From contig JAGTQE010000002.1 in assembly GCA_018396635.1 (NCBI GenBank), forward strand, positions 73,615-137,614: DNA of 64,000 nt, read 5' to 3'. This document shows, piece by piece, positions 1 to 64,000 of this stretch (the first letter of the stretch is position 1; each line of letters begins with the position of its first letter). The notes beneath the pieces are model-generated. The model was not told the origin of the DNA. It made no database searches and saw only the letters and a list, made by a program, of their open reading frames with translations. This stretch comes from Candidatus Bathyarchaeota archaeon. Its GTDB lineage: Archaea; Thermoproteota; Bathyarchaeia; Bathyarchaeales; DTEX01. Both the position numbers and the translations under genes were made by a program.

Positions 1-2
1 GA

Positions 3-1379
3 GTTTACATTGTTGGCATAGTTGGCGCTGAGTCGACATCATATCCGAGGACTGGTAAAAGCAGAGCGTTCACGCTCTACTTAGATGCAAATTATATCGA
101 TGCGGCTGGCAGAGAGCCTGAGACCCTACTTATAAGCCCTGAGGAGGAGGAGCAGATACTTAGGCTTGCCAGGGATCCAAAGATACATGAGAAGATAATT
201 CAATCCATTGCCCCATCAATATACGGCTATGAGCATATTAAGGAGGCAATAATGTACCTCCTCTTCGGAGGCGTGCCGAAGCACCTACCGGACATAAATG
301 TTAGGGGTGATATCCACGTCCTCCTGGTTGGTGATCCAGGGACGGCGAAGTCGCAGCTGCTCCGATATGTTCAGAGGATTGCGCCGAGAGGCCTATATAC
401 GAGCGGTAGGGGGACTACGGCAGCTGGGCTGACGGCAGCTGTTCTGCCATCTCCAACTGGTGGTATGACGCTTGAGGCTGGCGCACTTGTTTTGGCTGAT
501 AAGGGCATAGCATGCATAGACGAGATTGATAAGATGAGGAATGAGGATAGGGTTGCCATACATGAGGCGATGGAGCAGCAGACCGTGTCTGTCGCTAAGG
601 GTGGTATAGTTGCGACGCTGAATGCCCGCACAGCCATCCTTGCCGCAGCAAACCCAGCGCTCGGCAGATATGACCCCTATAGGACTGTTGCTGAGAATAT
701 ATCCCTACCCGTAACGATACTTTCAAGGTTTGACTTAATATTCGTCCTCAGAGATGTCCCAGATAAAGAGTTTGACTCTAGGATGAGCGAGCACATGCTT
801 AAGCTGCATATTAAGGAGGCGCCTCCAACAGAGCCCCCCATACCGCCTGACCTGCTCAGAAAATATATTGCCTACGCCAGGAACAATATTAGGCCTGTTT
901 TAACCCCTGAAGCAATGGAGCGCCTCAAGGAATTTTATTTGGAGATGCGGTCTGCCAGTGAGGGCGAGGGGTCGCCTATAGCCATAACTGCCCGTCAGCT
1001 CGAAGCGCTAGTCAGGATTGCTGAGGCTAGGGCGCGTGCAGCCCTAAGGAATGTTGTTCTGTCTGAGGATGCTGAGGCTGCCATAAATATTATGAGGAAG
1101 TCTCTTGAGGAGGTTGGGATAGACGTATCATCAAAGAAGTTTGACATAGATATTATAATGGTTGGTAAGCCTAGAAGTGTCCAGGATAAACTGCGTGTTA
1201 TCCTTAGTACAATTGTTGATATGGAGAAGGAGAGTGGTATGGTTAATAGGGCTGATCTGCTTGAGAGGCTGAGCAGCGAGTACGGTATAGCTAGAAGTGA
1301 AGCCGAAAAGCTAATACAGCAGATGATACGTGAAGGAACTCTGTATGAGCCTAGGGCCGGATACTTAAAGAAGACTTAG
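3..1379 (+). CDS. mcm: MCM replicative helicase, 5'-truncated by the window edge
   Basis: The frame is open from nt 3, upstream of the listed Met at 252 (..IAPSIYGYEHIKEAIMYLLFGG..). AAA+ motifs are Walker A GDPGTAKS, Walker B CIDEIDKM and SRFDLIF, followed by a C-terminal winged-helix-like tail. Confidence 0.95.
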   Translation, partial: VYIVGIVGAESTSYPRTGKSRAFTLYLDANYIDAAGREPETLLISPEEEEQILRLARDPKIHEKIIQSIAPSIYGYEHIKEAIMYLLFGGVPKHLPDINVRGDIHVLLVGDPGTAKSQLLRYVQRIAPRGLYTSGRGTTAAGLTAAVLPSPTGGMTLEAGALVLADKGIACIDEIDKMRNEDRVAIHEAMEQQTVSVAKGGIVATLNARTAILAAANPALGRYDPYRTVAENISLPVTILSRFDLIFVLRDVPDKEFDSRMSEHMLKLHIKEAPPTEPPIPPDLLRKYIAYARNNIRPVLTPEAMERLKEFYLEMRSASEGEGSPIAITARQLEALVRIAEARARAALRNVVLSEDAEAAINIMRKSLEEVGIDVSSKKFDIDIIMVGKPRSVQDKLRVILSTIVDMEKESGMVNRADLLERLSSEYGIARSEAEKLIQQMIREGTLYEPRAGYLKKT

Positions 1380-1396
1380 CGGTAAAGGTTTCAGCC

Positions 1397-3643
1397 TTGC
1401 TGATTGAAGAGTTAAATATTCATCCGGATGTTAAGAGGGTTCTCATAGAGGAGGGTATAAGGGAGCTATTCCCACCCCAGGTCGAGGCGATAAGGGCTGG
1501 TGCGCTTGAGGGGAAGAACCTTCTCCTAGCCAGCCCGACAGCCTCAGGTAAAACTCTGGTTGCTGAGCTATGTGCACTAAAGCATATTCTGGAGAATGGT
1601 GGTAAGGTTCTATATTTAGCGCCGCTTAAGGCTTTGGCGAACGAGAAGTATGAGGAATTTAAGAAGTATAGCGTTATACGTAAGCCCGATGGCAGATACG
1701 TGAGCGTAGGCATAAGCACAGGCGACTTTGATAGTAGCGACCCATGGCTTGGGAGATTCGACATCATTGTGACGACAAACGAGAAGTGTGATTCGCTTTT
1801 GAGGCATAGGGCTCCATGGATGAGCGAAATAACTCTTATAGTTGCAGATGAGGTTCACCTACTCAATGATGTTGAGCGGGGCCCTACGCTTGAAGTTGTC
1901 TTGGCTAGGCTTATGCAGTTAAATCCAAACATTCAGGTGCTGGCTTTAAGCGCAACGGTGAAGAACTCGGATGAGATAGCGGAGTGGCTTAGGGCCGAGG
2001 CCATAACGACTGAGTGGAGGCCGGTTAAGCTCCGTGAGGGTGTCCTGCTGGACGATGAGATACAGTTTAAGGATGGGGGTTCAACTAGGGTGAACCGCCT
2101 AGTTAAAGATCCATCAATAAATCTTGCGCTACACGCTGTTAGGCATGGTGGGCAGGTCCTTATATTCGCGTCTTCTAGGAAGAACGCTGTAAGCCTGTCT
2201 AGGAAGGCTGCCCCTGAGGTGGGCGCCCTGCTTCCTAAGTCGCTTAAGCGCTCGCTGGACAATATAGCCGAGGAGATCCTATCGTCTGGAGAGAGGACTA
2301 GGTTGAGCGACCTTCTAGCCGAGCTTGTTAGGAATGGGGTTGCATTTCATCACGCCGGCTTATCGGGGGTACATAGGAAAATCATTGAGGATTCTTTTCG
2401 TGATGGAAAGATTAAGGTTTTGACGGCTACTCCAACATTGGCTTTCGGCGTTAATCTGCCGGCTAGAATGGTGGTTATAAGCGATTATAGGCGATATGAG
2501 CCGGGCTACGGCTACTACCCCATATCCGTCTTAGAGTATAAGCAGATGGTTGGGCGCGCTGGCAGACCTAAATATGATGATGTTGGCGAGGCGGTTCTTG
2601 TGGCTAGAACCGAGGAGGAGCGCGACTATCTAATGGAGGGCTTTGTTTTAGCTAAGCCTGAGCGGATATGGTCTAAGCTTGGCGTTGAGCGGGTTTTGAG
2701 GAGCCATGTTTTGGCTACGATAGCGTCCGAGTTCGCCTACTCGGAGCAGGGCGTATATGACTTCTTCTCTAAAACTCTTTACGCCTACCAATATGATATT
2801 GGCGCGATTAAGGGCACGATAAATAGGATCCTAAAGTTCCTCTACGATGAAGGCATGATAGAGTATGAGGGCGGCTTCATCCGCGCAACCGAGTTCGGCG
2901 CAAGGGTCTCGCAGCTATATATTGACCCGGTTTCAGCCATAATAATCCGCGACGCGCTTAAGGGGAGGGCGCCGAAGCTAGCGGACATTAGCTTCCTCCA
3001 CATGATATCGCGTACGCCTGATATGGCTCCCAGGCTTAGGCCGGCTTCTAGCGAGATCGATAAGATCGCGCTCTTCGTTGAGGAGCATAGGGATGAATTC
3101 ATGTTCGATGTTCCGGACGAGTGGGCTGATCGAATAGAGTTCGAGGAGTTTCTGGGCGAGGTTAAAACAGCCCTAGTCTTAAATGCTTGGATAGAGGAGT
3201 ACAGCGAGGATCAGATAATTGAGTTTTTCGGGGTTGAGCCCGGAGACCTCTACCATTTAACCGAGACCGCTAAATGGCTCCTCTACGCATCATATGAGCT
3301 GGCGAAGCTGCTCGGCCATAGGGATCTACTCTCTAAGCTGGCTGAGCTGATGGAGCGCGTTGAGCATGGCGTGAGAGCCGAGCTGCTTCCGCTGGTTAGG
3401 CTTGAGGGCGTAGGCCGGGTTAGGGCGCGCATACTTTACAATGCTGGGCTGAGAACAATCGAAGATCTTAGAAAGGCATCTGTAGAGAATCTTATGTCGC
3501 TGCCGTACATAGGCCCAAAGATAGCGAAGAAGATAAAGGAGCAGGTTGGCGGAACACTAACGCAGGAAGAGTGGCGGAAGCTGACCCAAGCGGCTAGTAG
3601 GCAGGAGCAGCAGCCGCTGACAGAGTATTATGGCAAAAGCTAG
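1397..3643 (+). CDS. hel308: Hel308/Hjm (Ski2-like) DNA repair helicase
   Basis: SF2 motifs are present: ASPTASGKT, DEVH, SAT, TPTLAFGVNLPA and QMVGRAGRP. There is a C-terminal HhH-like LPYIGPKIAKKI. TTG start lies 17 nt after the mcm stop. Confidence 0.9.
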   Translation: MLIEELNIHPDVKRVLIEEGIRELFPPQVEAIRAGALEGKNLLLASPTASGKTLVAELCALKHILENGGKVLYLAPLKALANEKYEEFKKYSVIRKPDGRYVSVGISTGDFDSSDPWLGRFDIIVTTNEKCDSLLRHRAPWMSEITLIVADEVHLLNDVERGPTLEVVLARLMQLNPNIQVLALSATVKNSDEIAEWLRAEAITTEWRPVKLREGVLLDDEIQFKDGGSTRVNRLVKDPSINLALHAVRHGGQVLIFASSRKNAVSLSRKAAPEVGALLPKSLKRSLDNIAEEILSSGERTRLSDLLAELVRNGVAFHHAGLSGVHRKIIEDSFRDGKIKVLTATPTLAFGVNLPARMVVISDYRRYEPGYGYYPISVLEYKQMVGRAGRPKYDDVGEAVLVARTEEERDYLMEGFVLAKPERIWSKLGVERVLRSHVLATIASEFAYSEQGVYDFFSKTLYAYQYDIGAIKGTINRILKFLYDEGMIEYEGGFIRATEFGARVSQLYIDPVSAIIIRDALKGRAPKLADISFLHMISRTPDMAPRLRPASSEIDKIALFVEEHRDEFMFDVPDEWADRIEFEEFLGEVKTALVLNAWIEEYSEDQIIEFFGVEPGDLYHLTETAKWLLYASYELAKLLGHRDLLSKLAELMERVEHGVRAELLPLVRLEGVGRVRARILYNAGLRTIEDLRKASVENLMSLPYIGPKIAKKIKEQVGGTLTQEEWRKLTQAASRQEQQPLTEYYGKS

Positions 3644-3722
3644 GTGACATTGTGTAAGGTTTTTGTGGTGGCTCTCTAAGTTAAGCAGAGATAAAAAAAG
3701 GAAAAAGGAGAGGAAGGAATAT

Positions 3723-6305
3723 TTAGTGTCTCTTTGTTTTCAATAGCAGTTTTGTTGAAGCTAAGATTGTTGCGGCGAGAATAATGACGATGATGGGTTC
3801 GGTTATTATTGTTGTTTCCGGAGCGTTAAAACTTGAGCTAACGATTATTTCGCCGCCTACCGGAATCTTCTCTACTACTGTTACTGGTGTTTCGGTGGTG
3901 CATGTGTTATCATTGGTATCTATCTCGCCATTTACGGGTAATGCTCGAACCTCAATCCAGTATGTTCCGGGATCCACGCCGCTGGTGTCCCAAATAAACT
4001 CTAATGTCGCTTCCTTTCCTGATTCCAAGGTCATTGTTTGGTCGGAGCCTATTTGTATGGGTGATATGGTCGGTGTTCCATAGTAGCATCTTACTGTGAA
4101 TGTCTCGGTTTCGCTTCCATCGTTTCTTATAACTGCTGTAATTTTCACTATCCCCCCTCTTATTACGCTAGTCACATCGGTGCTTTGGCTTACAGCCACA
4201 ATGTCGTGAACCTGAACCTTTATTGTAGTCGCTGCTGTGCAGTTATTGTTTTCTTCATAGGTTTCAAGCAATTCCCTGCTAGAATCGGCCATGGCGCGAA
4301 TATAATAGGTTCCCGGCGGAACTCCACTCGTGTCCCACGCAAACCTTATGGTGGTTTCTTCATTTTTTCCAAGGCTGTAGACTCTGATTGTGTGTATTGG
4401 CTCTATTTTCATCCATGTTGTTTGGTCTGGGCTATAGAAGAGCGTTACATTGAATGTTTCAGCAGAATAGTTTCCGCTATTCTTTACAACCACGTCTATT
4501 CCAACGGTCTCCCCCTGAATCACGGTATCCTTCGCTGGGGTCTGGCTGATAGCCTCAACATCTCTAGTATACGCATAAACCGTAACATCAAGATCGGCAG
4601 TATCTGATACAGTTGCATTCTCCTCGGTTCTGCCGACGGCTGTAAGGTCCTGACCACGATTAAGTATAAAGATTCCAGATTTATTGGGTGTTAATGTAAC
4701 GCTAAATGTCAGTGTAGCGCTTTCAGATGAGTTAAGGCTTGTTATGTTCCAAACTATTACCGGTCTCCCATCGACGGTTCTATATTGGGCGGTCCCGTTG
4801 CTTGGGGTTCCGAGACTTATATATGTCACTCCTTCATAGATGTAGTCTGTCACGTTAATGTTCACCAGTTCGACGTTTCCGGTGTTTACTACGAGGATCT
4901 CTATCTCATATGTGGTGCTATAGCCTACTATGGCTGGATCTGGTCCATCAACCACTCTAACAAGGTCTTTCTCAACAGATATGCTTGGAGCCTGAGCCGG
5001 AGCCACCGTAACGATGGTGGTGGCAGTGCAGTTATTATTCTCCTCATTAAATTCGCTTATACTTCTAGATGAGTCCGCGAAGGCTTTTATAAAGTATGTT
5101 TCAGGAGATACTCCAGCAGTGTTCCAGTCAAAGCTTACTGTTGTTTCGCTGCCTGGATCTAAGCTGTTGACGGTTTTTGTATCTATTGGAGTATTATCGT
5201 AGTATACTGTTACGTTGAATGTCTCGGTATAGTTGCCAAAGTTTTTGACTACAACATCGATCCTAACCCATCCACCCTGCTCTACGGTGGTTACATTCGT
5301 GGTCTGACTTATTGCGGCGACATCATGAACTTTCACGGTTACAGTAGCCTGAGCCGTACACCAATTGTTCTCCTCATTTATCTCCGCTATCTCGCCAGCA
5401 GAATCCGCAAACGCTCTTATTATATAAGTTCCGGGCTCAACGCCAGCAGTGGGGCAATCAAACTCCACAAGGGTTGTTGCCCCAGCAGCCAAATTCTCCA
5501 CTCTTTTAGCGCAAGTCACTTTCGGCCCAAAGTAGACTGTTACATCAAAGGACTCACTGCAAGTCCCATTATTCCTCACCTCAACAGACACTTTTACTGT
5601 TTCACCTTGCTCTACTTCGGTTGCATTGGCCTGTTGGCTTACGGCAACTATGTCGTGGACTACTATCCCCCTCTCTTCGTCTGGATGGTCTGTTGTTGGG
5701 GCCTGATTTAGATTGGGGTTCTCTTGGTCAGTTGCCCACATCAACCCATAAGAACGTGGATTACCTAGAGAAGTCCAATTCACCATCATATCTATGTAAT
5801 TGCCACTTATTCTGAAGTCCGCAATCGTCGGATCGGTTACCTTATAGTTCCTGTAGTCATATTGTTGCCCGGGGCCATACTCATCAAATTTTCCATCACC
5901 CTCAATATCCTCTAATAGATAGATTTCACCAATTCCATCATCATCTGTATCTTCTACAAACAGCAGATAGCTTGCGCCAATAATATTTCCTCCACTCATG
6001 TAGAGCGGCATTGTGGTGTTAATGAACCACTTATAACGAGCATCACTCACCTTCGTGTCAACCTTCCACTCAGAGCCCGGCACTCCATAACATTTTAGTC
6101 TCAAGTACAAGTAGTCTTCATCGTAATAATAGTACGCTTCCTCCACATTTCTCCAATCATCTTGCAATCCATTCTCCTTCTTATCCCAATCAATATAAAT
6201 CCAATCTGAATCGGAGGGCCATGCGCCTGCAACATTAGACATCAGCGCAACGCCAATTAACGATATAAGAGCAGCTGCAGCAAAAACAAGATGTTTTCTT
6301 GACAT
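3723..6305 (-). CDS. Large secreted, membrane-anchored surface protein with four CARDB-like repeats and a central DUF11-like domain
   Basis: N-terminal signal peptide (MSRKHLVFAAAALISLIGVALMSNVAGA). Four ~110-aa repeats each end in an (E/D)xNNxCT motif (NEENNWCTA, NEENNNCTA, YEENNNCTA, DTNDNTCT). There is a C-terminal TM helix plus basic tail (IIVIILAATILASTKLLLKTKRH) and about 17 N-x-S/T sequons by my count. Confidence 0.8.
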   Translation of the reverse strand: MSRKHLVFAAAALISLIGVALMSNVAGAWPSDSDWIYIDWDKKENGLQDDWRNVEEAYYYYDEDYLYLRLKCYGVPGSEWKVDTKVSDARYKWFINTTMPLYMSGGNIIGASYLLFVEDTDDDGIGEIYLLEDIEGDGKFDEYGPGQQYDYRNYKVTDPTIADFRISGNYIDMMVNWTSLGNPRSYGLMWATDQENPNLNQAPTTDHPDEERGIVVHDIVAVSQQANATEVEQGETVKVSVEVRNNGTCSESFDVTVYFGPKVTCAKRVENLAAGATTLVEFDCPTAGVEPGTYIIRAFADSAGEIAEINEENNWCTAQATVTVKVHDVAAISQTTNVTTVEQGGWVRIDVVVKNFGNYTETFNVTVYYDNTPIDTKTVNSLDPGSETTVSFDWNTAGVSPETYFIKAFADSSRSISEFNEENNNCTATTIVTVAPAQAPSISVEKDLVRVVDGPDPAIVGYSTTYEIEILVVNTGNVELVNINVTDYIYEGVTYISLGTPSNGTAQYRTVDGRPVIVWNITSLNSSESATLTFSVTLTPNKSGIFILNRGQDLTAVGRTEENATVSDTADLDVTVYAYTRDVEAISQTPAKDTVIQGETVGIDVVVKNSGNYSAETFNVTLFYSPDQTTWMKIEPIHTIRVYSLGKNEETTIRFAWDTSGVPPGTYYIRAMADSSRELLETYEENNNCTAATTIKVQVHDIVAVSQSTDVTSVIRGGIVKITAVIRNDGSETETFTVRCYYGTPTISPIQIGSDQTMTLESGKEATLEFIWDTSGVDPGTYWIEVRALPVNGEIDTNDNTCTTETPVTVVEKIPVGGEIIVSSSFNAPETTIITEPIIVIILAATILASTKLLLKTKRH

Positions 6306-6526
6306 ATATATCTTCCTTATACGATATTTACAATAAAAGTTTGCTGTTCTTTCTTAAATATTTTATTCAGTTTCACCCTTTTAATCTACACTAAATCATT
6401 TGGCTTAAGTGCCCTATAATATGATCTGGCAAATCACGTGGCTGTAAATTGCTCAGAGTAAAGGGTAAATTTATGTTTTTCAAGACTAAATTACTATTTT
6501 AGCCCGCATACGGAGGCTGATTAAGA

Positions 6527-6799
6527 TTGCTGTCTGATCTGTTTGGCATCGTCGTTAATTATAGGTTAGGGCCTAGAGAGCAGTATCCGCGCGAATGCAT
6601 ACTACGCTTTCCAAACATTAAGTCGCGTAGCGAGACGGGCCAGCTGATTGGTCGAAAGGTTGCTTGGACCGATGGAAAAAAGAATACTATCGTCGGCGTT
6701 ATTGTCGCCCCTCATGGAAATAAGGGGCTTGTGAGGGCTAGGTTTAGGAGGGGGCTGCCCGGCCAAGCCTTAGGGACGCTGGTGAAAATAGTTGGATAG
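6527..6799 (+). CDS. rpl35ae: 50S ribosomal protein L35Ae
   Basis: The 90-aa ORF contains GRKVAWTDGKKNTIVGVIVAPHGNKGLVRARFRRGLPGQALG, which is the L35Ae family pattern. Confidence 0.85.
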   Translation: MLSDLFGIVVNYRLGPREQYPRECILRFPNIKSRSETGQLIGRKVAWTDGKKNTIVGVIVAPHGNKGLVRARFRRGLPGQALGTLVKIVG

Positions 6800-6897
6800 C
6801 TGGTGCCTCAGCCTCCGCTAAACGGTTCTCATCTTTCCAAAAACGTTATCTTTCTTAGATAAATAGTTCATTTAATAATGTCGTTGAGTGTGGTACT

Positions 6898-7893
6898 TTG
6901 GAGACCCTTATTTTAAGTGACCATGAGGTTAGGGAGCTTATTTCAATGAGGGATGTTATGGATGCTGTTGAGCTGGCTTTTAGGGAGAAGGGGCTCGGAA
7001 GGGTTCAGATGCCGCCTAAAATATACCTCTTCTTCAGCAGGTATAATGGCGATTTGAGGGCTATGCCATCCTACCTTGAGGAGATGAATATATCTGCCGT
7101 TAAGGTGGTTAATGTCCACCCAGATAATAGGGAGAGGTATGGGCTGCCGACAATTATGGCTGTGATAATCCTTGTAGATCCTAGAAACGGCTTCCCACTA
7201 GCCATCATGGGTGGAACAACTATAACAAATATGCGCACTGGGGCTGCCGGGGGAATAGCGGCTAAGCATCTCGCGAGGAGAGATTCAAGGGTTGTTGGGT
7301 TGGTTGGGGCAGGGGTTCAGGCTAGAACTCAGCTTATGGCCCTCCTAGAGGTCTTCGGCTCCCTCGATGAGGTTAGGGTTTGGAGTAGGAGTGATGAAAC
7401 TAAGATGAGATTTATAGACGAGGCTTCCGCCATATATGGGCGCATGTGTAGATTCGTAGCTGCTAGCAGCGTTGAGGATGCTGTTAAAGGAGCAGACATA
7501 ATAGTGACAACGACGCCATCCAGAGCTCCGCTAGTCATGAACGATTGGATTAAGCCCGGAGTCCACATTAATTGTATAGGTGCGGATGCCCCCGGCAAAG
7601 AGGAGCTGGATCCAGCCATACTTAAGAGGGCTAAGATAGTTGTCGATGACTGGGAGCAAGCATCGCATAGCGGGGAGATAAATGTTCCCTTAAAAATGGG
7701 GTTAATCTCAAGAAGCGATATTTGGGCTGAGATGGGGGAGATAGTTGCCGGCATAAAGCCCGGGAGAGTTGGCGACAACGAGATAACCGTTTTCGTCTCA
7801 ACTGGATTGGCAATACAGGATGCTGTTACAGCAAACCTAGTTTATAAGAGGGCTTTGGAGAGAGGCGTCGGGAGGAGGATCAGCATAGTGTAG
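6898..7893 (+). CDS. Ornithine cyclodeaminase/mu-crystallin family enzyme (archaeal alanine dehydrogenase-like)
   Basis: Has the Rossmann motif GLVGAGVQA and the OCD-family pattern (RAMPSYL, VKVVNVHPDN, TGAAGG). Length is 331 aa. Confidence 0.8.
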   Translation: METLILSDHEVRELISMRDVMDAVELAFREKGLGRVQMPPKIYLFFSRYNGDLRAMPSYLEEMNISAVKVVNVHPDNRERYGLPTIMAVIILVDPRNGFPLAIMGGTTITNMRTGAAGGIAAKHLARRDSRVVGLVGAGVQARTQLMALLEVFGSLDEVRVWSRSDETKMRFIDEASAIYGRMCRFVAASSVEDAVKGADIIVTTTPSRAPLVMNDWIKPGVHINCIGADAPGKEELDPAILKRAKIVVDDWEQASHSGEINVPLKMGLISRSDIWAEMGEIVAGIKPGRVGDNEITVFVSTGLAIQDAVTANLVYKRALERGVGRRISIV

Positions 7894-8479
7894 TGGGCTG
7901 ATCCACATAGAGCGTCTTCATTATACCCCTAGCCAGCAGCCTTGCGATTCTAAGGGGTTCTGGCACAGCCCCATGTATCGTGAACTTGTTAAGTATTCCC
8001 TTAGCATCCTCCAAGCTCATACCATAAAATCTAATGTAAACTTCGTGTCCGGTGTGGAGTTTAACTGTGGTTCTGGGGCCATTTTTATGGTAGATTTCTA
8101 TGCGCTTCTCAGAGTCTTCTGGAAATAGTTCTAGGAAGTATTTGTCTAGGCCCTCAGACTCCTCGTATGTTACGCATATGAGCGGCTTGGCTGTCTCCTC
8201 ATAAACCCTCTGCAGATCAATGACGTTATACCAGCTTATTACGCAGCCGTTGAGCATTAAAATGTTGATATCATCCCTCTTAAGGGCTTTATACATGCCT
8301 ATAATCTTCTCGGTTGCATCCATCCCGCCCACAGTTGCCCTTGAGAACGTGAATCCATCTATTATCCCATCGCATCTTAAAACTACTCCGGCGAGGATGG
8401 ATTTATCGCTCAGCCCCTTAACAAAGCTCTCCGATACTCCAAGGGCGCGGAAGGCTCTCTTATGTATGTGGAGGCGCAA
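7880..8479 (-). CDS. DUF99/UPF0215 family protein (endonuclease V-like fold)
   Basis: The N-terminus (RALGVSESF, then AGVVLRCDGIIDGF) resembles archaeal UPF0215 proteins as I remember them. It overlaps the convergent upstream gene by 14 nt. Confidence 0.65.
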   Translation of the reverse strand: MRLHIHKRAFRALGVSESFVKGLSDKSILAGVVLRCDGIIDGFTFSRATVGGMDATEKIIGMYKALKRDDINILMLNGCVISWYNVIDLQRVYEETAKPLICVTYEESEGLDKYFLELFPEDSEKRIEIYHKNGPRTTVKLHTGHEVYIRFYGMSLEDAKGILNKFTIHGAVPEPLRIARLLARGIMKTLYVDQPTTLC

Positions 8480-8539
8480 AACAGCATCCCCTAATCCAAA
8501 ACATACTATATGGCGCCACTATTAAAGGAATTCTAAAGT

Positions 8540-10279
8540 CTACTGCTCAACGAATATATCCACAGCCTTAAGTTTCTCCGCGTCAATAAGCCCATAATCA
8601 GTTATTTTGAGCTTCGGGACAACTGGGAGGGAGAGGAATGATAGGGCCATGAAAGGGCTCTTGGTCTTGCAGCCGAGGTTTGAGGCTGCCCTCTCTAAGT
8701 TTTCAGTCTTCTGGGCTATCTCTTCTGCCTCTAAGTCGGCCATCAGCCCGGCTATTGGGAGCGGTAGCTCTGCAGCAACTTTGCCACCATCAACTATCAC
8801 GAAGCCTCCATTAATCTCCCTGAGCCTTAAAATCGACCTATAAATGTCATTGTCGTTGACCCCCACAGCGATAATGTTGTGTGAGTCGTGGGCAACTGTT
8901 GAGGCGATGGCTCCCCTCCTTAGCATGAATCCCCTCACAAACCCCTTACCAATTCTACCAGAGCTCTTGTGCCTCTCAACTACGCATATCTTTAATATGT
9001 CTCTTTCCGGGTCTTGCTTAACCTCCCAATTAGAGACTTCCATCTCACAGTGCTCTTCCTCAGTATATATCTGGCCCTCAACTAGGCCTATCACCCTAAC
9101 AATGGCTCTGCCGTGCTTAATCTTTGGATGATTTATGCGTAGGTCCTCGACTTTAAGCTCCCCGATATTAATTGAGCCTAGAGGCGTTGTCCGCTTTTCC
9201 ATATGTTCAGCGTATAAATATGAGCCGTCCTTAGACACTATCGTGCCGTCAATTAAGACAAGTTTCGCCCTAAACTCCCTCAAATTATTCACTATGACGA
9301 TGTCCGCTGATTTCCCTGGAGATATTGCTCCCAAATCCTGTAGTCTAAAGTATTCTGCTGGCTTAATTGTGACCATTTTAACCGCGTCTATTGGATCTAT
9401 GCCTTCCTCAACAGCCCTCCTAAGGCAGTGATCTATATGCCCCTCGCGGATTATGTCTCCCGCATGCCTATCGTCCGTTACCAGCATAACCCTCCCGGGG
9501 CATCCCCTTGAGACTATTCCCGCCAGATTCGATAGGGCTTTAGTGGTTGAGCCCTCACGTATCATTATCCACATTCCAAGGCCGATCTTCTCCCTAGCCT
9601 CATCCGGGCTTAAAGCCTCATGGTCTGACCTGATCCCGGCGAGTATATATGCGCATAAGCTGTCTCCCCTCAATCCAGGTGCATGACCGTCTATAACCAT
9701 GCCCTTACAGGCATATATCTTCTCTAGGATCTTCTTATCTGCCCTCACAACGCCTACATAGTTCATGACCTCGCCTAAACCTAGTATGGGTCTGAAGCCC
9801 TTTAGCGCATTTATTTCATCTAAGCCTATTTTGGCTCCAGAGGTCTCAAGGTCTGTTGAAGGGACTGATGATGGTATCATGAAGTAGGCCTTTAGGGGCG
9901 TCTTCTCGGAGCTTTCAATCATAAATTTTATGCCGTCTAAGCCCAGAACGTTGGCTATTTCATGTGGATCTGCGATGACGCAGCATGTGCCATGGGGTAT
10001 TACTGCTCTAGCGAACATTCTCGGGGTCATGAGCGAGCTCTCAATGTGGATGTGCCCATCAATGTATGCTGGCAGAATATATTCTGATGGATACTCCAGC
10101 CTCTCCCTAGAAGGCTTTGGGTTAACGCCAACATACGCTATGATGCCTCTCTTAACGCCGACATAGCCCTTGAAGACCTCACCGCTATAAACGTTAACTA
10201 TCTGGCCATAGATCAGCAGGTCTAGAGGTTTACGCCCCAGGCAAGAGTCTATAAGGTCTTCAATCATGATCTCAGCCAT
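8540..10279 (-). CDS. ade: Adenine deaminase
   Basis: Amidohydrolase metal site YIDGHIHIESS, plus DGHAPG and VTDDRH. The 579-aa length is typical of Ade. Confidence 0.85.
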   Translation of the reverse strand: MAEIMIEDLIDSCLGRKPLDLLIYGQIVNVYSGEVFKGYVGVKRGIIAYVGVNPKPSRERLEYPSEYILPAYIDGHIHIESSLMTPRMFARAVIPHGTCCVIADPHEIANVLGLDGIKFMIESSEKTPLKAYFMIPSSVPSTDLETSGAKIGLDEINALKGFRPILGLGEVMNYVGVVRADKKILEKIYACKGMVIDGHAPGLRGDSLCAYILAGIRSDHEALSPDEAREKIGLGMWIMIREGSTTKALSNLAGIVSRGCPGRVMLVTDDRHAGDIIREGHIDHCLRRAVEEGIDPIDAVKMVTIKPAEYFRLQDLGAISPGKSADIVIVNNLREFRAKLVLIDGTIVSKDGSYLYAEHMEKRTTPLGSINIGELKVEDLRINHPKIKHGRAIVRVIGLVEGQIYTEEEHCEMEVSNWEVKQDPERDILKICVVERHKSSGRIGKGFVRGFMLRRGAIASTVAHDSHNIIAVGVNDNDIYRSILRLREINGGFVIVDGGKVAAELPLPIAGLMADLEAEEIAQKTENLERAASNLGCKTKSPFMALSFLSLPVVPKLKITDYGLIDAEKLKAVDIFVEQ

Positions 10280-10326
10280 AACCGCGAAAACGATTTGCGT
10301 GGAGAAATGCTGATTCTTCTCACCAC

Positions 10327-11145
10327 TTATGGTTCTAGGGTGAAGTAGACGCGCTTATTCAGCCTACCCTTACTCTCGAACTTCAGCAGCCTTATCTGCC
10401 CAACCTCCCTAAGGTTTCTGACATGGGTTCCGCCATCAGCCTGCCTATCTACGCCGACAACCTCAACTATGCGCAGCCTAGGTATGTTTGGTGGGAAGGC
10501 CTCAGCCATCTTAACTACGCCCGGTATCTTTAGGGCTTCTTCCCTTGGCAGCTCATACCACTTAACCTCAATATCCTTCTTGAATAGCTCGTTGGCCTTC
10601 TCCATACACTTTATAATTATATCTCTGTCTAGGCGCTCCAGGCTGAAGTCGAAGCGGACCTTATCCTCCTCAATCTGATTTCCGGTCACAAGGGCGCCTG
10701 TCTCGTTGCAGACTAGTGATGCGAAGACGTGGGAGGCTGTGTGGCTGCGCATAAGCCTATATCGCCTATCCCAGTCTATTACACAGTGGACTTTGTCGCC
10801 TACCCTTAAGCCCTCCCTATCAACCTCATGCGATATCTCGTCGCCAATCTTAACAACATAAATAACATTGAAGACTTCTTCTCCACGCAATATTTTGCCC
10901 GTATCGTGGGGTTGACCACCACCCCTAGGGTAAAAGACTGTCTGATCTAAGACAACGTATCTGCCATCCGTAACCTTAACTACGGTCGCATCACATTCCT
11001 TGAGATAACTATCCTCTAAGTAGAGGGGCTTAGTCAAGATCAGATCACCAAGGAATATTTTAGAGAAGAGAGATTTATGCGTTAAATCGCCTACTTGGTG
11101 GCGGAGATCTAGATATGAGAGGGGAGAGGGCTTAACGTGAATCAT
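10327..11145 (-). CDS. alaX: Alanyl-tRNA editing protein AlaX (AlaX-M type)
   Basis: Has the HTASH zinc motif and a second motif QADGGTHV, which carries Asp where the family normally has CxxxH. N-terminal beta-barrel-like region. Length is 272 aa. Confidence 0.75.
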   Translation of the reverse strand: MIHVKPSPLSYLDLRHQVGDLTHKSLFSKIFLGDLILTKPLYLEDSYLKECDATVVKVTDGRYVVLDQTVFYPRGGGQPHDTGKILRGEEVFNVIYVVKIGDEISHEVDREGLRVGDKVHCVIDWDRRYRLMRSHTASHVFASLVCNETGALVTGNQIEEDKVRFDFSLERLDRDIIIKCMEKANELFKKDIEVKWYELPREEALKIPGVVKMAEAFPPNIPRLRIVEVVGVDRQADGGTHVRNLREVGQIRLLKFESKGRLNKRVYFTLEP

Positions 11146-11248
11146 ATGTGTAATTCACATTATTATTTAAAAACTACTGAGCATAATTACATAATATTTA
11201 AATATAAGATGTTAACAATAACTTAATACCTATCGTAAAGAGGTTATA

Positions 11249-12307
11249 GTGTTGCCCGACATAATTCTTGACATCCTTAAGAATGGAAGGATACAGAGGG
11301 TGCTAAGGGCCTTAAAGGACGGGGTCCTCAGCAGCATAGAACCCACAGTCAATTTTGATAGCGGAATTGACTACCCTTCCCTACATGGCTTCTTTGACTC
11401 CGTAGACGAGGCTAGCAGGTCCCTCCTAATGCTGTGCGAGGCTGGCCTGCTTACGTCTGAGGTCGTAGATAATGTTGCTGTCTGCCCCGTATGCCAATCC
11501 CATAGGCTCATGATTAGAATGCGCTGCCCATCATGCAGCTCATCTAAACTAACTAGGGGCGCGATGATTGAGCATCTGGCCTGCGGGCACATAGACTTCG
11601 AGGAGAGATTTAAGAGTGGGAATGGGCTTGTCTGTCCACGATGTGGTAAGCCCCTTGGCTCCATAGGATCGGACTACAGGACGTTTAGCTTCCTCTATAG
11701 ATGCCTGGCTTGTAGGGGTGTCTTCTCTAACCCGAAGGTTGAGTATTTATGTGGTAATGGGCATGTTTTCAGTGAGGGTGATCTTTCAATCCAAGCTATT
11801 AGGTTGTTTAGGCTTAATCCTAATAAAATCTCTCTGCTCGATCGTTTAATGCTTGATATTGAGGGGATATTTAAGCCGCTTAAGGATGAAGGCCTTATTA
11901 TTGAGTTTCCGGCTGAGGTTTATGGGGAGACTGGCATTAAACACGATTTCTCATTCGCAGTATGGGATAGTGTTGAGGGTAAGGGCAGTAAGCCCCCAAT
12001 GGTTGTTGGCTCTATACATGCATCTGATAGTGTTGTGACAGCTGTTGATGTTCTAGCCTTCTGGGCGAAGGCCCTTGACGCTAAGGCTAAGCATAAAATT
12101 ATAATAGCGCTCAGCGGCATTGATAAGGGTGGTAGAGAGCTAGCTAACACTTATGGCATAAAAATTATTGAGGGTAAGAGTTTATCTGAAGCCATGGCTA
12201 AGGCTAGGAGCATAATTGAGGAGACTACTGAGGCTACTGGGGTTGAGGAGCCTGTGCAGGGTGGCGGTGGGGTTGTGGAGAGAACAGTTTCAACCCATCT
12301 TGAATAG
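11249..12307 (+). CDS. Multi-zinc-ribbon protein with an N-terminal helical (possibly wHTH) region and a C-terminal alpha/beta domain; function unknown
   Basis: Cys clusters are CPVCQSHRLMIRMRCPSCSS, CGH..VCPRCGKPL and CLACRG..CGNGH. The C-terminal part (FSFAVWD..MVVGSIHASD..KIIIALSGIDKGGRELA) is reminiscent of a restriction-endonuclease-like fold. It lies directly upstream of the pilin operon. Confidence 0.5.
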   Translation: MLPDIILDILKNGRIQRVLRALKDGVLSSIEPTVNFDSGIDYPSLHGFFDSVDEASRSLLMLCEAGLLTSEVVDNVAVCPVCQSHRLMIRMRCPSCSSSKLTRGAMIEHLACGHIDFEERFKSGNGLVCPRCGKPLGSIGSDYRTFSFLYRCLACRGVFSNPKVEYLCGNGHVFSEGDLSIQAIRLFRLNPNKISLLDRLMLDIEGIFKPLKDEGLIIEFPAEVYGETGIKHDFSFAVWDSVEGKGSKPPMVVGSIHASDSVVTAVDVLAFWAKALDAKAKHKIIIALSGIDKGGRELANTYGIKIIEGKSLSEAMAKARSIIEETTEATGVEEPVQGGGGVVERTVSTHLE

Positions 12308-12408
12308 ATTATGGAGGTGAAGTATAGTCTAAAAATCTAGACTAAAAACCTTATATTATTTAAGTATGAAAAATATTTATGGTAATAATTTGAGGTGGAA
12401 GAGGAAAA

Positions 12409-12612
12409 TTGCGTAGGTCTTTTGCAAAGAACATTAAGGCAATCAGCCCAGTTATTGCGACGATAATAATCGTTGCAGTAGCCATAGTGATGTCAATAGC
12501 AATCGCATACTGGATGATGGGGCTAGCAACAACATTCACAAGATACGAAAAATTAGAATACACAGCAGCATACGCTGTCGCCGTGGTGGATGGAACGTCA
12601 GCCTTAGTTTAA
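12409..12612 (+). CDS. Archaeal type IV pilin, N-terminal part (class III signal peptide plus hydrophobic helix), terminated by a frameshift
   Basis: MRRSFAKNIKA/ISPVIATIIIVAVAIVMSIAIAYW is a DUF361-type prepilin leader and helix. GAGGTGG lies about 10 nt upstream of the TTG start. The ORF stops after only 67 codons. Confidence 0.8.
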   Translation: MRRSFAKNIKAISPVIATIIIVAVAIVMSIAIAYWMMGLATTFTRYEKLEYTAAYAVAVVDGTSALV

Positions 12613-12650
12613 GGAACTCTGGATCAGCAACAGCAACCGTAAACAACATT

Positions 12651-12890
12651 ATGATTAACGGTATTCCATACAAACAGATAAATATGACCGAAGAAAATAT
12701 CACTGTGACTGTGAATCCTGACGTGGCGGGAAACCCGCAATCTGTTAATCCTGGTGGTAGTATAGATATTACTATAACTATACCTGCAAAAGAGTATCAG
12801 GCTGGCAATTTTACTTCAGGTGTCAGCGTGGAAATAGTTGTCGTGACTGCTGCTGGTAATCAGTATCCTAAGACTATAGTGTTGCCCTGA
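12651..12890 (+). CDS. Archaeal type IV pilin, C-terminal globular part (frame -1 relative to 12409-12612)
   Basis: This frame is open upstream of the listed Met back to about nt 12435. From about 12588 it reads GWNVSLSLRNSGSATATVNNIMINGIPY.., the typical beta-sandwich start of DUF361 pilins. There is no start or SD of its own. Confidence 0.7.
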   Translation: MINGIPYKQINMTEENITVTVNPDVAGNPQSVNPGGSIDITITIPAKEYQAGNFTSGVSVEIVVVTAAGNQYPKTIVLP

Positions 12891-12937
12891 GATCGGCTGA
12901 GACCGCTTGGGCTGACTTAGATAAATTCCCCCTTTTT

Positions 12938-14575
12938 ATGTGTAATGTTTGTTGGGGTGATTTGATGGGCGTTAAGAAGAGTGGGGAGGATAGTGGGCGG
13001 AGGGCCAGATTCACGCTCAGTAAACTGTTCGAGAAGAAGTTTACCCCCCCACCTCCAGTTGCAGTCTTCTCAAAGATCCCCGAGAATGCTATAATAATAG
13101 AGTCATATGTGATCCATAATCCCTTCTCTAAGGTGACAATAGCATCACTACCCGACCTCGGAGGGGAGAAAGCCTACTTTATCGAGGAGGTTGAATTATC
13201 CCCCGAGGAGCACGCAATTCTAAGCAGGCTCTCTGATATAGTTAGCGTTGAGATCGAGCCCCCTCCAGAAGAGATTGTTGACCCATACAAGTATGTTGAG
13301 GGCGAGGCGGAGAGACTTGCCAGAAAATATGGCTTAACTAAGCAGGTCAAACGCCTAGGCGAGGAGTCCTGGCGTAAAATCCTATATTATCTCCAGAGGG
13401 ACCTTATAGGCTTCGGCCCACTACACGTTATAATGAGCGACAGAATGATTGAGGACATATCCGTTAACGGCGTGAATGTGCCGGTATACGTCTGGCACAG
13501 AAAATATGAGAGCATGCCAACAAACCTAAAGATAATCGACGAGAAGACATTAGACAACCTCCTAATAAAGCTCACACATATAGCCCAGAAGCACATATCG
13601 ACAGCATTCCCAATACTGGACGCAATGCTCCCAACAAAGGATAGGCTTGCCGCAACATTCAGATACGAAGTCTCACCTAAGGGAAGCACATTCTGCATAA
13701 GGAGATTCAGGGAGGAACCATTCTCAGTAATAGACCTAATAGAGCTCGGAACAATGGATGAAATGCTCGCAGCATACTTCTGGCTACTAATAGAGAACAG
13801 GATGACAATGATGGTTATAGGGGGAACAGGAGCCGGAAAAACATCAACACTAAATGCTCTAGCAAGCCTAGTAAAACCATCAATGAAGATAGTCACAGTG
13901 GAAGAGATACCTGAGCTAATGTTCCCGCACGAGAACTGGGTCCAGCTAGTCAGCAGGGCAAGCTACGGGCTGGGCACATCGAGAACAGGCGAGATAAGCC
14001 TATTCGACCTGGTCAAAGTCTCCCTAAGATATAGGCCAGACTACATTATAGTTGGCGAGGTTAGAGGCGAGGAGGCATTCGTACTATTCCAAGCAATGGC
14101 CACCGGACACGGAGGCCTAACAACAATCCACGCCGAAAGCCTAGAGCACGCAGTTAAAAGGCTAACAAGCCCGCCGATGAACGTGGCTGAAAGCTACATA
14201 CCCCTTGTCAACACAGCCATAGTTCAGGAGAGGGTTCAGCTGCCAAGGCCCAGGATGGGGCTAACCTTCGGAAGGAGGATACGTGAAGTCCACGAGATCG
14301 TAGACTACGGCAGATACGAGATGATATCTTCATGGAACCCATTAACAGACACATTCACATACAACTTCAGGAAGAGTGAGATGCTCAGGAGAATAGCCAT
14401 AAAGTACGGTGTGAGCATGGAGAGCGTCCTAGAGGAGCTAACCAGAAGAGCTCTGCTCTTCAGGGATCTGCTAATTCGTGGAGTGAGGAGCAATGTGGAT
14501 ATTAGGGCGGAAATATCTAGATACCGCCTACTAAACCCGTTCCCAATAGTAGCTATGCAGAGGAGGATTGCTTAA
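12938..14575 (+). CDS. Type IV pilus assembly ATPase (PilB/ArlI/VirB11 superfamily)
   Basis: Walker A GGTGAGKTST, Walker B/Asp box DYIIVGEVRGEEA, His box GHGGLTTIHA. The probable start is the ATG at 12965. Confidence 0.9.
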   Translation: MCNVCWGDLMGVKKSGEDSGRRARFTLSKLFEKKFTPPPPVAVFSKIPENAIIIESYVIHNPFSKVTIASLPDLGGEKAYFIEEVELSPEEHAILSRLSDIVSVEIEPPPEEIVDPYKYVEGEAERLARKYGLTKQVKRLGEESWRKILYYLQRDLIGFGPLHVIMSDRMIEDISVNGVNVPVYVWHRKYESMPTNLKIIDEKTLDNLLIKLTHIAQKHISTAFPILDAMLPTKDRLAATFRYEVSPKGSTFCIRRFREEPFSVIDLIELGTMDEMLAAYFWLLIENRMTMMVIGGTGAGKTSTLNALASLVKPSMKIVTVEEIPELMFPHENWVQLVSRASYGLGTSRTGEISLFDLVKVSLRYRPDYIIVGEVRGEEAFVLFQAMATGHGGLTTIHAESLEHAVKRLTSPPMNVAESYIPLVNTAIVQERVQLPRPRMGLTFGRRIREVHEIVDYGRYEMISSWNPLTDTFTYNFRKSEMLRRIAIKYGVSMESVLEELTRRALLFRDLLIRGVRSNVDIRAEISRYRLLNPFPIVAMQRRIA

Positions 14576-14577
14576 AC

Positions 14578-16329
14578 ATGGCGTCCCTCACCGGCCTAGC
14601 CTACCAAGGCTTCTGGTGGCTATCAAACATTTTAATGAAAGTATTCTATGGCGGGGATTCATCCAAGCTTAGAGATACGCTCGAGGCTGCTGGGATAAGA
14701 ATATATCCAGAAGCTTACATGTCGATAGTCAGCCTCCTTCTAATAGTGTCTGCGGCCACATCAGCAGTTCTGACCTGGCTCACAGGCTTCTACCCAATAG
14801 TAGCCGCCCCACTAATAGTTCTCCTAATCGGATATGCCCTGCCAAGCATAAAAGCCCAGGATAGGGCGTCAAAGCTGGATATGGAGGCACCTTTCATGGC
14901 TGCCTACGTGAGCGTCATGGCCACAGGAGGCCTCTCACCATACTCAAGCCTCAAGAGGCTTAAGGGCTGCGTCCTCCTCCCACACACGGCTAAAACTGCA
15001 AAGCAGATTGAGGTCGACGTATACCTGAAGGGTATGGATCCCATAGCCGCAATAGAGAAGTCCGCTGAGAGGGCCCCATCAAAAGAGTACAAGGAGTTCC
15101 TCATGGGATACGTTTACACACTCAGGGCTGGTGGGGACGTGGTCCACTACCTCCTAACAAGGACTGAAATGATGTTTAGGGATCTTGCGGCGAAGGTAAG
15201 GATATTTGGGGAGCGGGCTGCAATGCTCCTAGAATCATATGTTGCTGTGATGATCCTGGGAACGCTGGGCATAAGTATAGTATATTTGACGTCAATAGCC
15301 TTCCAGGGCTACTGGCAGGGAGGCTTCACAGCCGAGAACTTCCTGCTATACTCATATATCCTTGTGCCAGTCATATCAATCCTCTTCCTATACCTATCCG
15401 ATCTATCCAGCTTCCAGGAGCCAATATATGAGACCATGCCATACAAGGTGTTTATGGCATCAATGCCAATCATGCTCTTCCTAATCTTCACAATGTTCTT
15501 TCCATACCTTATGCCTGAGCTCGCCCTAATACCCCTAATAAGCCAATTCAAAGACTTCCTAACATCCCTAAGAATAATGCTCGGCCTAGAGCGGGGGATT
15601 GAGCCATCACTAGGCATGGGTATAGCCCTAATAGCCGGAACTGTTCCGGCAGCAGTAACCCACAGCTACTATGAGAGCCGTAGGGGTAAAAAGATAGTTG
15701 GCGAGGTAACAAACTTCCTCAGAGACATGACTGAAGCCAGAAAGACTGGAGCCTCACCTGAAGCATGCATAATCCAGCTATCATCTAGGCCATATGGAGC
15801 CTTCAGCAAACATCTGGGGATAGTTGCTAGGCAGATAAGGTGGGGTCAGCCGATAAGGGTTATATATGAGACGCTGAAGAGGAGGATAAGCTCCTGGTTT
15901 GCATTAATCAACCTCTATCTTCTAGTTGACGCCATAGAGATTGGCGGAGGCAACCCTGAAACGCTTGAGACCATGGCTAGGTTTGGCGAGATGCAAGCAT
16001 CCCTCGAGAAAGAGAAGATGTCCGCCCTCCGCCCGCTGATAATAATGCCATACATAGGCACGGCGCTAATGGTCTTCTCAACACTTGTGACAATAAACTT
16101 CATGTACTCAGCGGTCATGACGATAGGGCGCGTATCAATACCGATCACGCAAATACTGGCGACAATAGTTCCGGGCCTAGTCTTCCAGTCATATTTAATG
16201 GGTATAGTAACCGGCAAGATCAGTACTGGAAACGTTTCAGCTGGATTTAGGCATGCAATAATACTCGCCCTAATCGCCATGCTCTCAATGGTCTTCATGC
16301 GCTTCTTCGGCATGTTCCTACAATTATAA
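14578..16329 (+). CDS. Type IV pilus platform membrane protein (TadC/ArlJ, T2SS-F family)
   Basis: 583-aa polytopic membrane protein with two cytoplasmic T2SSF-like domains separated by TM bundles. The start is 2 nt after the ATPase stop. Confidence 0.85.
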   Translation: MASLTGLAYQGFWWLSNILMKVFYGGDSSKLRDTLEAAGIRIYPEAYMSIVSLLLIVSAATSAVLTWLTGFYPIVAAPLIVLLIGYALPSIKAQDRASKLDMEAPFMAAYVSVMATGGLSPYSSLKRLKGCVLLPHTAKTAKQIEVDVYLKGMDPIAAIEKSAERAPSKEYKEFLMGYVYTLRAGGDVVHYLLTRTEMMFRDLAAKVRIFGERAAMLLESYVAVMILGTLGISIVYLTSIAFQGYWQGGFTAENFLLYSYILVPVISILFLYLSDLSSFQEPIYETMPYKVFMASMPIMLFLIFTMFFPYLMPELALIPLISQFKDFLTSLRIMLGLERGIEPSLGMGIALIAGTVPAAVTHSYYESRRGKKIVGEVTNFLRDMTEARKTGASPEACIIQLSSRPYGAFSKHLGIVARQIRWGQPIRVIYETLKRRISSWFALINLYLLVDAIEIGGGNPETLETMARFGEMQASLEKEKMSALRPLIIMPYIGTALMVFSTLVTINFMYSAVMTIGRVSIPITQILATIVPGLVFQSYLMGIVTGKISTGNVSAGFRHAIILALIAMLSMVFMRFFGMFLQL

Positions 16330-16343
16330 TCGGCGAAAGGTAA

Positions 16344-17072
16344 GTGGCAGTTATGGAGAAGAGAGGGGTCTCACCAGTTATATCGACAGTGATCATAACG
16401 GCAATACTGCTTATAATACTTATAATAGCATCACTCCTGGCGACAAGCCTACTAGAAATCCAGATGCAGAACTCTGAGTTCGAGCAGGCTAAGACAACAA
16501 TGCTCCTGCTAGACAAGATCATAATGGATGTGTCACTAAGACCCGGAGCCGCAAGCTCAGTCCAATTCAACCAGAGGAGCGGGGGAATAGGCATGTACGA
16601 GAGCGAGCCAATCAACATAAAGATCGAAGACGCCTCAAAATCAGAGATTATCCCAATAAACTCTTACGTGATTAAGTATCGTGGGGGGAGTATGGTTTCA
16701 GCTGCAGAAGCAAATCTAACCAATCCAGGCGGACTAATAGTCGACATGTCTAAGCCCTTAGGACATGTTCGAATAGAGTCTGGAAACGGCGCATGGATAA
16801 TATTAGACTACAATAGAGTGCGTATCACCGTGAATAAGGAGCTTAGAACAATGGACATTTACTTGATCCGTTTAGAGAGAGGAACATTCGGCGGCTCCGG
16901 GACCGTGAATGTTAGAGTTCAAAACAAGGGAATAAATGTGAAATCAATAACGCTTAGCGAAAGCAGCCTAACGGTTCGCGTGGAAGTTGGCGGTATAAGC
17001 GAGGAGCAATTTTACTCAGGGATATCTGTTGTTAGGGTGATAGAGGTCACCATAATGGTCTCTGTGACTTGA
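16344..17072 (+). CDS. Pilin-like protein with a canonical class III signal peptide (DUF361 N-terminus)
   Basis: The N-terminus reads MAVMEKRG/VSPVISTVIITAILLIILIIASLL, followed by a 200-aa beta-rich domain. Confidence 0.75.
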   Translation: MAVMEKRGVSPVISTVIITAILLIILIIASLLATSLLEIQMQNSEFEQAKTTMLLLDKIIMDVSLRPGAASSVQFNQRSGGIGMYESEPINIKIEDASKSEIIPINSYVIKYRGGSMVSAAEANLTNPGGLIVDMSKPLGHVRIESGNGAWIILDYNRVRITVNKELRTMDIYLIRLERGTFGGSGTVNVRVQNKGINVKSITLSESSLTVRVEVGGISEEQFYSGISVVRVIEVTIMVSVT

Positions 17073-17073
17073 G

Positions 17074-17613
17074 GTGCTGAATGTGGTTCACATATCAATA
17101 CAGCATATTATTGGAACAGTTGCGCTAATAGGCTTGGCCATATCCCTCGCCCTAGCCTACCAGATAGTAGTTGGATATGTTGAAGAGAACGTTATCAGAA
17201 CGCAGCTAAGCCAGACTGCGGAGTACGTCTCAATGAGCATTTCACACATAATAAACCTAATGGACTTCACATATGGCATGTTTAAGGAATATGTAACCGT
17301 TTCAAAGAGCCTGAACCTTCCATCAGATCTGAGCGGAAAAGCCTACATTATAAGACTTGTAAATGAGAGCGGTATTCTATATGTTAGGGTAGAGATTCCG
17401 GGAAGAAGCAGCCTCTATGCCAAATCATCTATACCGGTTAACCCAGCGTCAAACATAAGTATAGTTACGGACGAGAATTTTACTCCAAACGATTCCACTA
17501 TCGAGCCAAAAGAGTATGTTTATGGAGGTAATCCGAATGTTGTCGTTTGGTGCGAGATTAGAAAGGGAGTGCTTTATATTGGCCTAGGCTTAAGGAGGCT
17601 TAGTGGAGAATGA
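17074..17613 (+). CDS. Pilin-like or minor pilus subunit candidate (N-terminal hydrophobic helix, non-canonical leader)
   Basis: The N-terminus reads ..QHIIG/TVALIGLAISLALAYQIVVGY. The start is 1 nt after the preceding stop (GTG), with in-operon coupling. Confidence 0.55.
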   Translation: MLNVVHISIQHIIGTVALIGLAISLALAYQIVVGYVEENVIRTQLSQTAEYVSMSISHIINLMDFTYGMFKEYVTVSKSLNLPSDLSGKAYIIRLVNESGILYVRVEIPGRSSLYAKSSIPVNPASNISIVTDENFTPNDSTIEPKEYVYGGNPNVVVWCEIRKGVLYIGLGLRRLSGE

Positions 17614-18656
17614 AGACTTACGAGTATATTTTTGCGGCAATTATAATGGTTGCAATACTGCTGGCCGCTGTCTTCCTAACCAGCATATCAGCACCACTCT
17701 ATAGGAGCACCTCCGATGTGGAGCAGTTAAAGATGACCGCGCAGAAGGTAATGGCGCAGATACTCCTAAGCCCAGGTAAACCGGAAGACTGGGGTGAGAA
17801 CATTACTTTAAGGGCTTCAGACCTATCATCTTTCGGCTTAGCGGTAAGCACGGTCTTCACCCGCGAGGCATTTGTCCTGGACCCTGATAAAGTTCAGAGA
17901 CTAAGCCAGACTCTGCCCAAAAGTCTCTCTATACTGCCGGAAAGGATTCTAGAGTTGCTGAGCCTAGGCTCTAAAAAAACTGGCTTTGAATATGGTATAA
18001 GAATAGAATTTATTCCAGCATTAAATATAATGATGAATCTGAGCTTAGATAGAAAAGTTAATGTTATCGTTATCTCGGAACAGGGTATGCCGGCTAAGGG
18101 TGCTAAAGTGACTGTTGGGGCGGTCTTTCCTTTTAATAATGAGGTTCTCTTAGAGCGGGCTTATGGCTCTACTGACGAAAACGGGCGCTGCACCCTAGAC
18201 TTAACCTTCTCGAGTCCAGCGCTCCTAATCGCTGCTGTAGATTATTACGGTGTACAAGGGGTTGCGGTGAAGGCTGTTGGCGCCAACACAAATGCCTACT
18301 TTATTGGCAGCTTCCTTCTATCATCCTCTCTTATATCCAGAGAGGAAGCCTACCAAATATTTCTCACAAAGCTTCCAAGTGGAACGATTAATGTAGGATG
18401 CGTACGCTATGAGTTAACCTACAATAATGAGGAGATTAACGGCTACTATGCGTATGAGATGAATGGCACAGAACCGCATACTGTCGCCGTGGTGGCGGTG
18501 GCTGATGGTGGCCTTATAGCGGCTTGGAAGATTGTCCCCGAGAGCTTCGGCCCCTCAGCTAAAGAGATACCTTTAGCCTACATGGTTGAACGGAGCGTTA
18601 AGATTGGGTTCTCCTCATACACGGTTAGATTATGGGTGTGGAGGATGTCGTGGTGA
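17610..18656 (+). CDS. Pilus-associated protein with an N-terminal hydrophobic helix
   Basis: The N-terminus reads MKTYEYIFAAIIMVAILLAAVFL. An ATGA start/stop overlap links it to the upstream gene. Length is 348 aa. Confidence 0.55.
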   Translation: MKTYEYIFAAIIMVAILLAAVFLTSISAPLYRSTSDVEQLKMTAQKVMAQILLSPGKPEDWGENITLRASDLSSFGLAVSTVFTREAFVLDPDKVQRLSQTLPKSLSILPERILELLSLGSKKTGFEYGIRIEFIPALNIMMNLSLDRKVNVIVISEQGMPAKGAKVTVGAVFPFNNEVLLERAYGSTDENGRCTLDLTFSSPALLIAAVDYYGVQGVAVKAVGANTNAYFIGSFLLSSSLISREEAYQIFLTKLPSGTINVGCVRYELTYNNEEINGYYAYEMNGTEPHTVAVVAVADGGLIAAWKIVPESFGPSAKEIPLAYMVERSVKIGFSSYTVRLWVWRMSW

Positions 18657-19123
18657 TGGGCTACTCAAGTTTTGGGCAGATGAGAATAATTGAGGCCGTT
18701 ATAGCGGCCACACTAATGTTCATAGTCTTCACAGCGGCTTTCTTCATGCTCTTCTCCTCAGAGAAATTCTTTAGGCAGGAGGCTATTGACTTAAACAGGC
18801 TAGCGTATAACGTCCTGCATCGTCTAGCCGAGTCAGGTGTGATTGAGACCGCTATTGATAAAAGCCAGAGCGCCATGTTGGCCAGCGCCCTCCAGAGCCT
18901 GCTGCCCCAAAACGTATACTTCAACCTGACAATTTATGAGAGGGATGGATCCGGCCAGGGATGGATCCCGGTTAATTTAGATGGGAAACCTTACGTCTCA
19001 AACGCCTCCGGAGGAGTTTTTGAGAGGTTAAGTGAGGTTGCCTCAGCCAGCATAACCTATACGTCGAAGAATGGTAAAATATATTATTTGAGTTTAGTTC
19101 TCACGAGGGCTGGGATTACATGA
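18632..19123 (+). CDS. Pilin-like protein (G/Q prepilin-like site)
   Basis: The probable start is the ATG at 18656, which overlaps the upstream TGA. The N-terminus reads MGYSSFG/QMRIIEAVIAATLMFIVFTAAFFML. Confidence 0.6.
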   Translation: MGVEDVVVMGYSSFGQMRIIEAVIAATLMFIVFTAAFFMLFSSEKFFRQEAIDLNRLAYNVLHRLAESGVIETAIDKSQSAMLASALQSLLPQNVYFNLTIYERDGSGQGWIPVNLDGKPYVSNASGGVFERLSEVASASITYTSKNGKIYYLSLVLTRAGIT

Positions 19124-19217
19124 GTTTCCAGCTTAATCTATATTATTATATTACTGGACCACAAAGAATATATACAATGACAGATATAACATATAACAGC
19201 ATAATAGAGTCTTCGAG

Positions 19218-21107
19218 TTGATTCATGTGAATAGATTTAGGAAAGATAGAAGAGGGCAGTTCGTTATTCTGGTCGCAGTTATAATAGCAGCCTTCATGTT
19301 CTCCCTAATACTATCAATAGGCCAGATAAACGCGAGAAGGCAGGAAGTATCCTATGAGCCAGTAGACGAAACAGTCCTAGCGATAACAAGCGACTTCGAA
19401 AGATGCCTAACAAGAGCACTGGCAATCGCAACACAAAATTACAGCGAAACTTGGGACATGGATTTGGCTAAGATAAGCGGAGAGAAGTTCATTAATGATT
19501 GGCTTAAAGTTCTCCTAGAATCTTATCAAGGATTCGGCATAGATATCACTCTAATACCTGAGAAAGGCACAGGCAAGAATATAGCTTGGGCCATAGATTG
19601 GGATAAAAAAGAGGGCATAAGTATGGTTTATACAACCTTCGGCATGAATATTAAGGCATATGGACTTAAAAACCTGGCCATCACAATGCAAAGAACGTTA
19701 TACCTTGAGATACTAAATACTGAAGTAAAGTTAAACAATTCGGATAGCCTCATAATAGTGGCATTTAGAGTCTGTCTAGGTGGTATGAAGAAACGCTTTA
19801 TACCAGTATCAGATCTTGCACAGGCTAATGTAAAGTTGCTTGTTAACGGAACTAATGAAATCAAAATCGAGAGTCTTGAATATTTGAACCAGGGAACATA
19901 TAGGGCTACGTTTAACTTCGATGGCTCAGTTATAAAATATATTACTTTAATCGTTACAGACAACAATGGTATAAGAGTTGCGGCGAGATGGGGATCATGC
20001 ATTCTATTCTTAGAAAGCGATGATTTATCAACACAAGGTATCGATAATGAAGGCAGCTTCACGATTAACGGAACGACGGTTAAACTGCAGCATGCCCCAT
20101 ATGTACTGTCACTTTTCACAAATCAAACGCTTGCAATCTCGTTTGCCCCGCCTACTGGAAGTGAATTTAAATACTTCTCGTCCATCGGCTTCGTCGATGT
20201 GTCGCAAAATGGGGTTAATGCAATAATAAAAGTGAAAAATTATGGCTATGAAAGCGTCAATGCAAGAGTAATCGCCCACTACAATAGCTCAAGCATTCCT
20301 ACTGTAGAGAATTGCAATATAACTCTGATGAGCCTAGAGGATGGAGGCGCTACTTTCAATTTAGGAAATATTACATTGACATGGTCAGGGGTCTCGCAGA
20401 CGTTCGACGAGTTGCCAGCATCAGTTCTAGTTCCATACAATGAGTGGATAGAAATAAAATATGACCCGGAACCTGGATATCTTTTCAAATATTGGGAGTG
20501 GGATCCTGTCTACGCAATAGAAATGGATGATAGCTTTTCTTCATCAACTGTTTTTCGTGCTACTGGTAATGGAACAATTATAGCAGTATACAGCACATCT
20601 AGGCCTGCGGAATGGCGAACTATTTATCTTGCCCCCCTAAAAGAGAAAGGCGCTGGATCTGAGAAAAAAGAAGAGTTTTCACTTACAATAAAATATCCCG
20701 ATGAGCTTCCAGACGTTACGCCGCGCCTTAATAATCCACATGATAGCCGTAAGGGGGAAACCGTGGAGACGACGCCAACAGATTTACTTCTCGGCGAAGA
20801 AATAACTATAATTATATGGGCAAAGTATACTAAAGAGGGAAAAGAAAAAGATGATTACATAAATGTCAAATTTACACTGGGCTACATCGATAGTGAGGGA
20901 GTTTTCCATGAGATTGGCAATAACACGGCTAGTATCGGTAAATCATCAGGACCACCTGTCGAGCAACCACCAATATACATTTCACCAAATATCGAAGTTA
21001 TACCAGCAGGCAGTAAAATAGTTCTAATAATTGAACGCTTGGATGAGGGCGAGGGAACACTACATATAGACTGCGGTCCAGGCAAATCAAGAATTATACT
21101 TTGGTAA
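19218..21107 (+). CDS. Large (629 aa) pilin-like protein, candidate pilus tip or adhesin subunit
   Basis: The N-terminus reads (M)NRFRKDRRG/QFVILVAVIIAAFMFSLILSIG. The remainder is about 590 aa, beta-rich and sequon-rich. It is preceded by a 94-nt AT-rich spacer. Confidence 0.65.
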   Translation: MIHVNRFRKDRRGQFVILVAVIIAAFMFSLILSIGQINARRQEVSYEPVDETVLAITSDFERCLTRALAIATQNYSETWDMDLAKISGEKFINDWLKVLLESYQGFGIDITLIPEKGTGKNIAWAIDWDKKEGISMVYTTFGMNIKAYGLKNLAITMQRTLYLEILNTEVKLNNSDSLIIVAFRVCLGGMKKRFIPVSDLAQANVKLLVNGTNEIKIESLEYLNQGTYRATFNFDGSVIKYITLIVTDNNGIRVAARWGSCILFLESDDLSTQGIDNEGSFTINGTTVKLQHAPYVLSLFTNQTLAISFAPPTGSEFKYFSSIGFVDVSQNGVNAIIKVKNYGYESVNARVIAHYNSSSIPTVENCNITLMSLEDGGATFNLGNITLTWSGVSQTFDELPASVLVPYNEWIEIKYDPEPGYLFKYWEWDPVYAIEMDDSFSSSTVFRATGNGTIIAVYSTSRPAEWRTIYLAPLKEKGAGSEKKEEFSLTIKYPDELPDVTPRLNNPHDSRKGETVETTPTDLLLGEEITIIIWAKYTKEGKEKDDYINVKFTLGYIDSEGVFHEIGNNTASIGKSSGPPVEQPPIYISPNIEVIPAGSKIVLIIERLDEGEGTLHIDCGPGKSRIILW

Positions 21108-21267
21108 TTTTGAAGAGATTTTAGCTTTTGATACTTCTATCTTGCTCTTAAAGCCCAAGAGTATAACGTAATCATAGCCGCCACATATAACCGTAAGACT
21201 AAACCCTCCTATTATACTTGCATTACATCAACTTATCTACATTTAGAAGCAGCTTTAAGTATGATTC

Positions 21268-21630
21268 TCATACGTTCATTTTTATTTTTGTAGAAAAGAT
21301 GTTTAAGTCGTCCCTTAAGACCACGCCATGTTCTATGGTTTCCATAGCAATTGGCTCCCTTCTCTCTATAAGTCTCTTAAATTCTTTAGGCGTTAGGGCG
21401 ATAATCTGGTAGCCTGGAGGAGCATCAAGGTTTTCCAATCTATGTACGGGGCTTCCCACAAATTCTTCTGAGATAACTAATATGTCTACATCGCTCCAGA
21501 GGTTGAAATCACCCCTCGCATATGAGCCTATTAAGATGACTGTGGCCTTAAATGAGATCCTAGAGGCCCACTCCTTAGCCTCTAATATGCGTTTCTCCCT
21601 CAGCCTTCTCCTTTCTTCAATGATCCCCAT
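21268..21630 (-). CDS. Minimal nucleotidyltransferase (MNT), antitoxin-type partner of HEPN
   Basis: Pol-beta NTase motif GSYARGDFNLWSDVDILVIS. It overlaps the upstream HEPN ORF by 31 nt. Confidence 0.85.
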   Translation of the reverse strand: MGIIEERRRLREKRILEAKEWASRISFKATVILIGSYARGDFNLWSDVDILVISEEFVGSPVHRLENLDAPPGYQIIALTPKEFKRLIERREPIAMETIEHGVVLRDDLNIFSTKIKMNV

Positions 21631-22025
21631 TTCCCCTCAACCCAACCTATTATATTCTCAGCGAACTTTATAGCTTCTTCAGCATCCCTCCGCGTATAAT
21701 ATTCGTCTGGGCTGCCCTCAACCCAAGCATTAGGATACCTTGTTGGCACATAATATTTATCTAATGTCTTAGCAGCCTGAACCACGTTATCCTCACATCC
21801 AAAGATTCTCCCAGCCCCCTCCAAAAGTCTCGACAAGCTATGCCCATACGAGGGCATGCCTAAACCCCTGAGCAAAGCCTTTAAGGCAAGCTCAGCCGCC
21901 TGATGGGATTTAAAGCAAGCCCAATTATAGTCGCCCCTCTCAAAATCACCCCTTGCAGAATTCAGAGTCTTCCTGCTAAAGAGAATCCATCTTAAGTATT
22001 CGCTTTCATCCATGCTTCTCCACAA
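21600..22025 (-). CDS. HEPN domain protein
   Basis: Contains the HEPN (PF05168-like) helices KSHQAAELALKALLRGLG..GHSL and YYVPTRYP. It is paired with the MNT. Confidence 0.8.
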   Translation of the reverse strand: MWRSMDESEYLRWILFSRKTLNSARGDFERGDYNWACFKSHQAAELALKALLRGLGMPSYGHSLSRLLEGAGRIFGCEDNVVQAAKTLDKYYVPTRYPNAWVEGSPDEYYTRRDAEEAIKFAENIIGWVEGKWGSLKKGEG

Positions 22026-22087
22026 AAACTTAAATTCACCAAGCCATTTTAACCTTTTGTAGTACAGTCGGCATGGCAGCTAGCGGA

Positions 22088-23473
22088 TCATTTACAGGCC
22101 TTAATTTTCTTAAGGATTTCTCTTTCGGCGAGCGATGCTAGCTCCATTAGCTTTGTTTCATCTTTCGCTTCAGCTATCATTCTTATCAGCGGCTGCGTGT
22201 TAGACGGCCTTATTAGAAACCAGCCGTCCTCAGTCATAACCTTAACACCATCAATGGTTATGGTCTTATATCCGAGGGAGATGAATTCGCTGGCAAGCTC
22301 CTCAACAACCCTAAACTTCTCTTCATCTGGGCAGCTGTAGTTTTTCACTGGCGTTTGCGGATACCTTGGCATAGAGTCAATTATCTCAGAGAGCTTCCTT
22401 CCATCCTTAGATATGACCTCGGCAACCTTAAGGCTCGCATATACCGCATCATCAAAACCATATACATCTCTGAAGTAGAAGTGCCCGCTAGTCTCACCAC
22501 CTAAAACAGCATCCTCACTAATCATTTTATCGTAGATGTATGTATGTCCAACCCGACTTAGAATTGGTCTGCCGCCAAGAGCCCTTATAACCTCCTCAAC
22601 AACCATTGAGCAGCTAACCTCATACACGACTGCCGCACCCCTATGCTCGCTCAGATAGTGTCTAGCTAGGAGCGATAGTATTATGCTGCTTGAAGCAAGC
22701 CTACCCTTATCGTCGATGAAGAGCGCCCTATCGCCATCACCATCGAAGCAGACTCCAAAGTCAGCTCCATATTCACGCACAAGCCCCCTCAGCTCCCCCA
22801 GTGTTCTCTCATCAGGCTCTGGCGGATGCTTAGAGAATGATCCGTCCGGTTTATCGTATATAGCGTAGGCTTCTAAGCCAGCTCTCCTAAAGATTTCTGG
22901 CACGAGAACTGTGCAGGAACCCCCGCCTGGATCTGCGGCCACTTTTATGCCTCTGCCGATGTTCACTCTACTTAGAACGTACTCCTCATAGTCTTTAACA
23001 GCGTTTGGATTGGCTTTAACCGAACCTATTCTAGACTCTTCAAAGGATACTTTGAGGGCTATCCTCTTAAATTCCTCCATCCCGCTGCCCATGCATATAA
23101 AGCCCCTTCCAAAGAGTATTTTAAAGCCATTCCATTCCGGCGGGTTGTGGGATGCTGAGACCATTACCCCACCATCAGCATTATAGTGTCTTGTGGCGAA
23201 GTAGAGCAATGGCGTTGTAACGACACCTATATCTTCAACATTTAAGCCCCCAGAAACCATGCCATCTATGAGGGCTTCGCTGAGCGGCTTACTGCTCAGC
23301 CTGACATCCCTGCCAACAATAAAGGTCTTTCCTCTTCCAGCGTAATCCGCCAAAGCCCTACCTATAATGCGTGCAACATCTTCATCTATGTCGAGACCGT
23401 AGATTCCACGTATATCATACGCCCTAAAAATGCTCTCCGATATTCTCCTCGAAGCCATTCCAGATACCAGCAT
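22088..23473 (-). CDS. Phosphoglucomutase/phosphomannomutase (alpha-D-phosphohexomutase)
   Basis: Active-site Ser loop SASHNPPEWNGFK, metal loop FDGDGDR, sugar loop GGETSGH. Confidence 0.9.
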   Translation of the reverse strand: MLVSGMASRRISESIFRAYDIRGIYGLDIDEDVARIIGRALADYAGRGKTFIVGRDVRLSSKPLSEALIDGMVSGGLNVEDIGVVTTPLLYFATRHYNADGGVMVSASHNPPEWNGFKILFGRGFICMGSGMEEFKRIALKVSFEESRIGSVKANPNAVKDYEEYVLSRVNIGRGIKVAADPGGGSCTVLVPEIFRRAGLEAYAIYDKPDGSFSKHPPEPDERTLGELRGLVREYGADFGVCFDGDGDRALFIDDKGRLASSSIILSLLARHYLSEHRGAAVVYEVSCSMVVEEVIRALGGRPILSRVGHTYIYDKMISEDAVLGGETSGHFYFRDVYGFDDAVYASLKVAEVISKDGRKLSEIIDSMPRYPQTPVKNYSCPDEEKFRVVEELASEFISLGYKTITIDGVKVMTEDGWFLIRPSNTQPLIRMIAEAKDETKLMELASLAEREILKKIKACK

Positions 23474-23540
23474 TCTTCAAATTAAAATTTTGCTAATCAA
23501 ATATTTAACTTCAACCCACTGTTGTTTGGGTGCGTGAGGT

Positions 23541-23966
23541 TTGAGGGCTGTTGATGAGATTATAGCGTTCGGTAGTGCGCTCATAAGGGCGACGCATAGA
23601 TCAACCTTCGAGGTCACGAAGGAGGATCATTTAACCGAGAGGGGCGACTGCATAATAGCTATAAGAGCAAATAAGTCGGCGAGGGATTTGGATGAGAGTT
23701 TCAAGGCTGTTGCGAGGAGTCTAGATGCTAGGATAACGATTATTATTGAGGTGGGTGGAGAGAAGGATGTCGTCAAAGCTTTTGGGAGCCCAAGCCTGAC
23801 GTTCGCGCATCCGACAGACATAGTTGTCAGGAAGAGCAGCTACGTCTGTGGGAGAACTATTGCTATTAGAGCAGATAAGGCAGCATGCGATCTCTCAAGG
23901 AGCCTTATAAGAAGGCTTATGGATCCTGGAAGCATTGTAAGAGTTACACTAATAGCTGAGAGGTAG
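23541..23966 (+). CDS. DUF371 family protein
   Basis: IRATHRSTFEVTKEDHLTERGDCIIAIRA matches the remembered DUF371 signature. The internal duplication ends with a second IAIRADKAACD segment. Confidence 0.6.
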   Translation: MRAVDEIIAFGSALIRATHRSTFEVTKEDHLTERGDCIIAIRANKSARDLDESFKAVARSLDARITIIIEVGGEKDVVKAFGSPSLTFAHPTDIVVRKSSYVCGRTIAIRADKAACDLSRSLIRRLMDPGSIVRVTLIAER

Positions 23967-23971
23967 TCATA

Positions 23972-24334
23972 CTATTTAAGTATCTTCTCCAGATCTTTTG
24001 GGCTATAATGTCTGATCCCATATGATAGGGCCCTCTTCCTAGCCCTCTCAGAAATATTATTTGAGATTAATATGGGGACAACCGTCACGCCGAGCTTCTC
24101 CTCAAGCAAATGCTTAATGTATTCATCGAAATCCTTCTTGGTTTGGGTAATGGCCCTCGGGCCTGCAGGGCTTGATAAATCCTTAACCTGAACCACTAGA
24201 ATTAATCCACCTCTCTGAAGTATGAGGTCCTGTATCCTGCTGCCATGCTTCCTCCTAAGCTCAACATTCCAACCATGGGATTTGGCGATCTCGGCAATAT
24301 ACTCTTCGAGGCCCAATATTAAGCCACCCAGCAA
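23972..24334 (-). CDS. Small restriction-endonuclease-like (Mrr_cat-type) protein
   Basis: PD-(D/E)xK-like arrangement: E..GW(NV), D(LIL), VVQVKD. The C-terminal SERARKRALSYGI resembles the Mrr catalytic domain layout. Length is 120 aa. Confidence 0.55.
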   Translation of the reverse strand: MLGGLILGLEEYIAEIAKSHGWNVELRRKHGSRIQDLILQRGGLILVVQVKDLSSPAGPRAITQTKKDFDEYIKHLLEEKLGVTVVPILISNNISERARKRALSYGIRHYSPKDLEKILK

Positions 24335-24511
24335 ATCCAGTATACTAGCGGTTTATCTTACCCTATGAAGAATCATAATGCCTTAAAAGGTTTACTTGAA
24401 TAAGGGTTTGCCTCAGATACCCCAGGGGCCCTCATCAATCGGGTACTGCAGCCATCCTCATCGGCTAAATATAAAGGATTCTTCTGGAGATAAATAGGTT
24501 TCGGGAATCTT

Positions 24512-25489
24512 TCATCGCTCATATGTGCCCTTCAATGCTTTATCTAATTCTTCTATAAACTTTTGGAAGTTCTCTTTAGGTACCCTCGCTCCAGCAGCCT
24601 CTCTATGCCCGCCACCGCTCCCTCCGAGCTTTGGGGATATGCGGCGCAATATGCTATTTAGGTCTATGCTCTCCTCACATGTCCTTAGGCTCATGTCTAT
24701 AAAGCCCCTCCTTTCCTCACCCGCCAGCCCGACTGGAGTATTGGCTAAAGCCCTGACATATATTGCTGTCTTGCCAAGCGAGAAGGGCACGTTTATAGCA
24801 TATGCAATATTGCCGTAAACCTTAATGTAGTTTCCCAGAGACCTAATGATTTCATTCTCCCGCTTAGTATTCTCTATCGCAGCCTCTAAGAGCTCTACAC
24901 ATAGGCTCGGCGGATTATTTGCCGCCAAATGAGAAACTATTTTCCGCTTAAAATCATGATCCCTTTTAAAGCTCTCTAATCCCTGAACGAGAACTCCTGT
25001 CTCAAAGTATATTGTTCTCTTATCCCAGCTTTGGAGAAGCATGGATATTGTTGGCGTCCTATCCATGTAGTCGGATATCGCACCGTATATTGCAACCCTA
25101 CTAATCGTATGCGCCAACCTTTCTTGGAAGAATACGTATGCTAGCTCTGAAGCTGATGAACCTATGGCGTGGAGCACTTTCCCTGGAATATCTTTCGGCG
25201 TGATCGTTTCAGGCAGCGGATGATGGTCGATATATATAAGCTCGCCATATTTGGCGATTTCTGAAAACCTAGTTAAAACATCCGTCAGCTTATCCTCAGG
25301 AAGGGCTATGTCACATATAACTATGCTGTCCCCAACTCTAACGTTCTCTAAGTCCTCTAGGAGGCCGGATGGATGCGTGAAGAAGACCCTTGCATCTGGG
25401 TTTGCGGCTAATGCAAGCGCACCAGAGCAAACACCATCCCCATCGCTATGCGTAAAGACCCACTTAACCATTGGCCCCACTCCAAACAT
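24512..25489 (-). CDS. DHH/DHHA1 family phosphoesterase (NrnA/RecJ-like)
   Basis: Motifs are HSDGDGVCS, ICDIAL, IDHHP (DHH) and the C-terminal GGSGGGHREAAGA (DHHA1). Confidence 0.85.
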   Translation of the reverse strand: MFGVGPMVKWVFTHSDGDGVCSGALALAANPDARVFFTHPSGLLEDLENVRVGDSIVICDIALPEDKLTDVLTRFSEIAKYGELIYIDHHPLPETITPKDIPGKVLHAIGSSASELAYVFFQERLAHTISRVAIYGAISDYMDRTPTISMLLQSWDKRTIYFETGVLVQGLESFKRDHDFKRKIVSHLAANNPPSLCVELLEAAIENTKRENEIIRSLGNYIKVYGNIAYAINVPFSLGKTAIYVRALANTPVGLAGEERRGFIDMSLRTCEESIDLNSILRRISPKLGGSGGGHREAAGARVPKENFQKFIEELDKALKGTYER

Positions 25490-25597
25490 TATTTATGTCT
25501 CTGGAGTGGAAAATGTTTTAGGGTTCTTTCAGAGTATTTAGCGAGATGCATATTAATGGATGTGTGAGCTAACTTTCTTTGTTAGGGAAGTTTAAGG

Positions 25598-26713
25598 TTG
25601 GCGTGTATGGATTCAGCCGAGCTAGACTTCAGCAGGGTCTCAGTAATAGTTAAAACCCTTAGGAATTACGAAAGGATCACAGCTCAGATATTGAAGGAGA
25701 CTTTTCCAGACGTTAAGGTTTTAGCTGGGCCGTTAAACTTCTCAGGCCTAGTCTTGGTTTGGTCTAACATGCCCTCTGAGGAGTTGGCTAAAGAGATTAA
25801 GGTGAAGGTTCCTGAGGCTGAGAGGGCCCTACCAGTAAGATTTTATGCGCCAGCTGAAATAGAGCCCATTGTGGACGCTGCGAGAAGGGTTGCCGATGAT
25901 CTAAGGGAGGCTAAGTCCTTCGCTGTGAATACTGTTAGGAGAGGCAGTCATGGATTCACAAGCATAGACGTCAATGTTAAGGTTGGAGCCATCCTAAAGG
26001 ATCTCTCAGGCTGCCCAGTGAACCTTGACTTCCCAGACAAGGTTGTTTTTGTAGAGATCCTTGGACCCCACGCTTACATTGGCGTTGTAGATGGAAGAGA
26101 GTTCCAGAAGAAGATGACTCCCCGGAAGTTTCAGGTTAGGGAATACTTTAAAAAGGTCTCGCTGGTCCAGATGCCTTACCTCGGCGGCCTTGATGTTTCC
26201 AGAGAGATGGGCATTAGAATTGGACGTGAGGCCCAGACTTTTGAGGTCGGCGAGTTAATTATTGCTCCAGTAGGGATAGTTAGGGCTGATGAATTAAACG
26301 CTTTCCTAAAGGGGGTCTTCGATGGAGTGGAATCAAGGTACCAGGTGCAGCTGAAAACTTATGCGCACAAGCCCCATAAGACAGAGGTTTTCGTCCAGAA
26401 CCTTTATGAGCTCGTTCGAGAGAGATCTGATGAGCCCATAATAGTCTTTGAGCCTGAGGGCGAACCAATAAGTTCGATCTCCCTAGACTTAGCTGAGATA
26501 GTTCTAAAGAATAGCAGGGCAAATTTCCTAGTAGGTTCTAGGGAGGGTATACCGCATGGAATATTTCGTTTCGCTAAATTAGTTATAGATCTATGTCCAG
26601 GTGTAACGATAGCAACTGATCTAGCGGCAGCCTCAGCGTTAACTGCGCTGGCATTCGCGCTCCACCAAAAGCTCAGTATTATCGCGGAAGAGGATCGTGG
26701 AGAGGTAGGGTAA
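25598..26713 (+). CDS. THUMP domain fused to a SPOUT-like methyltransferase domain (predicted RNA methyltransferase)
   Basis: The N-terminal half has the THUMP pattern (FAVNTVRRGSHGFTSIDVNVKVG..VFVEILGPHAYIG). The C-terminal half ends in a SPOUT-knot-like segment, LVGSREGIPHGIF..VIDLCPGVTIATDLAAASALTA. Confidence 0.6.
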   Translation: MACMDSAELDFSRVSVIVKTLRNYERITAQILKETFPDVKVLAGPLNFSGLVLVWSNMPSEELAKEIKVKVPEAERALPVRFYAPAEIEPIVDAARRVADDLREAKSFAVNTVRRGSHGFTSIDVNVKVGAILKDLSGCPVNLDFPDKVVFVEILGPHAYIGVVDGREFQKKMTPRKFQVREYFKKVSLVQMPYLGGLDVSREMGIRIGREAQTFEVGELIIAPVGIVRADELNAFLKGVFDGVESRYQVQLKTYAHKPHKTEVFVQNLYELVRERSDEPIIVFEPEGEPISSISLDLAEIVLKNSRANFLVGSREGIPHGIFRFAKLVIDLCPGVTIATDLAAASALTALAFALHQKLSIIAEEDRGEVG

Positions 26714-26762
26714 ACTTTATCCATTGAGAGCTTTTAACATTCTTTAAGACGGTGAGCGTGGG

Positions 26763-27503
26763 ATGCGTAAAGTGATTCTCGGTGATAGTGGGCTTATCGT
26801 TTCCAGGCTTTGTATAGGGACGGATTACTCGGATATTTATGGCCCGTCACTTATCGGGCGGGAGATATTAGTTAAGGGCTTTAAGATGGGGGTTAACTTC
26901 TGGGATTCGTCGGAAAGCTATGGCTCCTATCCGTCTATAAGGGAAGCTGCCAAAGAAATTGGGCGGGATAATGTCGTAATCACCAGTAAAAGTTATGGTA
27001 GGAGCATTGAGGTTGTGAGGAGAGATCTTGAGGATGCTTTAAGGGAGATAGGCACCAGCTACCTGGACATATTTATGTTGCATGCTGTCGACTCTGTAGA
27101 TGACTTTAAGAGCAGACGCACCGTACTAGATTTTCTCCTCAAGGCGAAGAAAGATGGAGTCATAAGGGCTGTTGGAGTCTCAACACATTCTTCCAGTCTC
27201 GCAATGGAGCTAGCTAACCACCCAGAGATTGACGTGGTCTTGACGGTTCTGAATATTGAGGGATTGGAGATTCGGAATGGAGACTTAGGGAGCATGCACA
27301 GGGCTATAAAAACTCTTTATGAGCATGGTAAAGGAGTATACTTAATGAAGGTTTTGGGGAGAGGTAAGCTCGCAAGCAGAGCTAGAGAAGCCCTAGAGTA
27401 CGCTTTTAGAGTACCCTACGTTCACTCCGTCTCAGTGGGCATAAGAAGCGTTAAGGAGCTTGAGGAAGCCGTCAGAGTAGCAGAGAATCTTGATGGCTCC
27501 TAA
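26763..27503 (+). CDS. Aldo/keto reductase family oxidoreductase
   Basis: Has the AKR N-terminus LGDSGLIVSRLCIGT, then NFWDSSESYG and LDIFMLH. Confidence 0.8.
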   Translation: MRKVILGDSGLIVSRLCIGTDYSDIYGPSLIGREILVKGFKMGVNFWDSSESYGSYPSIREAAKEIGRDNVVITSKSYGRSIEVVRRDLEDALREIGTSYLDIFMLHAVDSVDDFKSRRTVLDFLLKAKKDGVIRAVGVSTHSSSLAMELANHPEIDVVLTVLNIEGLEIRNGDLGSMHRAIKTLYEHGKGVYLMKVLGRGKLASRAREALEYAFRVPYVHSVSVGIRSVKELEEAVRVAENLDGS

Positions 27504-27509
27504 AAGACT

Positions 27510-29039
27510 TCACCCTCCTAATTTAAGGCTTAGTCTACTCACAGAGTGTCTCTCAGACCTGAACGTGAATTCTTTCCCTCTAGCTGCTTCCAGGCTCTCC
27601 TCCCTAACCCGCACATTATCTGGAAAGTCGAAGTCGTTGTACGCCCTCACATCTACAGCATTAACAATAGCAAAGCTGCCGCCCTGAAATTCACGATTCC
27701 CAGATAACGTTACTTTAACATCTAAATCCTCATCAAGGCTCTGATTCACTACAGTAATTACTAAGTTGCTTTCATCCCGGCTTATTGAGACTGCAACATC
27801 TAAGGCTTTGAGCGATTTAAGCCTCCTCTGGAAACGCTGCCTAGCAACATAATCTTTTTCCGTTGGCTCTCTTATAATAGGCGATTCAACGTCTGCTTTC
27901 AGTGCAATGTTTCCCATATGTGGCTGATAAATGTTGAAGATGTGATAGGTTGGAGTAAGAATGGTTTTTTCACCTTTTGTAAGGCATATGCTCTGAAGAA
28001 CATTTACTGCCTGGGCTATGTTGGCCATCCAAACTTTCCTGGAGAAGCGGATAAATAAGTTTAGTACCGACGCCGCAAGTATTGCATCCCTTAAAGTGTT
28101 CTGCTGGTATAAGCCGCTCTCAACAGTTGCCTGAGGATGCCAAACACCCCATTCATCAACAGCTATACCTATATCTTTCCTACCCTCGGAGAAAAAGTCT
28201 ACTATAAATGCTGCCTGCTGAATCTGATATTCAAGATGTTGAACATCAAAGAGCAAGTTAAGATATTGCTCATCACTGAATTCGACATCATTACCGTACC
28301 GCTGGGCATTACCAAAATAATAATGTATTGACAGATAGTCCACAAGGTGGATGTGATCCCTTAAGGCCTCCATAAATCTGTAATTCCAGTCCCGAGAAGT
28401 GTGACCACATGCAATTAGTTTGATTGAGCGATCAGCCTGTTTAAGATAGGTTGCGAACCTCCGATACTCCCAAGCATAATATACCGGGTCAAATGAGCCT
28501 CCGCAACCCCAATTCTCGTTTCCAATACCCCAATACTTAACTCCATATGGCTCCGGATGACCATTTTTAGATCTAAGATTCGCATACTTAGTGTTACCTG
28601 CATAATTGCAGTATTCAAGCCAAGCAAGGGCTTCGCTTGGGCTTCCAGAGCCGACATTTACGCATATATATGGCTCGGCCCCAGTAAGCCTGCATAACAT
28701 CATAAATTCGTCTGTGCCAAATTCATTCGGCTCTTCACCACCCCACCATATGTTAAGCCTTCTAGGTCTTTGTTCCCTTGGGCCTACACCATCCTCCCAG
28801 TGATATGCGTCTGCAAAGCATCCTCCAGGCCACCTGATTATCGGCGCGCCAATAGATTTAAAAGCATGGACAACGTTCTTCCTCAATCCATTACAGTTCG
28901 GTATTTTTGAGTCTTCTCCAACCCATATTCCGGGATAAATGCATCGCCCCAGATGCTCAATAAAGTGCCCGAAGATATGTGGATTTATCACGCCTATCTG
29001 CTCATCCAATTTCACAGTAATATTGCAGGTTCTGCTCAA
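27510..29039 (-). CDS. Alpha-L-arabinofuranosidase, GH51 family
   Basis: Acid/base region WGIGNENWGCGG and nucleophile region IAVDEWGVWH. TTG start, no signal peptide. Confidence 0.85.
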   Translation of the reverse strand: MSRTCNITVKLDEQIGVINPHIFGHFIEHLGRCIYPGIWVGEDSKIPNCNGLRKNVVHAFKSIGAPIIRWPGGCFADAYHWEDGVGPREQRPRRLNIWWGGEEPNEFGTDEFMMLCRLTGAEPYICVNVGSGSPSEALAWLEYCNYAGNTKYANLRSKNGHPEPYGVKYWGIGNENWGCGGSFDPVYYAWEYRRFATYLKQADRSIKLIACGHTSRDWNYRFMEALRDHIHLVDYLSIHYYFGNAQRYGNDVEFSDEQYLNLLFDVQHLEYQIQQAAFIVDFFSEGRKDIGIAVDEWGVWHPQATVESGLYQQNTLRDAILAASVLNLFIRFSRKVWMANIAQAVNVLQSICLTKGEKTILTPTYHIFNIYQPHMGNIALKADVESPIIREPTEKDYVARQRFQRRLKSLKALDVAVSISRDESNLVITVVNQSLDEDLDVKVTLSGNREFQGGSFAIVNAVDVRAYNDFDFPDNVRVREESLEAARGKEFTFRSERHSVSRLSLKLGG

Positions 29040-29119
29040 AACTAATCACCATCTTTATTTCTGGCGACCAAAACTATAAAATCTTCTCAAAAATAGTTTT
29101 ACAATGGGGTGATTTTAGA

Positions 29120-29536
29120 TTGAAGTGTCCGGTATGTGATACTGAAGTTGATGAGGGCGCAAGGTTCTGTCCAAGATGTGGCGCATCCTTAGAGGACGTG
29201 AAGAATATAATGGTATCTACTACGCCCACAATACCGGGCTATAGGATTAAGAAGGTTATTGGCATAGTTACCGGGCTCTCGCCAAGAACTAGAGGTATGC
29301 TTGGAAGATTCATTGCCGGCATTGAGACAATATTTGGTGGAGAAATTAGAGCCTTCACAACAGAGATTGAGAAGGCTCGTATGGAGGCATTAGAGAGGAT
29401 GAAGGCGAAGGCTGCGGCTTTAGGAGCTAACGCAGTGGTTGGGGTTGATTTAGAGACCTCAGACCTCGGCTTAGGTGCGGGCATAATCGTAATAACAGCT
29501 ACTGGAACAGCAGTGATGGTTGAGCCGGAAACGTAA
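29120..29536 (+). CDS. Zinc-ribbon plus YbjQ/UPF0145 (DUF74) domain protein
   Basis: The N-terminus reads CPVCDTEVDEGARFCPRCGASL. The YbjQ-like body (GIVTG..GANAVVGVDLE) follows. Confidence 0.75.
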   Translation: MKCPVCDTEVDEGARFCPRCGASLEDVKNIMVSTTPTIPGYRIKKVIGIVTGLSPRTRGMLGRFIAGIETIFGGEIRAFTTEIEKARMEALERMKAKAAALGANAVVGVDLETSDLGLGAGIIVITATGTAVMVEPET

Positions 29537-29569
29537 TGGGTTTAACGTCCAACATAAATTAACATTCAT

Positions 29570-30151
29570 TCATGGCAATGCGCTAATATTTAGGGCTTCT
29601 AGAATTAGGATAAGGCCGATTGCAAGGAATACTAGCGAGGAGCCTATGGTCAAATATCTTTCTGGTATGGCCCTAAGTATCTTGCCGCCTAAAATAACGC
29701 TTACACCAGTTATTATGCTGAACGCTAACATGATTCCTAGAAAGACCATTAGAGGATTTCCGAACTGAGCCGCCAATACAACGGACATTATCTGGGTTTT
29801 ATCTCCCAGCTCCATTAATGTGACTAGCAGGAATACTCTTATGAAGGATGCTTTAGCGTCGCCGTAAATAATCCCCCTGCGCCTCTCCCCGCCTACCAAT
29901 TGGATTACTCCAAAGATCATGAAGATCACGCCTGAGATAAGGCTGATTACGTTGCGTGGGAGGAAGGCTGGAAGCTCGCCGCCAACCAGTGCGCTCACCC
30001 CATCAATAATAAAGAAGGCTGACATAGCTCCCAGAAAGACTGAGCGGGTTGGTGACCTAGCCGCCAACATGATCGTACATATCTGGGTTTTATCTCCCAG
30101 CTCTGATAGGAGGATAAGGAAGAGGGACGCTATAAGCGGTGTAAAATCCAA
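29570..30151 (-). CDS. GDT1/TMEM165 (UPF0016) family cation transporter
   Basis: The signature ELGDKTQ occurs twice (the two inverted halves), with six predicted TM helices. Confidence 0.85.
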   Translation of the reverse strand: MDFTPLIASLFLILLSELGDKTQICTIMLAARSPTRSVFLGAMSAFFIIDGVSALVGGELPAFLPRNVISLISGVIFMIFGVIQLVGGERRRGIIYGDAKASFIRVFLLVTLMELGDKTQIMSVVLAAQFGNPLMVFLGIMLAFSIITGVSVILGGKILRAIPERYLTIGSSLVFLAIGLILILEALNISALP

Positions 30152-30215
30152 GCCGATATGATCCCTCTCTGTGGAGTTATCCTCAAATATTTTAGCGCAA
30201 ACATATTTGCGCCCT

Positions 30216-31316
30216 CTACAGTTGGCTTAAGCCCGCCTCTATCCTAAGCATCTCGTCTAGAAGCTTAGGTCTCCGCCTAAAATATTCTCTGACAGGTTCA
30301 AGTATCTTTATTAGAGCTTCGGCAACGCCGTTCTTCAGGTCTAATGGATGTATTTCACCACGTAGATAGGCATCCCTCAGATCCCCATACTTCTCAAAGG
30401 TTATTGGGCCACCATACTTAGACGGGCGCGGGACCTCCATGATTCCAAGCTCGGGGAAAACTATGTATTTAGCGTGCTCCAGAATAGGGTTCCCCTCTTC
30501 CTGTTTTGGTGGGCAGTAGGCGGCCCTAATTTTAGCCCTAATCTCCTCTGGAGAATCATGGACGAAAATACAGCTTTCAGGCTTACTCTTAGACATCTTT
30601 AAGCCTATCTTCTCGCTTATTTTAGCATCCTCATCATACCTGCTTTCGGGGATCTTAGCTGGAGGCTGTAGGCCTGATAGGAGCGGTGTATGTAGGCATA
30701 CAGGCTTCTTCCAGCCTATCTTCTCAGCGACGTCTCTGGCCAGCATATGAGCCTTCCTCTGATCTATCCCACCACACGCCATATCTAATTCCAGTTGGAA
30801 TATATCTGCTGCCTGCATACATGGATAGAATACCCACGCGGTCTCTATGTCAGCCATATCCAGCTCGCGTCCCATTATGGTCAGCGCCCTTCTAACCCTC
30901 AGGAGCGATGAGCTCTTAGCTATCCTTATAACCTTCTCCCAATAGTCTATGTCGTCCGCCAGCTCAGAGGCCCAAACGAAGCGCACATTGCCAGCTGAGG
31001 TTACTCCAAGCGCCTCAAAGCACTGCTTAAAGTATTCGCCGCATAAACGTATGTTCTCCATGAGACCCCCAAGCTTATTATTTATCCAGCTATGCCAGTC
31101 GGCTAAAAATATTGTGAAATCAAAGCCGGCCCTAGCAATATCCTTAATTTTAGAGCCGCATACAAGCCCCATGCCGATATGCATTAGGCCTGAGCACTCG
31201 AAGCCCCAATAAGCCTTAGGTCTACTCGTCGTCTCTAGGAGTATGCGCAGCTCATTAGGTGTCACTATCTCCTCAGCATTGCGGACAATGAGATTTAACC
31301 GCTCTTCAATATCCAA
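30216..31316 (-). CDS. tyrS: Tyrosyl-tRNA synthetase (archaeal type)
   Basis: Collinear with remembered M. jannaschii TyrRS: HIGH-like GLMHIGMG, KMSKS, DSPEEIRAKIRAAYCP..EGNPILEHAKY, HPLDLKNGVAEALIKILEPVR. Confidence 0.9.
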   Translation of the reverse strand: MDIEERLNLIVRNAEEIVTPNELRILLETTSRPKAYWGFECSGLMHIGMGLVCGSKIKDIARAGFDFTIFLADWHSWINNKLGGLMENIRLCGEYFKQCFEALGVTSAGNVRFVWASELADDIDYWEKVIRIAKSSSLLRVRRALTIMGRELDMADIETAWVFYPCMQAADIFQLELDMACGGIDQRKAHMLARDVAEKIGWKKPVCLHTPLLSGLQPPAKIPESRYDEDAKISEKIGLKMSKSKPESCIFVHDSPEEIRAKIRAAYCPPKQEEGNPILEHAKYIVFPELGIMEVPRPSKYGGPITFEKYGDLRDAYLRGEIHPLDLKNGVAEALIKILEPVREYFRRRPKLLDEMLRIEAGLSQL

Positions 31317-31391
31317 AGTCCAGCACCACCGCTGCCGTTCAGCGTATAACCTTATTAAAACGACTGGAATATTAAAGTTTGGTGTAGAGTT

Positions 31392-31910
31392 ATGCCATAT
31401 TGCAGGCGATGCGGCTATAAGCTGCCGGAAGATGCCCTCTTCTGCCCAAATTGCGGTGCAGCAGTCTCACCAATCCCTTCCGAATCTAGGTTTGAGTTAG
31501 CGGGCTGGGGTGAGAGAATAGCGGCATACTTCATAGATATGATTATTCTCGGACTTATTATCGTCCCTATAGTCTCTATATTCCTCTGGCCATGGGTATA
31601 TCTCATAGGTGGTTTTAGGTGGGACTGGGGCATGTTTGCGGGTTTCGGCCTAAGCAACGTGGTTTCATTCCTATACTGGACTTTCTTGGAGGGTGTTTAT
31701 GGGCAGTCCCTTGGAAAGATGGCTCTCAAACTTAAGGTTGTTAGGGCTGATGGTAAGCCAATGGATATAATAACAGCGGCTATAGAAAGCCTAGGGAAAG
31801 CCTTTATACCACCAATAGACTTCATATTGGGTTTAATATTGTATCCGCAGAAGCAGCAGAGACTATTCAATTATATATCCAACACAATAGTTATTAAAAC
31901 CCAACGTTAA
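31392..31910 (+). CDS. Zinc-ribbon plus RDD family membrane protein
   Basis: The N-terminus reads CRRCGYKLPEDALFCPNCGAAV. The RDD domain (AGWGERIAAYFIDMIILG..) has three TM helices. Confidence 0.7.
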   Translation: MPYCRRCGYKLPEDALFCPNCGAAVSPIPSESRFELAGWGERIAAYFIDMIILGLIIVPIVSIFLWPWVYLIGGFRWDWGMFAGFGLSNVVSFLYWTFLEGVYGQSLGKMALKLKVVRADGKPMDIITAAIESLGKAFIPPIDFILGLILYPQKQQRLFNYISNTIVIKTQR

Positions 31911-32368
31911 ACGTCATCTACGCTCGCAGTAAGCCCTGAAAGCCAGCTCACAATAGACCTAAGTCTCTCAACCAGATTTTCGGGTAAATTCTCATCTTTT
32001 AACCATTCTCTGGCATGTGAGAGCCTCAGCCTAATCCATGTTAAGTCGCCTCTACTAAGCACATATTTAATCTCGTATTCTGTCGCAGTTAAGTGAGCCT
32101 CATAAACGACTGCTTTATCGCAGCTCGTCAGAGTCATATTATTTATCTGTACGCCCCTCTTCTTAAGCTCGCTTATCTCTATAACTTCATGCAACATTAA
32201 GAGGCCGCTGCCCAAAACATCATTAAGCATAGTCTTATCGCAGGTATAAGTTTCACCCATCATGTAATCGCAGAATTCCTTCGGCGAAATATTCTCACAG
32301 ACGTAGCCAAGATGCTTGGCTGCTTCAGCTGCTTCCATCATTTTATACGCGATAACCTCATGGCACAT
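31907..32368 (-). CDS. Hypothetical protein (153 aa)
   Basis: The ORF fills the gap between neighbours and has a 4-nt convergent overlap. I recognise no family. It contains a HEVIE motif. Confidence 0.4.
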   Translation of the reverse strand: MCHEVIAYKMMEAAEAAKHLGYVCENISPKEFCDYMMGETYTCDKTMLNDVLGSGLLMLHEVIEISELKKRGVQINNMTLTSCDKAVVYEAHLTATEYEIKYVLSRGDLTWIRLRLSHAREWLKDENLPENLVERLRSIVSWLSGLTASVDDV

Positions 32369-32465
32369 GGAGACCAGCAGCAGGAGATTCTATACAATGC
32401 TGATGTTTAGTAAGAAATATTTATTTTCTTATGCTGAACAAACTTAGGTATCCGCATGGAGGATT

Positions 32466-33506
32466 ATGAGGATGCAGAGAATATATAGGATAGCGGTTCT
32501 CCCTGGCGATGGGATAGGCCCGGAGGTCGTGGAGGCCGCGGTAGGAGTTTTAGAGGCTGTCCAGAAGATCGTGAGCGGCCTTAGACTAGAGCTCATTTAT
32601 GGTGAAGCCGGATACGATTGCATAGAGAAGTATGGAACAAACCTGCCGGAGAAGACAATAGATATCCTTAAGAGTACACACGCATGCCTCAAGGGCCCAA
32701 TGACAACTCCCGAGGATCCTGGCGCTCCACCAAGCGTTGCCGTAACCATAAGGAAAATGTTCAACCTATACGCTAACGTTAGGCCATGTAAATCTCTTCC
32801 AGGAGTATGGTCCCTTAAGCCTAATATAGATCTCGTAATTGTTAGGGAGAATACTGAGGGCCTTTATTCTGGCGTTGAGTATGAGGTTTCGCCCGGCAAG
32901 GGTGTAGCCTTAAGGATTATAACGCGTGAGGCCTCTGAGAGGGTTGCCAGATTCGCTTTTAGGCTTGCTGAGCGGCGCAGGCGCTATTTAACCTGCGTCC
33001 ATAAGAGGAATATTCTACGCATAACTGATGGAATATTTAGGGAAGCCGTCTTCCGAGTTGCCAGCGAGTTTCCCTCCATACGCGTTGACGAGGAGCATGT
33101 TGACGCCATGGCCATGAGGTTGATCAAGGAGCCTGAGAGGTTCGATGTTGTAGTGACGACGAACCTTTTCGGCGACATATTGTCAGATGAGGCTGCCCAG
33201 ATAGTTGGCGGGATAGGCCTTGCGGCTGGAGCAAATATAGGCGACAATTATGGAATGTTTGAGCCAGTTCATGGATCCGCGCCGAAGCATGCTGGGAAGA
33301 ATAGGGCTAATCCAATAGCGACGATCCTAGCCGCCAAGATGATGCTTGAGTGGCTCGGTGAATATGAGGCTGCTAGGCGTATAGGGGATGCTGTCGAGGC
33401 TGTCTTGAGTGAGGGTAGGGTTAGAACTTATGATTTAGGCGGATCCGCGACGACAAGGGATATGGGAAACGCTATAGCCGAGAAGATTCTCAGCCAGGGC
33501 GCATGA
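32466..33506 (+). CDS. 3-isopropylmalate/homoisocitrate dehydrogenase family enzyme
   Basis: Motifs are AVLPGDGIGPEV, VRENTEGLYSG and NLFGDILSDEAA. The SD GGAGG lies upstream of the ATG pair. Confidence 0.85.
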   Translation: MRMQRIYRIAVLPGDGIGPEVVEAAVGVLEAVQKIVSGLRLELIYGEAGYDCIEKYGTNLPEKTIDILKSTHACLKGPMTTPEDPGAPPSVAVTIRKMFNLYANVRPCKSLPGVWSLKPNIDLVIVRENTEGLYSGVEYEVSPGKGVALRIITREASERVARFAFRLAERRRRYLTCVHKRNILRITDGIFREAVFRVASEFPSIRVDEEHVDAMAMRLIKEPERFDVVVTTNLFGDILSDEAAQIVGGIGLAAGANIGDNYGMFEPVHGSAPKHAGKNRANPIATILAAKMMLEWLGEYEAARRIGDAVEAVLSEGRVRTYDLGGSATTRDMGNAIAEKILSQGA

Positions 33507-33525
33507 GAAGGAGGGAAGGGTTGTA

Positions 33526-34680
33526 ATGGATATTCAGCGGTTTAGAGCGGAATTTCCCATAACTAGGAGCAAAATCTTCCTTAACCACGCTGCTGTCAGC
33601 CCGCTTCCCCTGCGCTCAGCCGATGCGATGAGGAGCTATGTGGAGAATAAGGTTAAAGCTCAGCTAACGCACGACGTCGACTTAGGTGATTGGCGGAAGA
33701 AAATTGCTGAGACAAAGGGGCTCTTCGCCAGGCTGATAGGCGCTAGGGAGGATGAGATAGCCCACATACCCAACACCACCTTCGGCTTAAACCTCATTGC
33801 TCAAATGCTAGATTATAAGCCTGGAAGCAACGTAGTTACAAATACACTTGAATATATTTCGAATGTTATAGTTTGGCTTAAGCTACGCGAGAGGGGCGTT
33901 GAGGTCCGCATTGTGAGGGATGTTGGCGGCAGGATTAGCGTTGACATGCTTGAGAAGAGCATAGATGATAGGACTGTTGCGGTTGCGGTGGGTCAGGTTG
34001 GCTGGTATAATGGCTTCAGGCATGATTTGAGGGCCATATCTGAGATCGCACATGAGAGGGGCGCATTCCTAGCTGTCGACGGGATACAGGCCGTTGGAAA
34101 CATGAAGATAGACGTTGCCAGAGAGGGCATAGACTTCCTTGCCTGCGGCTCATATAAGTGGCTTCTGGGGCCGCTTGGCGCAGGCTTTCTATACATAAAG
34201 AGCGAACATATAGATAGGTTTAATCCACCGATCCTAGGCGGCGGAAGCATAGATCCGGAGGTTTCTAGGAGGAACATTTATGAGCGCTTTGACCTTTATG
34301 AGCTAAAGTATTCTAAGGGTATTGGGAAGTATGAGGCTGCACATATAAATGATGTTGCCTATATTGGAGTTGGAGAGTCTATGCGGCTGCTCCTGGATTA
34401 TGGCGTAGAGAACGTTGAAGAGAGGATTAAGCGTATAGGAGACTATTTTATCAGCAGCCTCATAGAGATGGGATACGAGCTTCAGACCCCTCTAGGGGAG
34501 GATGAGCACCACGCAATAATAAATTTCAAGGTGAAGGATCCTGATGCGGTAATGGATTACCTCTCCAGAAACGGTGTTGTGGTCTCTAAGAGGGTTGGAG
34601 GTATAAGAGTTTCACCGCACTTCTATAATACTGAGGAGGAGATAGAGAAGTTCTTAAGCATATTGAAAGGCATTAGATAG
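33526..34680 (+). CDS. Class V aminotransferase-fold PLP enzyme (cysteine desulfurase/selenocysteine lyase-like)
   Basis: PLP-Lys region ACGSYKWLLGPLGAGFLY. Has the fold-type I layout. It starts 19 nt after the upstream gene with its own SD. Confidence 0.8.
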   Translation: MDIQRFRAEFPITRSKIFLNHAAVSPLPLRSADAMRSYVENKVKAQLTHDVDLGDWRKKIAETKGLFARLIGAREDEIAHIPNTTFGLNLIAQMLDYKPGSNVVTNTLEYISNVIVWLKLRERGVEVRIVRDVGGRISVDMLEKSIDDRTVAVAVGQVGWYNGFRHDLRAISEIAHERGAFLAVDGIQAVGNMKIDVAREGIDFLACGSYKWLLGPLGAGFLYIKSEHIDRFNPPILGGGSIDPEVSRRNIYERFDLYELKYSKGIGKYEAAHINDVAYIGVGESMRLLLDYGVENVEERIKRIGDYFISSLIEMGYELQTPLGEDEHHAIINFKVKDPDAVMDYLSRNGVVVSKRVGGIRVSPHFYNTEEEIEKFLSILKGIR

Positions 34681-34815
34681 AATAAATAAGAGTGGGATAA
34701 ATCATCCTTTGAATAGATCAATGAGTTCGACCAATAATTTATCTTTACTGTTATTTACGCCTTTAGATCTAGCATGTTATCAAAAGAGGCAGCTTTTGGG
34801 AAAATACTAGAATCC

Positions 34816-35598
34816 TCAGACTCTCTTTTTCAGAAGCCTGCTAAGATATATTTCATACATTCCTCTCGCATCAAGGTACTCTATGAGAACATGAGCTTCA
34901 AACCTAGCTCTCAAGCCAGGCTCAGCCTCATAGAGAACTTTACCCTCCCTTATCACCCTGAATTTTAGGTGGAGGTCGGCTTCCTCCAATTCTATGAGGT
35001 CTATTTTTTCTTCATTTACCCCTAGAGCCTTAGCTATCTCTGTCTGAAGCCCACTCGCATCTCTCGTCTTCTCACTAAAGAGCATGGCTATATCCCAGTC
35101 GCTACTCTCAGTTTCGAGACCCCTAGCCCTTGAACCGAAGAGGTAGGCTAGCGCCACACCTCTACGCTTAAAGATCTGGATTAAGCCCTCAAGGATTTGA
35201 GGTGGATCTATCCCTCTCTTCCTTATCTCCTCGATAAGTTTTAATGCCATATCCTTTGAGTATACTGCTTCGTTCCCATAGGCTTTAAGCTCCTCTGAAT
35301 CCAGCCGCCTATAAGTGTGCGCAACTCTATTTCTGATCCTAGCCATATTCTTAAGCCTAGTTGCCTCTAAGCCATCTAAGAGCCCTGCCTCGGCTAAAAT
35401 GTCGGCTATTTCGGTGTAGGATGAGGGTTTCCTTAACCCAAGCTCCGCTATGATCATGGCACAAGCGTCTAGAAGCGTCTGAAGCGTCTCGTAAACAGCC
35501 CAACGTAGTGAGTAAACATGAATCCAGTCTTTAGGCTCTATATAACTTATTCTCCCAGCAACCTCCACAACCTGAGAGAGCAGATTAATAATCTCCAA
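34816..35598 (-). CDS. Single-chain fusion of a HEPN (DUF86/HepT-like) domain and a minimal nucleotidyltransferase (MNT) domain
   Basis: The N-terminal half has the Rx4HxY motif RIRNRVAHTY. The C-terminal half has the NTase motif LFGSRARGLETESSDWDIAMLF. Confidence 0.75.
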   Translation of the reverse strand: MEIINLLSQVVEVAGRISYIEPKDWIHVYSLRWAVYETLQTLLDACAMIIAELGLRKPSSYTEIADILAEAGLLDGLEATRLKNMARIRNRVAHTYRRLDSEELKAYGNEAVYSKDMALKLIEEIRKRGIDPPQILEGLIQIFKRRGVALAYLFGSRARGLETESSDWDIAMLFSEKTRDASGLQTEIAKALGVNEEKIDLIELEEADLHLKFRVIREGKVLYEAEPGLRARFEAHVLIEYLDARGMYEIYLSRLLKKRV

Positions 35599-35692
35599 CC
35601 GAACTTAACACTCCAACACATTCCTTTAAGTCGGATTCTCTTTCGTCTCTTTGACTGTTTTTCTCTTCGCTGACAATATAATCAGCATTTTT

Positions 35693-35884
35693 CTAAGCCC
35701 CTAAATACTTAGCCCTCTTAATGGAGCTAACTCTATTATTAAGCATCTTGGAGCCGACAGTCATATCCTTTCTCCTTCCGAGGCCTGCTGTAGCATAAGG
35801 GAACTCCAAATCCCCTTTAAGCAGAGCAAGAGTCTTAGACTTAAGCTCACCGAGCTCCACCGGGCGCTCACATTCCACTAACAT
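35693..35884 (-). CDS. Hypothetical small protein (63 aa)
   Basis: It is the only ORF of any length in the 365-nt gap between pelota and the HEPN-MNT gene. I recognise no family. Confidence 0.3.
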   Translation of the reverse strand: MLVECERPVELGELKSKTLALLKGDLEFPYATAGLGRRKDMTVGSKMLNNRVSSIKRAKYLGA

Positions 35885-35963
35885 TCAATTAGAAGATTGC
35901 CAACATCTCCCATATATGTTGTTCTTAGCTAGCATTTTAAATGCTGAAAGAACATTCGAATCT

Positions 35964-37052
35964 TTAGTTTTGAGAGTTTACGGGGAAACGTAATAGCGCA
36001 GCTATCCCCCCAAGAGACTTAAGCTTTAAACCAGCCTCATGCTCAATGCTGACCACCCTAACCCTACCACCCTTATCCTCAACGCTCCGTAGAACCTCCT
36101 CAAGAAGTAAAAGATCCTCGTCAGAAGACTCTCTAAGCATCTCATCTGTCACAATAAGCTCCTCGACTGCGCTGAAAGAGGCGGCTCTCGCAACCTCACT
36201 AAGACCATAAACGGCGTCACCTCTACCCATGCCCAGACGCCTCAAAACCTCCTCGACTATAGAGGCCTCTTGAACCATGCGCGCATGCTGGAGGGCCTTT
36301 GTCAATATTCCGGAGCGCATAGCCTCATATACCCCCGACCTTCCGGAGCTATTAACGCTCTTAACATCAACTACTTTCTTATAGATGCTGGGAGCCTCCT
36401 CCCTCAGAAACCTCACATACATCTCCTTGATGAATCCGACACCAATAATTATTATTAAGTCTCCATAAGTCTTTATCAACCCGTCCAGGAGGTTTGTTAG
36501 GGACTTAAACATCTCGTTAAGTATCCTCTGCCTCTCATCGACCATATGCTTTCCTGGCAGGCTTATGTGCTCCTCAGCAACTATATCTAGGCTAGCCTCC
36601 CTGAGAACAGCTACGCAGTAACCCTCATCATCGACTGAAACTATTATTATTGGCGTGGCTCTGCCCGTGGCTGCGCGCTCAATCTGTTTGATGTGATAAT
36701 CCAGCCATCTCCTCTTAATTATTGTTAGTGGCGTATTTAATGTTATGTTGAGCGTATGGTGTGAGCCCATTGCTCCAATATCTTCAGGTGCATCGCAAAC
36801 TATGCCATGGATTCTAAGGCGGTTTAGGCTCCTATCCCAGTATACGCTCTCAACCCTTAAGCCTAAAGTGACGGATATACGTTTTCCCTTCTCAAGTCTC
36901 TCGTATCTATTGCTCAAGCGGACCTCCCTACTTGTCCTAGCGTAGGCTACATCGTTCTTCTGGATAACTGTATAGAGGATCCAGAAGTCATCGAGAAACT
37001 CAGGGACCACCGTGACCCGCCCATGTTTAAGATCTTTCTCCAAAATCTTCAT
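35964..37052 (-). CDS. pelA: Pelota (Dom34) mRNA surveillance/ribosome rescue factor
   Basis: The N-terminus MKILEKDLKHGRVTVVPEFLDDFWILYTVI is typical of Pelota, and the three-domain eRF1-like length (362 aa) fits. Confidence 0.9.
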   Translation of the reverse strand: MKILEKDLKHGRVTVVPEFLDDFWILYTVIQKNDVAYARTSREVRLSNRYERLEKGKRISVTLGLRVESVYWDRSLNRLRIHGIVCDAPEDIGAMGSHHTLNITLNTPLTIIKRRWLDYHIKQIERAATGRATPIIIVSVDDEGYCVAVLREASLDIVAEEHISLPGKHMVDERQRILNEMFKSLTNLLDGLIKTYGDLIIIIGVGFIKEMYVRFLREEAPSIYKKVVDVKSVNSSGRSGVYEAMRSGILTKALQHARMVQEASIVEEVLRRLGMGRGDAVYGLSEVARAASFSAVEELIVTDEMLRESSDEDLLLLEEVLRSVEDKGGRVRVVSIEHEAGLKLKSLGGIAALLRFPVNSQN

Positions 37053-37186
37053 CGTAAACCTCTCACATTAGATAGACCTGAATACTCATATACTCTTGAG
37101 GGTAATTTTTAAAGGGGTTGCCGAACTTATTAACCTTACGGCCAGAGCGCTATATACATCTAAGGTTTGCATGCTGAGGTTAACTC

Positions 37187-37909
37187 ATGGGCTGCGCATT
37201 CATAAAGCTTGACTTCGATTTGATTCCAGCCGTATTCTTGGGGAGACCGAACAGGTTCACGGCTTTAGTCAGGGTTGATGGCGAAGAAGCTCACGCGCAC
37301 CTGCCAAACTCAGGGAGGCTTACAACCGCGCTATGCCTTGGAGACAAAGCTTACCTGAGGAGGCATGAGGCTAGGTCTAGACGGAAGAGTATCTACAGCG
37401 TGTTTGCAGTTCAGCATGGCTTCACCCCAATAATAGTTGACGCTCAATTCTCAAACTTTCTCGCTAAAAAGTCCGTTGAGTTTGGTTTAATCAGGGAGCT
37501 ATTCGGCTACAGGATAGTTAGAGAGAACTCTAAGCCTAATGCTGACTCAAAGGTTAGGTTGGATCTGATTGCGGAAGATAATTCAGACATGTTTTATATT
37601 GAGGTTAAGTGCGTTACGCATGCAGTTGGGCAGATTGCCCTCTTCCCAGACGCCCCAACATCAAGGGGTAGGCGGCATATAGTCGAGCTATTAAGGCTCG
37701 TGAAGCGCGGATTTAAGGCTGGGCTAATCTTCTCAGTTCAGAGGCCTGATACCGAGATTATTAGGCCTAACTCTGAGGTGGATCCTAGGTTTGCAGAGCT
37801 GCTGGAAAGGGCTATTTCTAATGGGCTGAAAGTCTTCACTTTAAAGTCGACTTTTATACCCCCAGAAACGGTGATTTTAGAGTCCAATAAGCCAGCCTTT
37901 CAACTGTAG
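37187..37909 (+). CDS. sfsA: SfsA family protein (sugar fermentation stimulation protein homolog, nuclease-like fold)
   Basis: Motifs are LGRPNRFTALVRVDG..HAHLPNSGRL and YIEVKCVT..FPDAPTSRGRRH. Confidence 0.85.
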   Translation: MGCAFIKLDFDLIPAVFLGRPNRFTALVRVDGEEAHAHLPNSGRLTTALCLGDKAYLRRHEARSRRKSIYSVFAVQHGFTPIIVDAQFSNFLAKKSVEFGLIRELFGYRIVRENSKPNADSKVRLDLIAEDNSDMFYIEVKCVTHAVGQIALFPDAPTSRGRRHIVELLRLVKRGFKAGLIFSVQRPDTEIIRPNSEVDPRFAELLERAISNGLKVFTLKSTFIPPETVILESNKPAFQL

Positions 37910-37916
37910 GCGTAGG

Positions 37917-38609
37917 CTACTCCCTCAGAATTATCTCCTCATCGCGGACTATTTCATCTGAAATGAGGTACTTAATTAGTTCATCACTTATGACTGGTTT
38001 TCCATCATGCAGCGGGTACATATATGGCAGGTATATTTCAGCCTTATCACTCATCTTTATGCGCAGCCCCCTCTTAACCGGTATATCCTCAAGCTTGACA
38101 CCCATACTCACGAGCTTAGCCACATAGACCGCTCCGTCAATTGAGAATTGGCCCCTGCCAATATTTCTAGAAGTGGCTGTCGGAGCCCTAGACGTTATTA
38201 ATTTCCTCGTCCTGCCCTTAGGCGGATGGTCGCCTAGGATCCCGCCGATTATAACGGCCTCCCTACCAGCAAAATCCTCCGACCTAAGCCTCTCCCTAGC
38301 TTTTGGGTCAAGTATAATTATCTTTTCTGGACTGAAGATTTCAATGAAGCTCTCATATTTAACAGTCCCCAAACCCGACAGTATTCTAGCGTCCTCAGCC
38401 CTCCTAACGTTCGTGAAGACAAGTTTATCCCTACCAACTATCCTAGATGAATTCTCATACTCGAAGTAGAGCCACCTGCCAACCTCGCTCTCCAAATGCT
38501 CAATCACAAAGAGTACATCAAAGCCCAACAAAACACCACCATCACAATAAAATGAACACCTATTTAAACCAATCCACAAAATCACAGAACAGCCTAAATC
38601 TAAAAACAC
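37917..38609 (-). CDS. SPOUT-class methyltransferase of the DUF431/Sfm1 family
   Basis: FVIEHLESEVGRWLYFEY and IIGGILGDHPPKGRT match yeast Sfm1 as I recall it (YIIEHMEEGFSEW.., GGILGDHPPRDRT). The true start is probably the TTG near 38531. Confidence 0.6.
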   Translation of the reverse strand: MFLDLGCSVILWIGLNRCSFYCDGGVLLGFDVLFVIEHLESEVGRWLYFEYENSSRIVGRDKLVFTNVRRAEDARILSGLGTVKYESFIEIFSPEKIIILDPKARERLRSEDFAGREAVIIGGILGDHPPKGRTRKLITSRAPTATSRNIGRGQFSIDGAVYVAKLVSMGVKLEDIPVKRGLRIKMSDKAEIYLPYMYPLHDGKPVISDELIKYLISDEIVRDEEIILRE

Positions 38610-38727
38610 ATCAAACGGCGGAAACCTAAAAATAAGCCAGATCTACCGCAAAAACCTCAACGGAAGAAAAGAAGTTTAGCGTAACAGAAAGCCATAAATT
38701 GAGCCTTGAATTTAAAAATTAAAGATT

Positions 38728-38805
38728 GGGCCCGTAGCTCAGCAAGGATAGAGCACCGGGCTTTTAACCCGGGGGTCGGGGGTTCAATTCCCCCCGGGCC
38801 CGCCA
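38728..38805 (+). tRNA. tRNA-Lys (anticodon UUU) with genomically encoded CCA
   Basis: A cloverleaf can be drawn by hand. Acceptor GGGCCCG/CGGGCCC, D arm GCTC..GAGC, anticodon stem CCGGG/CCCGG with loop CTTTTAA, T arm GGGGG-TTCAATT-CCCCC, discriminator G, then CCA. There is no intron. Confidence 0.95.
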
Positions 38806-38903
38806 CCCTCAGCTAGATGTTAGAAGCAATTAAGGTTAAATATTATGTTTACGTCATCTTTTATTAGCGTGGATTTAATCTGCTCTTTGGGGTTAGTTAT
38901 TAA

Positions 38904-39773
38904 ATGGAGATAAGTTATGAAAAGCAAGCTGAAGTCCTTGAGAATCTAGCCGAAGAATCTGTTAGAAGGGGAGATTATGAGACGGCTGCACATTTATTCA
39001 GACGTTTGGCTGTATATTATGGGCTTGTTGGCGATAAACATGGCAGGAGAAAGTTTGCTATTAGGGCTGGGGAATATTATATGCGGGCGGCCGAGGCTCT
39101 TCCTGACGATATAAAAGTTATGGCTCTTTACCTAAAAGCGATGGAATCCTTTACGGAGGGTGGGGTGAGAGAGGCAGCTCACTTCTGCGGCTTAAGGATA
39201 TGGGAACGCTTTGCTTCAATTAAAGATGGTGTTTTCGAAGTAGATAGTGAGGGTATAGGTGTGCTTAGGGCTGTAAGCGACCACTTTGCCGAGAGAGGGG
39301 ATCTTGAAAAAGCAAATATAATGTATAAGAGCGCTGCTGAAATGGCGCTCAAAAGTGGGAAGCTCCTACTAGCTGGAAGACTTTATAAGAGCGCTGGCGA
39401 CTGCAACTTAAGATCTGGAAAGATAGAGGAGGCCGCAGATCTATATATTAAAGCAGCTAACATGTATTTTTCATGTGAAGAATACTTCGAGGCAGCGTGG
39501 AGCTATTGTGAAGCTGGCTTTCTGCTCATATGTTTAAGAAGGTTTAAGGAAGCTTCAGATATTTCAGAGATGGCTGAAGAATCATGCCGCAGAGGTCAGA
39601 TATCGATCTTCTTGAGGGATCTGAGCAATCTCTGTAATCTTCTCAGCCGGGGCCTTATAAGTGAGGCGAGGGAGAAATGGGATAAAATTAGAATGAAGAT
39701 TAGAAAAGAGTACGCTCAAATTATCGAGTCTTCATTTAGGTCTGTTGAGGGGGACTATAATTTCCCGCGCTAA
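38904..39773 (+). CDS. All-helical TPR-like repeat protein (SNAP-like repeat pattern)
   Basis: Repeated A-x2-(L/M)Y-x-(K/R)AA helical hairpins, for example EKANIMYKSAAEMALKSGK, LAGRLYKSAGDCNLRSGK and EEAADLYIKAANMYFSCEE. Confidence 0.5.
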   Translation: MEISYEKQAEVLENLAEESVRRGDYETAAHLFRRLAVYYGLVGDKHGRRKFAIRAGEYYMRAAEALPDDIKVMALYLKAMESFTEGGVREAAHFCGLRIWERFASIKDGVFEVDSEGIGVLRAVSDHFAERGDLEKANIMYKSAAEMALKSGKLLLAGRLYKSAGDCNLRSGKIEEAADLYIKAANMYFSCEEYFEAAWSYCEAGFLLICLRRFKEASDISEMAEESCRRGQISIFLRDLSNLCNLLSRGLISEAREKWDKIRMKIRKEYAQIIESSFRSVEGDYNFPR

Positions 39774-40192
39774 AAATGTTTACGTCTGCTAAGAAGTACG
39801 AAAATTGTTACGCATATAGCTGTCACCACAACTGCGAGTATTGTGAGCAGTAATGCATGCTCCCCCATACCCAAGATTATTGGTATAGGTCCTATGAGAA
39901 GGAATAGGCTGATTGAATCCCTAAGCCCAGAGAGCAATGCTGCCAGAAAAATGATGAGCATTCCAATAAATATTAGTAGGAAGCCTATGAAAAATATCTT
40001 GGTTGGAAAGATTTGGAGGATCTCCTTCCCAACAGTCTCCTCTGGAGTAAGGCAGCCCTCCATTTTCTTATGGCATTCAGTGCAAAGTAAACTATAGGGT
40101 TCGATGCATTCCTCGCACACACTCCGACCGCATCCTTGACAGATATATTTGGCACGCCTTCCACAGCACACATCACACATCTTAATGCTCAT
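39770..40192 (-). CDS. Cross-brace zinc finger (B-box/zf-HIT-like) fused to a DUF131-like two-TM membrane module
   Basis: The N-terminus reads CDVCCGRRAKYICQGCGRSVCEECIEPYSLLCTECH. The C-terminus carries LLIGPIPIILGMGEH between TM helices, as in the neighbouring paralog. Confidence 0.55.
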   Translation of the reverse strand: MSIKMCDVCCGRRAKYICQGCGRSVCEECIEPYSLLCTECHKKMEGCLTPEETVGKEILQIFPTKIFFIGFLLIFIGMLIIFLAALLSGLRDSISLFLLIGPIPIILGMGEHALLLTILAVVVTAICVTIFVLLSRRKHF

Positions 40193-40206
40193 TTCCTAGA
40201 TTCCCC

Positions 40207-40476
40207 TCACTTCAGCCAGCCTAAAATTAATATTACTATTAATGCCAAAATCATTAGTAGAATTGACAGAATTACAATTATCTTCACCGTTTCTTTACTA
40301 GTACCAAATATTATTGGTATTGGACCAACCATGATTAGCCCGCCCCACCCGGGAGCCTTTGCCCTACGGCTTCTTAAGCCTTTAAAAACTATTGTTAGGG
40401 TGGCTATGAAGGATAATATGAAACCTACAACGATCATGATGAAGCCAATTGTAAAGAGAACACTGATCCAATCCAT
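40207..40476 (-). CDS. DUF131 (TIGR00304-like) small membrane protein
   Basis: 89 aa. A TM helix is followed by a basic loop, then GGLIMVGPIPIIFGTSKE and a second TM helix. It is a paralog of the C-terminus of 39770-40192. Confidence 0.55.
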   Translation of the reverse strand: MDWISVLFTIGFIMIVVGFILSFIATLTIVFKGLRSRRAKAPGWGGLIMVGPIPIIFGTSKETVKIIVILSILLMILALIVILILGWLK

Positions 40477-40540
40477 AGGCTACCTATCCCTAGGCATAGG
40501 CATTAGAATTATCAAGATTCCGGAAAAATAAACTTTTACG

Positions 40541-41458
40541 TTGATTAGGATGTTAGAAAATTATTTATGTGCTGATGTAACCCATTTCCGTGTGGTTGGC
40601 TGCAGCAATACGCTTGAAGACATAATAATTAAGATACTTTCGGCGAAACCTGACTTAAAAAGGGACGAGATTTTAAGGATGATTGATGAGAGGGTGAGGG
40701 GCGCCGATGGATTTTTAACTCCTGAAAGTGCCGCTCTATCTTTAGCCGCCGATCTGGGAATCAGCTTCAGGGTAAGCTTTAAGCATGATCTGCAGATTAA
40801 GGATATAGTTTCAGGGTTAAGTGACGTGACCGTAAGTGGTAGGGTAATTTACGTTCACCCACTAGAGAAATTTCTCTACTCAGACGGCCGTGAGGGTTTC
40901 AGAAGAAGCATTTATCTGGCTGATAATACGGGTTTCATTAAAGCCATACTATGGAATGAGGCGGCCACGCTCATAAACGAGGACCTAATAGACAGGGTAG
41001 TTAGGCTCTCCCATGTTTCTGTGAAGCGTAGAGGCAGCGGGAGATTGGAGCTTAGCGTAGGCCGTAGAAGTAGGATTGAGATAGATCCTGGCGATCTAAG
41101 TGAGAAGGATTATCCGCCCATAACAAGATTTATTAAGAAAGTTAGCGAGATAACTGGTCTAGACAAACACTTAAGTGTTATCGGCCTCGTTGAGCGTGTT
41201 TACCCGCAGTCCACTTTTAAGCGTCAAAATGGTAGTGAGGGTAGAGTTAGGCGGGTGGAGGTTACGGATGATGCTGGCAAAGTCTTCGCAGTCCTTTGGG
41301 ATAGCTGCGCCAACGCCATATCGGAGGAAGCTGTCGGGCGCTATATTATTCTGCTGAATATGAAGGTTAAGGTACGTTTTGACGGAAGGGTAGAGATTCA
41401 CTCGGGAGATCGGACAAGGATTATTTTATTGGGGAGAAAGCCGTCTGGTTTCAAATAA
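40541..41458 (+). CDS. RPA-like ssDNA-binding protein with two OB folds (COG1599-like)
   Basis: N-terminal helical module (..IIIKILSAKPDLKRDEILRMIDERV..FLTPESAALSLAADLGI). Two OB-fold units follow (VSGRVIYVHP..., VIGLVERVYP...), each with the (A/V)(I/V)LW(N/D) strand. Confidence 0.65.
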   Translation: MIRMLENYLCADVTHFRVVGCSNTLEDIIIKILSAKPDLKRDEILRMIDERVRGADGFLTPESAALSLAADLGISFRVSFKHDLQIKDIVSGLSDVTVSGRVIYVHPLEKFLYSDGREGFRRSIYLADNTGFIKAILWNEAATLINEDLIDRVVRLSHVSVKRRGSGRLELSVGRRSRIEIDPGDLSEKDYPPITRFIKKVSEITGLDKHLSVIGLVERVYPQSTFKRQNGSEGRVRRVEVTDDAGKVFAVLWDSCANAISEEAVGRYIILLNMKVKVRFDGRVEIHSGDRTRIILLGRKPSGFK

Positions 41459-41524
41459 GCTAAAGCCGAATTTAAAGCTAAAAAAGAGATATAAAAAATA
41501 AAAGTATGGAAAAGTTTTCCGCGT

Positions 41525-41803
41525 TTACTCCTTCTTAACCAGCGAGATCTCAATTGTTGAGACGTTAGTCTTCGGCCTGTCGGGGCTTGTCATCTCCTGC
41601 GTTCCTATCTCGATCCTCTCGATGACTAAGTCTTTAAGGAAGGCTCGGCGTAGTAGTTCAACTACGTCAACAGCTCGGCTTATAGCCCTACCCCTAGCCT
41701 TAACAACAACCCTCTTAGCACCGGAATTGAACGCTGTTAGGCAGGCTACCACATAGTTCATCACTGGCTTCTTTCCAATCATTACTTGGCTTTCTTCGGC
41801 CAT
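41525..41803 (-). CDS. albA: Alba DNA/RNA-binding chromatin protein
   Basis: Contains [45 protein letters not shown]. Length is 92 aa. Confidence 0.9.
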
Positions 41804-41883
41804 AGCGTATCTCTACTCCTCATTGTTGCCTTTAAGTCACCTTTATTCTCTAAAATAACTACGATATAATATTTTCCTTTCGA

Positions 41884-43728
41884 TTAGAGGATTGTAGAGA
41901 AAATTGCAAATAGAATCCCGAAAAATATAAATATAAGCGAGCTCCTTCCCGCCCTCTTTAAGGCCCTGTCTACCAGCATGCTGAGATAATTGATTTGCTG
42001 CTCACCGATAACTTTAGCCCTCGGGATCATCACTTTGCACCACGCAACCTCGCTCTCCTCCATATTATTTAATGCTTCAATGACTGAGCATTTAACATAC
42101 TCAATTATCTTATCGTGGTCTATGGCTTCCCCTACTGGGCAATATCCCCTCTCATTCAATACAACTGCATTAACGATGTGGGTATCTGTTGTGAAGACCT
42201 CGCCGCCGCTTATACCTAAACCTCTCAAGCTTGAAAGTATCTTCTCTCTTAGGCCAGACACCATGTTATTTCCATCTATAGTTATATATGCTGTTCTTTG
42301 CCTATCACTCTCAACGACTATAGCCGTTATTCCTCCAGGTCCTATTCCATCCCTAACGCTTACGTCTCTTAGGTTAACCTTTCCGGCACCAATCCTCAAA
42401 GTGCTCTGAGCATATGGTAAGTCCCTCGCCTTCTTCAGGGCTAATGTGGCAGCCTCCTCAAGGATTTTTGCAGCGATGTCGACGTTGAATGGACCATTTA
42501 GGCTGTTGTGAGCATCTATTGCTATGGCATGGGCGAATCCATTCTCCAAAGCCCTTTGAGCTATGGTCTCATTAAGCTCTATTGGGAGATCCTCCATGGT
42601 TTCGGGGGATAATGTTAAAGTTAAGAAGACACAATTATTGAAGACTTGACAGCCAACCTTTGCGCCATCTTTTTCAACCATGAAGAAATTAGTTACGCTA
42701 CTGGAAAAATTACGCATTTCTTTTACTGCTCTAAGTATCTTCTCTAAAACCCTTCTATTCTCCTTCTGAGAAACTAAGTCGAGGGAGTGGCCCGATATTC
42801 CATGCGGAACTGAGACTACACATTTATACTCTCCTTCAAGCGCCTCCATTATTAGGCTTGGAAGAGGGCTGCTCCCAATGTTCTTAAACGGGCCCGGATG
42901 TAAATTTGGGGCAACTATTATAGACTTTAAATTGCCTCGGTTCTTGCTCCTGAATGCTAGAAGAGACACCGTTATATCATGCTCTTCCCCCAGGTGCTCC
43001 AGTATTCCTTCAAATGGCCCCTCTAAATCCTCAGCCCAGTTGGCGATGAAAGCCCTAAATATCTCCAGGGAAGGTATGCCAAACGTTGTCTTCCCGCATT
43101 CATTGAGCAGGTTAATGAACAAGTATACGCTTAGCATGGAGGCGGCTGCAGCGCCAATAATGTAGGTTACATAGCGGATGGTGAGGTTGCCTGCCTGGGA
43201 TAAAATTATGGCCAGCAGGATGGTTAGGGGCTGGAGGCTGCTGGATATAATTTTATCCGGGAGATTGGAGGATGATATTGCATATATGGCGAGGGAGCGG
43301 AGGGAGAGGGATGCGAAAAAGCCAATCGACAGCGCCCTAACGAGCAAGTCCAAGTTTCCATACTTGAGCATTAGTATGCTTCCAACAAGCACAAATATTA
43401 CGTAGAAGAAGTTTGTGCAGAAAGAGAGAAAAGATAGTCTCCTAAAGTTTAAGACTATGTCCTTTTTAAGCACCGTTTTTGCAGTTAAATAATCCAAGAA
43501 TATTGTCAATGCGTTTAATATTATCCCAAGTATAAGACCGTATATAAGCCATGTTAATGGCGAATTTAGGGGGCTGGCAATTAAGCCCATGAGAAAGTTT
43601 TCCAGACATGATAGAATGAGAGTTCTCTTAAGCGGCGGGAGAGTAAATAGATGAGAGTAATGTTGAACCGCTAAATCAATGCTGCTTTTATTGGAAGATG
43701 AAACCATATTACCCATCACTGTATCCAT
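41884..43728 (-). CDS. Polytopic membrane protein with a large C-terminal soluble domain (DUF2070-like)
   Basis: About 6 N-terminal TM helices are followed by a ~380-aa soluble domain and a terminal TM helix. The DUF2070 assignment comes from remembered architecture only. Confidence 0.55.
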   Translation of the reverse strand: MDTVMGNMVSSSNKSSIDLAVQHYSHLFTLPPLKRTLILSCLENFLMGLIASPLNSPLTWLIYGLILGIILNALTIFLDYLTAKTVLKKDIVLNFRRLSFLSFCTNFFYVIFVLVGSILMLKYGNLDLLVRALSIGFFASLSLRSLAIYAISSSNLPDKIISSSLQPLTILLAIILSQAGNLTIRYVTYIIGAAAASMLSVYLFINLLNECGKTTFGIPSLEIFRAFIANWAEDLEGPFEGILEHLGEEHDITVSLLAFRSKNRGNLKSIIVAPNLHPGPFKNIGSSPLPSLIMEALEGEYKCVVSVPHGISGHSLDLVSQKENRRVLEKILRAVKEMRNFSSSVTNFFMVEKDGAKVGCQVFNNCVFLTLTLSPETMEDLPIELNETIAQRALENGFAHAIAIDAHNSLNGPFNVDIAAKILEEAATLALKKARDLPYAQSTLRIGAGKVNLRDVSVRDGIGPGGITAIVVESDRQRTAYITIDGNNMVSGLREKILSSLRGLGISGGEVFTTDTHIVNAVVLNERGYCPVGEAIDHDKIIEYVKCSVIEALNNMEESEVAWCKVMIPRAKVIGEQQINYLSMLVDRALKRAGRSSLIFIFFGILFAIFSTIL

Positions 43729-43816
43729 TCATCTAATGCTGACGAACATTTTAAGGATTTACTGAATATGGCGTTTAGCGCCCCTAATGATTCAGGTGTA
43801 GGATAAGCATAGTTAC

Positions 43817-43990
43817 CTAGGCTGAAAGTTGAATAACTATACATATTACAATGAATATTATAGTCAGGATTATCAGGGTTCTCGGCCTTATCTTTACACC
43901 CATACTTTCCTCTTCAAAGAACCTCAATAATCCTGCACCGGTAGCTGGAGCTGGCGCAACTCTCCTTCTACGCCTCTCTCTCCTACTCAA
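43817..43990 (-). CDS. secG: Preprotein translocase subunit Sec61beta (archaeal SecG); not in the supplied ORF track (57 aa)
   Basis: Minus-strand translation gives (M)SRRERRRRRVAPAPATGAGLLRFFEEESMGVKIRPRTLIILTIIFIVICIVIQLSA. It has a basic N-terminus, the conserved AGL(L/I)R(F/Y)(F/y/M)(E/D)E motif and a C-terminal tail anchor. TTG start lies directly after an in-frame TGA-GGC. Confidence 0.7.
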   Translation of the reverse strand: MSRRERRRRRVAPAPATGAGLLRFFEEESMGVKIRPRTLIILTIIFIVICIVIQLSA

Positions 43991-44080
43991 GCCTCAACCA
44001 CCGCTCTTCATAACTCTTGAAGTTTATAGAATTTAATTAACCTTTTCGTTTAACAAAGACCTTCTTGGCGAGAAAGGCTA

Positions 44081-45733
44081 TTAAATCTCTAGTTTAAACT
44101 TTCCGAGCTTTCTGTCAAGACATGCCTTGACGAAGCCATAGTATTCTGGGCTCGGTTTCCCAGGTCTGCTCTTAAATTCTCCGTGAAATTGGGATGCAAA
44201 AAAGAAGAATTTATCTGGCAGCTCCAGGATCTCCATTCGCTTGCCATCAGGGCTTCTTCCGGAGAATACTAGCCCATGCTTCTCTAAAACCTCTACGTAC
44301 TCTGGATTAACCTCATACCTGTGCCTATGCCTCTCATATGCCTCCGTTACCCTATAGAGTTTGTGGGCAAGAGTCCCCTCTTTAATAATTATTTTGTGCG
44401 CTCCTAGACGCATTGTGGCGCCCTTATATATCATTTGATGCTGTTCAGGCATCAAATCTATCACGGGATGAGGGGTATTCTCATCAATCTCAGTGCTATT
44501 CGCATCCTTTAACCCACAAACGTTTCTCGCAAACTCTATGACAGCCAGCTGAAAGCCATAGCAGATGCCGAGGAACGGGATGTCGTTCTCCCTGGCATAC
44601 TGGATTGCCATCATCTTCCCAGCCGTCCCCCTTGGACCGAAACCGTAAGGGACAAATATGCCATCATAGTTCCTGAGGATATTAATGCTGCTCGGATCCC
44701 TTTCAAACCTCTCCGCCTCTATATAGTCTATTTCAACCTTTGTGTCGCAGGCTGCGCCCGCATGCTTAAATGCCTCATTCATGCTTACATAACTATCGGT
44801 TAGACCCGTATATTTGCCGACAAGAGCGATTCTTATGCTATATTTGCAGTTCTCTAGTGCGTTAACGAAGCTCTTCCATCTCTCTATTTCACTCACATTG
44901 ATATGCTTCGGCGTAAGCCCTAGGCGTTTGCATATGTAGTCGCCCATCCCCTGCCCATCTAAGATAAGCGGAACCTTATAGATTGTTGATACATTATATG
45001 AGCAGAATACGGCGTCCTTAGGTATTGTCCCGAAGAGGGCGATTTTCTCGACAACATCATTAGTGATCATTTTTGTGCATCTGGAGACTATTATATCGGG
45101 CTGTATGCCTATCCTACGCAGCTCATTTACACTATGCTGGAGGGGTTTAGTCTTCATCTCGGAGGTTACGTCTAGTATTGGTACAAGCGCCACATGTATA
45201 TAGAGAGTATTCTCATAGCCCTCTTCAAGCCGCATCTGCCTTATAGCCTCTAGGAAGGGTAATCCCTCTATGTCGCCAACCGTCCCACCGCATTCTGTAA
45301 GAACAATATCAGCCTTAGATTTCTCCGCAACCATACGTATCCTACGTTTTATCTCATCAGTTATATGTGGAATTATCTGAACACATTTTCCAAGAAAGTC
45401 GCCTCTCCTCTCCCTCTCAATAACGGTTTGATATACTTGCCCAGTTGTGATATTATTCTCCTTAGATAGGTTTATGTCTAGGAACCTTTCATACCAGCCT
45501 AAATCCAGATCCGTTTCGCCACCATCATCAGTAACGAAAATCTCGCCATGAATATATGGATTCATTGTACCAGCATCAACATTCACATATGGATCTATTT
45601 TAATCACGGTGACTGAAAAACCCCTAAACTGGAGCATCTTTCCCACAGATGCAGTAACTATCCCCTTACCTACAGAGCTTAATACTCCACCGGTAACAAA
45701 AATATACTTAACCATGCCGTAGCCCTCACCCAC
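44081..45733 (-). CDS. pyrG: CTP synthase
   Basis: Contains [17 protein letters not shown] and the GATase Cys region LGICYGFQ. The probable start is the ATG at 45715. Confidence 0.95.
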
Positions 45734-45834
45734 AATATAGGAAATAAGTCTAAAGCTTGCTTAAAATAATTGCTTATTTAGGCGAAAAACTTTTTTCCCC
45801 GCTTTTCCTTCTATACCCTTAAAGGCCTTGGAGG

Positions 45835-46878
45835 TTGGAGGACTCGAAAATGAGGGTTGGAGTTTTAACAGGTGGTGGCGATGCGCCGGGGCTTAATGCC
45901 GCTATAAGGGCGATAGTGAAGAAGTGCGAGAAGTACGGGTTTGAGGTTTTAGGTATAAGGCGCGGCTGGGCGGGAATGCTTGAGGGCGATGCAATCCCCC
46001 TAAAATATGATAATATTAAGGATATTATTGGGCTCGGCGGAACAATAATTAAGACCTCTAGAACCAATCCCCTGAAGCAGCCGGATGGAATAAAGAGGAT
46101 AGTTGAGAACTATAACAAGCTTAATTTATCGGCTTTGATAGCTATTGGCGGAGACGATACGTTAAGCGTCGCCAAAGCGGTTAGCGAGGCTGGGTTGAAC
46201 GTGATCGGCATTCCTAAAACAATAGACTATGATGTCCCGGAGACGGAGCATACCATAGGCTTTGATACGGCAGTTAATGAGGCCATGCACCAAATAGAGA
46301 ACATTAAGGCTACGGCCGACGCCCACGAGAGAGTTTTCGTCGTTGAGATTATGGGTAGATATGCTGGCTGGATAGCGTTATACTCTGGGCTAGCCGCTGG
46401 AGCCGACCTGATACTGATACCTGAAGAGCCATTCAGCATAACTGATGTAGTGAACTTCGTGAAGAGGAAGATTGAGAGCGGCCAAAAATCCTTAGTGATC
46501 GTTGTCGCTGAAGGTGCCCTAATCAAAGACTATAAGGGTCCAATAACTAAGGATGTTAAGGTCGATCAGTTTGGGCATGTTTATCTCGGCGGAATAGGAG
46601 AATTTCTGGCGAAGGAGATTGAGAAGGCTTTGGGCATCGAGACGAGGCATGTTGTCCCAGCGCACACGATTAGGGGCGGCTCTCCAACAGCCTTCGACCG
46701 CATAATCTCAACGAGATATGGTCTAGCAGCTGTTGATTTGGTCAGAGAAGGGAAGTTTGGCGTAATGGTGGCGCTCAAAGGTGGAAAAATAACGACAGTC
46801 CCGCTATCCGAGGTAACTGGCAGAACCAAGAAAGTAGATCTAGAACTCTATAATGAGGCTAAAGTCTTCTTTGAATAA
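45835..46878 (+). CDS. pfp: PfkA-family 6-phosphofructokinase with PPi-type signature residues
   Basis: Motifs are GVLTGGGDAPGLNAAIR, GGDDT (Asp where ATP-PFKs have Gly), PKTIDYD (Lys where ATP-PFKs have Gly) and MGRYAG. The probable start is the ATG at 45850, after the SD GGAGG. Confidence 0.9.
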   Translation: MEDSKMRVGVLTGGGDAPGLNAAIRAIVKKCEKYGFEVLGIRRGWAGMLEGDAIPLKYDNIKDIIGLGGTIIKTSRTNPLKQPDGIKRIVENYNKLNLSALIAIGGDDTLSVAKAVSEAGLNVIGIPKTIDYDVPETEHTIGFDTAVNEAMHQIENIKATADAHERVFVVEIMGRYAGWIALYSGLAAGADLILIPEEPFSITDVVNFVKRKIESGQKSLVIVVAEGALIKDYKGPITKDVKVDQFGHVYLGGIGEFLAKEIEKALGIETRHVVPAHTIRGGSPTAFDRIISTRYGLAAVDLVREGKFGVMVALKGGKITTVPLSEVTGRTKKVDLELYNEAKVFFE

Positions 46879-46919
46879 AAAGGAAAATTAAAATAGTCGA
46901 ATTCAACTCCCCGATTTTA

Positions 46920-47897
46920 TTAGACTTCAATGCCTGCTTCATGCTCTCTGAGAAAACTATTCAGCTCTTCTCGGTGAGGTAGAGCCGTTATTGCGCCATG
47001 TCTCGTAACAACCAGCGCTCCAACAGCATTAGCCACCTTAGCGCATTTTTCAAGATCCCACCCCCTAATCACACCGAGAAGTAGGCCAGCATTCCATCCA
47101 TCCCCGGCGCCAGTGGTATCTACGGGCTTAACTTTAAAAGCTGGCGCAAAGACTTTTCTCCCATCCTTAGATTTCACAAATGATCCCCTCTCACCAAGCT
47201 TTATTCCGACTATTTCAACGCCATATTTTAACGCCTTATCCGCCGCCCTCTCCGGCTCACTTGTCCCAAATGTGAACTCTGCTTCCTCACGCGAGAACAT
47301 TGCTATGTCAGATAGCCTAAGCATTTTACTGTAGATAGATTTTATAGTTTTTTCAGACCTCCATACATCGAGTCTTAATGTTGGGTCGAATGAGACCTTA
47401 ACTCCACTTTCCCTGGCATACATAACAGCATTTAAGATAGCCCTTCGCGGCAGGCTCTCGGAGAGGGCGAAGCCGGAAACATGGAGGATTTTTGCAGAAG
47501 AAACATATTTATAGTCTATATCTTCTGGCGAGAGCGAATCAACTGATGTCCTCTTAACCCAGGGGCTCCGATAGAATATGAAGATGCGTTCCCCTGTCTC
47601 CGGCTCATTAACGACGAATGCTAGCGTTGTTCTGACACCCTTTTTTATCTTGACATGGGATATGTCAACCCCATTTCTCTCAAGCTCTCTTAGCAGGAAC
47701 TGCCCGAAGGGGTCGTCGCCGACAACTGTTATGGCCCCAACAGACAAGCCCAGTCTCGCCATTCCGACGAGCGTGTTCATGGGTGCTCCGCCAAAAAACT
47801 TTCTGAATGTTGTGCTCTCCACATATGATGTGGGTTCAGCTGAAATAAAATCGATTAGAACCTCACCTATCCCAACGGCATCTAAGCCCATATTCAA
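46920..47897 (-). CDS. PfkB/ribokinase-family sugar kinase
   Basis: C-terminal signature DTTGAGDGWNAG and N-terminal GGAPMN motif. Confidence 0.85.
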   Translation of the reverse strand: MNMGLDAVGIGEVLIDFISAEPTSYVESTTFRKFFGGAPMNTLVGMARLGLSVGAITVVGDDPFGQFLLRELERNGVDISHVKIKKGVRTTLAFVVNEPETGERIFIFYRSPWVKRTSVDSLSPEDIDYKYVSSAKILHVSGFALSESLPRRAILNAVMYARESGVKVSFDPTLRLDVWRSEKTIKSIYSKMLRLSDIAMFSREEAEFTFGTSEPERAADKALKYGVEIVGIKLGERGSFVKSKDGRKVFAPAFKVKPVDTTGAGDGWNAGLLLGVIRGWDLEKCAKVANAVGALVVTRHGAITALPHREELNSFLREHEAGIEV

Positions 47898-47911
47898 TCA
47901 CTCGCCATCAA

Positions 47912-49237
47912 TTATCGCTTAGCCTCCAGCTTCTCAATACCATTCATATATGGCCTTAAAACTTCCGGAATTATGACGGAGCCATCCCTTTGCTGGTAGT
48001 GTTCGAGTATAGCCATCATTGTTCGGCTCGTCGCCAGAGCAGTGCTATTAAGCGTGTGAACGTAACCCTTCGGCGGTCTTCCAGGCCCCTCTCTATACTT
48101 TATATTTAGTCTTCTTGCCTGATAGTCTGTGCAGTTTGAGTTTGAGCCTATCTCCCTGAATTTTCCATCAACCATCCAAACCTCTGTGTCGTATTTTCTG
48201 GCGGCGACAGTTCCTATATCGCCGGTGCATACGTCTACTACTCGGTAGTGTAATCCAAGCATCTGGTACATTTCTTCACAGTTCCGCTGGAGTTCCTCGT
48301 GGATCTCCCAGGACTGTTCCGGTAGGCAGAAGACGAATTGTTCGACTTTATTGAACTGGTGCATCCTGAAGAAGCCTTTAGTATACTTGCCATGTGTTCC
48401 AACCTCCTTCCTAAAGTTAGTGCTCACGCCGACAAACTTCAGCGGTAGCTGGCTTTTATCTAGGACCTCGTCCATGAACATTGCTGCTATTGGATGCTCG
48501 CTTGTAGCGATTAAGTAAAGGTCTTCACCCTCAATCTTATACATAACTTTTTCGAAGTCCTCTAGGTCTACGCATCCCTCGTATGGCTTTCTGCGGAGCA
48601 TAAATGGTGGCTCAACTAATATAAAGCCCCGTTTCCTCAAGAAGTCTATAGCAAACCTCTGTATTGCGAAGTCGAGTAGAACTAGCTCCTCCTTAAAGTA
48701 GAAGAAGCCGGAGCCAGCAACCTTATTAGCCCTCTCCTCATCAACTAGTCCGAGATCCTTCGCTATCTCTATATGGCTCTTAGGTGGGAAATCGAATTTT
48801 GGCGGAGAACCCCAACGCCTTATCTCAACATTATCATTTTCATCCCGCCCATAGGGTACGGCTTCATGGAGCAGGTTTGGTATCCGCAGGAGCAAGCTTC
48901 TCGCCTTGGCCTCGTACTCCTCAACTTGCCTCTCCAAAAGCTTTATTTCTGCTTGAACTTTCTCGGCTTCTAGGAGTAAATGGTTAACATCTTCATTCAT
49001 CTTCTTTCCCTGAGCAACCTTTATGCTGAGCTCGTTTCTCCTTCTCCTCAGATTATTTAATTCAGTCTGTAGCATCCGCCACTTTTTATCAGTCTCTATA
49101 AATTCATCTAGAATTCTCAGTTTCTCCGGATCATTCCTGCGCCTAATGTTTTCCCTAACGAAATCCGGCTTCTCCCTTATCAGCTTAACATCTATCATTG
49201 TGGAAACCCTTTTTCCAAGAAGAAAGTGTATTAACAT
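47912..49237 (-). CDS. serS: Seryl-tRNA synthetase
   Basis: N-terminal coiled-coil arm (MIDVKLIREKPDFVRENI..) and class II core (GSGFFYFK, TSEHPIAAM, FRKE). The probable start is the ATG at 49198. Confidence 0.95.
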   Translation of the reverse strand: MLIHFLLGKRVSTMIDVKLIREKPDFVRENIRRRNDPEKLRILDEFIETDKKWRMLQTELNNLRRRRNELSIKVAQGKKMNEDVNHLLLEAEKVQAEIKLLERQVEEYEAKARSLLLRIPNLLHEAVPYGRDENDNVEIRRWGSPPKFDFPPKSHIEIAKDLGLVDEERANKVAGSGFFYFKEELVLLDFAIQRFAIDFLRKRGFILVEPPFMLRRKPYEGCVDLEDFEKVMYKIEGEDLYLIATSEHPIAAMFMDEVLDKSQLPLKFVGVSTNFRKEVGTHGKYTKGFFRMHQFNKVEQFVFCLPEQSWEIHEELQRNCEEMYQMLGLHYRVVDVCTGDIGTVAARKYDTEVWMVDGKFREIGSNSNCTDYQARRLNIKYREGPGRPPKGYVHTLNSTALATSRTMMAILEHYQQRDGSVIIPEVLRPYMNGIEKLEAKR

Positions 49238-49329
49238 AAACTAATATAAAGGTTCGCTGTATGCCTTAATTTAGAAACATTTAATATTGACTTACGCATT
49301 ATTTTTCGGGTACGGCGGTGATGTAGAGG

Positions 49330-50028
49330 GTGTCGAAGAGCACTCGTGTTAAGGATAAGTGGCGCAGTAAAAAATGGTATACCGTTGTGGCTCCGCCATA
49401 TTTTGGGAGCGTTGAGATAGGCGCTATACCGGCAGATGATCCCCAAAAGCTTTTGGGAAGAGTTGTTGAGGCGACGCTATATGATATAACTGAGGATTTT
49501 GCCCACCAGTATTTGAAGACCTACTTCCAGATAGTTGATATAGATGAGAAGAGAGCTCTCACAATATTTAAGGGGCATGAGTATTCAAGGGACTATTTGA
49601 GGAGCCTTATTAGGAGGAAGACTACGAAGGTAGATGGTATATTTGATGTTACAACTAAGGACGGCTATAAGATAAGGGTGGCTGCATGCGCATTCACAAC
49701 AACTAGGATAAAGACTTCTCAGGAGAGGGAAATACGGGCGATAATGAAGAAGATTATAGAAGAGAAGGCGCAGACGCTGACTTTCGACCAATTTGTACAG
49801 GAGGCGGTTCTAGGGAAGATTGCGTCTGATATCTATAACAATGCTAAGAAGATTACGCCCCTACGGCATGTAGGCATAAGGAAAACAAAGCTCCTCTCAA
49901 AGCCTGAGATTAAAGCCCCATTAGTTAAAGAGGTCCCTGTGATTGAAGCTGCGGTTGAGGCGGAGGAGAGCGAAGAAGAATATAGTGAAGAAGAGGAGTC
50001 AACTAACGAAGAGGATCAAGAGGAGTAG
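49330..50028 (+). CDS. rps3ae: 30S ribosomal protein S3Ae (eS1) with an acidic C-terminal tail
   Basis: Contains KDKWRSKKWYTVVAPPYFG and the eS1 body. GTG start. The tail reads AEESEEEYSEEEESTNEEDQEE. Confidence 0.9.
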   Translation: MSKSTRVKDKWRSKKWYTVVAPPYFGSVEIGAIPADDPQKLLGRVVEATLYDITEDFAHQYLKTYFQIVDIDEKRALTIFKGHEYSRDYLRSLIRRKTTKVDGIFDVTTKDGYKIRVAACAFTTTRIKTSQEREIRAIMKKIIEEKAQTLTFDQFVQEAVLGKIASDIYNNAKKITPLRHVGIRKTKLLSKPEIKAPLVKEVPVIEAAVEAEESEEEYSEEEESTNEEDQEE

Positions 50029-50086
50029 CCTTGCCTATAGGTAAAAACTTAATTCTCCGTCCCATTTAGCTACTTCTGTCAGAGGG

Positions 50087-50713
50087 ATGAATGAGACATC
50101 ACGTTATTCCTTATTAAGGAGAAGGGTTGCGGAGGAGGCAGCCTTTCTACTGTATACCATGCAGGAGAGGGAGTTTAAGCAGGCTAAGGAGAGGGCTGCC
50201 AACACGCTTGGCATAAGAGTTCTACCAACAAATCTGGAGATCGCTGAAGAATTAGATCGGATTGCAGACGAATATGAGGGGGAGGAGAGAAGAATTCGCT
50301 TAATAAGAATGCGTGAGGAAGCCCTCAAAATAATGGAGGTGCTTCAGACTTTTAGTCCGAGGTTGATAGGCAGCGTTTGGAGGGGGACGGCAAACAAGAA
50401 TAGTGATATAGATATAGTTGTCTTCTCGCCGAACAAGAGCCCAGTCGTAGAGACTCTCATTAACAGCGGTTTCAAGGTGACGGGAATAGAGATGAGGCCC
50501 TCCGCGAAAGACGGAAGCGGTGAGACAGCCCATATATTTCTGGAGCTGCCCTCAAGCGATAAGGTTGAGATAATCGTTAGGCGGCCAGAAGACATGTATA
50601 TCGAGGAGCGATGCGATATCTATGGCGATTTAAAGACTGGTTTAACAATTAATCAGCTCAGAGAAGTTCTTAGAAGGGATCCTCTGAAAAAATTCGTTCC
50701 GAGAAAGCCTTAA
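50087..50713 (+). CDS. Pol-beta-superfamily nucleotidyltransferase domain protein with an N-terminal helical extension
   Basis: The NTase motif GSVWRGTANKNSDIDIVVFS is preceded by about 90 aa of charged helices. Confidence 0.7.
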   Translation: MNETSRYSLLRRRVAEEAAFLLYTMQEREFKQAKERAANTLGIRVLPTNLEIAEELDRIADEYEGEERRIRLIRMREEALKIMEVLQTFSPRLIGSVWRGTANKNSDIDIVVFSPNKSPVVETLINSGFKVTGIEMRPSAKDGSGETAHIFLELPSSDKVEIIVRRPEDMYIEERCDIYGDLKTGLTINQLREVLRRDPLKKFVPRKP

Positions 50714-50804
50714 TGCCTGCGCATTAAGAGAGTACGAGTAGAGATATGATAATAATGTTTTTAAGTTTTCCCGCCCATAGGGTAAGGTTGGAGATGCTGA
50801 GGCA

Positions 50805-51152
50805 ATGAATATTGATAGAGAGCAGTTTAGGAAGATGTTCCCAAATCTTGCTAGAGAGATTGAGGGTGAGGGAGTTAAGATAAGGATCTCATCTATAAGG
50901 TTAGATCCAGTTGAGGGTGAGAAGGCTGTTTCAAAAAAGTTTGATGGCTATAACCCGGATGTTATAGATTTCCTAAGAAGATGTGATACCGAGGAACAGG
51001 CTGAAGAAATAATAGCGTATTTGGAGAGAAGGGGAGAGGTAACCAGCGAGTATGCGGCAGCCCTCAGAAAGCAGCTGAAAGAGAAGGGCGTAAGGAGCTT
51101 TGGCCCAAAAAAGGAGGAGGCATATTACCTCAGGCAAGCGGGCTATAGATGA
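50805..51152 (+). CDS. Conserved archaeal small protein (DUF2095-like)
   Basis: FRKMFPNLAREI and VIDFLRRCDTEEQAEEIIAYLERRGEV resemble my memory of DUF2095. This is not verified. Confidence 0.45.
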   Translation: MNIDREQFRKMFPNLAREIEGEGVKIRISSIRLDPVEGEKAVSKKFDGYNPDVIDFLRRCDTEEQAEEIIAYLERRGEVTSEYAAALRKQLKEKGVRSFGPKKEEAYYLRQAGYR

Positions 51153-51216
51153 AAGTGCTAACTCCCTCAAGATTGCTTAACTCTTAAATATAATGGGTTA
51201 AGCTTACCTCTAACAT

Positions 51217-53025
51217 TTGGAGCAAAAAATGCAAGGATGGGCGTGGAAAGTGAGGGTTAAAGCACATTTATCAACTTGCCTGTTTCTTTCACTCATACTT
51301 ATTTTCACGGTCACTTCCATAACCAAATGCTTAAATGGAGAGAATATTAGGGCCTTGTCGCAGCCAGCGAACTTACATGTAAATGTTGAGAGGAAGATAA
51401 CGCTGCTAAGCGGCGGATATATGATGATCAATGATACTTTTTTGCTTTCGCAGTCTATGGAAGGCGGCTCAAAACCTACATTAGTAACTAGCTATGTTGT
51501 TGGTATGCCGAAGAATTATAGTGAGAGACTGGTTTATTATAGAGTTTTCAATCACGGGGGTTCTTTGCCTGTAAAGATACTCGAGGATGAATTATTCTGG
51601 TGGCTGAATGTAACGTTTCCAGAGCCAGTTGATTTAAGCGTTAATAAAGCATACAATTTTACCGTGATGCTTGTCCTCTCAGACTTAATTTCAAGGAAAA
51701 CGGCAAGCATATTTTCAGCAACATTCCCATTGTATCCGAGCCTAACGCATGAGGCCCTCTCTTGCAACGTCACGTTAATCCTGCCATCTTCAGCTAAAGT
51801 CTCAGAAAACGATTATCCAACCAATATATTCGTTAATAAAACTGGAGACTTCAGAGTCCTCAATAATATAACTAGCCCGCTCCCACCTTACTCAAATATC
51901 TCCTCTTGGATAAAGTTTTCAGATGTAACGTTCAGGATACTTAAGTTTTTGGAGCTGAGAAGAGAAATATCAATTGACGTTTGGGGAAAAATCTCAGCAA
52001 TAGATTTCTATGAGATAGAGGCTGCTAATGTTTACTCTGTGGATATTATTTTGCCCCTTAAGGCAACAGATATAGTTGTTTATGATGCGTATGGCAAGTA
52101 CTCGAAAGCAGATGTGCGTTTCTCTAATGAAAGCTATGGTGTTGTGGTGAAGATATATTTGAGCGAAAAGCTGAGAGCTGACGGGAGAATTAAAATTGCA
52201 GTGTCTTATGCGCTGCCACCTCAGAATTATCTAGTTAAAGATGGATGGCAAAACTATGTGCTTAAAATAAATCTTATTAGACCCGATGAATGGGTCATAT
52301 ACAAAGTCGCCTTAATAGTCACGTTGCCTGAGGGAGCAAGCCTGATACAGGTTAACGAGCCTATAACAAGAGCGCAGGGAATTAGGGTTGAGTCAGTAAG
52401 CCCATTTCAAGAGAGAGTATTTGTAGAGTACCATAGCGTCGTTAGATTTGAGGACGTGAGCATAAATGTAAGCTATCAGTATATGGTTTTTTGGGCGGGG
52501 CTCAGACCAACCCTACTTGCAGCGGCCATTGTTGGCTCAGCCATAATCCTCTTCCTGCTCGCTAAATCATCGGCTCATGTCGGCATACCTTCGCCAACAC
52601 CAGTTTCTGTTGAGATCCTAAGGAAGTTTATAGAAGTTTGTGAGGAAAAGAACCGCATAATGTCTGAGATGGAGTCTTTAGAGGAGCAGTCTGCGCGTGG
52701 AAAGATATCTAGGAGGCAGTATAGGCTTATGAGAAAAAATCTAGAGGGGCAGCTCTCATCCGTTCAGAAGAGCTTCCTTGATTTGAAGGCTAAGATGGAG
52801 GCTGCTGGAAGAACATACGCTAACATGATTAAGAGGCTGGAGGAGGCTGAAGCTGAGATTGAGGTCATGAAGAGAAGCATTTCTGATGTAGAGGTTAGAT
52901 ATAGGCGTGGAGAAATATCTGCTGAAACTCGCCGCAGCCTCCTCGAAGACTATAGAAGGAGAATTGATAGGGCGGAAAGCGTTAGAGATGAAATTCTCTT
53001 AAGACTTAAGGAGGAAATTCTGTAG
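51217..53025 (+). CDS. Ribophorin I (OST1)-like type I membrane protein
   Basis: Signal/anchor (res 17-37), ~390-aa extracytoplasmic domain, TM at res ~428-450 and a ~150-aa charged coiled-coil tail. There are several collinear local matches to human RPN1 as I recall it (see the finding). Confidence 0.6.
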   Translation: [602 protein letters not shown]

Positions 53026-53106
53026 TCTCTAATTTTTACTCAAAAAATTTAGATTCGGATTCGGAAGTAGACATAATCTATATATTCTCAGTCTATAAGC
53101 CCCAAC

Positions 53107-53922
53107 TTGATGAGACCGCATAAGTCTCAGCCGCAGCAGAATATCCTCACCAAGCTCCTAAATCTATCCGACTATGAAGCTAGAGTATATAGCTTCTTGG
53201 TTAATGAGGGCCCCTCTTCAGCCACAAGAATAAGCACATTTTGTAACGTCCCAAGAACAAAAGTGTATAAGACCCTTGAAAGGTTGATTGAAATTGGCAT
53301 GGTCACAGAAGTCCCATTAGAACCCAAGCAATTCGTGGCTTTGCCGCCGAATAGAGCCCTCAAACCAATTCTAGAAATACAGAGGGCGGCTCAAAGAAAT
53401 ATTGCCACGTTGATCTCCAGCCTTCAGAAGAGATATGATAAATCTAAAGCCCTGGCAGAGGTGGCACGCGAAGAAGTCTGGATCTTCGTCGGGAACAAGG
53501 CGCTGAGCAAGGCGTCAAATTTTCTCTCACGTGCCAAGAAAAATGTTACAGTCCTCGCGCATTTGGAAACCTTCTCTAAATTCTACGGTTTTCTTAGCGG
53601 AACTTTAGATGTTTTAGTTAAAAGGGATGTTGATGTTGAGCTGTTGTTTCCAGCACCCTCAAATATTGACCAAAACCCCCGCAGTAACTTTAACCTGCTT
53701 TTTAGGGTTAAATGCGTCAATATAAGTATTCCCACACAATTAATCCTCATAAATGTTGATCGCCGATACTCAGCAATATGCATGATAGACTACTCCGAAC
53801 ATTCATCCCCAAGGGCCCAGATCCTATGGTTCGCTTTTCAGGGATCAATGCTCCACAGATTGATGGAGAAGATCCTTTTACAGAGACCCATTAAGCGCGC
53901 CTACCAGAGTCTAGCCACATAG
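53107..53922 (+). CDS. TrmB family transcriptional regulator
   Basis: The N-terminal wHTH reads LSDYEARVYSFLVNEGPSSATRISTFCNVPRTKVYKTLERLIEIGMV. A C-terminal effector-like domain follows. Confidence 0.8.
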   Translation: MMRPHKSQPQQNILTKLLNLSDYEARVYSFLVNEGPSSATRISTFCNVPRTKVYKTLERLIEIGMVTEVPLEPKQFVALPPNRALKPILEIQRAAQRNIATLISSLQKRYDKSKALAEVAREEVWIFVGNKALSKASNFLSRAKKNVTVLAHLETFSKFYGFLSGTLDVLVKRDVDVELLFPAPSNIDQNPRSNFNLLFRVKCVNISIPTQLILINVDRRYSAICMIDYSEHSSPRAQILWFAFQGSMLHRLMEKILLQRPIKRAYQSLAT

Positions 53923-54038
53923 TGTTATCCTCCCAAACATTACCTAAAAACTGTTAGACTAGGAGAGAGGTATTTACGGTTAACTAGCCGCAAATTTTTT
54001 ATTTTTCCTAAAATTATCTTCTAAAAAAATCTTCAGAA

Positions 54039-54230
54039 GTGTCTAAAATGGCTAAAATACAGATTGACCTTGAAAAGTGTACTGGGTGTGGAAGCTGCGT
54101 TGATATATGTCCAGCAGGAGTCTATGAGCTTAGAGAAGGAAAGTCTGTTGCGGTTAACGTTGATGCATGCCTCCTCTGCAGGGCCTGTGAGACCCAATGC
54201 CCGAACAACGCCATAACAGTTGCTGAATAG
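54039..54230 (+). CDS. 2x[4Fe-4S] ferredoxin
   Basis: Two cluster motifs, CTGCGSCVDICP and CLLCRACETQCP, in 63 aa. Confidence 0.85.
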   Translation: MSKMAKIQIDLEKCTGCGSCVDICPAGVYELREGKSVAVNVDACLLCRACETQCPNNAITVAE

Positions 54231-54252
54231 AGTATGCGAAAAATTCGCTGAG

Positions 54253-55371
54253 CTAAAGAGACCAGTACCTGGACTGGGCTCTCCTAACATCTTCAATTAT
54301 TTTATTTGCCTCTCTTTGAGACCTCAAATTTATTTGGGGCCGCCTATCTCTAATCTTAACGCTTATTCCAGACATCCTAGATATGCAGGATACCACAGCC
54401 CTCCTCAAAAACCAGAGGTTGTATCCACCCTCCAAGATGGCTACAAGTCTTCCATCACAAAGTCTATTTGCCAGATAAATGGCCTCTTGGAAAATTTTAG
54501 GGTAGATGTATGCGGAGAGAGATAGGTCGGCTACTGGATCTTTATAGTAGCCGTCAAAGCCTGCAGATATTATCATGAACTGAGGCCTATACTGCACTAT
54601 AATCGGCGAGATAATCGTCTTGAAGGCCTTCCAGAAGGCTGGGTCGCCGGACCAGTAGGGGAGGGGTATGTTGACAGTGTATCCCCTACCTTTATTGGCA
54701 CCAATCTCCCAAATAAACCCTGTCCCAGGGAAATCTGTAGGATCCTCATGTACACTTATGTAGAGAACCTCGTCAGTATCATAGAAGATCTCTTGGGTTC
54801 CATTTCCATGATGCGCATCCACATCCAAGATTAATACTCTCCTGAGGCCGGCCCTTTTAATGAGGTATTTCGCAGCTAATGCTGCATTATTAAAGATGCA
54901 AAACCCAAGTGCATAGTTTGGCCCAGCATGGTGACCGGGCGGCCTAGCTGCCACAAAAGCATTATTAAATTCTCCCAATAAAACTCCCTCCACAGCCCTT
55001 ATTGCGCCTCCAGCCGCTAGTTTAGCGACCTCGAAGCTCTCCCGCGATAGGTGTGTCTCATCGCTTATTAGGCCGCCGCCGGAATCACATATCTCTTTAA
55101 TCTTCTCAACGTATTCTCTGGTGTGGACTAGCAGCAGCTCTTCTGGGTCTAATTCCTTTGGCTCGACTATAACAACTCTATCTTTAAGCAACTTCTCTCC
55201 CATTATACCCCTCATTATTGCGGTAAGTCGCTGGGGTCTCTCCGGGTGATCTACTCCAGTCTTATGATCCAAATATTTAGGCGAATATACTACTGCCGTT
55301 CTCATGCCGTCTAACCTCGCTAAACACTTTATTAATGAGGGATTGCATAGAAAGACCTTTCTTCTTCGCAA
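54253..55371 (-). CDS. Histone deacetylase/acetoin utilisation (AcuC)/acetylpolyamine amidohydrolase family protein
   Basis: Motifs are RPPGHHA, DVDAHHGNGTQ and GGY. The probable start is the ATG at 55305 (MRTAVVYSP..). Confidence 0.85.
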   Translation of the reverse strand: MRRRKVFLCNPSLIKCLARLDGMRTAVVYSPKYLDHKTGVDHPERPQRLTAIMRGIMGEKLLKDRVVIVEPKELDPEELLLVHTREYVEKIKEICDSGGGLISDETHLSRESFEVAKLAAGGAIRAVEGVLLGEFNNAFVAARPPGHHAGPNYALGFCIFNNAALAAKYLIKRAGLRRVLILDVDAHHGNGTQEIFYDTDEVLYISVHEDPTDFPGTGFIWEIGANKGRGYTVNIPLPYWSGDPAFWKAFKTIISPIIVQYRPQFMIISAGFDGYYKDPVADLSLSAYIYPKIFQEAIYLANRLCDGRLVAILEGGYNLWFLRRAVVSCISRMSGISVKIRDRRPQINLRSQREANKIIEDVRRAQSRYWSL

Positions 55372-56761
55372 TCCTCTTTAATGCTCGGTTCACTCCAGTC
55401 CCGTATTGAATAGCCCTTTTAGGTTTAAGGTAGATTTCTTCCGGTAAGCCGATATGCTTGGCGAGACTTCTAAGTATCCTCTTCCTCAGCGGATCGTCTT
55501 GGGACGCTATTTTTAATGTTATTGGTAGGCTAAGGGCGAAGGATGCCAGCTCATAATCCACGTATGGGAATCTAACGTCCACGCCATGAAATGAGCAGAC
55601 CTTCTCCTCAGCCTCCAGAGTATTTTCATGCAGCCTTAACACGTCACCGTAAGTTGCCCGCACAACACAATCAGGCGAGATACCAAAATCCCTTAAATAC
55701 TTATGGTAGCCCGCAAACAGCTCATCGCTCCCCTGTCCGGAGAGCATAACCCGACTGTTAAGCTTAGATGATATCTCAGCAACCCAGTATATTGGGATAA
55801 AAATCGACGCCTTTAAAGCGTTCGCCTCCTCAATCAGCCATAAGACTTTAGGTAAAGTCTCCTCAACATCCTCAGGCGCGTATGTTTCAGCCTTAAGTGG
55901 TAAGCCCATTATATTGGCGGTTTTCTCAGCCCACTCTACCTCTTTAGAGCCCTCTAATCCAACCGATATTAGAAGCACCTTTACGCTAAACTTCTTTGCC
56001 AAGGCAGCCAATATGCTGCTATCTAAGCCACCTGAGAATCCGATTGACACCTCCCCTAAACCATACATCTTCTCCCTAACAGACCTTAAAAGCATGCAAT
56101 ATAGCCTCTCTAAGGCTGCGTACTCATCAACCGCCTTTATTATAGGCTCATCTAAAACCTTAATCACCCTCATTCTCACGCTGTCCCCAGATATCTCCGC
56201 CATATTTCCAGGCGGAAAAGACCTTATACCGCCATTATCTATTCCAAGAGCCCATAGCGCTTTCTTCTCTGAGGCTAGGGCGAAAAACGCCTGGCTCTCG
56301 CAGAGGTAGAGTGGCTTTGCGCCCATGGGATCTCTTCCAACAATCAGCCTATTGTCCTTAATGGCGGCGAAGGAGAATATTCCATTCATTCCTCTAATGG
56401 CGTTCTCCGCAAACACTTCAATATCGTTAAATTGCTCTAATAGGCTGGGGATCTCTCTAGGACCAGCATATTGTGGCGAGAATACCCTTCCATCGAAAGC
56501 CACCTTACAATCTTTGTATTCAATTGGCTGCGGAGCATCCTCTGGGAGAATGCCACTACAACCATATCCTATCGCTATGCTTGATTTAACCCTAACCAGA
56601 TCCGCCAGATCGCTAAGATCCTTCACTATAGCAGTCATGCTGCCCGTTGATATTCCGTAGGTCTCTCCACCCCTGTGCCTAAGCACCTTGAGCATCTTCA
56701 CGGCTTCTAATACAGCATTTCCATTATTGCGCTTAGAGACGACGGCTACTAGAGCCCCCAT
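55277..56761 (-). CDS. Asparagine synthase (AsnB)-like protein lacking the N-terminal catalytic Cys
   Basis: PP-loop GFSGGLDSS in the synthase domain. The Ntn-amidotransferase-like N-domain begins MGALVAV (Gly in place of Cys2). An in-frame stop lies two codons upstream of the ATG. Confidence 0.8.
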   Translation of the reverse strand: MGALVAVVSKRNNGNAVLEAVKMLKVLRHRGGETYGISTGSMTAIVKDLSDLADLVRVKSSIAIGYGCSGILPEDAPQPIEYKDCKVAFDGRVFSPQYAGPREIPSLLEQFNDIEVFAENAIRGMNGIFSFAAIKDNRLIVGRDPMGAKPLYLCESQAFFALASEKKALWALGIDNGGIRSFPPGNMAEISGDSVRMRVIKVLDEPIIKAVDEYAALERLYCMLLRSVREKMYGLGEVSIGFSGGLDSSILAALAKKFSVKVLLISVGLEGSKEVEWAEKTANIMGLPLKAETYAPEDVEETLPKVLWLIEEANALKASIFIPIYWVAEISSKLNSRVMLSGQGSDELFAGYHKYLRDFGISPDCVVRATYGDVLRLHENTLEAEEKVCSFHGVDVRFPYVDYELASFALSLPITLKIASQDDPLRKRILRSLAKHIGLPEEIYLKPKRAIQYGTGVNRALKRIAKKKGLSMQSLINKVFSEVRRHENGSSIFA

Positions 56762-56811
56762 CCCCTACTCTTTCTCCTTCTAGCAGAAACTGCAAAAATC
56801 CCTAATAAAAT

Positions 56812-57102
56812 TTAGCATTCTGTAGAGGTGCTTGCGCCATGAAACTCTAAAATACTAAATGCAACTATCGCCTTTTCATCGACCTCCTCTATACTTGAGA
56901 TCACAGTCTTTAACCCCATCTCCTCCAAGATTATTCTATAGTCCTCGAAGTAATCATAGAAACCGCATGTATAGCAAATACTTCCGCCAAACTCGATCTC
57001 AATCTTATTCTCGGATATTGACATCAGCCTTGCCTCAACCTCAGGAGACCTATACCTATTATACTCAACTATTGCATCCTCAACAATCTTCTTCAAATCC
57101 AC
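56812..57102 (-). CDS. Hypothetical protein (96 aa)
   Basis: The ORF fits the gap between the asnB-like gene and purB and has coding-like composition. I recognise no family. Confidence 0.4.
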   Translation of the reverse strand: MDLKKIVEDAIVEYNRYRSPEVEARLMSISENKIEIEFGGSICYTCGFYDYFEDYRIILEEMGLKTVISSIEEVDEKAIVAFSILEFHGASTSTEC

Positions 57103-57219
57103 AGCTATAAGCCACCCCTTCCCCTAATAAGGCCTTAAAACTCCAAAATAAATCTAAATTCATAAAAAACAATAAAAAATATTTTTGAGAGGAGCGCTCA
57201 TATAGTGGAGGGGTAGCGT

Positions 57220-58590
57220 ATGCCGATTTTACCAATAGATACCGGACGCTATGGCACTCCAGAGATGCTTAGAATATTTGAGGAGGAGAATTATATTCAA
57301 AAGATGCTTGACGTCGAGGCTGCGCTGGCCTGGGCTCAAAGCGAGGTTGGAGAGATCCCAAAGGAAGCAGCCGAGAGAATAATGGAGATGGCATCAACGA
57401 AATATGTTAAGGTGAGCAGGGTTAAGGAGATCGAGAGGGAGATTAGGCATGATGTTATGGCCCTCGTTAAGGCTTTAGCAGAGGTCTGCGGGCCAAGCGG
57501 AGCATATGTACACCTCGGGATAACAAGCTACGACGTCGTAGATACTGCCAGAGCTCTACAGCTCAAAGAGGCTTTAGATATAATTGAGCGGCGCCTCAAC
57601 GACTTAGAAATGGTTCTGCTAAACCTAGCTGACAAATATAAGAATACTGTAATGATGGGGCGAACGCACGGTCAACATGCCCTACCAATAACTTTTGGAT
57701 TCAAGTTGGCTGGATGGATGCGTGAGATATCCAGATATATTCAGAGGTTGAGGGAGAGCAGAAAACGTATTCTGGTCGGAAAGATAACTGGCGCTGTTGG
57801 GACTCAAGCTGGGCTCGGCCCGAACGCTATGAAGATACAGGAGCTTGTTATGAAGAGGCTTGGGCTCCAGCCTGCAGATATAACTACGCAGATTATATCA
57901 CGTGACGTTCACGCTGAGCTGATATGTTTCTTAGCCATGTTAGCCTCAACTTTAGATAAATTTGCTACTGAGATAAGGGAGCTGCAGAGGACTGAGATAG
58001 CTGAAGTCTTTGAGCCGTTTGAGAGGGGTAGACAGGTTGGTAGTTCGACGATGCCCCATAAGCGTAATCCCGAGATATGCGAGCGTATATGTGGCTTAGC
58101 GAAGGTTATTAGAGGCCTCGTTATACCAGCCCTAGAAAATATTCCAACATGGCATGAAAGGGACTTAACGCAGTCATCGGCTGAGAGGTTCATTATACCG
58201 GAGGCGTGCATCCTAGTGGATTACATGCTAAATTTAATGATTTGGGTTCTCTCAAACCTTGAGGTTGACGAGGAGAAGATGCTTAAGAATATAGATTTGA
58301 CGCAGGGCAGAGCTCTTTCTGAGGCCGTTATGATAGCGTTGGTTAAGAAGGGTATGGGTAGGCAAGAGGCTCATGAGGTTTTGAGGCAGCTTGCGATTAA
58401 GAGCGCGTCTGAGAAGATGCCTTTCAGGGAAGTTCTTGTAAATAATGATTTAATTAGGAGATTTCTAACCGAGGAGGAAATAGATGAAGCCCTAGATCCA
58501 AAGAATTATCTTGGCACAGCCGTCGAACAGGTGGAATTAGCTATAGAAAAGACGCTTAGGGAGCGGGATGAAAGGGGATTAGCGAGATAA
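57220..58590 (+). CDS. purB: Adenylosuccinate lyase
   Basis: Fumarate-lyase signature GSSTMPHKRNP. N-terminus reads PIDTGRYGTPEM. An SD lies upstream. Confidence 0.95.
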   Translation: MPILPIDTGRYGTPEMLRIFEEENYIQKMLDVEAALAWAQSEVGEIPKEAAERIMEMASTKYVKVSRVKEIEREIRHDVMALVKALAEVCGPSGAYVHLGITSYDVVDTARALQLKEALDIIERRLNDLEMVLLNLADKYKNTVMMGRTHGQHALPITFGFKLAGWMREISRYIQRLRESRKRILVGKITGAVGTQAGLGPNAMKIQELVMKRLGLQPADITTQIISRDVHAELICFLAMLASTLDKFATEIRELQRTEIAEVFEPFERGRQVGSSTMPHKRNPEICERICGLAKVIRGLVIPALENIPTWHERDLTQSSAERFIIPEACILVDYMLNLMIWVLSNLEVDEEKMLKNIDLTQGRALSEAVMIALVKKGMGRQEAHEVLRQLAIKSASEKMPFREVLVNNDLIRRFLTEEEIDEALDPKNYLGTAVEQVELAIEKTLRERDERGLAR

Positions 58591-58606
58591 ATTGATGTGT
58601 GCCATA

Positions 58607-58846
58607 TTACTCTCTGATTGGCGGTGGAATCACTATCAGCGTCTGCGTTCTAAGAACCCCTTTTATACTCTGAACCTTCTCAATAATTCTTCCAAGATTC
58701 TCCATCTTCTCAAACTCAACCTGAATTATGTCGTCAAACTGTCCAGTTATAGCGTAAGCCTCCTTTACACCATCAATCTTTAACGCAGCCTCAGCAATCT
58801 TCCATATCATACCTGGCTCAGAGTTCACGAGAATATATGCCTTCAT
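58607..58846 (-). CDS. Stand-alone Lrp/AsnC ligand-binding (RAM) domain protein
   Basis: 79 aa. It reads MKAYILVNSEPGMIWKIAEAALKIDGVKEAYAITGQFDDIIQVE..VLRTQTLIV, the AsnC C-terminal domain pattern without an HTH. Confidence 0.75.
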   Translation of the reverse strand: MKAYILVNSEPGMIWKIAEAALKIDGVKEAYAITGQFDDIIQVEFEKMENLGRIIEKVQSIKGVLRTQTLIVIPPPIRE

Positions 58847-58947
58847 AAAACATCACCGTAACAGAAAAAAGTTTATCTCAAAAAGGGTATAAAAGGCTAA
58901 TTGAAAGAAGGGCAAAGCAGCTAGTTAAGACCGCTTTTAGAGAACCT

Positions 58948-60210
58948 TCAACATACGGGTATTTTCCCATAGGCGAGATCCATTATAAATTTGTCAATGT
59001 TCTCAAGCTCGTAGACAACTATTTCCTCAGCCCTCTTCTTTACGGCGTTGAAGTACGCCTCGGAGTCAGCCAACAACTGCACCGCAGCTATAACTGGCTT
59101 ATCAACAGGCTGGCCAATCCTACTCAGCATCCAAACGTAAACTTCCTTTAAACCACCTACCTCATTATAAATTCTTTCAGCAATTCTATGGGTTAGCAGA
59201 TTATATATTTTGCCAACGTGGCTGACTGGATTCTTACCCGCAGCAGCCTCGGAGCACTGCGGCCTGTTGAGCGATATAACCCCATTAACCCTATTCCCCC
59301 TACCAACCTGTCCTGAGTCCGCACCATCGGCACTGGTTCCGAGAACCGTCATATAAACTCCATCAACGCCCCTACCCGGCATATCTAAGGTATTAAGCTC
59401 TATATGGATCCTTTCAAAGCAGTCACCTCTCTTATCAACGAACTCCCTCATATCCTCTAGGACAGCTTCCTTCCTCTCAAAGTACTCCTTCTCATCGCTT
59501 ATGAATCTATCGATGAAGGCCATGGAGACAGTTAGTCTCAGATTCCTGTTCCTCCTAAAGGCCATAACCTTAATATCTTCGCCAGTTTCGGGAAACCTCT
59601 TCTTAAACCCTTCAGAGTTAAGGTATTTCTCCAGCTCCAAAACGATCCTCTCGGTTCTTGTCAGCGGCGCCCACCCAACAGCTGCTGATGTATCGTTTGC
59701 CTCAAGAACCTTCCCGCCACGCCTAAAGATATCCGTGAGCGCTTGCGATCCAGGCTGTATTTCAACCTGGTATATTACATGCCTTTCGGGATCGACGAAT
59801 CTAAGGTTTCTCTTAAACCAGCCCTTAGCTGTCTGAATAGCTATTTCAGAGACCGGGAACTTGATGTTATTGGCTTCAAATGTCGCTCTATCGCCAAAAA
59901 TGAGCTTCATAGGTCTCTTAACTACTCCTCCGCCAAACCTCACTTCAACCTCGCCAGCTACGAGTAGAGACTTATCAATGTTATGATGTAATATTGTTCC
60001 AACTTTATCGAGATACTCCTTGCAGAGGTTTACTGAGACCTCATTCATTATTGAATCGCATATAGTGTCTGGGTGGCCTAGCCCCTTCCTCTCAACTATC
60101 TCAATCTCCTGCTCTTCCAATGGAACATTCCTTGAGAACAGTATAGCTATATTTCTGTCTTCCATTTTTATTAGTTCCCTCGTGTCTCGAAAGATTATCG
60201 ATGTGAACAC
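58948..60210 (-). CDS. metK: Archaeal-type S-adenosylmethionine synthetase
   Basis: [13 protein letters not shown] and the overall archaeal MAT pattern are present. The probable start is the ATG at 60165. Confidence 0.9.
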
Positions 60211-60365
60211 ATATATATTTTTTGGTATAATAAGGCGAAAAAATATGCAATATTATGCATAAAAATCATGCGAATTAAGGGATAGCCTCCTCCCTACTCC
60301 CTCGGTAAAGAATAAATACGTCTCTCTTCAATCTTTTATTAGAATTATAACTGGGGATTATAATT

Positions 60366-60896
60366 TTGATAATAACTGGATCATTACTGAAGAAGATGAG
60401 AATTGAGGCTGGATTAACTCAAAGCCAGCTAGCGAGAATGGTCGGCGTCTCGCAAGCTCACATAGCTAAGATAGAGAGCGGAAAAGTTGACCCCCGGCTA
60501 TCTACAGTAAATAAGATTCTACAGATATTGACCAGTAGATGCGGGAAGAAGTGTAAGGATATAATGACGCGTGAAGTTATAACGACGACGCCTAAGGAGA
60601 AGATAAAGAAGGTTAGTGAGATAATGGTGAAGCACGGAATCTCACAGCTGCCGGTTGTTGATGGGAATAGGGTTGTTGGTATGGTGACTGAGGAGGGGAT
60701 CATACGGAACCTTAGCTCAAACATATCTGAAGAACCTGTTGAGAAGGTTATGGAGCCCCCATTCCCACTTGTCTCCGAAGATACTGATATAAGCTTAATT
60801 AGGCCGCTATTAGAGATGCATCCTGGGGTCTTAGTTGTTAGTAGGGGTGAGCTGGTTGGGATTATAACCCGCTCAGATCTATTAAAGGTTATTTAG
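60366..60896 (+). CDS. XRE-type HTH plus CBS-pair transcriptional regulator
   Basis: The HTH reads LTQSQLARMVGVSQAHIAKIESGK. Two CBS motifs follow (IMTREVITT.., ISQLPVV.., VMEPPFPLV.., GIITRSDLL). Confidence 0.8.
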   Translation: MIITGSLLKKMRIEAGLTQSQLARMVGVSQAHIAKIESGKVDPRLSTVNKILQILTSRCGKKCKDIMTREVITTTPKEKIKKVSEIMVKHGISQLPVVDGNRVVGMVTEEGIIRNLSSNISEEPVEKVMEPPFPLVSEDTDISLIRPLLEMHPGVLVVSRGELVGIITRSDLLKVI

Positions 60897-60908
60897 GGTA
60901 TGTGGTCT

Positions 60909-61370
60909 CTATAGGGTTTTTATTCTAAAATCCTCCTTCACAACATTTAAAACAACGTTCGTAACTGTGCGTCTAACATGGGGCATTGATAGGATCTTCT
61001 TGACAAAGGAGTTTAACTCCGCCCTATCCCTAAACCTAGCTATCACAGCTATATCGAAATCCCCAGTTATATCATAGACCGCTATGGCGTTCTCGTTTTT
61101 CGCTATCTCATTCTCAACCTCAACTAAATGGGCGCCTTCAGCCTGTATGAATATTATAGCCGTCGTCCCATACCCCACCTTCACAGGATCAACTAGCGCA
61201 GTATAGCCCCTTAAAACACCCATCTTCTCAAGTCTCTTAACCCGATTATACGCCGTCCCAACAGATATCCTGAGCTTATCGGCTATCTTATTGTAGCTTA
61301 TTCTCGAATCCTCTTGCAGCAGCCTAACTATTTGAAGATCCAAATCGTCTAATTGGTTTGCCGATGGCAT
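60909..61370 (-). CDS. lrp: Lrp/AsnC family transcriptional regulator (full length)
   Basis: HTH (LDLQIVRLLQEDSRISYNKIADKLRISVGTAYNRVKRLEKMGVL) plus a RAM domain. It is divergent from glnA. Confidence 0.9.
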   Translation of the reverse strand: MPSANQLDDLDLQIVRLLQEDSRISYNKIADKLRISVGTAYNRVKRLEKMGVLRGYTALVDPVKVGYGTTAIIFIQAEGAHLVEVENEIAKNENAIAVYDITGDFDIAVIARFRDRAELNSFVKKILSMPHVRRTVTNVVLNVVKEDFRIKTL

Positions 61371-61486
61371 TCATTTCAACCTCTCTTAACTGAACATTTA
61401 TTCAATAAATATAACTATAATTAAAAGTTTTTCATAATAACCAAAAATTTTATATATGAGCATAGAAAAGTGATTCAATTTGTTGA

Positions 61487-62983
61487 ATGAATGGCGGAGA
61501 GAACTTGAAGCCCAGTGATATCTTCGATGAGAGCATTAAAGCGGCTATTGAGAAGTTAAAGGTTAATAGGGTTCGGTGGGTCCACACAGCGTTCGTTGAT
61601 ATAAGAGGCTTAATGCATGACGTTGTTGTCCCCGCTAGGGAGTTTATTGAGGGGAACGCCTTCACATCTGGGCTTGGATTCGATGGATCATCGGTTAGGG
61701 GCTTTAAATCTATAGAGGAGTCTGATATGGTGATCCTCCCAGATCCTAGAACGCTTGCGATACTCCCATGGATGAGCGATGATAACCAGAGGAGCGCCAT
61801 AGTCATAGGAGACGTTTATGAGGCTTATGGGGGCAGCTCCCCATCCGAGGTTGACCCGAGAGGTTATGTTGCTAAGAGGGCTGTTAAGGCGGCTATGGAG
61901 ATGAGCTACACAGGATACTTCGCCCCAGAGATAGAATGCTTCATATTCTCATCGATCGATCCGACAAGGCTCGTCTGGGACCTCTGGGTTAGCCCGGATG
62001 GTGGCAAGAGCGATTCGTGGGGTGCGCCTAGGGTTATGCCCCAGTCGCCTGAGATTACTAGCGGAGGATATGTTATCAGGCCGAGGGAGGCTTACTATAA
62101 GCCTCCGCCGGAAGACACCACGATCGAATATAGGAATGAGGTTTCAGCCATCTTAGAGGACTACTTTGGCTTCAGGATAGAAAAGCATCACCATGAGGGC
62201 GCAACTGCCGGGCAGATAGAAATAAACTTCCAGTATGGGGAGCTTGTGGAGACCGCTGATAGAACAATCTATTGTAAGTTTGTGGCGAAGAATGTAGCTA
62301 AGAGGCGGGGCTTAATAGTCACGTTTATGCCTAAACCAGTATACCTTGATAACGCCAGCGGGATGCATATACATGTGTCTCTTTGGAGGGGCAACGCTAA
62401 TGTCATGTATGATGAGAGCGACGAATACGCTGAACTCAGCCAAGTTGGGAGATACTTCGTTGGCGGCCTACTCGAACACGCCAGAGCCCTAACCGCAGTC
62501 TGCTGCCCAACAGTAAACTCATATAAGCGGCTTGTTCCTGGATTCGAGGCTCCAATATATGTTGTGTGGTCACGTCGGAATAGATCTGCGCTGATAAGAA
62601 TCCCTGTCTACCATAGAGGCCCTGAGTACGCAGCCTATAAGCGGATAGAGTATCGCGGAGCTGACCCCTCATGCAACCCATATCTGGCTTTTTCATGTCT
62701 ATTGATGGCTGGGCTTGATGGCATAAAGAGGAAGATTGATCCGGGAGACCCGGTTGATGAGGACATTTATAAGATGACTCCTGAGAGGAGGAGACATCTC
62801 GGCATAGTTGAGCTGCCAACAACCCTGAAAGAAGCCCTTGATGAGATGAAGAGCGATGAGGTGATCCACCGAACCCTTGGGAGCCACATATTCGATGCTT
62901 TCATAGAATATAAGATGAATGATTGGCGCCAATACTGCCTCTACATAACGCCATGGGAGATAATGAAGTACCTCGACTATTAA
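61487..62983 (+). CDS. glnA: Glutamine synthetase
   Basis: Motifs are NASGMHIHVSLW, NSYKRLVPGFEAP and IRIP. TTTATATAT lies about 30 nt upstream of the ATG. Confidence 0.95.
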   Translation: MNGGENLKPSDIFDESIKAAIEKLKVNRVRWVHTAFVDIRGLMHDVVVPAREFIEGNAFTSGLGFDGSSVRGFKSIEESDMVILPDPRTLAILPWMSDDNQRSAIVIGDVYEAYGGSSPSEVDPRGYVAKRAVKAAMEMSYTGYFAPEIECFIFSSIDPTRLVWDLWVSPDGGKSDSWGAPRVMPQSPEITSGGYVIRPREAYYKPPPEDTTIEYRNEVSAILEDYFGFRIEKHHHEGATAGQIEINFQYGELVETADRTIYCKFVAKNVAKRRGLIVTFMPKPVYLDNASGMHIHVSLWRGNANVMYDESDEYAELSQVGRYFVGGLLEHARALTAVCCPTVNSYKRLVPGFEAPIYVVWSRRNRSALIRIPVYHRGPEYAAYKRIEYRGADPSCNPYLAFSCLLMAGLDGIKRKIDPGDPVDEDIYKMTPERRRHLGIVELPTTLKEALDEMKSDEVIHRTLGSHIFDAFIEYKMNDWRQYCLYITPWEIMKYLDY

Positions 62984-63241
62984 TTGGAGGTGTATTGGAT
63001 GTTAAGGGCCTATATATTTGTTGAGACAAAACCCGGCACATCCCTAGAAGTAGTTAAAAGAATAAAGAGTAAGGTTAGGGAGGTTGTTCAGGCTGACGCA
63101 ATATATGGCAGGTTTGATGTGATCATAATGCTGGAGACGCCGGACTTTGAAACACTACACAACATACTGTATAATGTTATTGAGAAAGATCCAGACATAG
63201 TCCACACGGAGACATCGCTAGTCCTTAGGGAGATAGAATAA
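62984..63241 (+). CDS. Stand-alone Lrp/AsnC ligand-binding (RAM) domain protein
   Basis: It reads MLRAYIFVETKPGTSLEVVKRIK..ADAIYGRFDVIIMLE..VHTETSLVL. The probable start is the ATG at 62999, 8 nt after GGAGGTG. It abuts the glnA stop. Confidence 0.7.
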   Translation: MEVYWMLRAYIFVETKPGTSLEVVKRIKSKVREVVQADAIYGRFDVIIMLETPDFETLHNILYNVIEKDPDIVHTETSLVLREIE

Positions 63242-63259
63242 TAGTTTGGGGTTAATGGC

Positions 63260-63529
63260 ATGTGTGCCAGTAAGGATTTGAGAAGAAAACCCTTAAGAGC
63301 CTTCGTCCTCGTAAGAATGAAGCCCGGGACATCTGAGGAGATTGTTAAGTCTAGGCGGATAAGAGGGGTTAGGATGGCTAACTCAGTCCTTGGAAGATAT
63401 GATGCTGTAGTCGTTATTGAAGCCAACAGCCTAGAGGAGCTGCAAAGAATAATTTACGAGATGATTGAGCAGCACCCAAACGTTGTACGCACCGAGACAT
63501 TAATCTCAATATTCCATCCACCCGAATAA
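63260..63529 (+). CDS. Stand-alone Lrp/AsnC ligand-binding (RAM) domain protein
   Basis: It reads LRAFVLVRMKPGTSEEIVKS..ANSVLGRYDAVVVIE..VRTETLISI. It is a paralog of the preceding gene. Confidence 0.7.
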   Translation: MCASKDLRRKPLRAFVLVRMKPGTSEEIVKSRRIRGVRMANSVLGRYDAVVVIEANSLEELQRIIYEMIEQHPNVVRTETLISIFHPPE

Positions 63530-63568
63530 TCCCCTAAAATAATGGTTACCATTTAGGAGGTGGAAGAG

Positions 63569-64000
63569 TTGGGCTTACCTGAACTGGAAACGAATCCAAT
63601 CTACAGAAACATATATTTTAGAATGTCCCTGAAGGTTGACCCCATAATTGATGACACTACGCTTAGAGACGGTGTTCAAATGCCGGGCCTAGCGGTCTCC
63701 CCTGAGGATGCTGCGGAGATAGCTCGCCTACTCGATGAGATTGGCGTTGAAAGGATAGAGCTCCACCATTACCAGAAGCCCGATAAGGATGCCGTTAAGC
63801 TCATACAGAAGATGGGTTTAAATGCCCGCCTAGCTGGGTGGTGTAGGGCTGTTAAAGAGGATATAGATGATGCAATAGACTGCGGCTTTGAGGAGGTAGG
63901 CATCTCCCATCCAGTCTCCTACATACATTTCAGAGCCAAGTGGCCTGATAAAAGCCCAGACGATCTACTTAATAGGGTTGTTGAAGTGGTTGAGTACGCC
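63569..64000 (+). CDS. HMGL-like family synthase (2-isopropylmalate/homocitrate/citramalate synthase-like), 3'-truncated by the window edge
   Basis: The frame is open to the window end and is not in the ORF track. It reads ..[39 protein letters not shown], the DTTLRDG(E)Q motif with Val for Glu. Possible starts are GTG 63560, TTG 63569 and ATG 63623. The SD GGAGGTGG lies at about 63556. Confidence 0.75.

Follow-up and report, generated by a model that had tools for sequence, protein, structure and literature searches.

A hot-spring Bathyarchaeia-like archaeon carries a single type IV pilus (T4P) gene cluster in its genome, in which the genes of the assembly machinery are followed by five genes for accessory proteins, A to E. 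The locus raises the question of which kind of archaeal filament system it represents and what the accessory proteins might contribute to it.

Layout of the locus

The window, by which we mean the whole stretch of 64,000 nucleotides that was analysed, holds the genes in the order pilin, PilB/ArlI-family ATPase, single-gene TadC/ArlJ-type platform and the tightly coupled ORFs A-B-C-D-E (Table 1), making eight genes in total, or nine when the TackOD1 gene upstream is included. A preliminary description of this DNA had read the block as a non-archaellar type IV pilus-like operon, a reading that is borne out here. The ORFs from 12938 to 21107 were all recovered on the + strand at the coordinates given there and with the same spacings, namely gaps of 2 nt (between the ATPase and platform genes), 14 nt and 1 nt, followed by overlaps of 4 nt and 1 nt; the last ORF, E, is preceded by a gap of 94 nt. 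These genes and that of TackOD1 are intact, full-length ORFs, and all seven non-pilin operon genes keep their conserved motifs. The earlier counts of nine ORFs and seven small ORFs need correction, and the accessory set is not the unusually large one that had been claimed: the same five families are present in more than 20 related loci, and five or more minor pilins have been published for other archaeal T4P loci (PMC4858521).

Table 1. Genes of the pilus locus and the adjoining TackOD1 gene, with positions counted from the first nucleotide of the window
Feature	Position	Strand	Characteristics
TackOD1 multi-zinc-ribbon protein, 352 aa	11249..12307	+	Pfam TackOD1 PF18551, 7e-33
PilA-like major prepilin gene	12409..12890	+	frame discontinuity near 12575-12612
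PilB/ArlI/VirB11-family assembly ATPase, 545 aa	12938..14575	+	T2SSE 1e-34
TadC/PilC/ArlJ-type polytopic platform, 583 aa, single gene	14578..16329	+	T2SSF, two stretches, 7e-18
Accessory protein A, 242 aa, pilin-like	16344..17072	+	canonical class III signal peptide MEKRG/VSPVISTVI
Accessory protein B, 179 aa, leaderless	17074..17613	+	short N-terminus straight into hydrophobic helix; no [KR][GA] site
Accessory protein C, 348 aa, leaderless, pilin-like	17610..18656	+	52-residue N-terminal helix, then tandem Ig/FnIII-like beta-sandwich domains
Accessory protein D, 155 aa, minor-pilin-like	18656..19123	+	SSFG/QMRIIEAV, invariant Glu at +6
Accessory protein E, 629 aa	19218..21107	+	DRRG/QFVILVAV, three-helix DUF7261 module, variable beta-sandwich/jelly-roll array

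The flanking genes (adenine deaminase, AlaX, TackOD1, a HEPN/MNT pair and PGM) are, TackOD1 apart, either housekeeping genes or the HEPN/MNT pair, and there is no ABC transporter among them. The TackOD1 gene lies directly upstream of the pilin gene, a position that it also occupies in two genomes of the same genus, and it is found within 10 kb of a related ATPase gene in about 25 of 80 loci. The TackOD1 domain has been placed in thaumarchaeal T4P loci (PMC5847659), and the protein encoded here may be a regulator or sensor of the pilus locus. As had been observed, the window contains no prepilin peptidase; the sole copy in the genome is located on contig C11 (536-1366) and matches both Peptidase_A24 (1e-13) and Arc_PepC_II (3e-18), which identifies it as an enzyme of the archaeal PibD type.

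Assembly machinery and its relatives

Translation of the ATPase gene reveals a Walker A motif (GGTGAGKTS), a Walker B motif (DYIIVGEVRGEE) and a His box. Its match to T2SSE, the only one over the cut-off in the whole genome, confirms the family to which it had been assigned, as the match to T2SSF does for the platform protein. Among the NCBIfam models, FlaI (NF058587, set at the ArlI equivalog level) matches the ATPase best, and the locus could on this basis be read as serving an archaellum and motility, or as an Ups-type pilus for DNA exchange. Either assignment is extremely improbable. The FlaI score of 346 bits falls short of the cut-off, which is 550, and AapE of Sulfolobus acidocaldarius scores similarly on the same model, at 305 bits. 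The archaellin-family domain PF01917 (Arch_flagellin; archaellins, ArlF/G) was not matched in the genome, which is 99% complete, whereas archaeal controls were positive, and inspection of the locus neighbours bears out the reported absence of ArlH, ArlX and ArlCDE beside the ATPase and platform genes. The platform protein scores 37 bits with the ArlJ model. The Ups models give 24 bits for UpsA (cut-off 130) and 95 bits for UpsF (cut-off 400), and the ATPase falls outside the UpsE clade. The bindosome (Bas) was also rejected as a candidate, with 238 bits for BasE against a cut-off of 1000 and 74 bits for BasF against 1300.

Pairwise comparison of the ATPase gives its highest score with AapE (342 bits), followed by ArlI (237 bits) and UpsE (215 bits). 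In line with what the preliminary description had anticipated, the ATPase is not nested in the Sulfolobales Aap, Ups or ArlI clades; it sits in a separate 21-row clade, together with Desulfurococcales ATPases, and the Sulfolobales Aap clade is set on its own branch of length 1.67, in a quick tree search with long branches that limit its support.

The Aap pilus of S. acidocaldarius (aapA-X-E-F-B) supplies the best-scoring characterised relative of the ATPase. The likeness extends to the platform protein, whose homology to AapF spans its entire length (23% identity in 526 aa, E = 8e-29), and to a major pilin of PilA type; the Sulfolobales Aap pilins are of the AapA/AapB type (arCOG03871/03872), and that of the window is PilA-like. 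The two systems differ in that a query with S. acidocaldarius AapX, an Fe-S protein, finds nothing in the host genome, in the placement of the ATPase beyond the Sulfolobales Aap clade, and in the five additional conserved pilin-like genes behind the platform gene, none of which the aap locus contains. The gene content is indeed unlike that of the Sulfolobus ups and aap operons, as had been proposed, in the absence of AapX and in the scores of the UpsA, UpsF, BasE and BasF models, all far under their cut-offs.

Published categories nevertheless accommodate the locus. Makarova 2016 described a subclade 4A with three to four untraceable "minor pilin" components, and Sivabalasarma & Albers 2026 recognised "Aap-like systems lacking aapX", reported from Bathyarchaeota and Heimdallarchaeota, as well as a subsystem 4A in which accessory genes come after that of the platform (PMC13705601). 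In the window, too, the platform gene is followed by genes for presumed minor pilins, and the accessories may be equivalent to those of the published 4A loci. The published minimal 4A arrangement combines two platform genes with a PilY-like adhesin, where the window has one platform gene and a DUF7261-type protein. Since published censuses already cover Aap-like and 4A loci with minor-pilin accessories, the locus belongs to a known, uncharacterised kind. Of the earlier phrase "distinct, uncharacterised", the second word holds in the experimental sense; the first does not, given that such loci are widespread and fit published categories.

The accessory proteins A to E

A short leader followed by a hydrophobic helix had been ascribed to all five downstream ORFs. 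This is true of A, D and E, so that three of the five proteins have canonical class III signal peptides, processable by motif, but B and C start directly at the helix. The N-terminal motifs quoted previously are present and are conserved in homologues. In A the leader is kept as [KR]G/VS.VI across 25 homologues, and in related loci A invariably neighbours B. The N-terminus of B, for which no in-frame start farther upstream exists in the window sequence, is kept as MP.....H.IGT in 18 homologues and aligns with the mature N-terminus of A (hhalign, 69.6% probability). Because B and C have no peptidase site, they may be membrane-anchored base components and not filament subunits.

The AlphaFold2 model of C (pLDDT 92, pTM 0.85) consists of a helix spanning residues 2-53 and an all-beta remainder, for which Foldseek returned generic FnIII/Ig matches with TM <= 0.23 and no specific structural relative. 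The family keeps the motif PG.P..WG and, unlike the leaderless protein of the window, its Asgard orthologues bear a leader, RRRG/QIRAIDF. In D the pattern RG/Q.R..E is conserved and its Glu is invariant in 19 sequences; an alternative start lies upstream at 18632, and one orthologue has a VWA domain grafted onto it. D has 116 database homologues, and all of those with a source name, like every such homologue of the cassette, are called 'hypothetical'. The G/Q pair of E is invariant across 39 sequences, and its database gene model begins three codons later (626 aa). The AlphaFold2 model of E (pLDDT 86) has helices at residues 11-102 followed by beta domains, which in Foldseek matched adhesin and galactose-binding-like domains with no specific structural relative. 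The C-terminal part of E varies in length between orthologues, from about 240 to 1133 aa, and the protein is a candidate tip adhesin.

Comparison of the cassette with Pfam yields a weak, one-to-one pairing, mostly below the gathering scores, in which A corresponds to DUF7289 (matched by 6 of 25 members, best 1.3e-5), B to DUF7266 (weak matches), C to DUF7287, D to DUF7288 (3 of 19 members) and E to DUF7261 (4 of 15 members, and precomputed on close homologues). DUF7288 is matched over the cut-off in Haloferax volcanii. The haloarchaeal clade 4C, or system 2, exemplified by H. volcanii pilB1-C1, has ATPases of a different clade from that of the window. System 2 mixes SPIII pilins with pilin-like proteins that have no SPIII motif (PMC13705601), just as leader-bearing (A, D, E) and leaderless (B, C) pilin-like proteins are mixed in the cassette.

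Sets of four to five pilin-like proteins are also found in the bacterial priming complexes (FimU-PilVWXE with PilY1 in T4aP, GspHIJK in T2SS and ComGD-GG in Com) and in the Epd pilus of Methanococcus maripaludis. The minor pilins in question are of low abundance, are encoded with the machinery and include one large modular adhesin-like member, as in the window. The VWA module on the D orthologue recalls PilY1 and S. sanguinis PilB, and the Gln at +1 of D and E is like that of EppA substrates. The cassette is set apart from these sets in that no sequence similarity or specific structural similarity to them was detected, in the missing leader peptides of B and C, and in a conserved acidic residue at +5/+6 that is confined to C and D and is not found in the major pilin. 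The Epd pilus, moreover, has two platform genes and a dedicated EppA, where the window encodes only one platform protein and the peptidase of the genome is of the PibD type (Arc_PepC_II).

The order pilin-ATPase-platform-A-B-C-D-E is kept in the two same-genus genomes and in many loci of Bathyarchaeia, Thermofilaceae and Brockarchaeota, and Heimdall/Hodarchaeota have a rearranged form, A-B-ATPase-TadCx2-C-D-E. A- and B-family members also occur in two Desulfurococcales loci. Of 401 sampled Thermoproteota genomes, 115 contain family C; none of the 15 sampled from Sulfolobaceae does. Conservation of the gene order in related genomes, which the preliminary description had proposed to check, is borne out: the same five-family cassette recurs beside related ATPases in TACK and Asgard archaea. 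We define these as TACK/Asgard A-E cassette loci, and the locus of the window shares with them the five families beside the ATPase and platform, their conserved order and the family-specific N-termini. Judged from the genomes compared, loci of this type are widely distributed among Thermoproteota and Asgard archaea.

The major pilin and the proposed function

The pilin gene had been presented as one ORF from 12409 to 12890. This stretch of 482 nt is not a multiple of 3 and comprises two ORFs in different frames, an N-terminal part in frame 1 (12409-12612) and a C-terminal part in frame 0 (about 12588-12890), a frameshift in this assembly to which the earlier text made no reference. The leader, KNIKA/ISPVIATIII, matches TIGR02537 over its cut-off (1e-5), and the read-through translation aligns end to end with intact orthologues of 148-174 aa, including the C-terminal motif G..YPK..LP. 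It is conceivable that the frameshift is a genuine inactivating mutation and that the system is decaying or switched off in this lineage, with the locus then producing no filament of its own. The sequence itself shows the frame break, the gene is intact in two genomes of the same genus (G045 and G372), whose copies are 162 and 165 aa long, and at the break the window lacks 4 nt relative to G045. We nevertheless consider decay unlikely, given the intact state of the remaining seven genes and of TackOD1 described above, and because an error of assembly or consensus calling may account for a lone indel when the contig comes from a metagenome assembly. Furthermore, a second pilin paralogue, cut off by the contig end, lies beside the prepilin peptidase gene in divergent orientation; if the frameshift in the operon is real, the filament would have to come from this paralogue.

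In bacterial type II secretion the pseudopilins comprise GspG together with GspHIJK, and the set of one major and five minor pilin-like proteins in our locus resembles this arrangement. The product could accordingly be a short pseudopilus or bindosome-like scaffold for secretion, substrate scavenging or envelope crossing, with A to E acting like the T2SS pseudopilins. The genome encodes no other T4F machine, so that every class III substrate has to rely on this one, and in the 2026 census substrate-binding proteins are proposed to functionalise such machines (PMC13705601). A crude, noisy genome scan, however, found no obvious substrate-binding proteins with class III leaders, no ABC transporter is adjacent, and BasE and BasF score as reported above. 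The major pilin is a typical filament subunit of PilA type and can be aligned with solved archaeal pilus subunits, to which its full-length matches are only weak. A scaffold of this sort is, on balance, quite unlikely.

We favour, with a probability of roughly 70%, a single T4P assembly system of a TACK/Asgard group nearest to the characterised Aap, producing an adhesive pilus that is primed and tipped by A to E. The PibD-type peptidase encoded on the other contig would remove the short basic leader from the PilA-like pilin and from A, D and E. The hexameric ATPase and the polytopic platform would then draw the hydrophobic helices at the N-termini out of the membrane and assemble them into a filament. 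A to E would form an initiation and tip complex, in which A, D and E are processed and B and C are leaderless but pilin-shaped; by analogy with the bacterial systems on which this model rests, the complex would prime assembly and present the large, variable, beta-rich E as an adhesive tip. The TackOD1 zinc-ribbon protein probably regulates the locus. Piliation of M. maripaludis requires minor pilins, and adhesion and twitching are mediated by Aap pili (PMC13705601); deletion of the clade-4C pilB1-C1 genes reduces adhesion in H. volcanii (PMC6491452).

More tentatively, A to E may represent an ancient archaeal minor-pilin initiation and tip module, shared by Thermoproteota and Asgard archaea and distantly, through DUF7289/7266/7287/7288/7261, by Halobacteria, in which two subunits have lost their leaders and bypass the peptidase. 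Were this possibility to prove correct, censuses based on arCOGs may miss the cassette, and the Aap-like systems that they call "minimal" or "core-only" in Bathyarchaeota and Heimdallarchaeota would actually be machines of nine genes.

Operon layout and core machinery

The ORF listing of the window places the pilus genes in a co-directional block on the plus strand, in which genes for five pilin-like accessory proteins, A to E (together, the cassette), follow those for the pilin, a PilB/ArlI-family ATPase and a TadC/ArlJ-type platform protein. The spacings given in the preliminary description, gaps of 2, 14 and 1 nt followed by overlaps of 4 and 1 nt, match this listing, and its reading of the block as a non-archaellar type IV pilus (T4P) operon is borne out: the operon is real. 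Comparison with Pfam returns T2SSE for the ATPase (1e-34) and two T2SSF matches for the platform (7e-18), and the N-terminus of the pilin is matched above cut-off by TIGR02537, the archaellin/pilin N-terminal domain. The genome (1.45 Mb, 99% complete) encodes exactly one T2SSE ATPase over cut-off, and no AapX homologue was found in it. Among NCBIfam models the ATPase scores best with FlaI (346 bits, where the cut-off is 550) and BasE (238 bits, cut-off 1000). An archaellum was considered and rejected, as the FlaI score stays below cut-off and there is no archaellin-family domain in the genome.

Features of the pilus locus and its immediate surroundings, with N-terminal signatures and weak Pfam matches of the accessory families
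Feature	Coordinates	Strand	Product	N-terminus	Pfam match (members)
TackOD1 gene	11249-12307
Pilin	12409-12612 plus second frame running to 12890	+
Pilin-ATPase interval with C5T5 tract	12891-12937
ATPase	12938-14575	+	545 aa
Platform	14578-16329	+	583 aa
A	16344-17072	+	242 aa	[KR]G↓VSPVI; canonical, PilA-like	DUF7289 (6/25; best 1e-5)
B	17074-17613	+	179 aa	MP.....H.IGT start, hydrophobic helix directly after	DUF7266 (2/18)
C	17610-18656	+	348 aa	M..(T/I)LEY start in Thermoproteota; RRRG↓QIRAIDF leader in Asgard archaea	DUF7287 (1/17)
D	18656-19123 (alternative start 18632)	+	155 aa	RG↓Q.R..E	DUF7288 (3/19)
Spacer ahead of E, 94 nt	19124-19217
E	19218-21107	+	629 aa	RG↓Q(F/I/M); G and Q invariant in 39 sequences	DUF7261 (4/15, plus precomputed matches on close homologues)
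HEPN and MNT genes	21268-22025	-

Directly upstream of the pilin lies a gene for a TackOD1 protein (7e-33). Two same-genus genomes have it at the corresponding place, within a complete TackOD1-pilin-ATPase-platform-A-B-C-D-E arrangement, and a TackOD1 gene accompanies about 25 of the 80 loci that we analysed, the best among 592 related ATPase loci. Between this gene and the pilin, the interval 12308-12408 holds a palindrome and the promoter region. TackOD1 (arCOG06883) has already been noted in thaumarchaeal T4P loci (PMC5847659), and the protein is likely to act as a regulator of the pilus locus. Its C-terminal third bears a weak Mrr_cat-like (restriction endonuclease fold) match (E = 0.046). 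The flanking genes, for adenine deaminase, AlaX, a HEPN/MNT pair and phosphoglucomutase, are unrelated to the pilus; the HEPN (1.9e-33) and nucleotidyltransferase/MNT (6.8e-10) genes overlap one another and lie immediately 3' of the locus. The tract between the pilin stop and the ATPase start is a possible attenuating terminator, and the AT-rich, TATA-like spacer a possible internal promoter; the T5 run and the spacer may serve to tune transcript ratios.

Pilin genes and prepilin peptidase

The pilin had been described as a single ORF; in this assembly it is frameshifted, its 482 nt lying across two frames. Joining frame 1, read to about VVDG, to frame 0 from WNVSL gives a protein of 161 aa that aligns end to end with intact orthologues of 148-174 aa, the C-terminal G..YPK..LP motif included. 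The gene is intact in two same-genus genomes (162 and 165 aa), one of which, G045, has 4 nt more than the window at the break. Programmed frameshifting was rejected, as the same-genus orthologues lack the break and the site shows neither a slippery heptamer nor a homopolymer. Because such a site is lacking, we regard the break as a plain indel, either a genuine mutation or an assembly error. The pilin gene is also split in the related MAG MFD01872 (L009:9242-13384), where the platform gene is broken into four. These splits probably reflect indel errors of long-read sequencing and recall how little a lone frameshift in a MAG locus speaks for a pseudogene.

The sole prepilin peptidase of the genome, a protein of 276 aa with Peptidase_A24 and Arc_PepC_II matches, is encoded on a separate contig (C11 of G000). 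Divergent from its gene is that of a second PilA-like pilin, truncated by the contig end; the pair occupies C11:1-1366 (locus L115). Should the pilin gene of the operon be genuinely broken, this paralogue could provide the building block of the filament. The T4P core is complete, consisting of the ATPase, the platform, the peptidase in trans and PilA-type pilins.

N-termini, folds and family relationships of A to E

The preliminary description of the pilin-like proteins, with canonical DUF361-type leaders in two cases, G↓Q sites in two and non-canonical N-termini in two, is correct, and all of these features turn out to be family traits. There is no in-frame start further upstream of B or C in the window, so their missing leader is real; in hhalign comparisons, the N-terminus of B aligns with the mature N-terminus of A. 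The accessory proteins are pilin-shaped, three of them processable and two leaderless. A home-made regular expression for class III leaders, run over all ORFs of the genome, retrieved mostly polytopic membrane proteins and, being too noisy, was not relied on. In families C and D, position 5-6 of the (mature) N-terminal helix is occupied by a conserved acidic residue (window positions 17610-17630 and 18677-18697), an invariant Glu in D, which is absent from the major pilin, A and E and which recalls Glu5 of bacterial pilins.

The model of C, calculated from a 46-sequence alignment (pLDDT 92, pTM 0.85), begins with an N-terminal helix of 52 residues, after which come beta-sandwich domains in tandem. 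In that of E (pLDDT 86), the N-terminal helix is followed by two more helices, in the DUF7261 region, and several beta-sandwich/jelly-roll domains. Foldseek searches of the PDB returned generic FnIII/Ig matches only for C and generic adhesin/jelly-roll matches for E, with resemblance to Gram-positive adhesin and galactose-binding-like domains (TM ≤ 0.23 in both cases), and no minor-pilin, PilY1 or GspK relative of either model. Orthologues of E have their first ~250 residues in common and range in length from about 240 to 1133 aa, one containing an F5/8 type C domain. An orthologue of D from a Bathyarchaeota MAG (L013:6009-7022) has a VWA domain (6.8e-21) grafted after its pilin-like N-terminus, reminiscent of bacterial PilY1 and of S. 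sanguinis PilB. The length variation of E and the grafted domains in D and E orthologues are a modular pilin/adhesin pattern, with E the large, variable, adhesin-like member.

Scanned singly against Pfam and NCBIfam, A to E give sub-threshold matches only; the weak one-to-one mapping of families to DUFs in the table emerged once all members of each family had been run against Pfam. DUF7288 is matched above cut-off in Haloferax volcanii, and these sequence matches hint at haloarchaeal counterparts of the whole cassette. A literature search on the DUF names found no paper.

Conservation, placement and proposed role

Scanning one genome per species yielded the 592 ATPase loci, and the cassette families were traced by phmmer and then by iterative HMM searches. 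All five families occur in the same order 3' of the platform in four loci from Bathyarchaeia (L009, L013, L023, L025), and in a fifth, L008, the cassette runs off the contig end within D. The same holds for Thermofilaceae/Thermoprotei (L018, L030; L016 is rearranged), for Brockarchaeota and relatives, where the arrangement is divergent (L015, L019), and for L035. The order A-B-ATPase-TadC-TadC-(small ORF)-C-D-E is found in L036/L037 and in the Heimdall/Hodarchaeota loci L063, L073, L075 and L119. HMMs built from Thermoproteota members only detect the syntenic Asgard ORFs with E = 1e-5 to 1e-20, their coverage reaching far past the hydrophobic helix. The pilin set had been called unusually large, a view that we abandon given this recurrence of the same five families in the same order. 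Of the 401 Thermoproteota genomes sampled, 115 (57 of 161 genera) contain family C; among 15 sampled Sulfolobaceae genomes none does. Complete genomes are among the carriers of this family, which suggests that there are isolates. The named close homologues are all proteins of "Candidatus Bathyarchaeia", Nezhaarchaeales or Thermoproteota MAGs, annotated as hypothetical.

Sulfolobaceae reference loci were picked through the UpsF equivalog. One reference genome (G102), which we take to be that of S. acidocaldarius, has three ATPases, in ArlI-, Ups- and aapA-X-E-F-B-like contexts. In pairwise comparisons the window ATPase scores 342 bits with AapE, 237 with ArlI and 215 with UpsE, and AapF and the platform share 23% identity across 526 residues. 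A maximum-likelihood tree of 92 ATPase sequences sets the window ATPase apart from the Sulfolobales Aap and Ups clades: it falls in a four-member Bathyarchaeia clade (SH-aLRT 99), nested in a clade of 21 with Thermofilaceae, Desulfurococcales, Calditenuaceae, Nitrososphaeria and Brockarchaeota. The position of ArlI in this tree is unreliable because its branch is very long. An Ups pilus was rejected on this separation and on the platform's NCBIfam UpsF score of 95 bits (cut-off 400).

Makarova et al. (2016) assigned the Aap and Desulfurococcales loci to subclade 4A and noted other systems with at least five minor pilins (PMC4858521). Sivabalasarma and Albers (2026) described, from Bathyarchaeota and Heimdallarchaeota, Aap-like systems that lack AapX and that they call simpler or minimal, a subsystem 4A with accessory genes 3' of the platform, and a system 2 that includes pilin-like proteins without an SPIII motif (PMC13705601). 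Since these censuses and the TackOD1 paper describe such loci, the present one is of a published but uncharacterised kind, not the distinct new system first suggested. It is ordinary for its lineage, with its pilin gene broken in this assembly. The 2026 census states ordered T4F loci to be rare in Asgard archaea and those of Heimdallarchaea to be core-only (PMC13705601); contrary to this picture, the four Heimdall/Hodarchaeota loci are ordered nine-gene T4P clusters. That the accessory set is a fixed cassette of five families, shared with Asgard archaea, appears to have been under-described so far.

By analogy with bacterial minor-pilin/PilY1 assemblies, GspHIJK and the Epd minor pilins of M. 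maripaludis, we infer that A to E would form an initiation or tip complex with E exposed. Alternatively, B and C could be membrane-anchored base components, like ArlF/G of archaella.

Most Bathyarchaeia and Asgard archaea have not been cultured, and to our knowledge almost nothing is known of their surface appendages; we are likewise aware of hardly any experiments on a priming role of minor pilins in archaea. The locus encodes the only type IV filament machine of its genome, and about one in four of the Thermoproteota sampled have a locus of this type. Its cassette has family signatures that map one to one, members without a leader and modular variants resembling adhesins. There is a modest chance that it represents a more general, under-recognised feature of archaeal pili, and A to E are concrete candidates for an archaeal counterpart of the priming complex that minor pilins form in bacteria.

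Follow-up and report, generated by a model that had tools for sequence, protein, structure and literature searches.

A full-length OST1/ribophorin I homolog, by sequence and predicted structure, encoded in a Bathyarchaeia genome

Ribophorin I/OST1 is the accessory subunit through which the eukaryotic N-glycosylation enzyme docks on ribosomes. It is usually counted as one of the eukaryotic signature proteins linking eukaryotes with Asgard archaea. We know of no archaeal oligosaccharyltransferase (OST) that has been biochemically shown to contain OST1. The cytosolic helical bundle of human ribophorin I (RPN1) touches the ribosomal protein eL28 together with rRNA H25 and H19/20 (PMC6761772), and its truncation impairs OST-A-specific glycosylation (PMC13112475). 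Ribosomes are pulled down by the OST1 tails of both human and the Asgard archaeon MK-D1, and the signal peptide of the MK-D1 protein is cleaved upon expression in HeLa cells (PMC11417166). Among archaea, eL28 has been reported only in Njord- and Hodarchaeales. OST1 and OST3/6 have been recorded in both TACK and Asgard archaea (Carilo et al. 2024), and Ost1 was described by Eme et al. (2023) as previously reported in Asgard archaea.

The gene considered here lies in a 64 kb stretch of DNA, analysed as a whole and called the window below; taxonomic placement assigned its host to Bathyarchaeia (TACK/Thermoproteota) and not to Asgard archaea. The 602-aa open reading frame of the initial annotation is present exactly as claimed, on the + strand at 51217–53025, read in the ORF list from a TTG at 51217 and closed by a stop codon at 53023–53025. 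Translation probably begins at the ATG at 51229, for a product of 598 aa; GGAG and a TATA-like element stand 5' of this codon, and an independent call of the same gene (P0001, on a Logan contig) starts there too. The gene and its putative signals are as follows.

51217–53025, + strand: whole ORF of the OST1/ribophorin I homolog (ORF list, PF04597, Foldseek, P0001)
51184–51231, + strand: probable expression signals (read from the sequence; putative promoter and ribosome-binding site)
51184–51193, + strand: TATA-like element, TTAAATATAA (read from the sequence)
51219–51222, + strand: SD-like GGAG (read from the sequence)
51229–51231, + strand: ATG start (read from the sequence)

The AlphaFold (AF2) model of the product is confident (mean pLDDT 88.2), and its domain order is that of RPN1: N-terminal helix, two beta-sandwich domains, one transmembrane (TM) helix and a cytoplasmic four-helix bundle. 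The parts are listed below, with the means by which each was recognized in brackets.

51250–51336, + strand: N-terminal hydrophobic helix, aa ~12–40, a predicted signal peptide or signal anchor (hydropathy, AF2)
51373–51975, + strand: predicted extracellular beta-sandwich domain 1, aa 53–253, corresponding to the N-terminal luminal domain of RPN1/Ost1 (AF2, Foldseek, profile)
51991–52479, + strand: predicted extracellular beta-sandwich domain 2, aa 259–421 (AF2, Pfam, phmmer)
52324–52338, + strand: family-wide LPEGA motif, aa 370–374, inside beta-sandwich domain 2 (phmmer alignment with human RPN1, ILPEGA)
52492–52569, + strand: single TM helix, aa 426–451 (AF2 helix 426–451; hydropathy 427–457; aligned to the TM helix of RPN1/Ost1)
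52609–53019, + strand: predicted cytoplasmic four-helix bundle, aa 465–601, homologous to the ribosome-binding domain of RPN1 and MK-D1 OST1 (AF2, phmmer, Foldseek)
52696–52734, + strand: conserved basic cluster R494/K496/R499/R500/R503/R506 at the helix 1–2 turn of the tail (alignment of 159 representatives)

At the N-terminus, hydropathy gives segments 12–30 and 18–40 and AF2 a helix at 2–33, followed by a low-confidence linker (34–43). The strands of beta-sandwich domain 1 are mostly modelled at pLDDT >90. The ectodomain amounts to ~380 aa and the charged helical tail to ~140 aa; conserved W426 and P431 precede the TM helix. In the alignment of 159 family representatives, P371 and G373 of LPEGA are conserved in at least 95%; the basic columns of the tail are conserved as well (tail pI 9.1). 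All 10 N-x-S/T sequons fall in the predicted extracellular part, eight of them in beta-sandwich domain 1, and none in the tail. A type I topology is thus predicted from an N-terminal signal sequence, a single C-proximal TM helix and sequons that all lie N-terminal of it. Hydropathy and AF2 bear out the N-terminal helix, ectodomain, single TM segment and charged tail that had been proposed for this protein, but not the coiled coil assigned to the tail, which is modelled as an up-down four-helix bundle (helices 465–493, 499–530, 532–563 and 569–601).

Judged by sequence and model together, the gene product is a full-length archaeal homolog of OST1/ribophorin I. Pfam PF04597 (Ribophorin_I) is matched at E 6.3e-10 (39.1 bits, gathering score 25) over aa 271–448 (profile positions 256–436 of 437); the same family is matched by 35 of 40 close relatives, at best with E 4.3e-17. 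A profile of the window clade finds human RPN1 (E 5e-21), the MK-D1 tail structure 8WHN (E 1.9e-14) and yeast Ost1 (E 1e-3). A broader archaeal profile, aligned by hhalign to the window clade along its whole length (probability 100%, 563 columns), reaches RPN1 at E 1e-34, with the tail and both luminal domains covered, and yeast Ost1 at E 1.4e-15. For the N-terminal domain, the archaeal family profile matches RPN1 residues 9–254 at i-E 1.6e-11 and the yeast Ost1 N-domain at 4.4e-6. The TM helix is aligned to those of RPN1 and Ost1 in the HMMER and profile alignments, and the tail matches 8whn_A with phmmer at E 2.3e-7 as a single protein and at 1.9e-14 as a family profile. Odinarchaeia OST1 (P0184) is 26% identical over aa 47–601 (E 7e-37). 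The identification as ribophorin I had been proposed from five pairings with RPN1, and every one of these recurs in HMMER alignments: that of INVSYQY... with IVVHYTF... and the segments of three others in direct phmmer or window-clade profile alignments, the N-terminal V-R-I...NDT strand at the level of the family profile.

Structure leads to the same family. RPN1/Ost1 chains fill the first eight places among the Foldseek matches in the PDB (E 7.5e-29 to 1.7e-20); they come from human OST-A, OST-B, the Sec61–TRAP–OST translocon and yeast OST. Together with the Pfam score, the E values place the resemblance far beyond chance. Superposition on the luminal and TM part of RPN1/Ost1 (6s7t_E, yeast Ost1) covers 441–459 columns at TMt 0.68–0.73, and the two AF2 domains at aa 53–253 and 259–421 are two luminal sandwiches of the RPN1/Ost1 kind. 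The tail superposes on 8WHN with TMt 0.89, rmsd 1.8 A and 24% identity over 141 columns; the presumed coiled coil is therefore predicted to be a four-helix bundle of the ribosome-binding type, and the protein has the long form, with a cytosolic C-terminal bundle, of metazoan RPN1 and Asgard OST1.

These comparisons bear on the view that the protein is a structural or adhesion protein of the cell surface that merely has a beta-sandwich fold, resembles OST1 in its tail through helical or compositional bias, and has no OST1-like function. Many archaeal surface proteins carry beta-sandwich ectodomains, the ectodomain here diverges fast and is low in GC, and the tail gives weak coiled-coil matches (CdvA, V_ATPase_I, SMC). 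The last are sub-threshold helical bias, the Pfam ones all lying under their cutoffs; the CdvA-like family PF18822 scores 22.5 bits, short of its cutoff of 30, and NCBIfam CdvA gives E 4.3, and PF18822 is not needed since the OST1 four-helix bundle fully accounts for the region. Against this view, each luminal domain, the TM helix and the tail are significantly homologous to RPN1/Ost1 in sequence, the first Foldseek match outside the family (generic sandwich proteins) comes only at E 6e-7 or worse, far from the E of 1.7e-20 or better of the RPN1/Ost1 chains, and the bundle fits 8WHN to within the 1.8 A given above. Family profiles and Foldseek thus effectively refute the surface or adhesion view, to which we attach next to no credence.

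The gene stands in the order SerRS, S3Ae, NTase, DUF2095, OST1, TrmB, Fer4, HDAC, AsnS-like, ADSL. This order is wholly or largely kept in 17 of 17 Bathyarchaeia species representatives (loci found with two peptide patterns from a 12-sequence alignment, which is not a census), while OST1 identity falls to as low as 30%. The shared housekeeping gene order indicates that OST1 is a long-term, vertically inherited resident within Bathyarchaeia. It diverges much faster than its surroundings (39–61% identity vs ~64–93% for most neighbors), in keeping with a surface protein on which selection is relaxed or diversifying. The DUF2095 gene just upstream was weighed as a functional partner and dismissed: its adjacency is kept in Bathyarchaeia as part of a block that is syntenic as a whole, and is missing at Odin-type and other loci. 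At Odin-type loci OST1 is flanked by glycine-cleavage and MutS genes.

The lower GC content that had been noticed by eye is real yet modest (41.9%, where the genes average 46.2 +/- 2.2%; z -1.9, with only one of the 53 genes lower), and is concentrated in the ectodomain (40.1%), the tail (44.9%) being near average. The other lowest-GC gene of the window (19218–21107) likewise encodes a secreted protein, so that the low GC is likely compositional. Recent horizontal transfer from an Asgard archaeon into Bathyarchaeia, for which the GC value and the interleaving of Odin and Bathyarchaeia-labelled sequences in a rough neighbor-joining (NJ) tree might be cited, is very improbable: the gene order recurs, wholly or largely, in all 17 representatives even as OST1 identity drops to 30%, a conserved position that also argues against reading the low GC as a sign of recent transfer, and the tail has near-average composition.

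Full-length homology, fold, topology and long residence in Bathyarchaeia make up the established part of the OST1 explanation. At 50% identity the family falls into 1,285 clusters. Very short internal branches give the NJ tree, built on 159 representatives, a star-like shape that is compatible with vertical descent and ancient transfer alike; an ancient inter-phylum transfer is possible. Word-indexed searches with the family profiles A1 and A3 returned nothing beyond the clade already found, or the Odin seed alone. Tentatively, and with the odds somewhat against it, OST1 with a ribosome-docking bundle may be old and vertically inherited in Bathyarchaeia and may predate Asgard archaea, a ribosome/translocon-coupled multi-subunit OST then stemming from the TACK–Asgard common ancestor; the 1,285 clusters, the deep synteny in Bathyarchaeia and a rough tree that does not separate Bathyarchaeia from Odin are compatible with such an origin. 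If it holds, calling OST1 an Asgard-specific 'eukaryotic signature protein' would be wrong. Relatives are already tagged PF04597 in public databases, and one is named OST subunit 1 in GenBank; KYH37769.1 is, judging by the sample name GBSed, presumably from a Guaymas Basin Bathyarchaeota MAG. With these records and the TACK OST1 of Carilo et al. (2024), the novelty outside Asgard archaea implied by the initial annotation was overstated: TACK homologs are on record, and the Bathyarchaeial gene adds one more member. A full-length, syntenically stable OST1 with a ribosome-binding bundle that is widespread in Bathyarchaeia would nevertheless extend eukaryote-like translocon/OST machinery beyond Asgard archaea.

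Our preferred reading, held at a probability of roughly 60%, is that the gene product is the OST1/ribophorin I ortholog of Bathyarchaeia, a plasma-membrane glycoprotein that crosses the membrane once (type I) and serves as a ribosome-docking accessory of AglB in co-translational N-glycosylation. The N-terminal signal sequence would direct export via SecYE-beta and place both beta-sandwich domains outside the cell; the TM helix would pack on the membrane domain of AglB, the STT3 homolog oligosaccharyltransferase, which would be encoded elsewhere in the genome. The basic cytoplasmic bundle would bind the large ribosomal subunit beside the Sec translocon, so that AglB might be held at the channel exit and glycosylate N-x-S/T sequons on the emerging chain, in the co-translational manner of OST-A. 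From homology only we infer AglB association, ribosome binding and an effect on glycosylation. Given the restriction of eL28 to Njord- and Hodarchaeales, any ribosome contact of the Bathyarchaeial protein would be made mainly through rRNA. Yeast Ost1 functions without the tail, a point against the AglB-accessory model.

As noted initially, the window encodes no AglB/STT3: the motif WWD[YWNF]G occurs in none of the frames of the 64 kb, and STT3, OST3/6, DAD1 and OST48 found no Pfam match among nearly all window ORFs of at least 130 aa, the few left out lying inside annotated genes of the opposite strand or having a precomputed family. The multi-TM ORFs of the window, considered as AglB or OST3/DAD1-like candidates, were T2SSF, GDT1, DUF2070, RDD or without match. 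Within 10 kb of the gene, AglB/STT3 and the other OST subunits were also missing at the 17 Bathyarchaeia loci and at five further loci. With no OST subunit in the window or near homologs, an OST complex is therefore without genomic-context support.

The missing linkage to AglB at every examined locus speaks for a different role of a true OST1 homolog, as an AglB-independent ribosome receptor or translocon accessory. The tail would then anchor ribosomes engaged in translation to the membrane near SecYE-beta, and the ectodomain would serve as a chaperone-like platform for chains as they emerge, no direct part being taken in glycosylation. Ribophorins were originally described as ribosome-binding proteins; the best-conserved and best-matching part of the Bathyarchaeial protein is the ribosome-binding bundle, with its TM score of 0.89 to 8WHN and its conserved basic cluster, and the translation-related genes for SerRS and ribosomal protein S3Ae lie upstream. 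Their adjacency, however, is a lineage-specific synteny missing at Odin-type loci, and the family is a stoichiometric OST subunit in every system studied. Conservation of the luminal domains and LPEGA between archaea and human moreover implies that a partner outside the cytoplasm has been conserved too. We consider an AglB-independent role unlikely. If widespread in the class, Bathyarchaeial OST1s would offer more, possibly more tractable or thermostable, proteins for testing whether archaeal AglB is ribosome-coupled.

Among known systems, the protein shares its build with human RPN1, the subunit of OST-A and OST-B (6S7O, 6S7T, 8B6L, 8PN9). Length is about equal (602 vs 607 aa), the order of parts is identical (signal sequence, two luminal beta-sandwiches, one TM helix, cytosolic four-helix bundle), and LPEGA is common to both; Foldseek aligns 600 columns of the two (E 7.5e-29) and profiles give E 5e-21 to 1e-34, although identity is just 15–18%. 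Unlike RPN1, the Bathyarchaeial protein must sit in the plasma membrane, its host having no ER. The eukaryotic partners of RPN1 (TMEM258/Ost5, RPN2, OST48, DAD1) have been reported among prokaryotes only for Asgard archaea, and the eL28 contact is probably absent in the Bathyarchaeial lineage. Asgard OST1 (Ca. Prometheoarchaeum syntrophicum MK-D1, tail structure 8WHN; Odinarchaeia P0184) belongs to one archaeal family with the Bathyarchaeial protein, and the turn motifs GK-I-R-R and RY-RG-IS are common to both. Bathyarchaeia, in contrast, are without the TRAP subunits and the wider set of OST subunits reported for Asgard archaea, and the neighborhood at Asgard (Odin) loci, with its glycine-cleavage and MutS genes, is unlike the Bathyarchaeial one. 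Yeast Ost1p (6EZN, 6C26, 7OCI, 8AGB) shares the TM helix and both luminal domains (Foldseek E ~1e-22, TMt 0.68–0.69; profile E 1.4e-15), but it is without the cytosolic four-helix bundle (PMC6761772), and in yeast the OST has no direct coupling to the translocon. The Bathyarchaeial protein resembles the long, metazoan-type form rather than yeast Ost1p.

The ORF at 51217–53025 (+), present as described in the initial annotation, reads as 602 aa from its TTG codon. Translation more likely begins at the ATG at 51229, giving 598 aa, since a GGAG and a TATA-like element lie 5′ of it and since P0001, an independent gene call on an essentially identical Logan contig, is a 598-aa protein with the same start.

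51184–51193 (+), TATA-like element TTAAATATAA, 5′ of the ATG at 51229
51219–51222 (+), GGAG, 5′ of the same ATG

On every count of sequence and structure, the protein (window OST1) is a member of the OST1/ribophorin I family. The Pfam Ribophorin_I profile (PF04597) matches aa 271–448 (E 6.3e-10) with 39.1 bits, above the gathering score of 25 bits. Against PDB sequences, phmmer retrieved human RPN1 (E 1e-5) as well as 8WHN, the cytoplasmic domain of OST1 from the Lokiarchaeon MK-D1 (E 2.3e-7); a profile of 40 close relatives strengthened both (RPN1, 5.1e-21; 8WHN, 1.9e-14) and added yeast Ost1 (9.6e-4). A profile from a more diverse archaeal set including one Odinarchaeia protein aligned end-to-end with that of the close relatives in hhalign (probability 100%, E 6e-106, 563 columns), and matched human RPN1 (E 1e-34; segments 9–254, 1.6e-11, and 273–606, 3.9e-20) and yeast Ost1 (E 1.4e-15). 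All five collinear RPN1 pairings initially proposed were seen in the phmmer and profile alignments.

An AlphaFold2 model built from the 40-sequence alignment is of high confidence (mean pLDDT 88.2, pTM 0.63). Its layout agrees with hydropathy, and both bear out the N-terminal helix, ectodomain, single TM helix and charged tail initially described.

aa ~12–40, N-terminal hydrophobic helix (hydropathy and model; helix at aa 2–33 in the model)
~380 aa, ectodomain (hydropathy and model)
aa 53–253 and 259–421, two beta-sandwich domains (model)
aa 426–451, single TM helix (hydropathy and model)
~140 aa, charged helical tail (hydropathy and model)
aa 465–493, 499–530, 532–563 and 569–601, four tail helices (model)

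All ten N-x-S/T sequons fall within residues 72–417 and none in the tail, which fits an orientation with the N terminus outside and the C terminus inside. In a Foldseek comparison with PDB, RPN1/Ost1 chains took the top eight places, with E from 7.5e-29 to 1.7e-20, TMt reaching 0.73 and as many as 600 columns aligned. Four yeast OST structures supply some of these chains, and the others belong to human OST-A, OST-B and the Sec61–TRAP–OST-A translocon; the first match outside RPN1/Ost1 was an integrin (E 6e-7). The tail, charged and helical as first noted, superposes on 8WHN (TMt 0.89, rmsd 1.8 Å, 141 columns); the supposed coiled coil is thus a four-helix bundle.

Ribosomes are pulled down by the human and MK-D1 tails, not by the ectodomain (PMC11417166). 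The RPN1 bundle touches eL28 and rRNA H25 and H19/20, and yeast Ost1p is without a bundle (PMC6761772); bundle truncation selectively impairs OST-A substrates (PMC13112475). The family tail is basic (pI 9.1), and an R/K cluster at the turn between helices 1 and 2 (R494, K496, R499, R500, R503, R506) is kept across 159 representatives; with an up-down bundle topology, the turn would sit at the membrane-distal tip. Ribosome contact, if any, would be mainly with rRNA, because eL28 among archaea is reported in Njord- and Hodarchaeales only. By homology, window OST1 would be a type I plasma-membrane glycoprotein; its ectodomains and TM helix would likewise associate with AglB, while the bundle would hold the translating ribosome beside SecYE-beta, the likely outcome being co-translational N-glycosylation.

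The absence of AglB/STT3 from the window holds: the signature WWD[YWNF]G was not found, and Pfam annotation, covering almost every window ORF ≥130 aa long, gave no match to STT3, OST3/6, DAD1 or OST48. The signature was also lacking within 10 kb of OST1 in 17 Bathyarchaeia loci, and no STT3-family gene was found among the called genes of Odin-type and other loci. On L021, a metagenome contig probably from an Asgard archaeon, P0101, an OST1 homolog, is followed ~2.3 kb downstream by an 845-aa protein (9430–11967, +) with a weak TRAP_beta (PF05753) match, a pairing that may represent linkage of two translocon-associated components.

The named close relatives are all Bathyarchaeia or Bathyarchaeota MAGs, and all 17 GTDB species representatives recovered with the gene are Bathyarchaeia, isolate codes suggesting that many come from hot-spring sites. 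TackOD1 (PF18551, "Thaumarchaeal output domain 1"), a domain typical of TACK archaea, matches a 352-aa protein (11249–12307, +; E 7e-33), in keeping with this assignment. The host genome is therefore TACK/Thermoproteota, not Asgard.

Gene order is kept wholly or largely in the 17 loci: PfkB kinase, SerRS, S3Ae, nucleotidyltransferase, DUF2095, OST1, TrmB, small ferredoxin, HDAC, Asn-synthase-like, adenylosuccinate lyase. OST1 itself is only 30–61% identical across these loci, against ~64–93% for most neighbours (closer loci). Shared order and lower identity together indicate that OST1 is a long-term resident of Bathyarchaeia, evolving faster than its neighbours. With 41.9% GC (z −1.9), the gene is GC-poorer, as was noticed by eye; genes average 46.2 ± 2.2%, and it ranks second lowest among 53. 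The deficit lies in the ectodomain (40.1%), not the tail (44.9%), and the sole gene below it encodes another secreted protein. Composition and faster divergence, not recent transfer, best explain the low GC.

DUF2095 ("conserved in archaea") lies on the same strand immediately 5′ of OST1 in all 17 Bathyarchaeia loci, the most divergent included. A DUF2095–OST1 functional module was considered and rejected: Odin-type and other loci have different neighbours, DUF2095 not being found next to OST1 there, so the adjacency is most likely lineage synteny. The ferredoxin ORF is 62–97% identical in 15 of 18 related loci; at 63 aa it falls below the 130-aa minimum of the Pfam scans. The longest ORFs of the deacetylase and Asn-synthase-like genes overlap by 95 nt; since the Hist_deacetyl domain begins only at residue 42, the true deacetylase start is probably an internal codon.

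50805–51152 (+), DUF2095, 115 aa, directly upstream of OST1
54039–54230 (+), 2x[4Fe-4S]-type ferredoxin, between TrmB and the deacetylase gene
54253–55371 (−), histone-deacetylase family
55277–56761 (−), Asn-synthase-like, upstream of the deacetylase gene

Elsewhere in the window, a type IV pilus/archaellum-like assembly locus spans 12938–21107 (+). A predicted surface protein of 860 aa, likely cell-surface or S-layer-associated and a probable N-glycosylation substrate, has three CARDB repeats and a DUF11 domain, and is hydrophobic near each terminus (aa 3–29 and 830–857). A 289-aa TPR protein scores just over the Pfam cutoff (29.1 vs 25 bits, E 8.8e-7) for PF14938, the eukaryotic SNAP (soluble NSF attachment protein) family, which may be mere TPR similarity. 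The HEPN and HepT–nucleotidyltransferase genes are toxin–antitoxin-type modules dispersed among housekeeping genes.

3723–6305 (−), CARDB/DUF11 protein
12938–14575 (+), T2SSE ATPase
14578–16329 (+), T2SSF platform protein
16344–19123 (+), four ORFs, each with an N-terminal hydrophobic segment, no Pfam match
19218–21107 (+), 629-aa ORF, last of the pilus/archaellum-like locus, N-terminal TM segment, no Pfam match, lowest GC in the window (40.3%)
21600–22025 (−), stand-alone HEPN-domain protein
34816–35598 (−), HepT-like RNase fused to a Polbeta/NTP_transf_2 nucleotidyltransferase
38904–39773 (+), TPR protein

In an exhaustive HMMER search, the family profile matched 1,285 clusters (50% identity) at E ≤1e-3, 347 of them at ≤1e-30; the best 150 of the 1,285 all exceed 260 bits, most at full length. 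Labels sampled include Bathyarchaeota and Thermoproteota MAGs and an Odinarchaeia protein (26% identity to window OST1, aa 47–601). A rough NJ tree is star-like, with Odin and Bathyarchaeia-labelled sequences interleaved, and is compatible with either vertical descent or ancient transfer. Prokaryotic Ost1 was previously reported in Asgard archaea [Eme et al. 2023], and OST1, along with OST3/6, in both TACK and Asgard archaea [Carilo et al. 2024]; Bathyarchaeial OST1 proteins are already flagged in database annotations, and a relative probably from a Guaymas Basin sediment contig (KYH37769.1) is named OST subunit 1 in GenBank. The identification is thus correct, yet such homologs are already on record and this is not a new kind. 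Window OST1 resembles the long form of metazoan and Asgard OST1, unlike yeast Ost1p. This analysis adds full-length structural confirmation by a predicted model and evidence for conservation of the ribosome-binding bundle, with its basic cluster, in Bathyarchaeia; the deep synteny speaks for long residence within that class.
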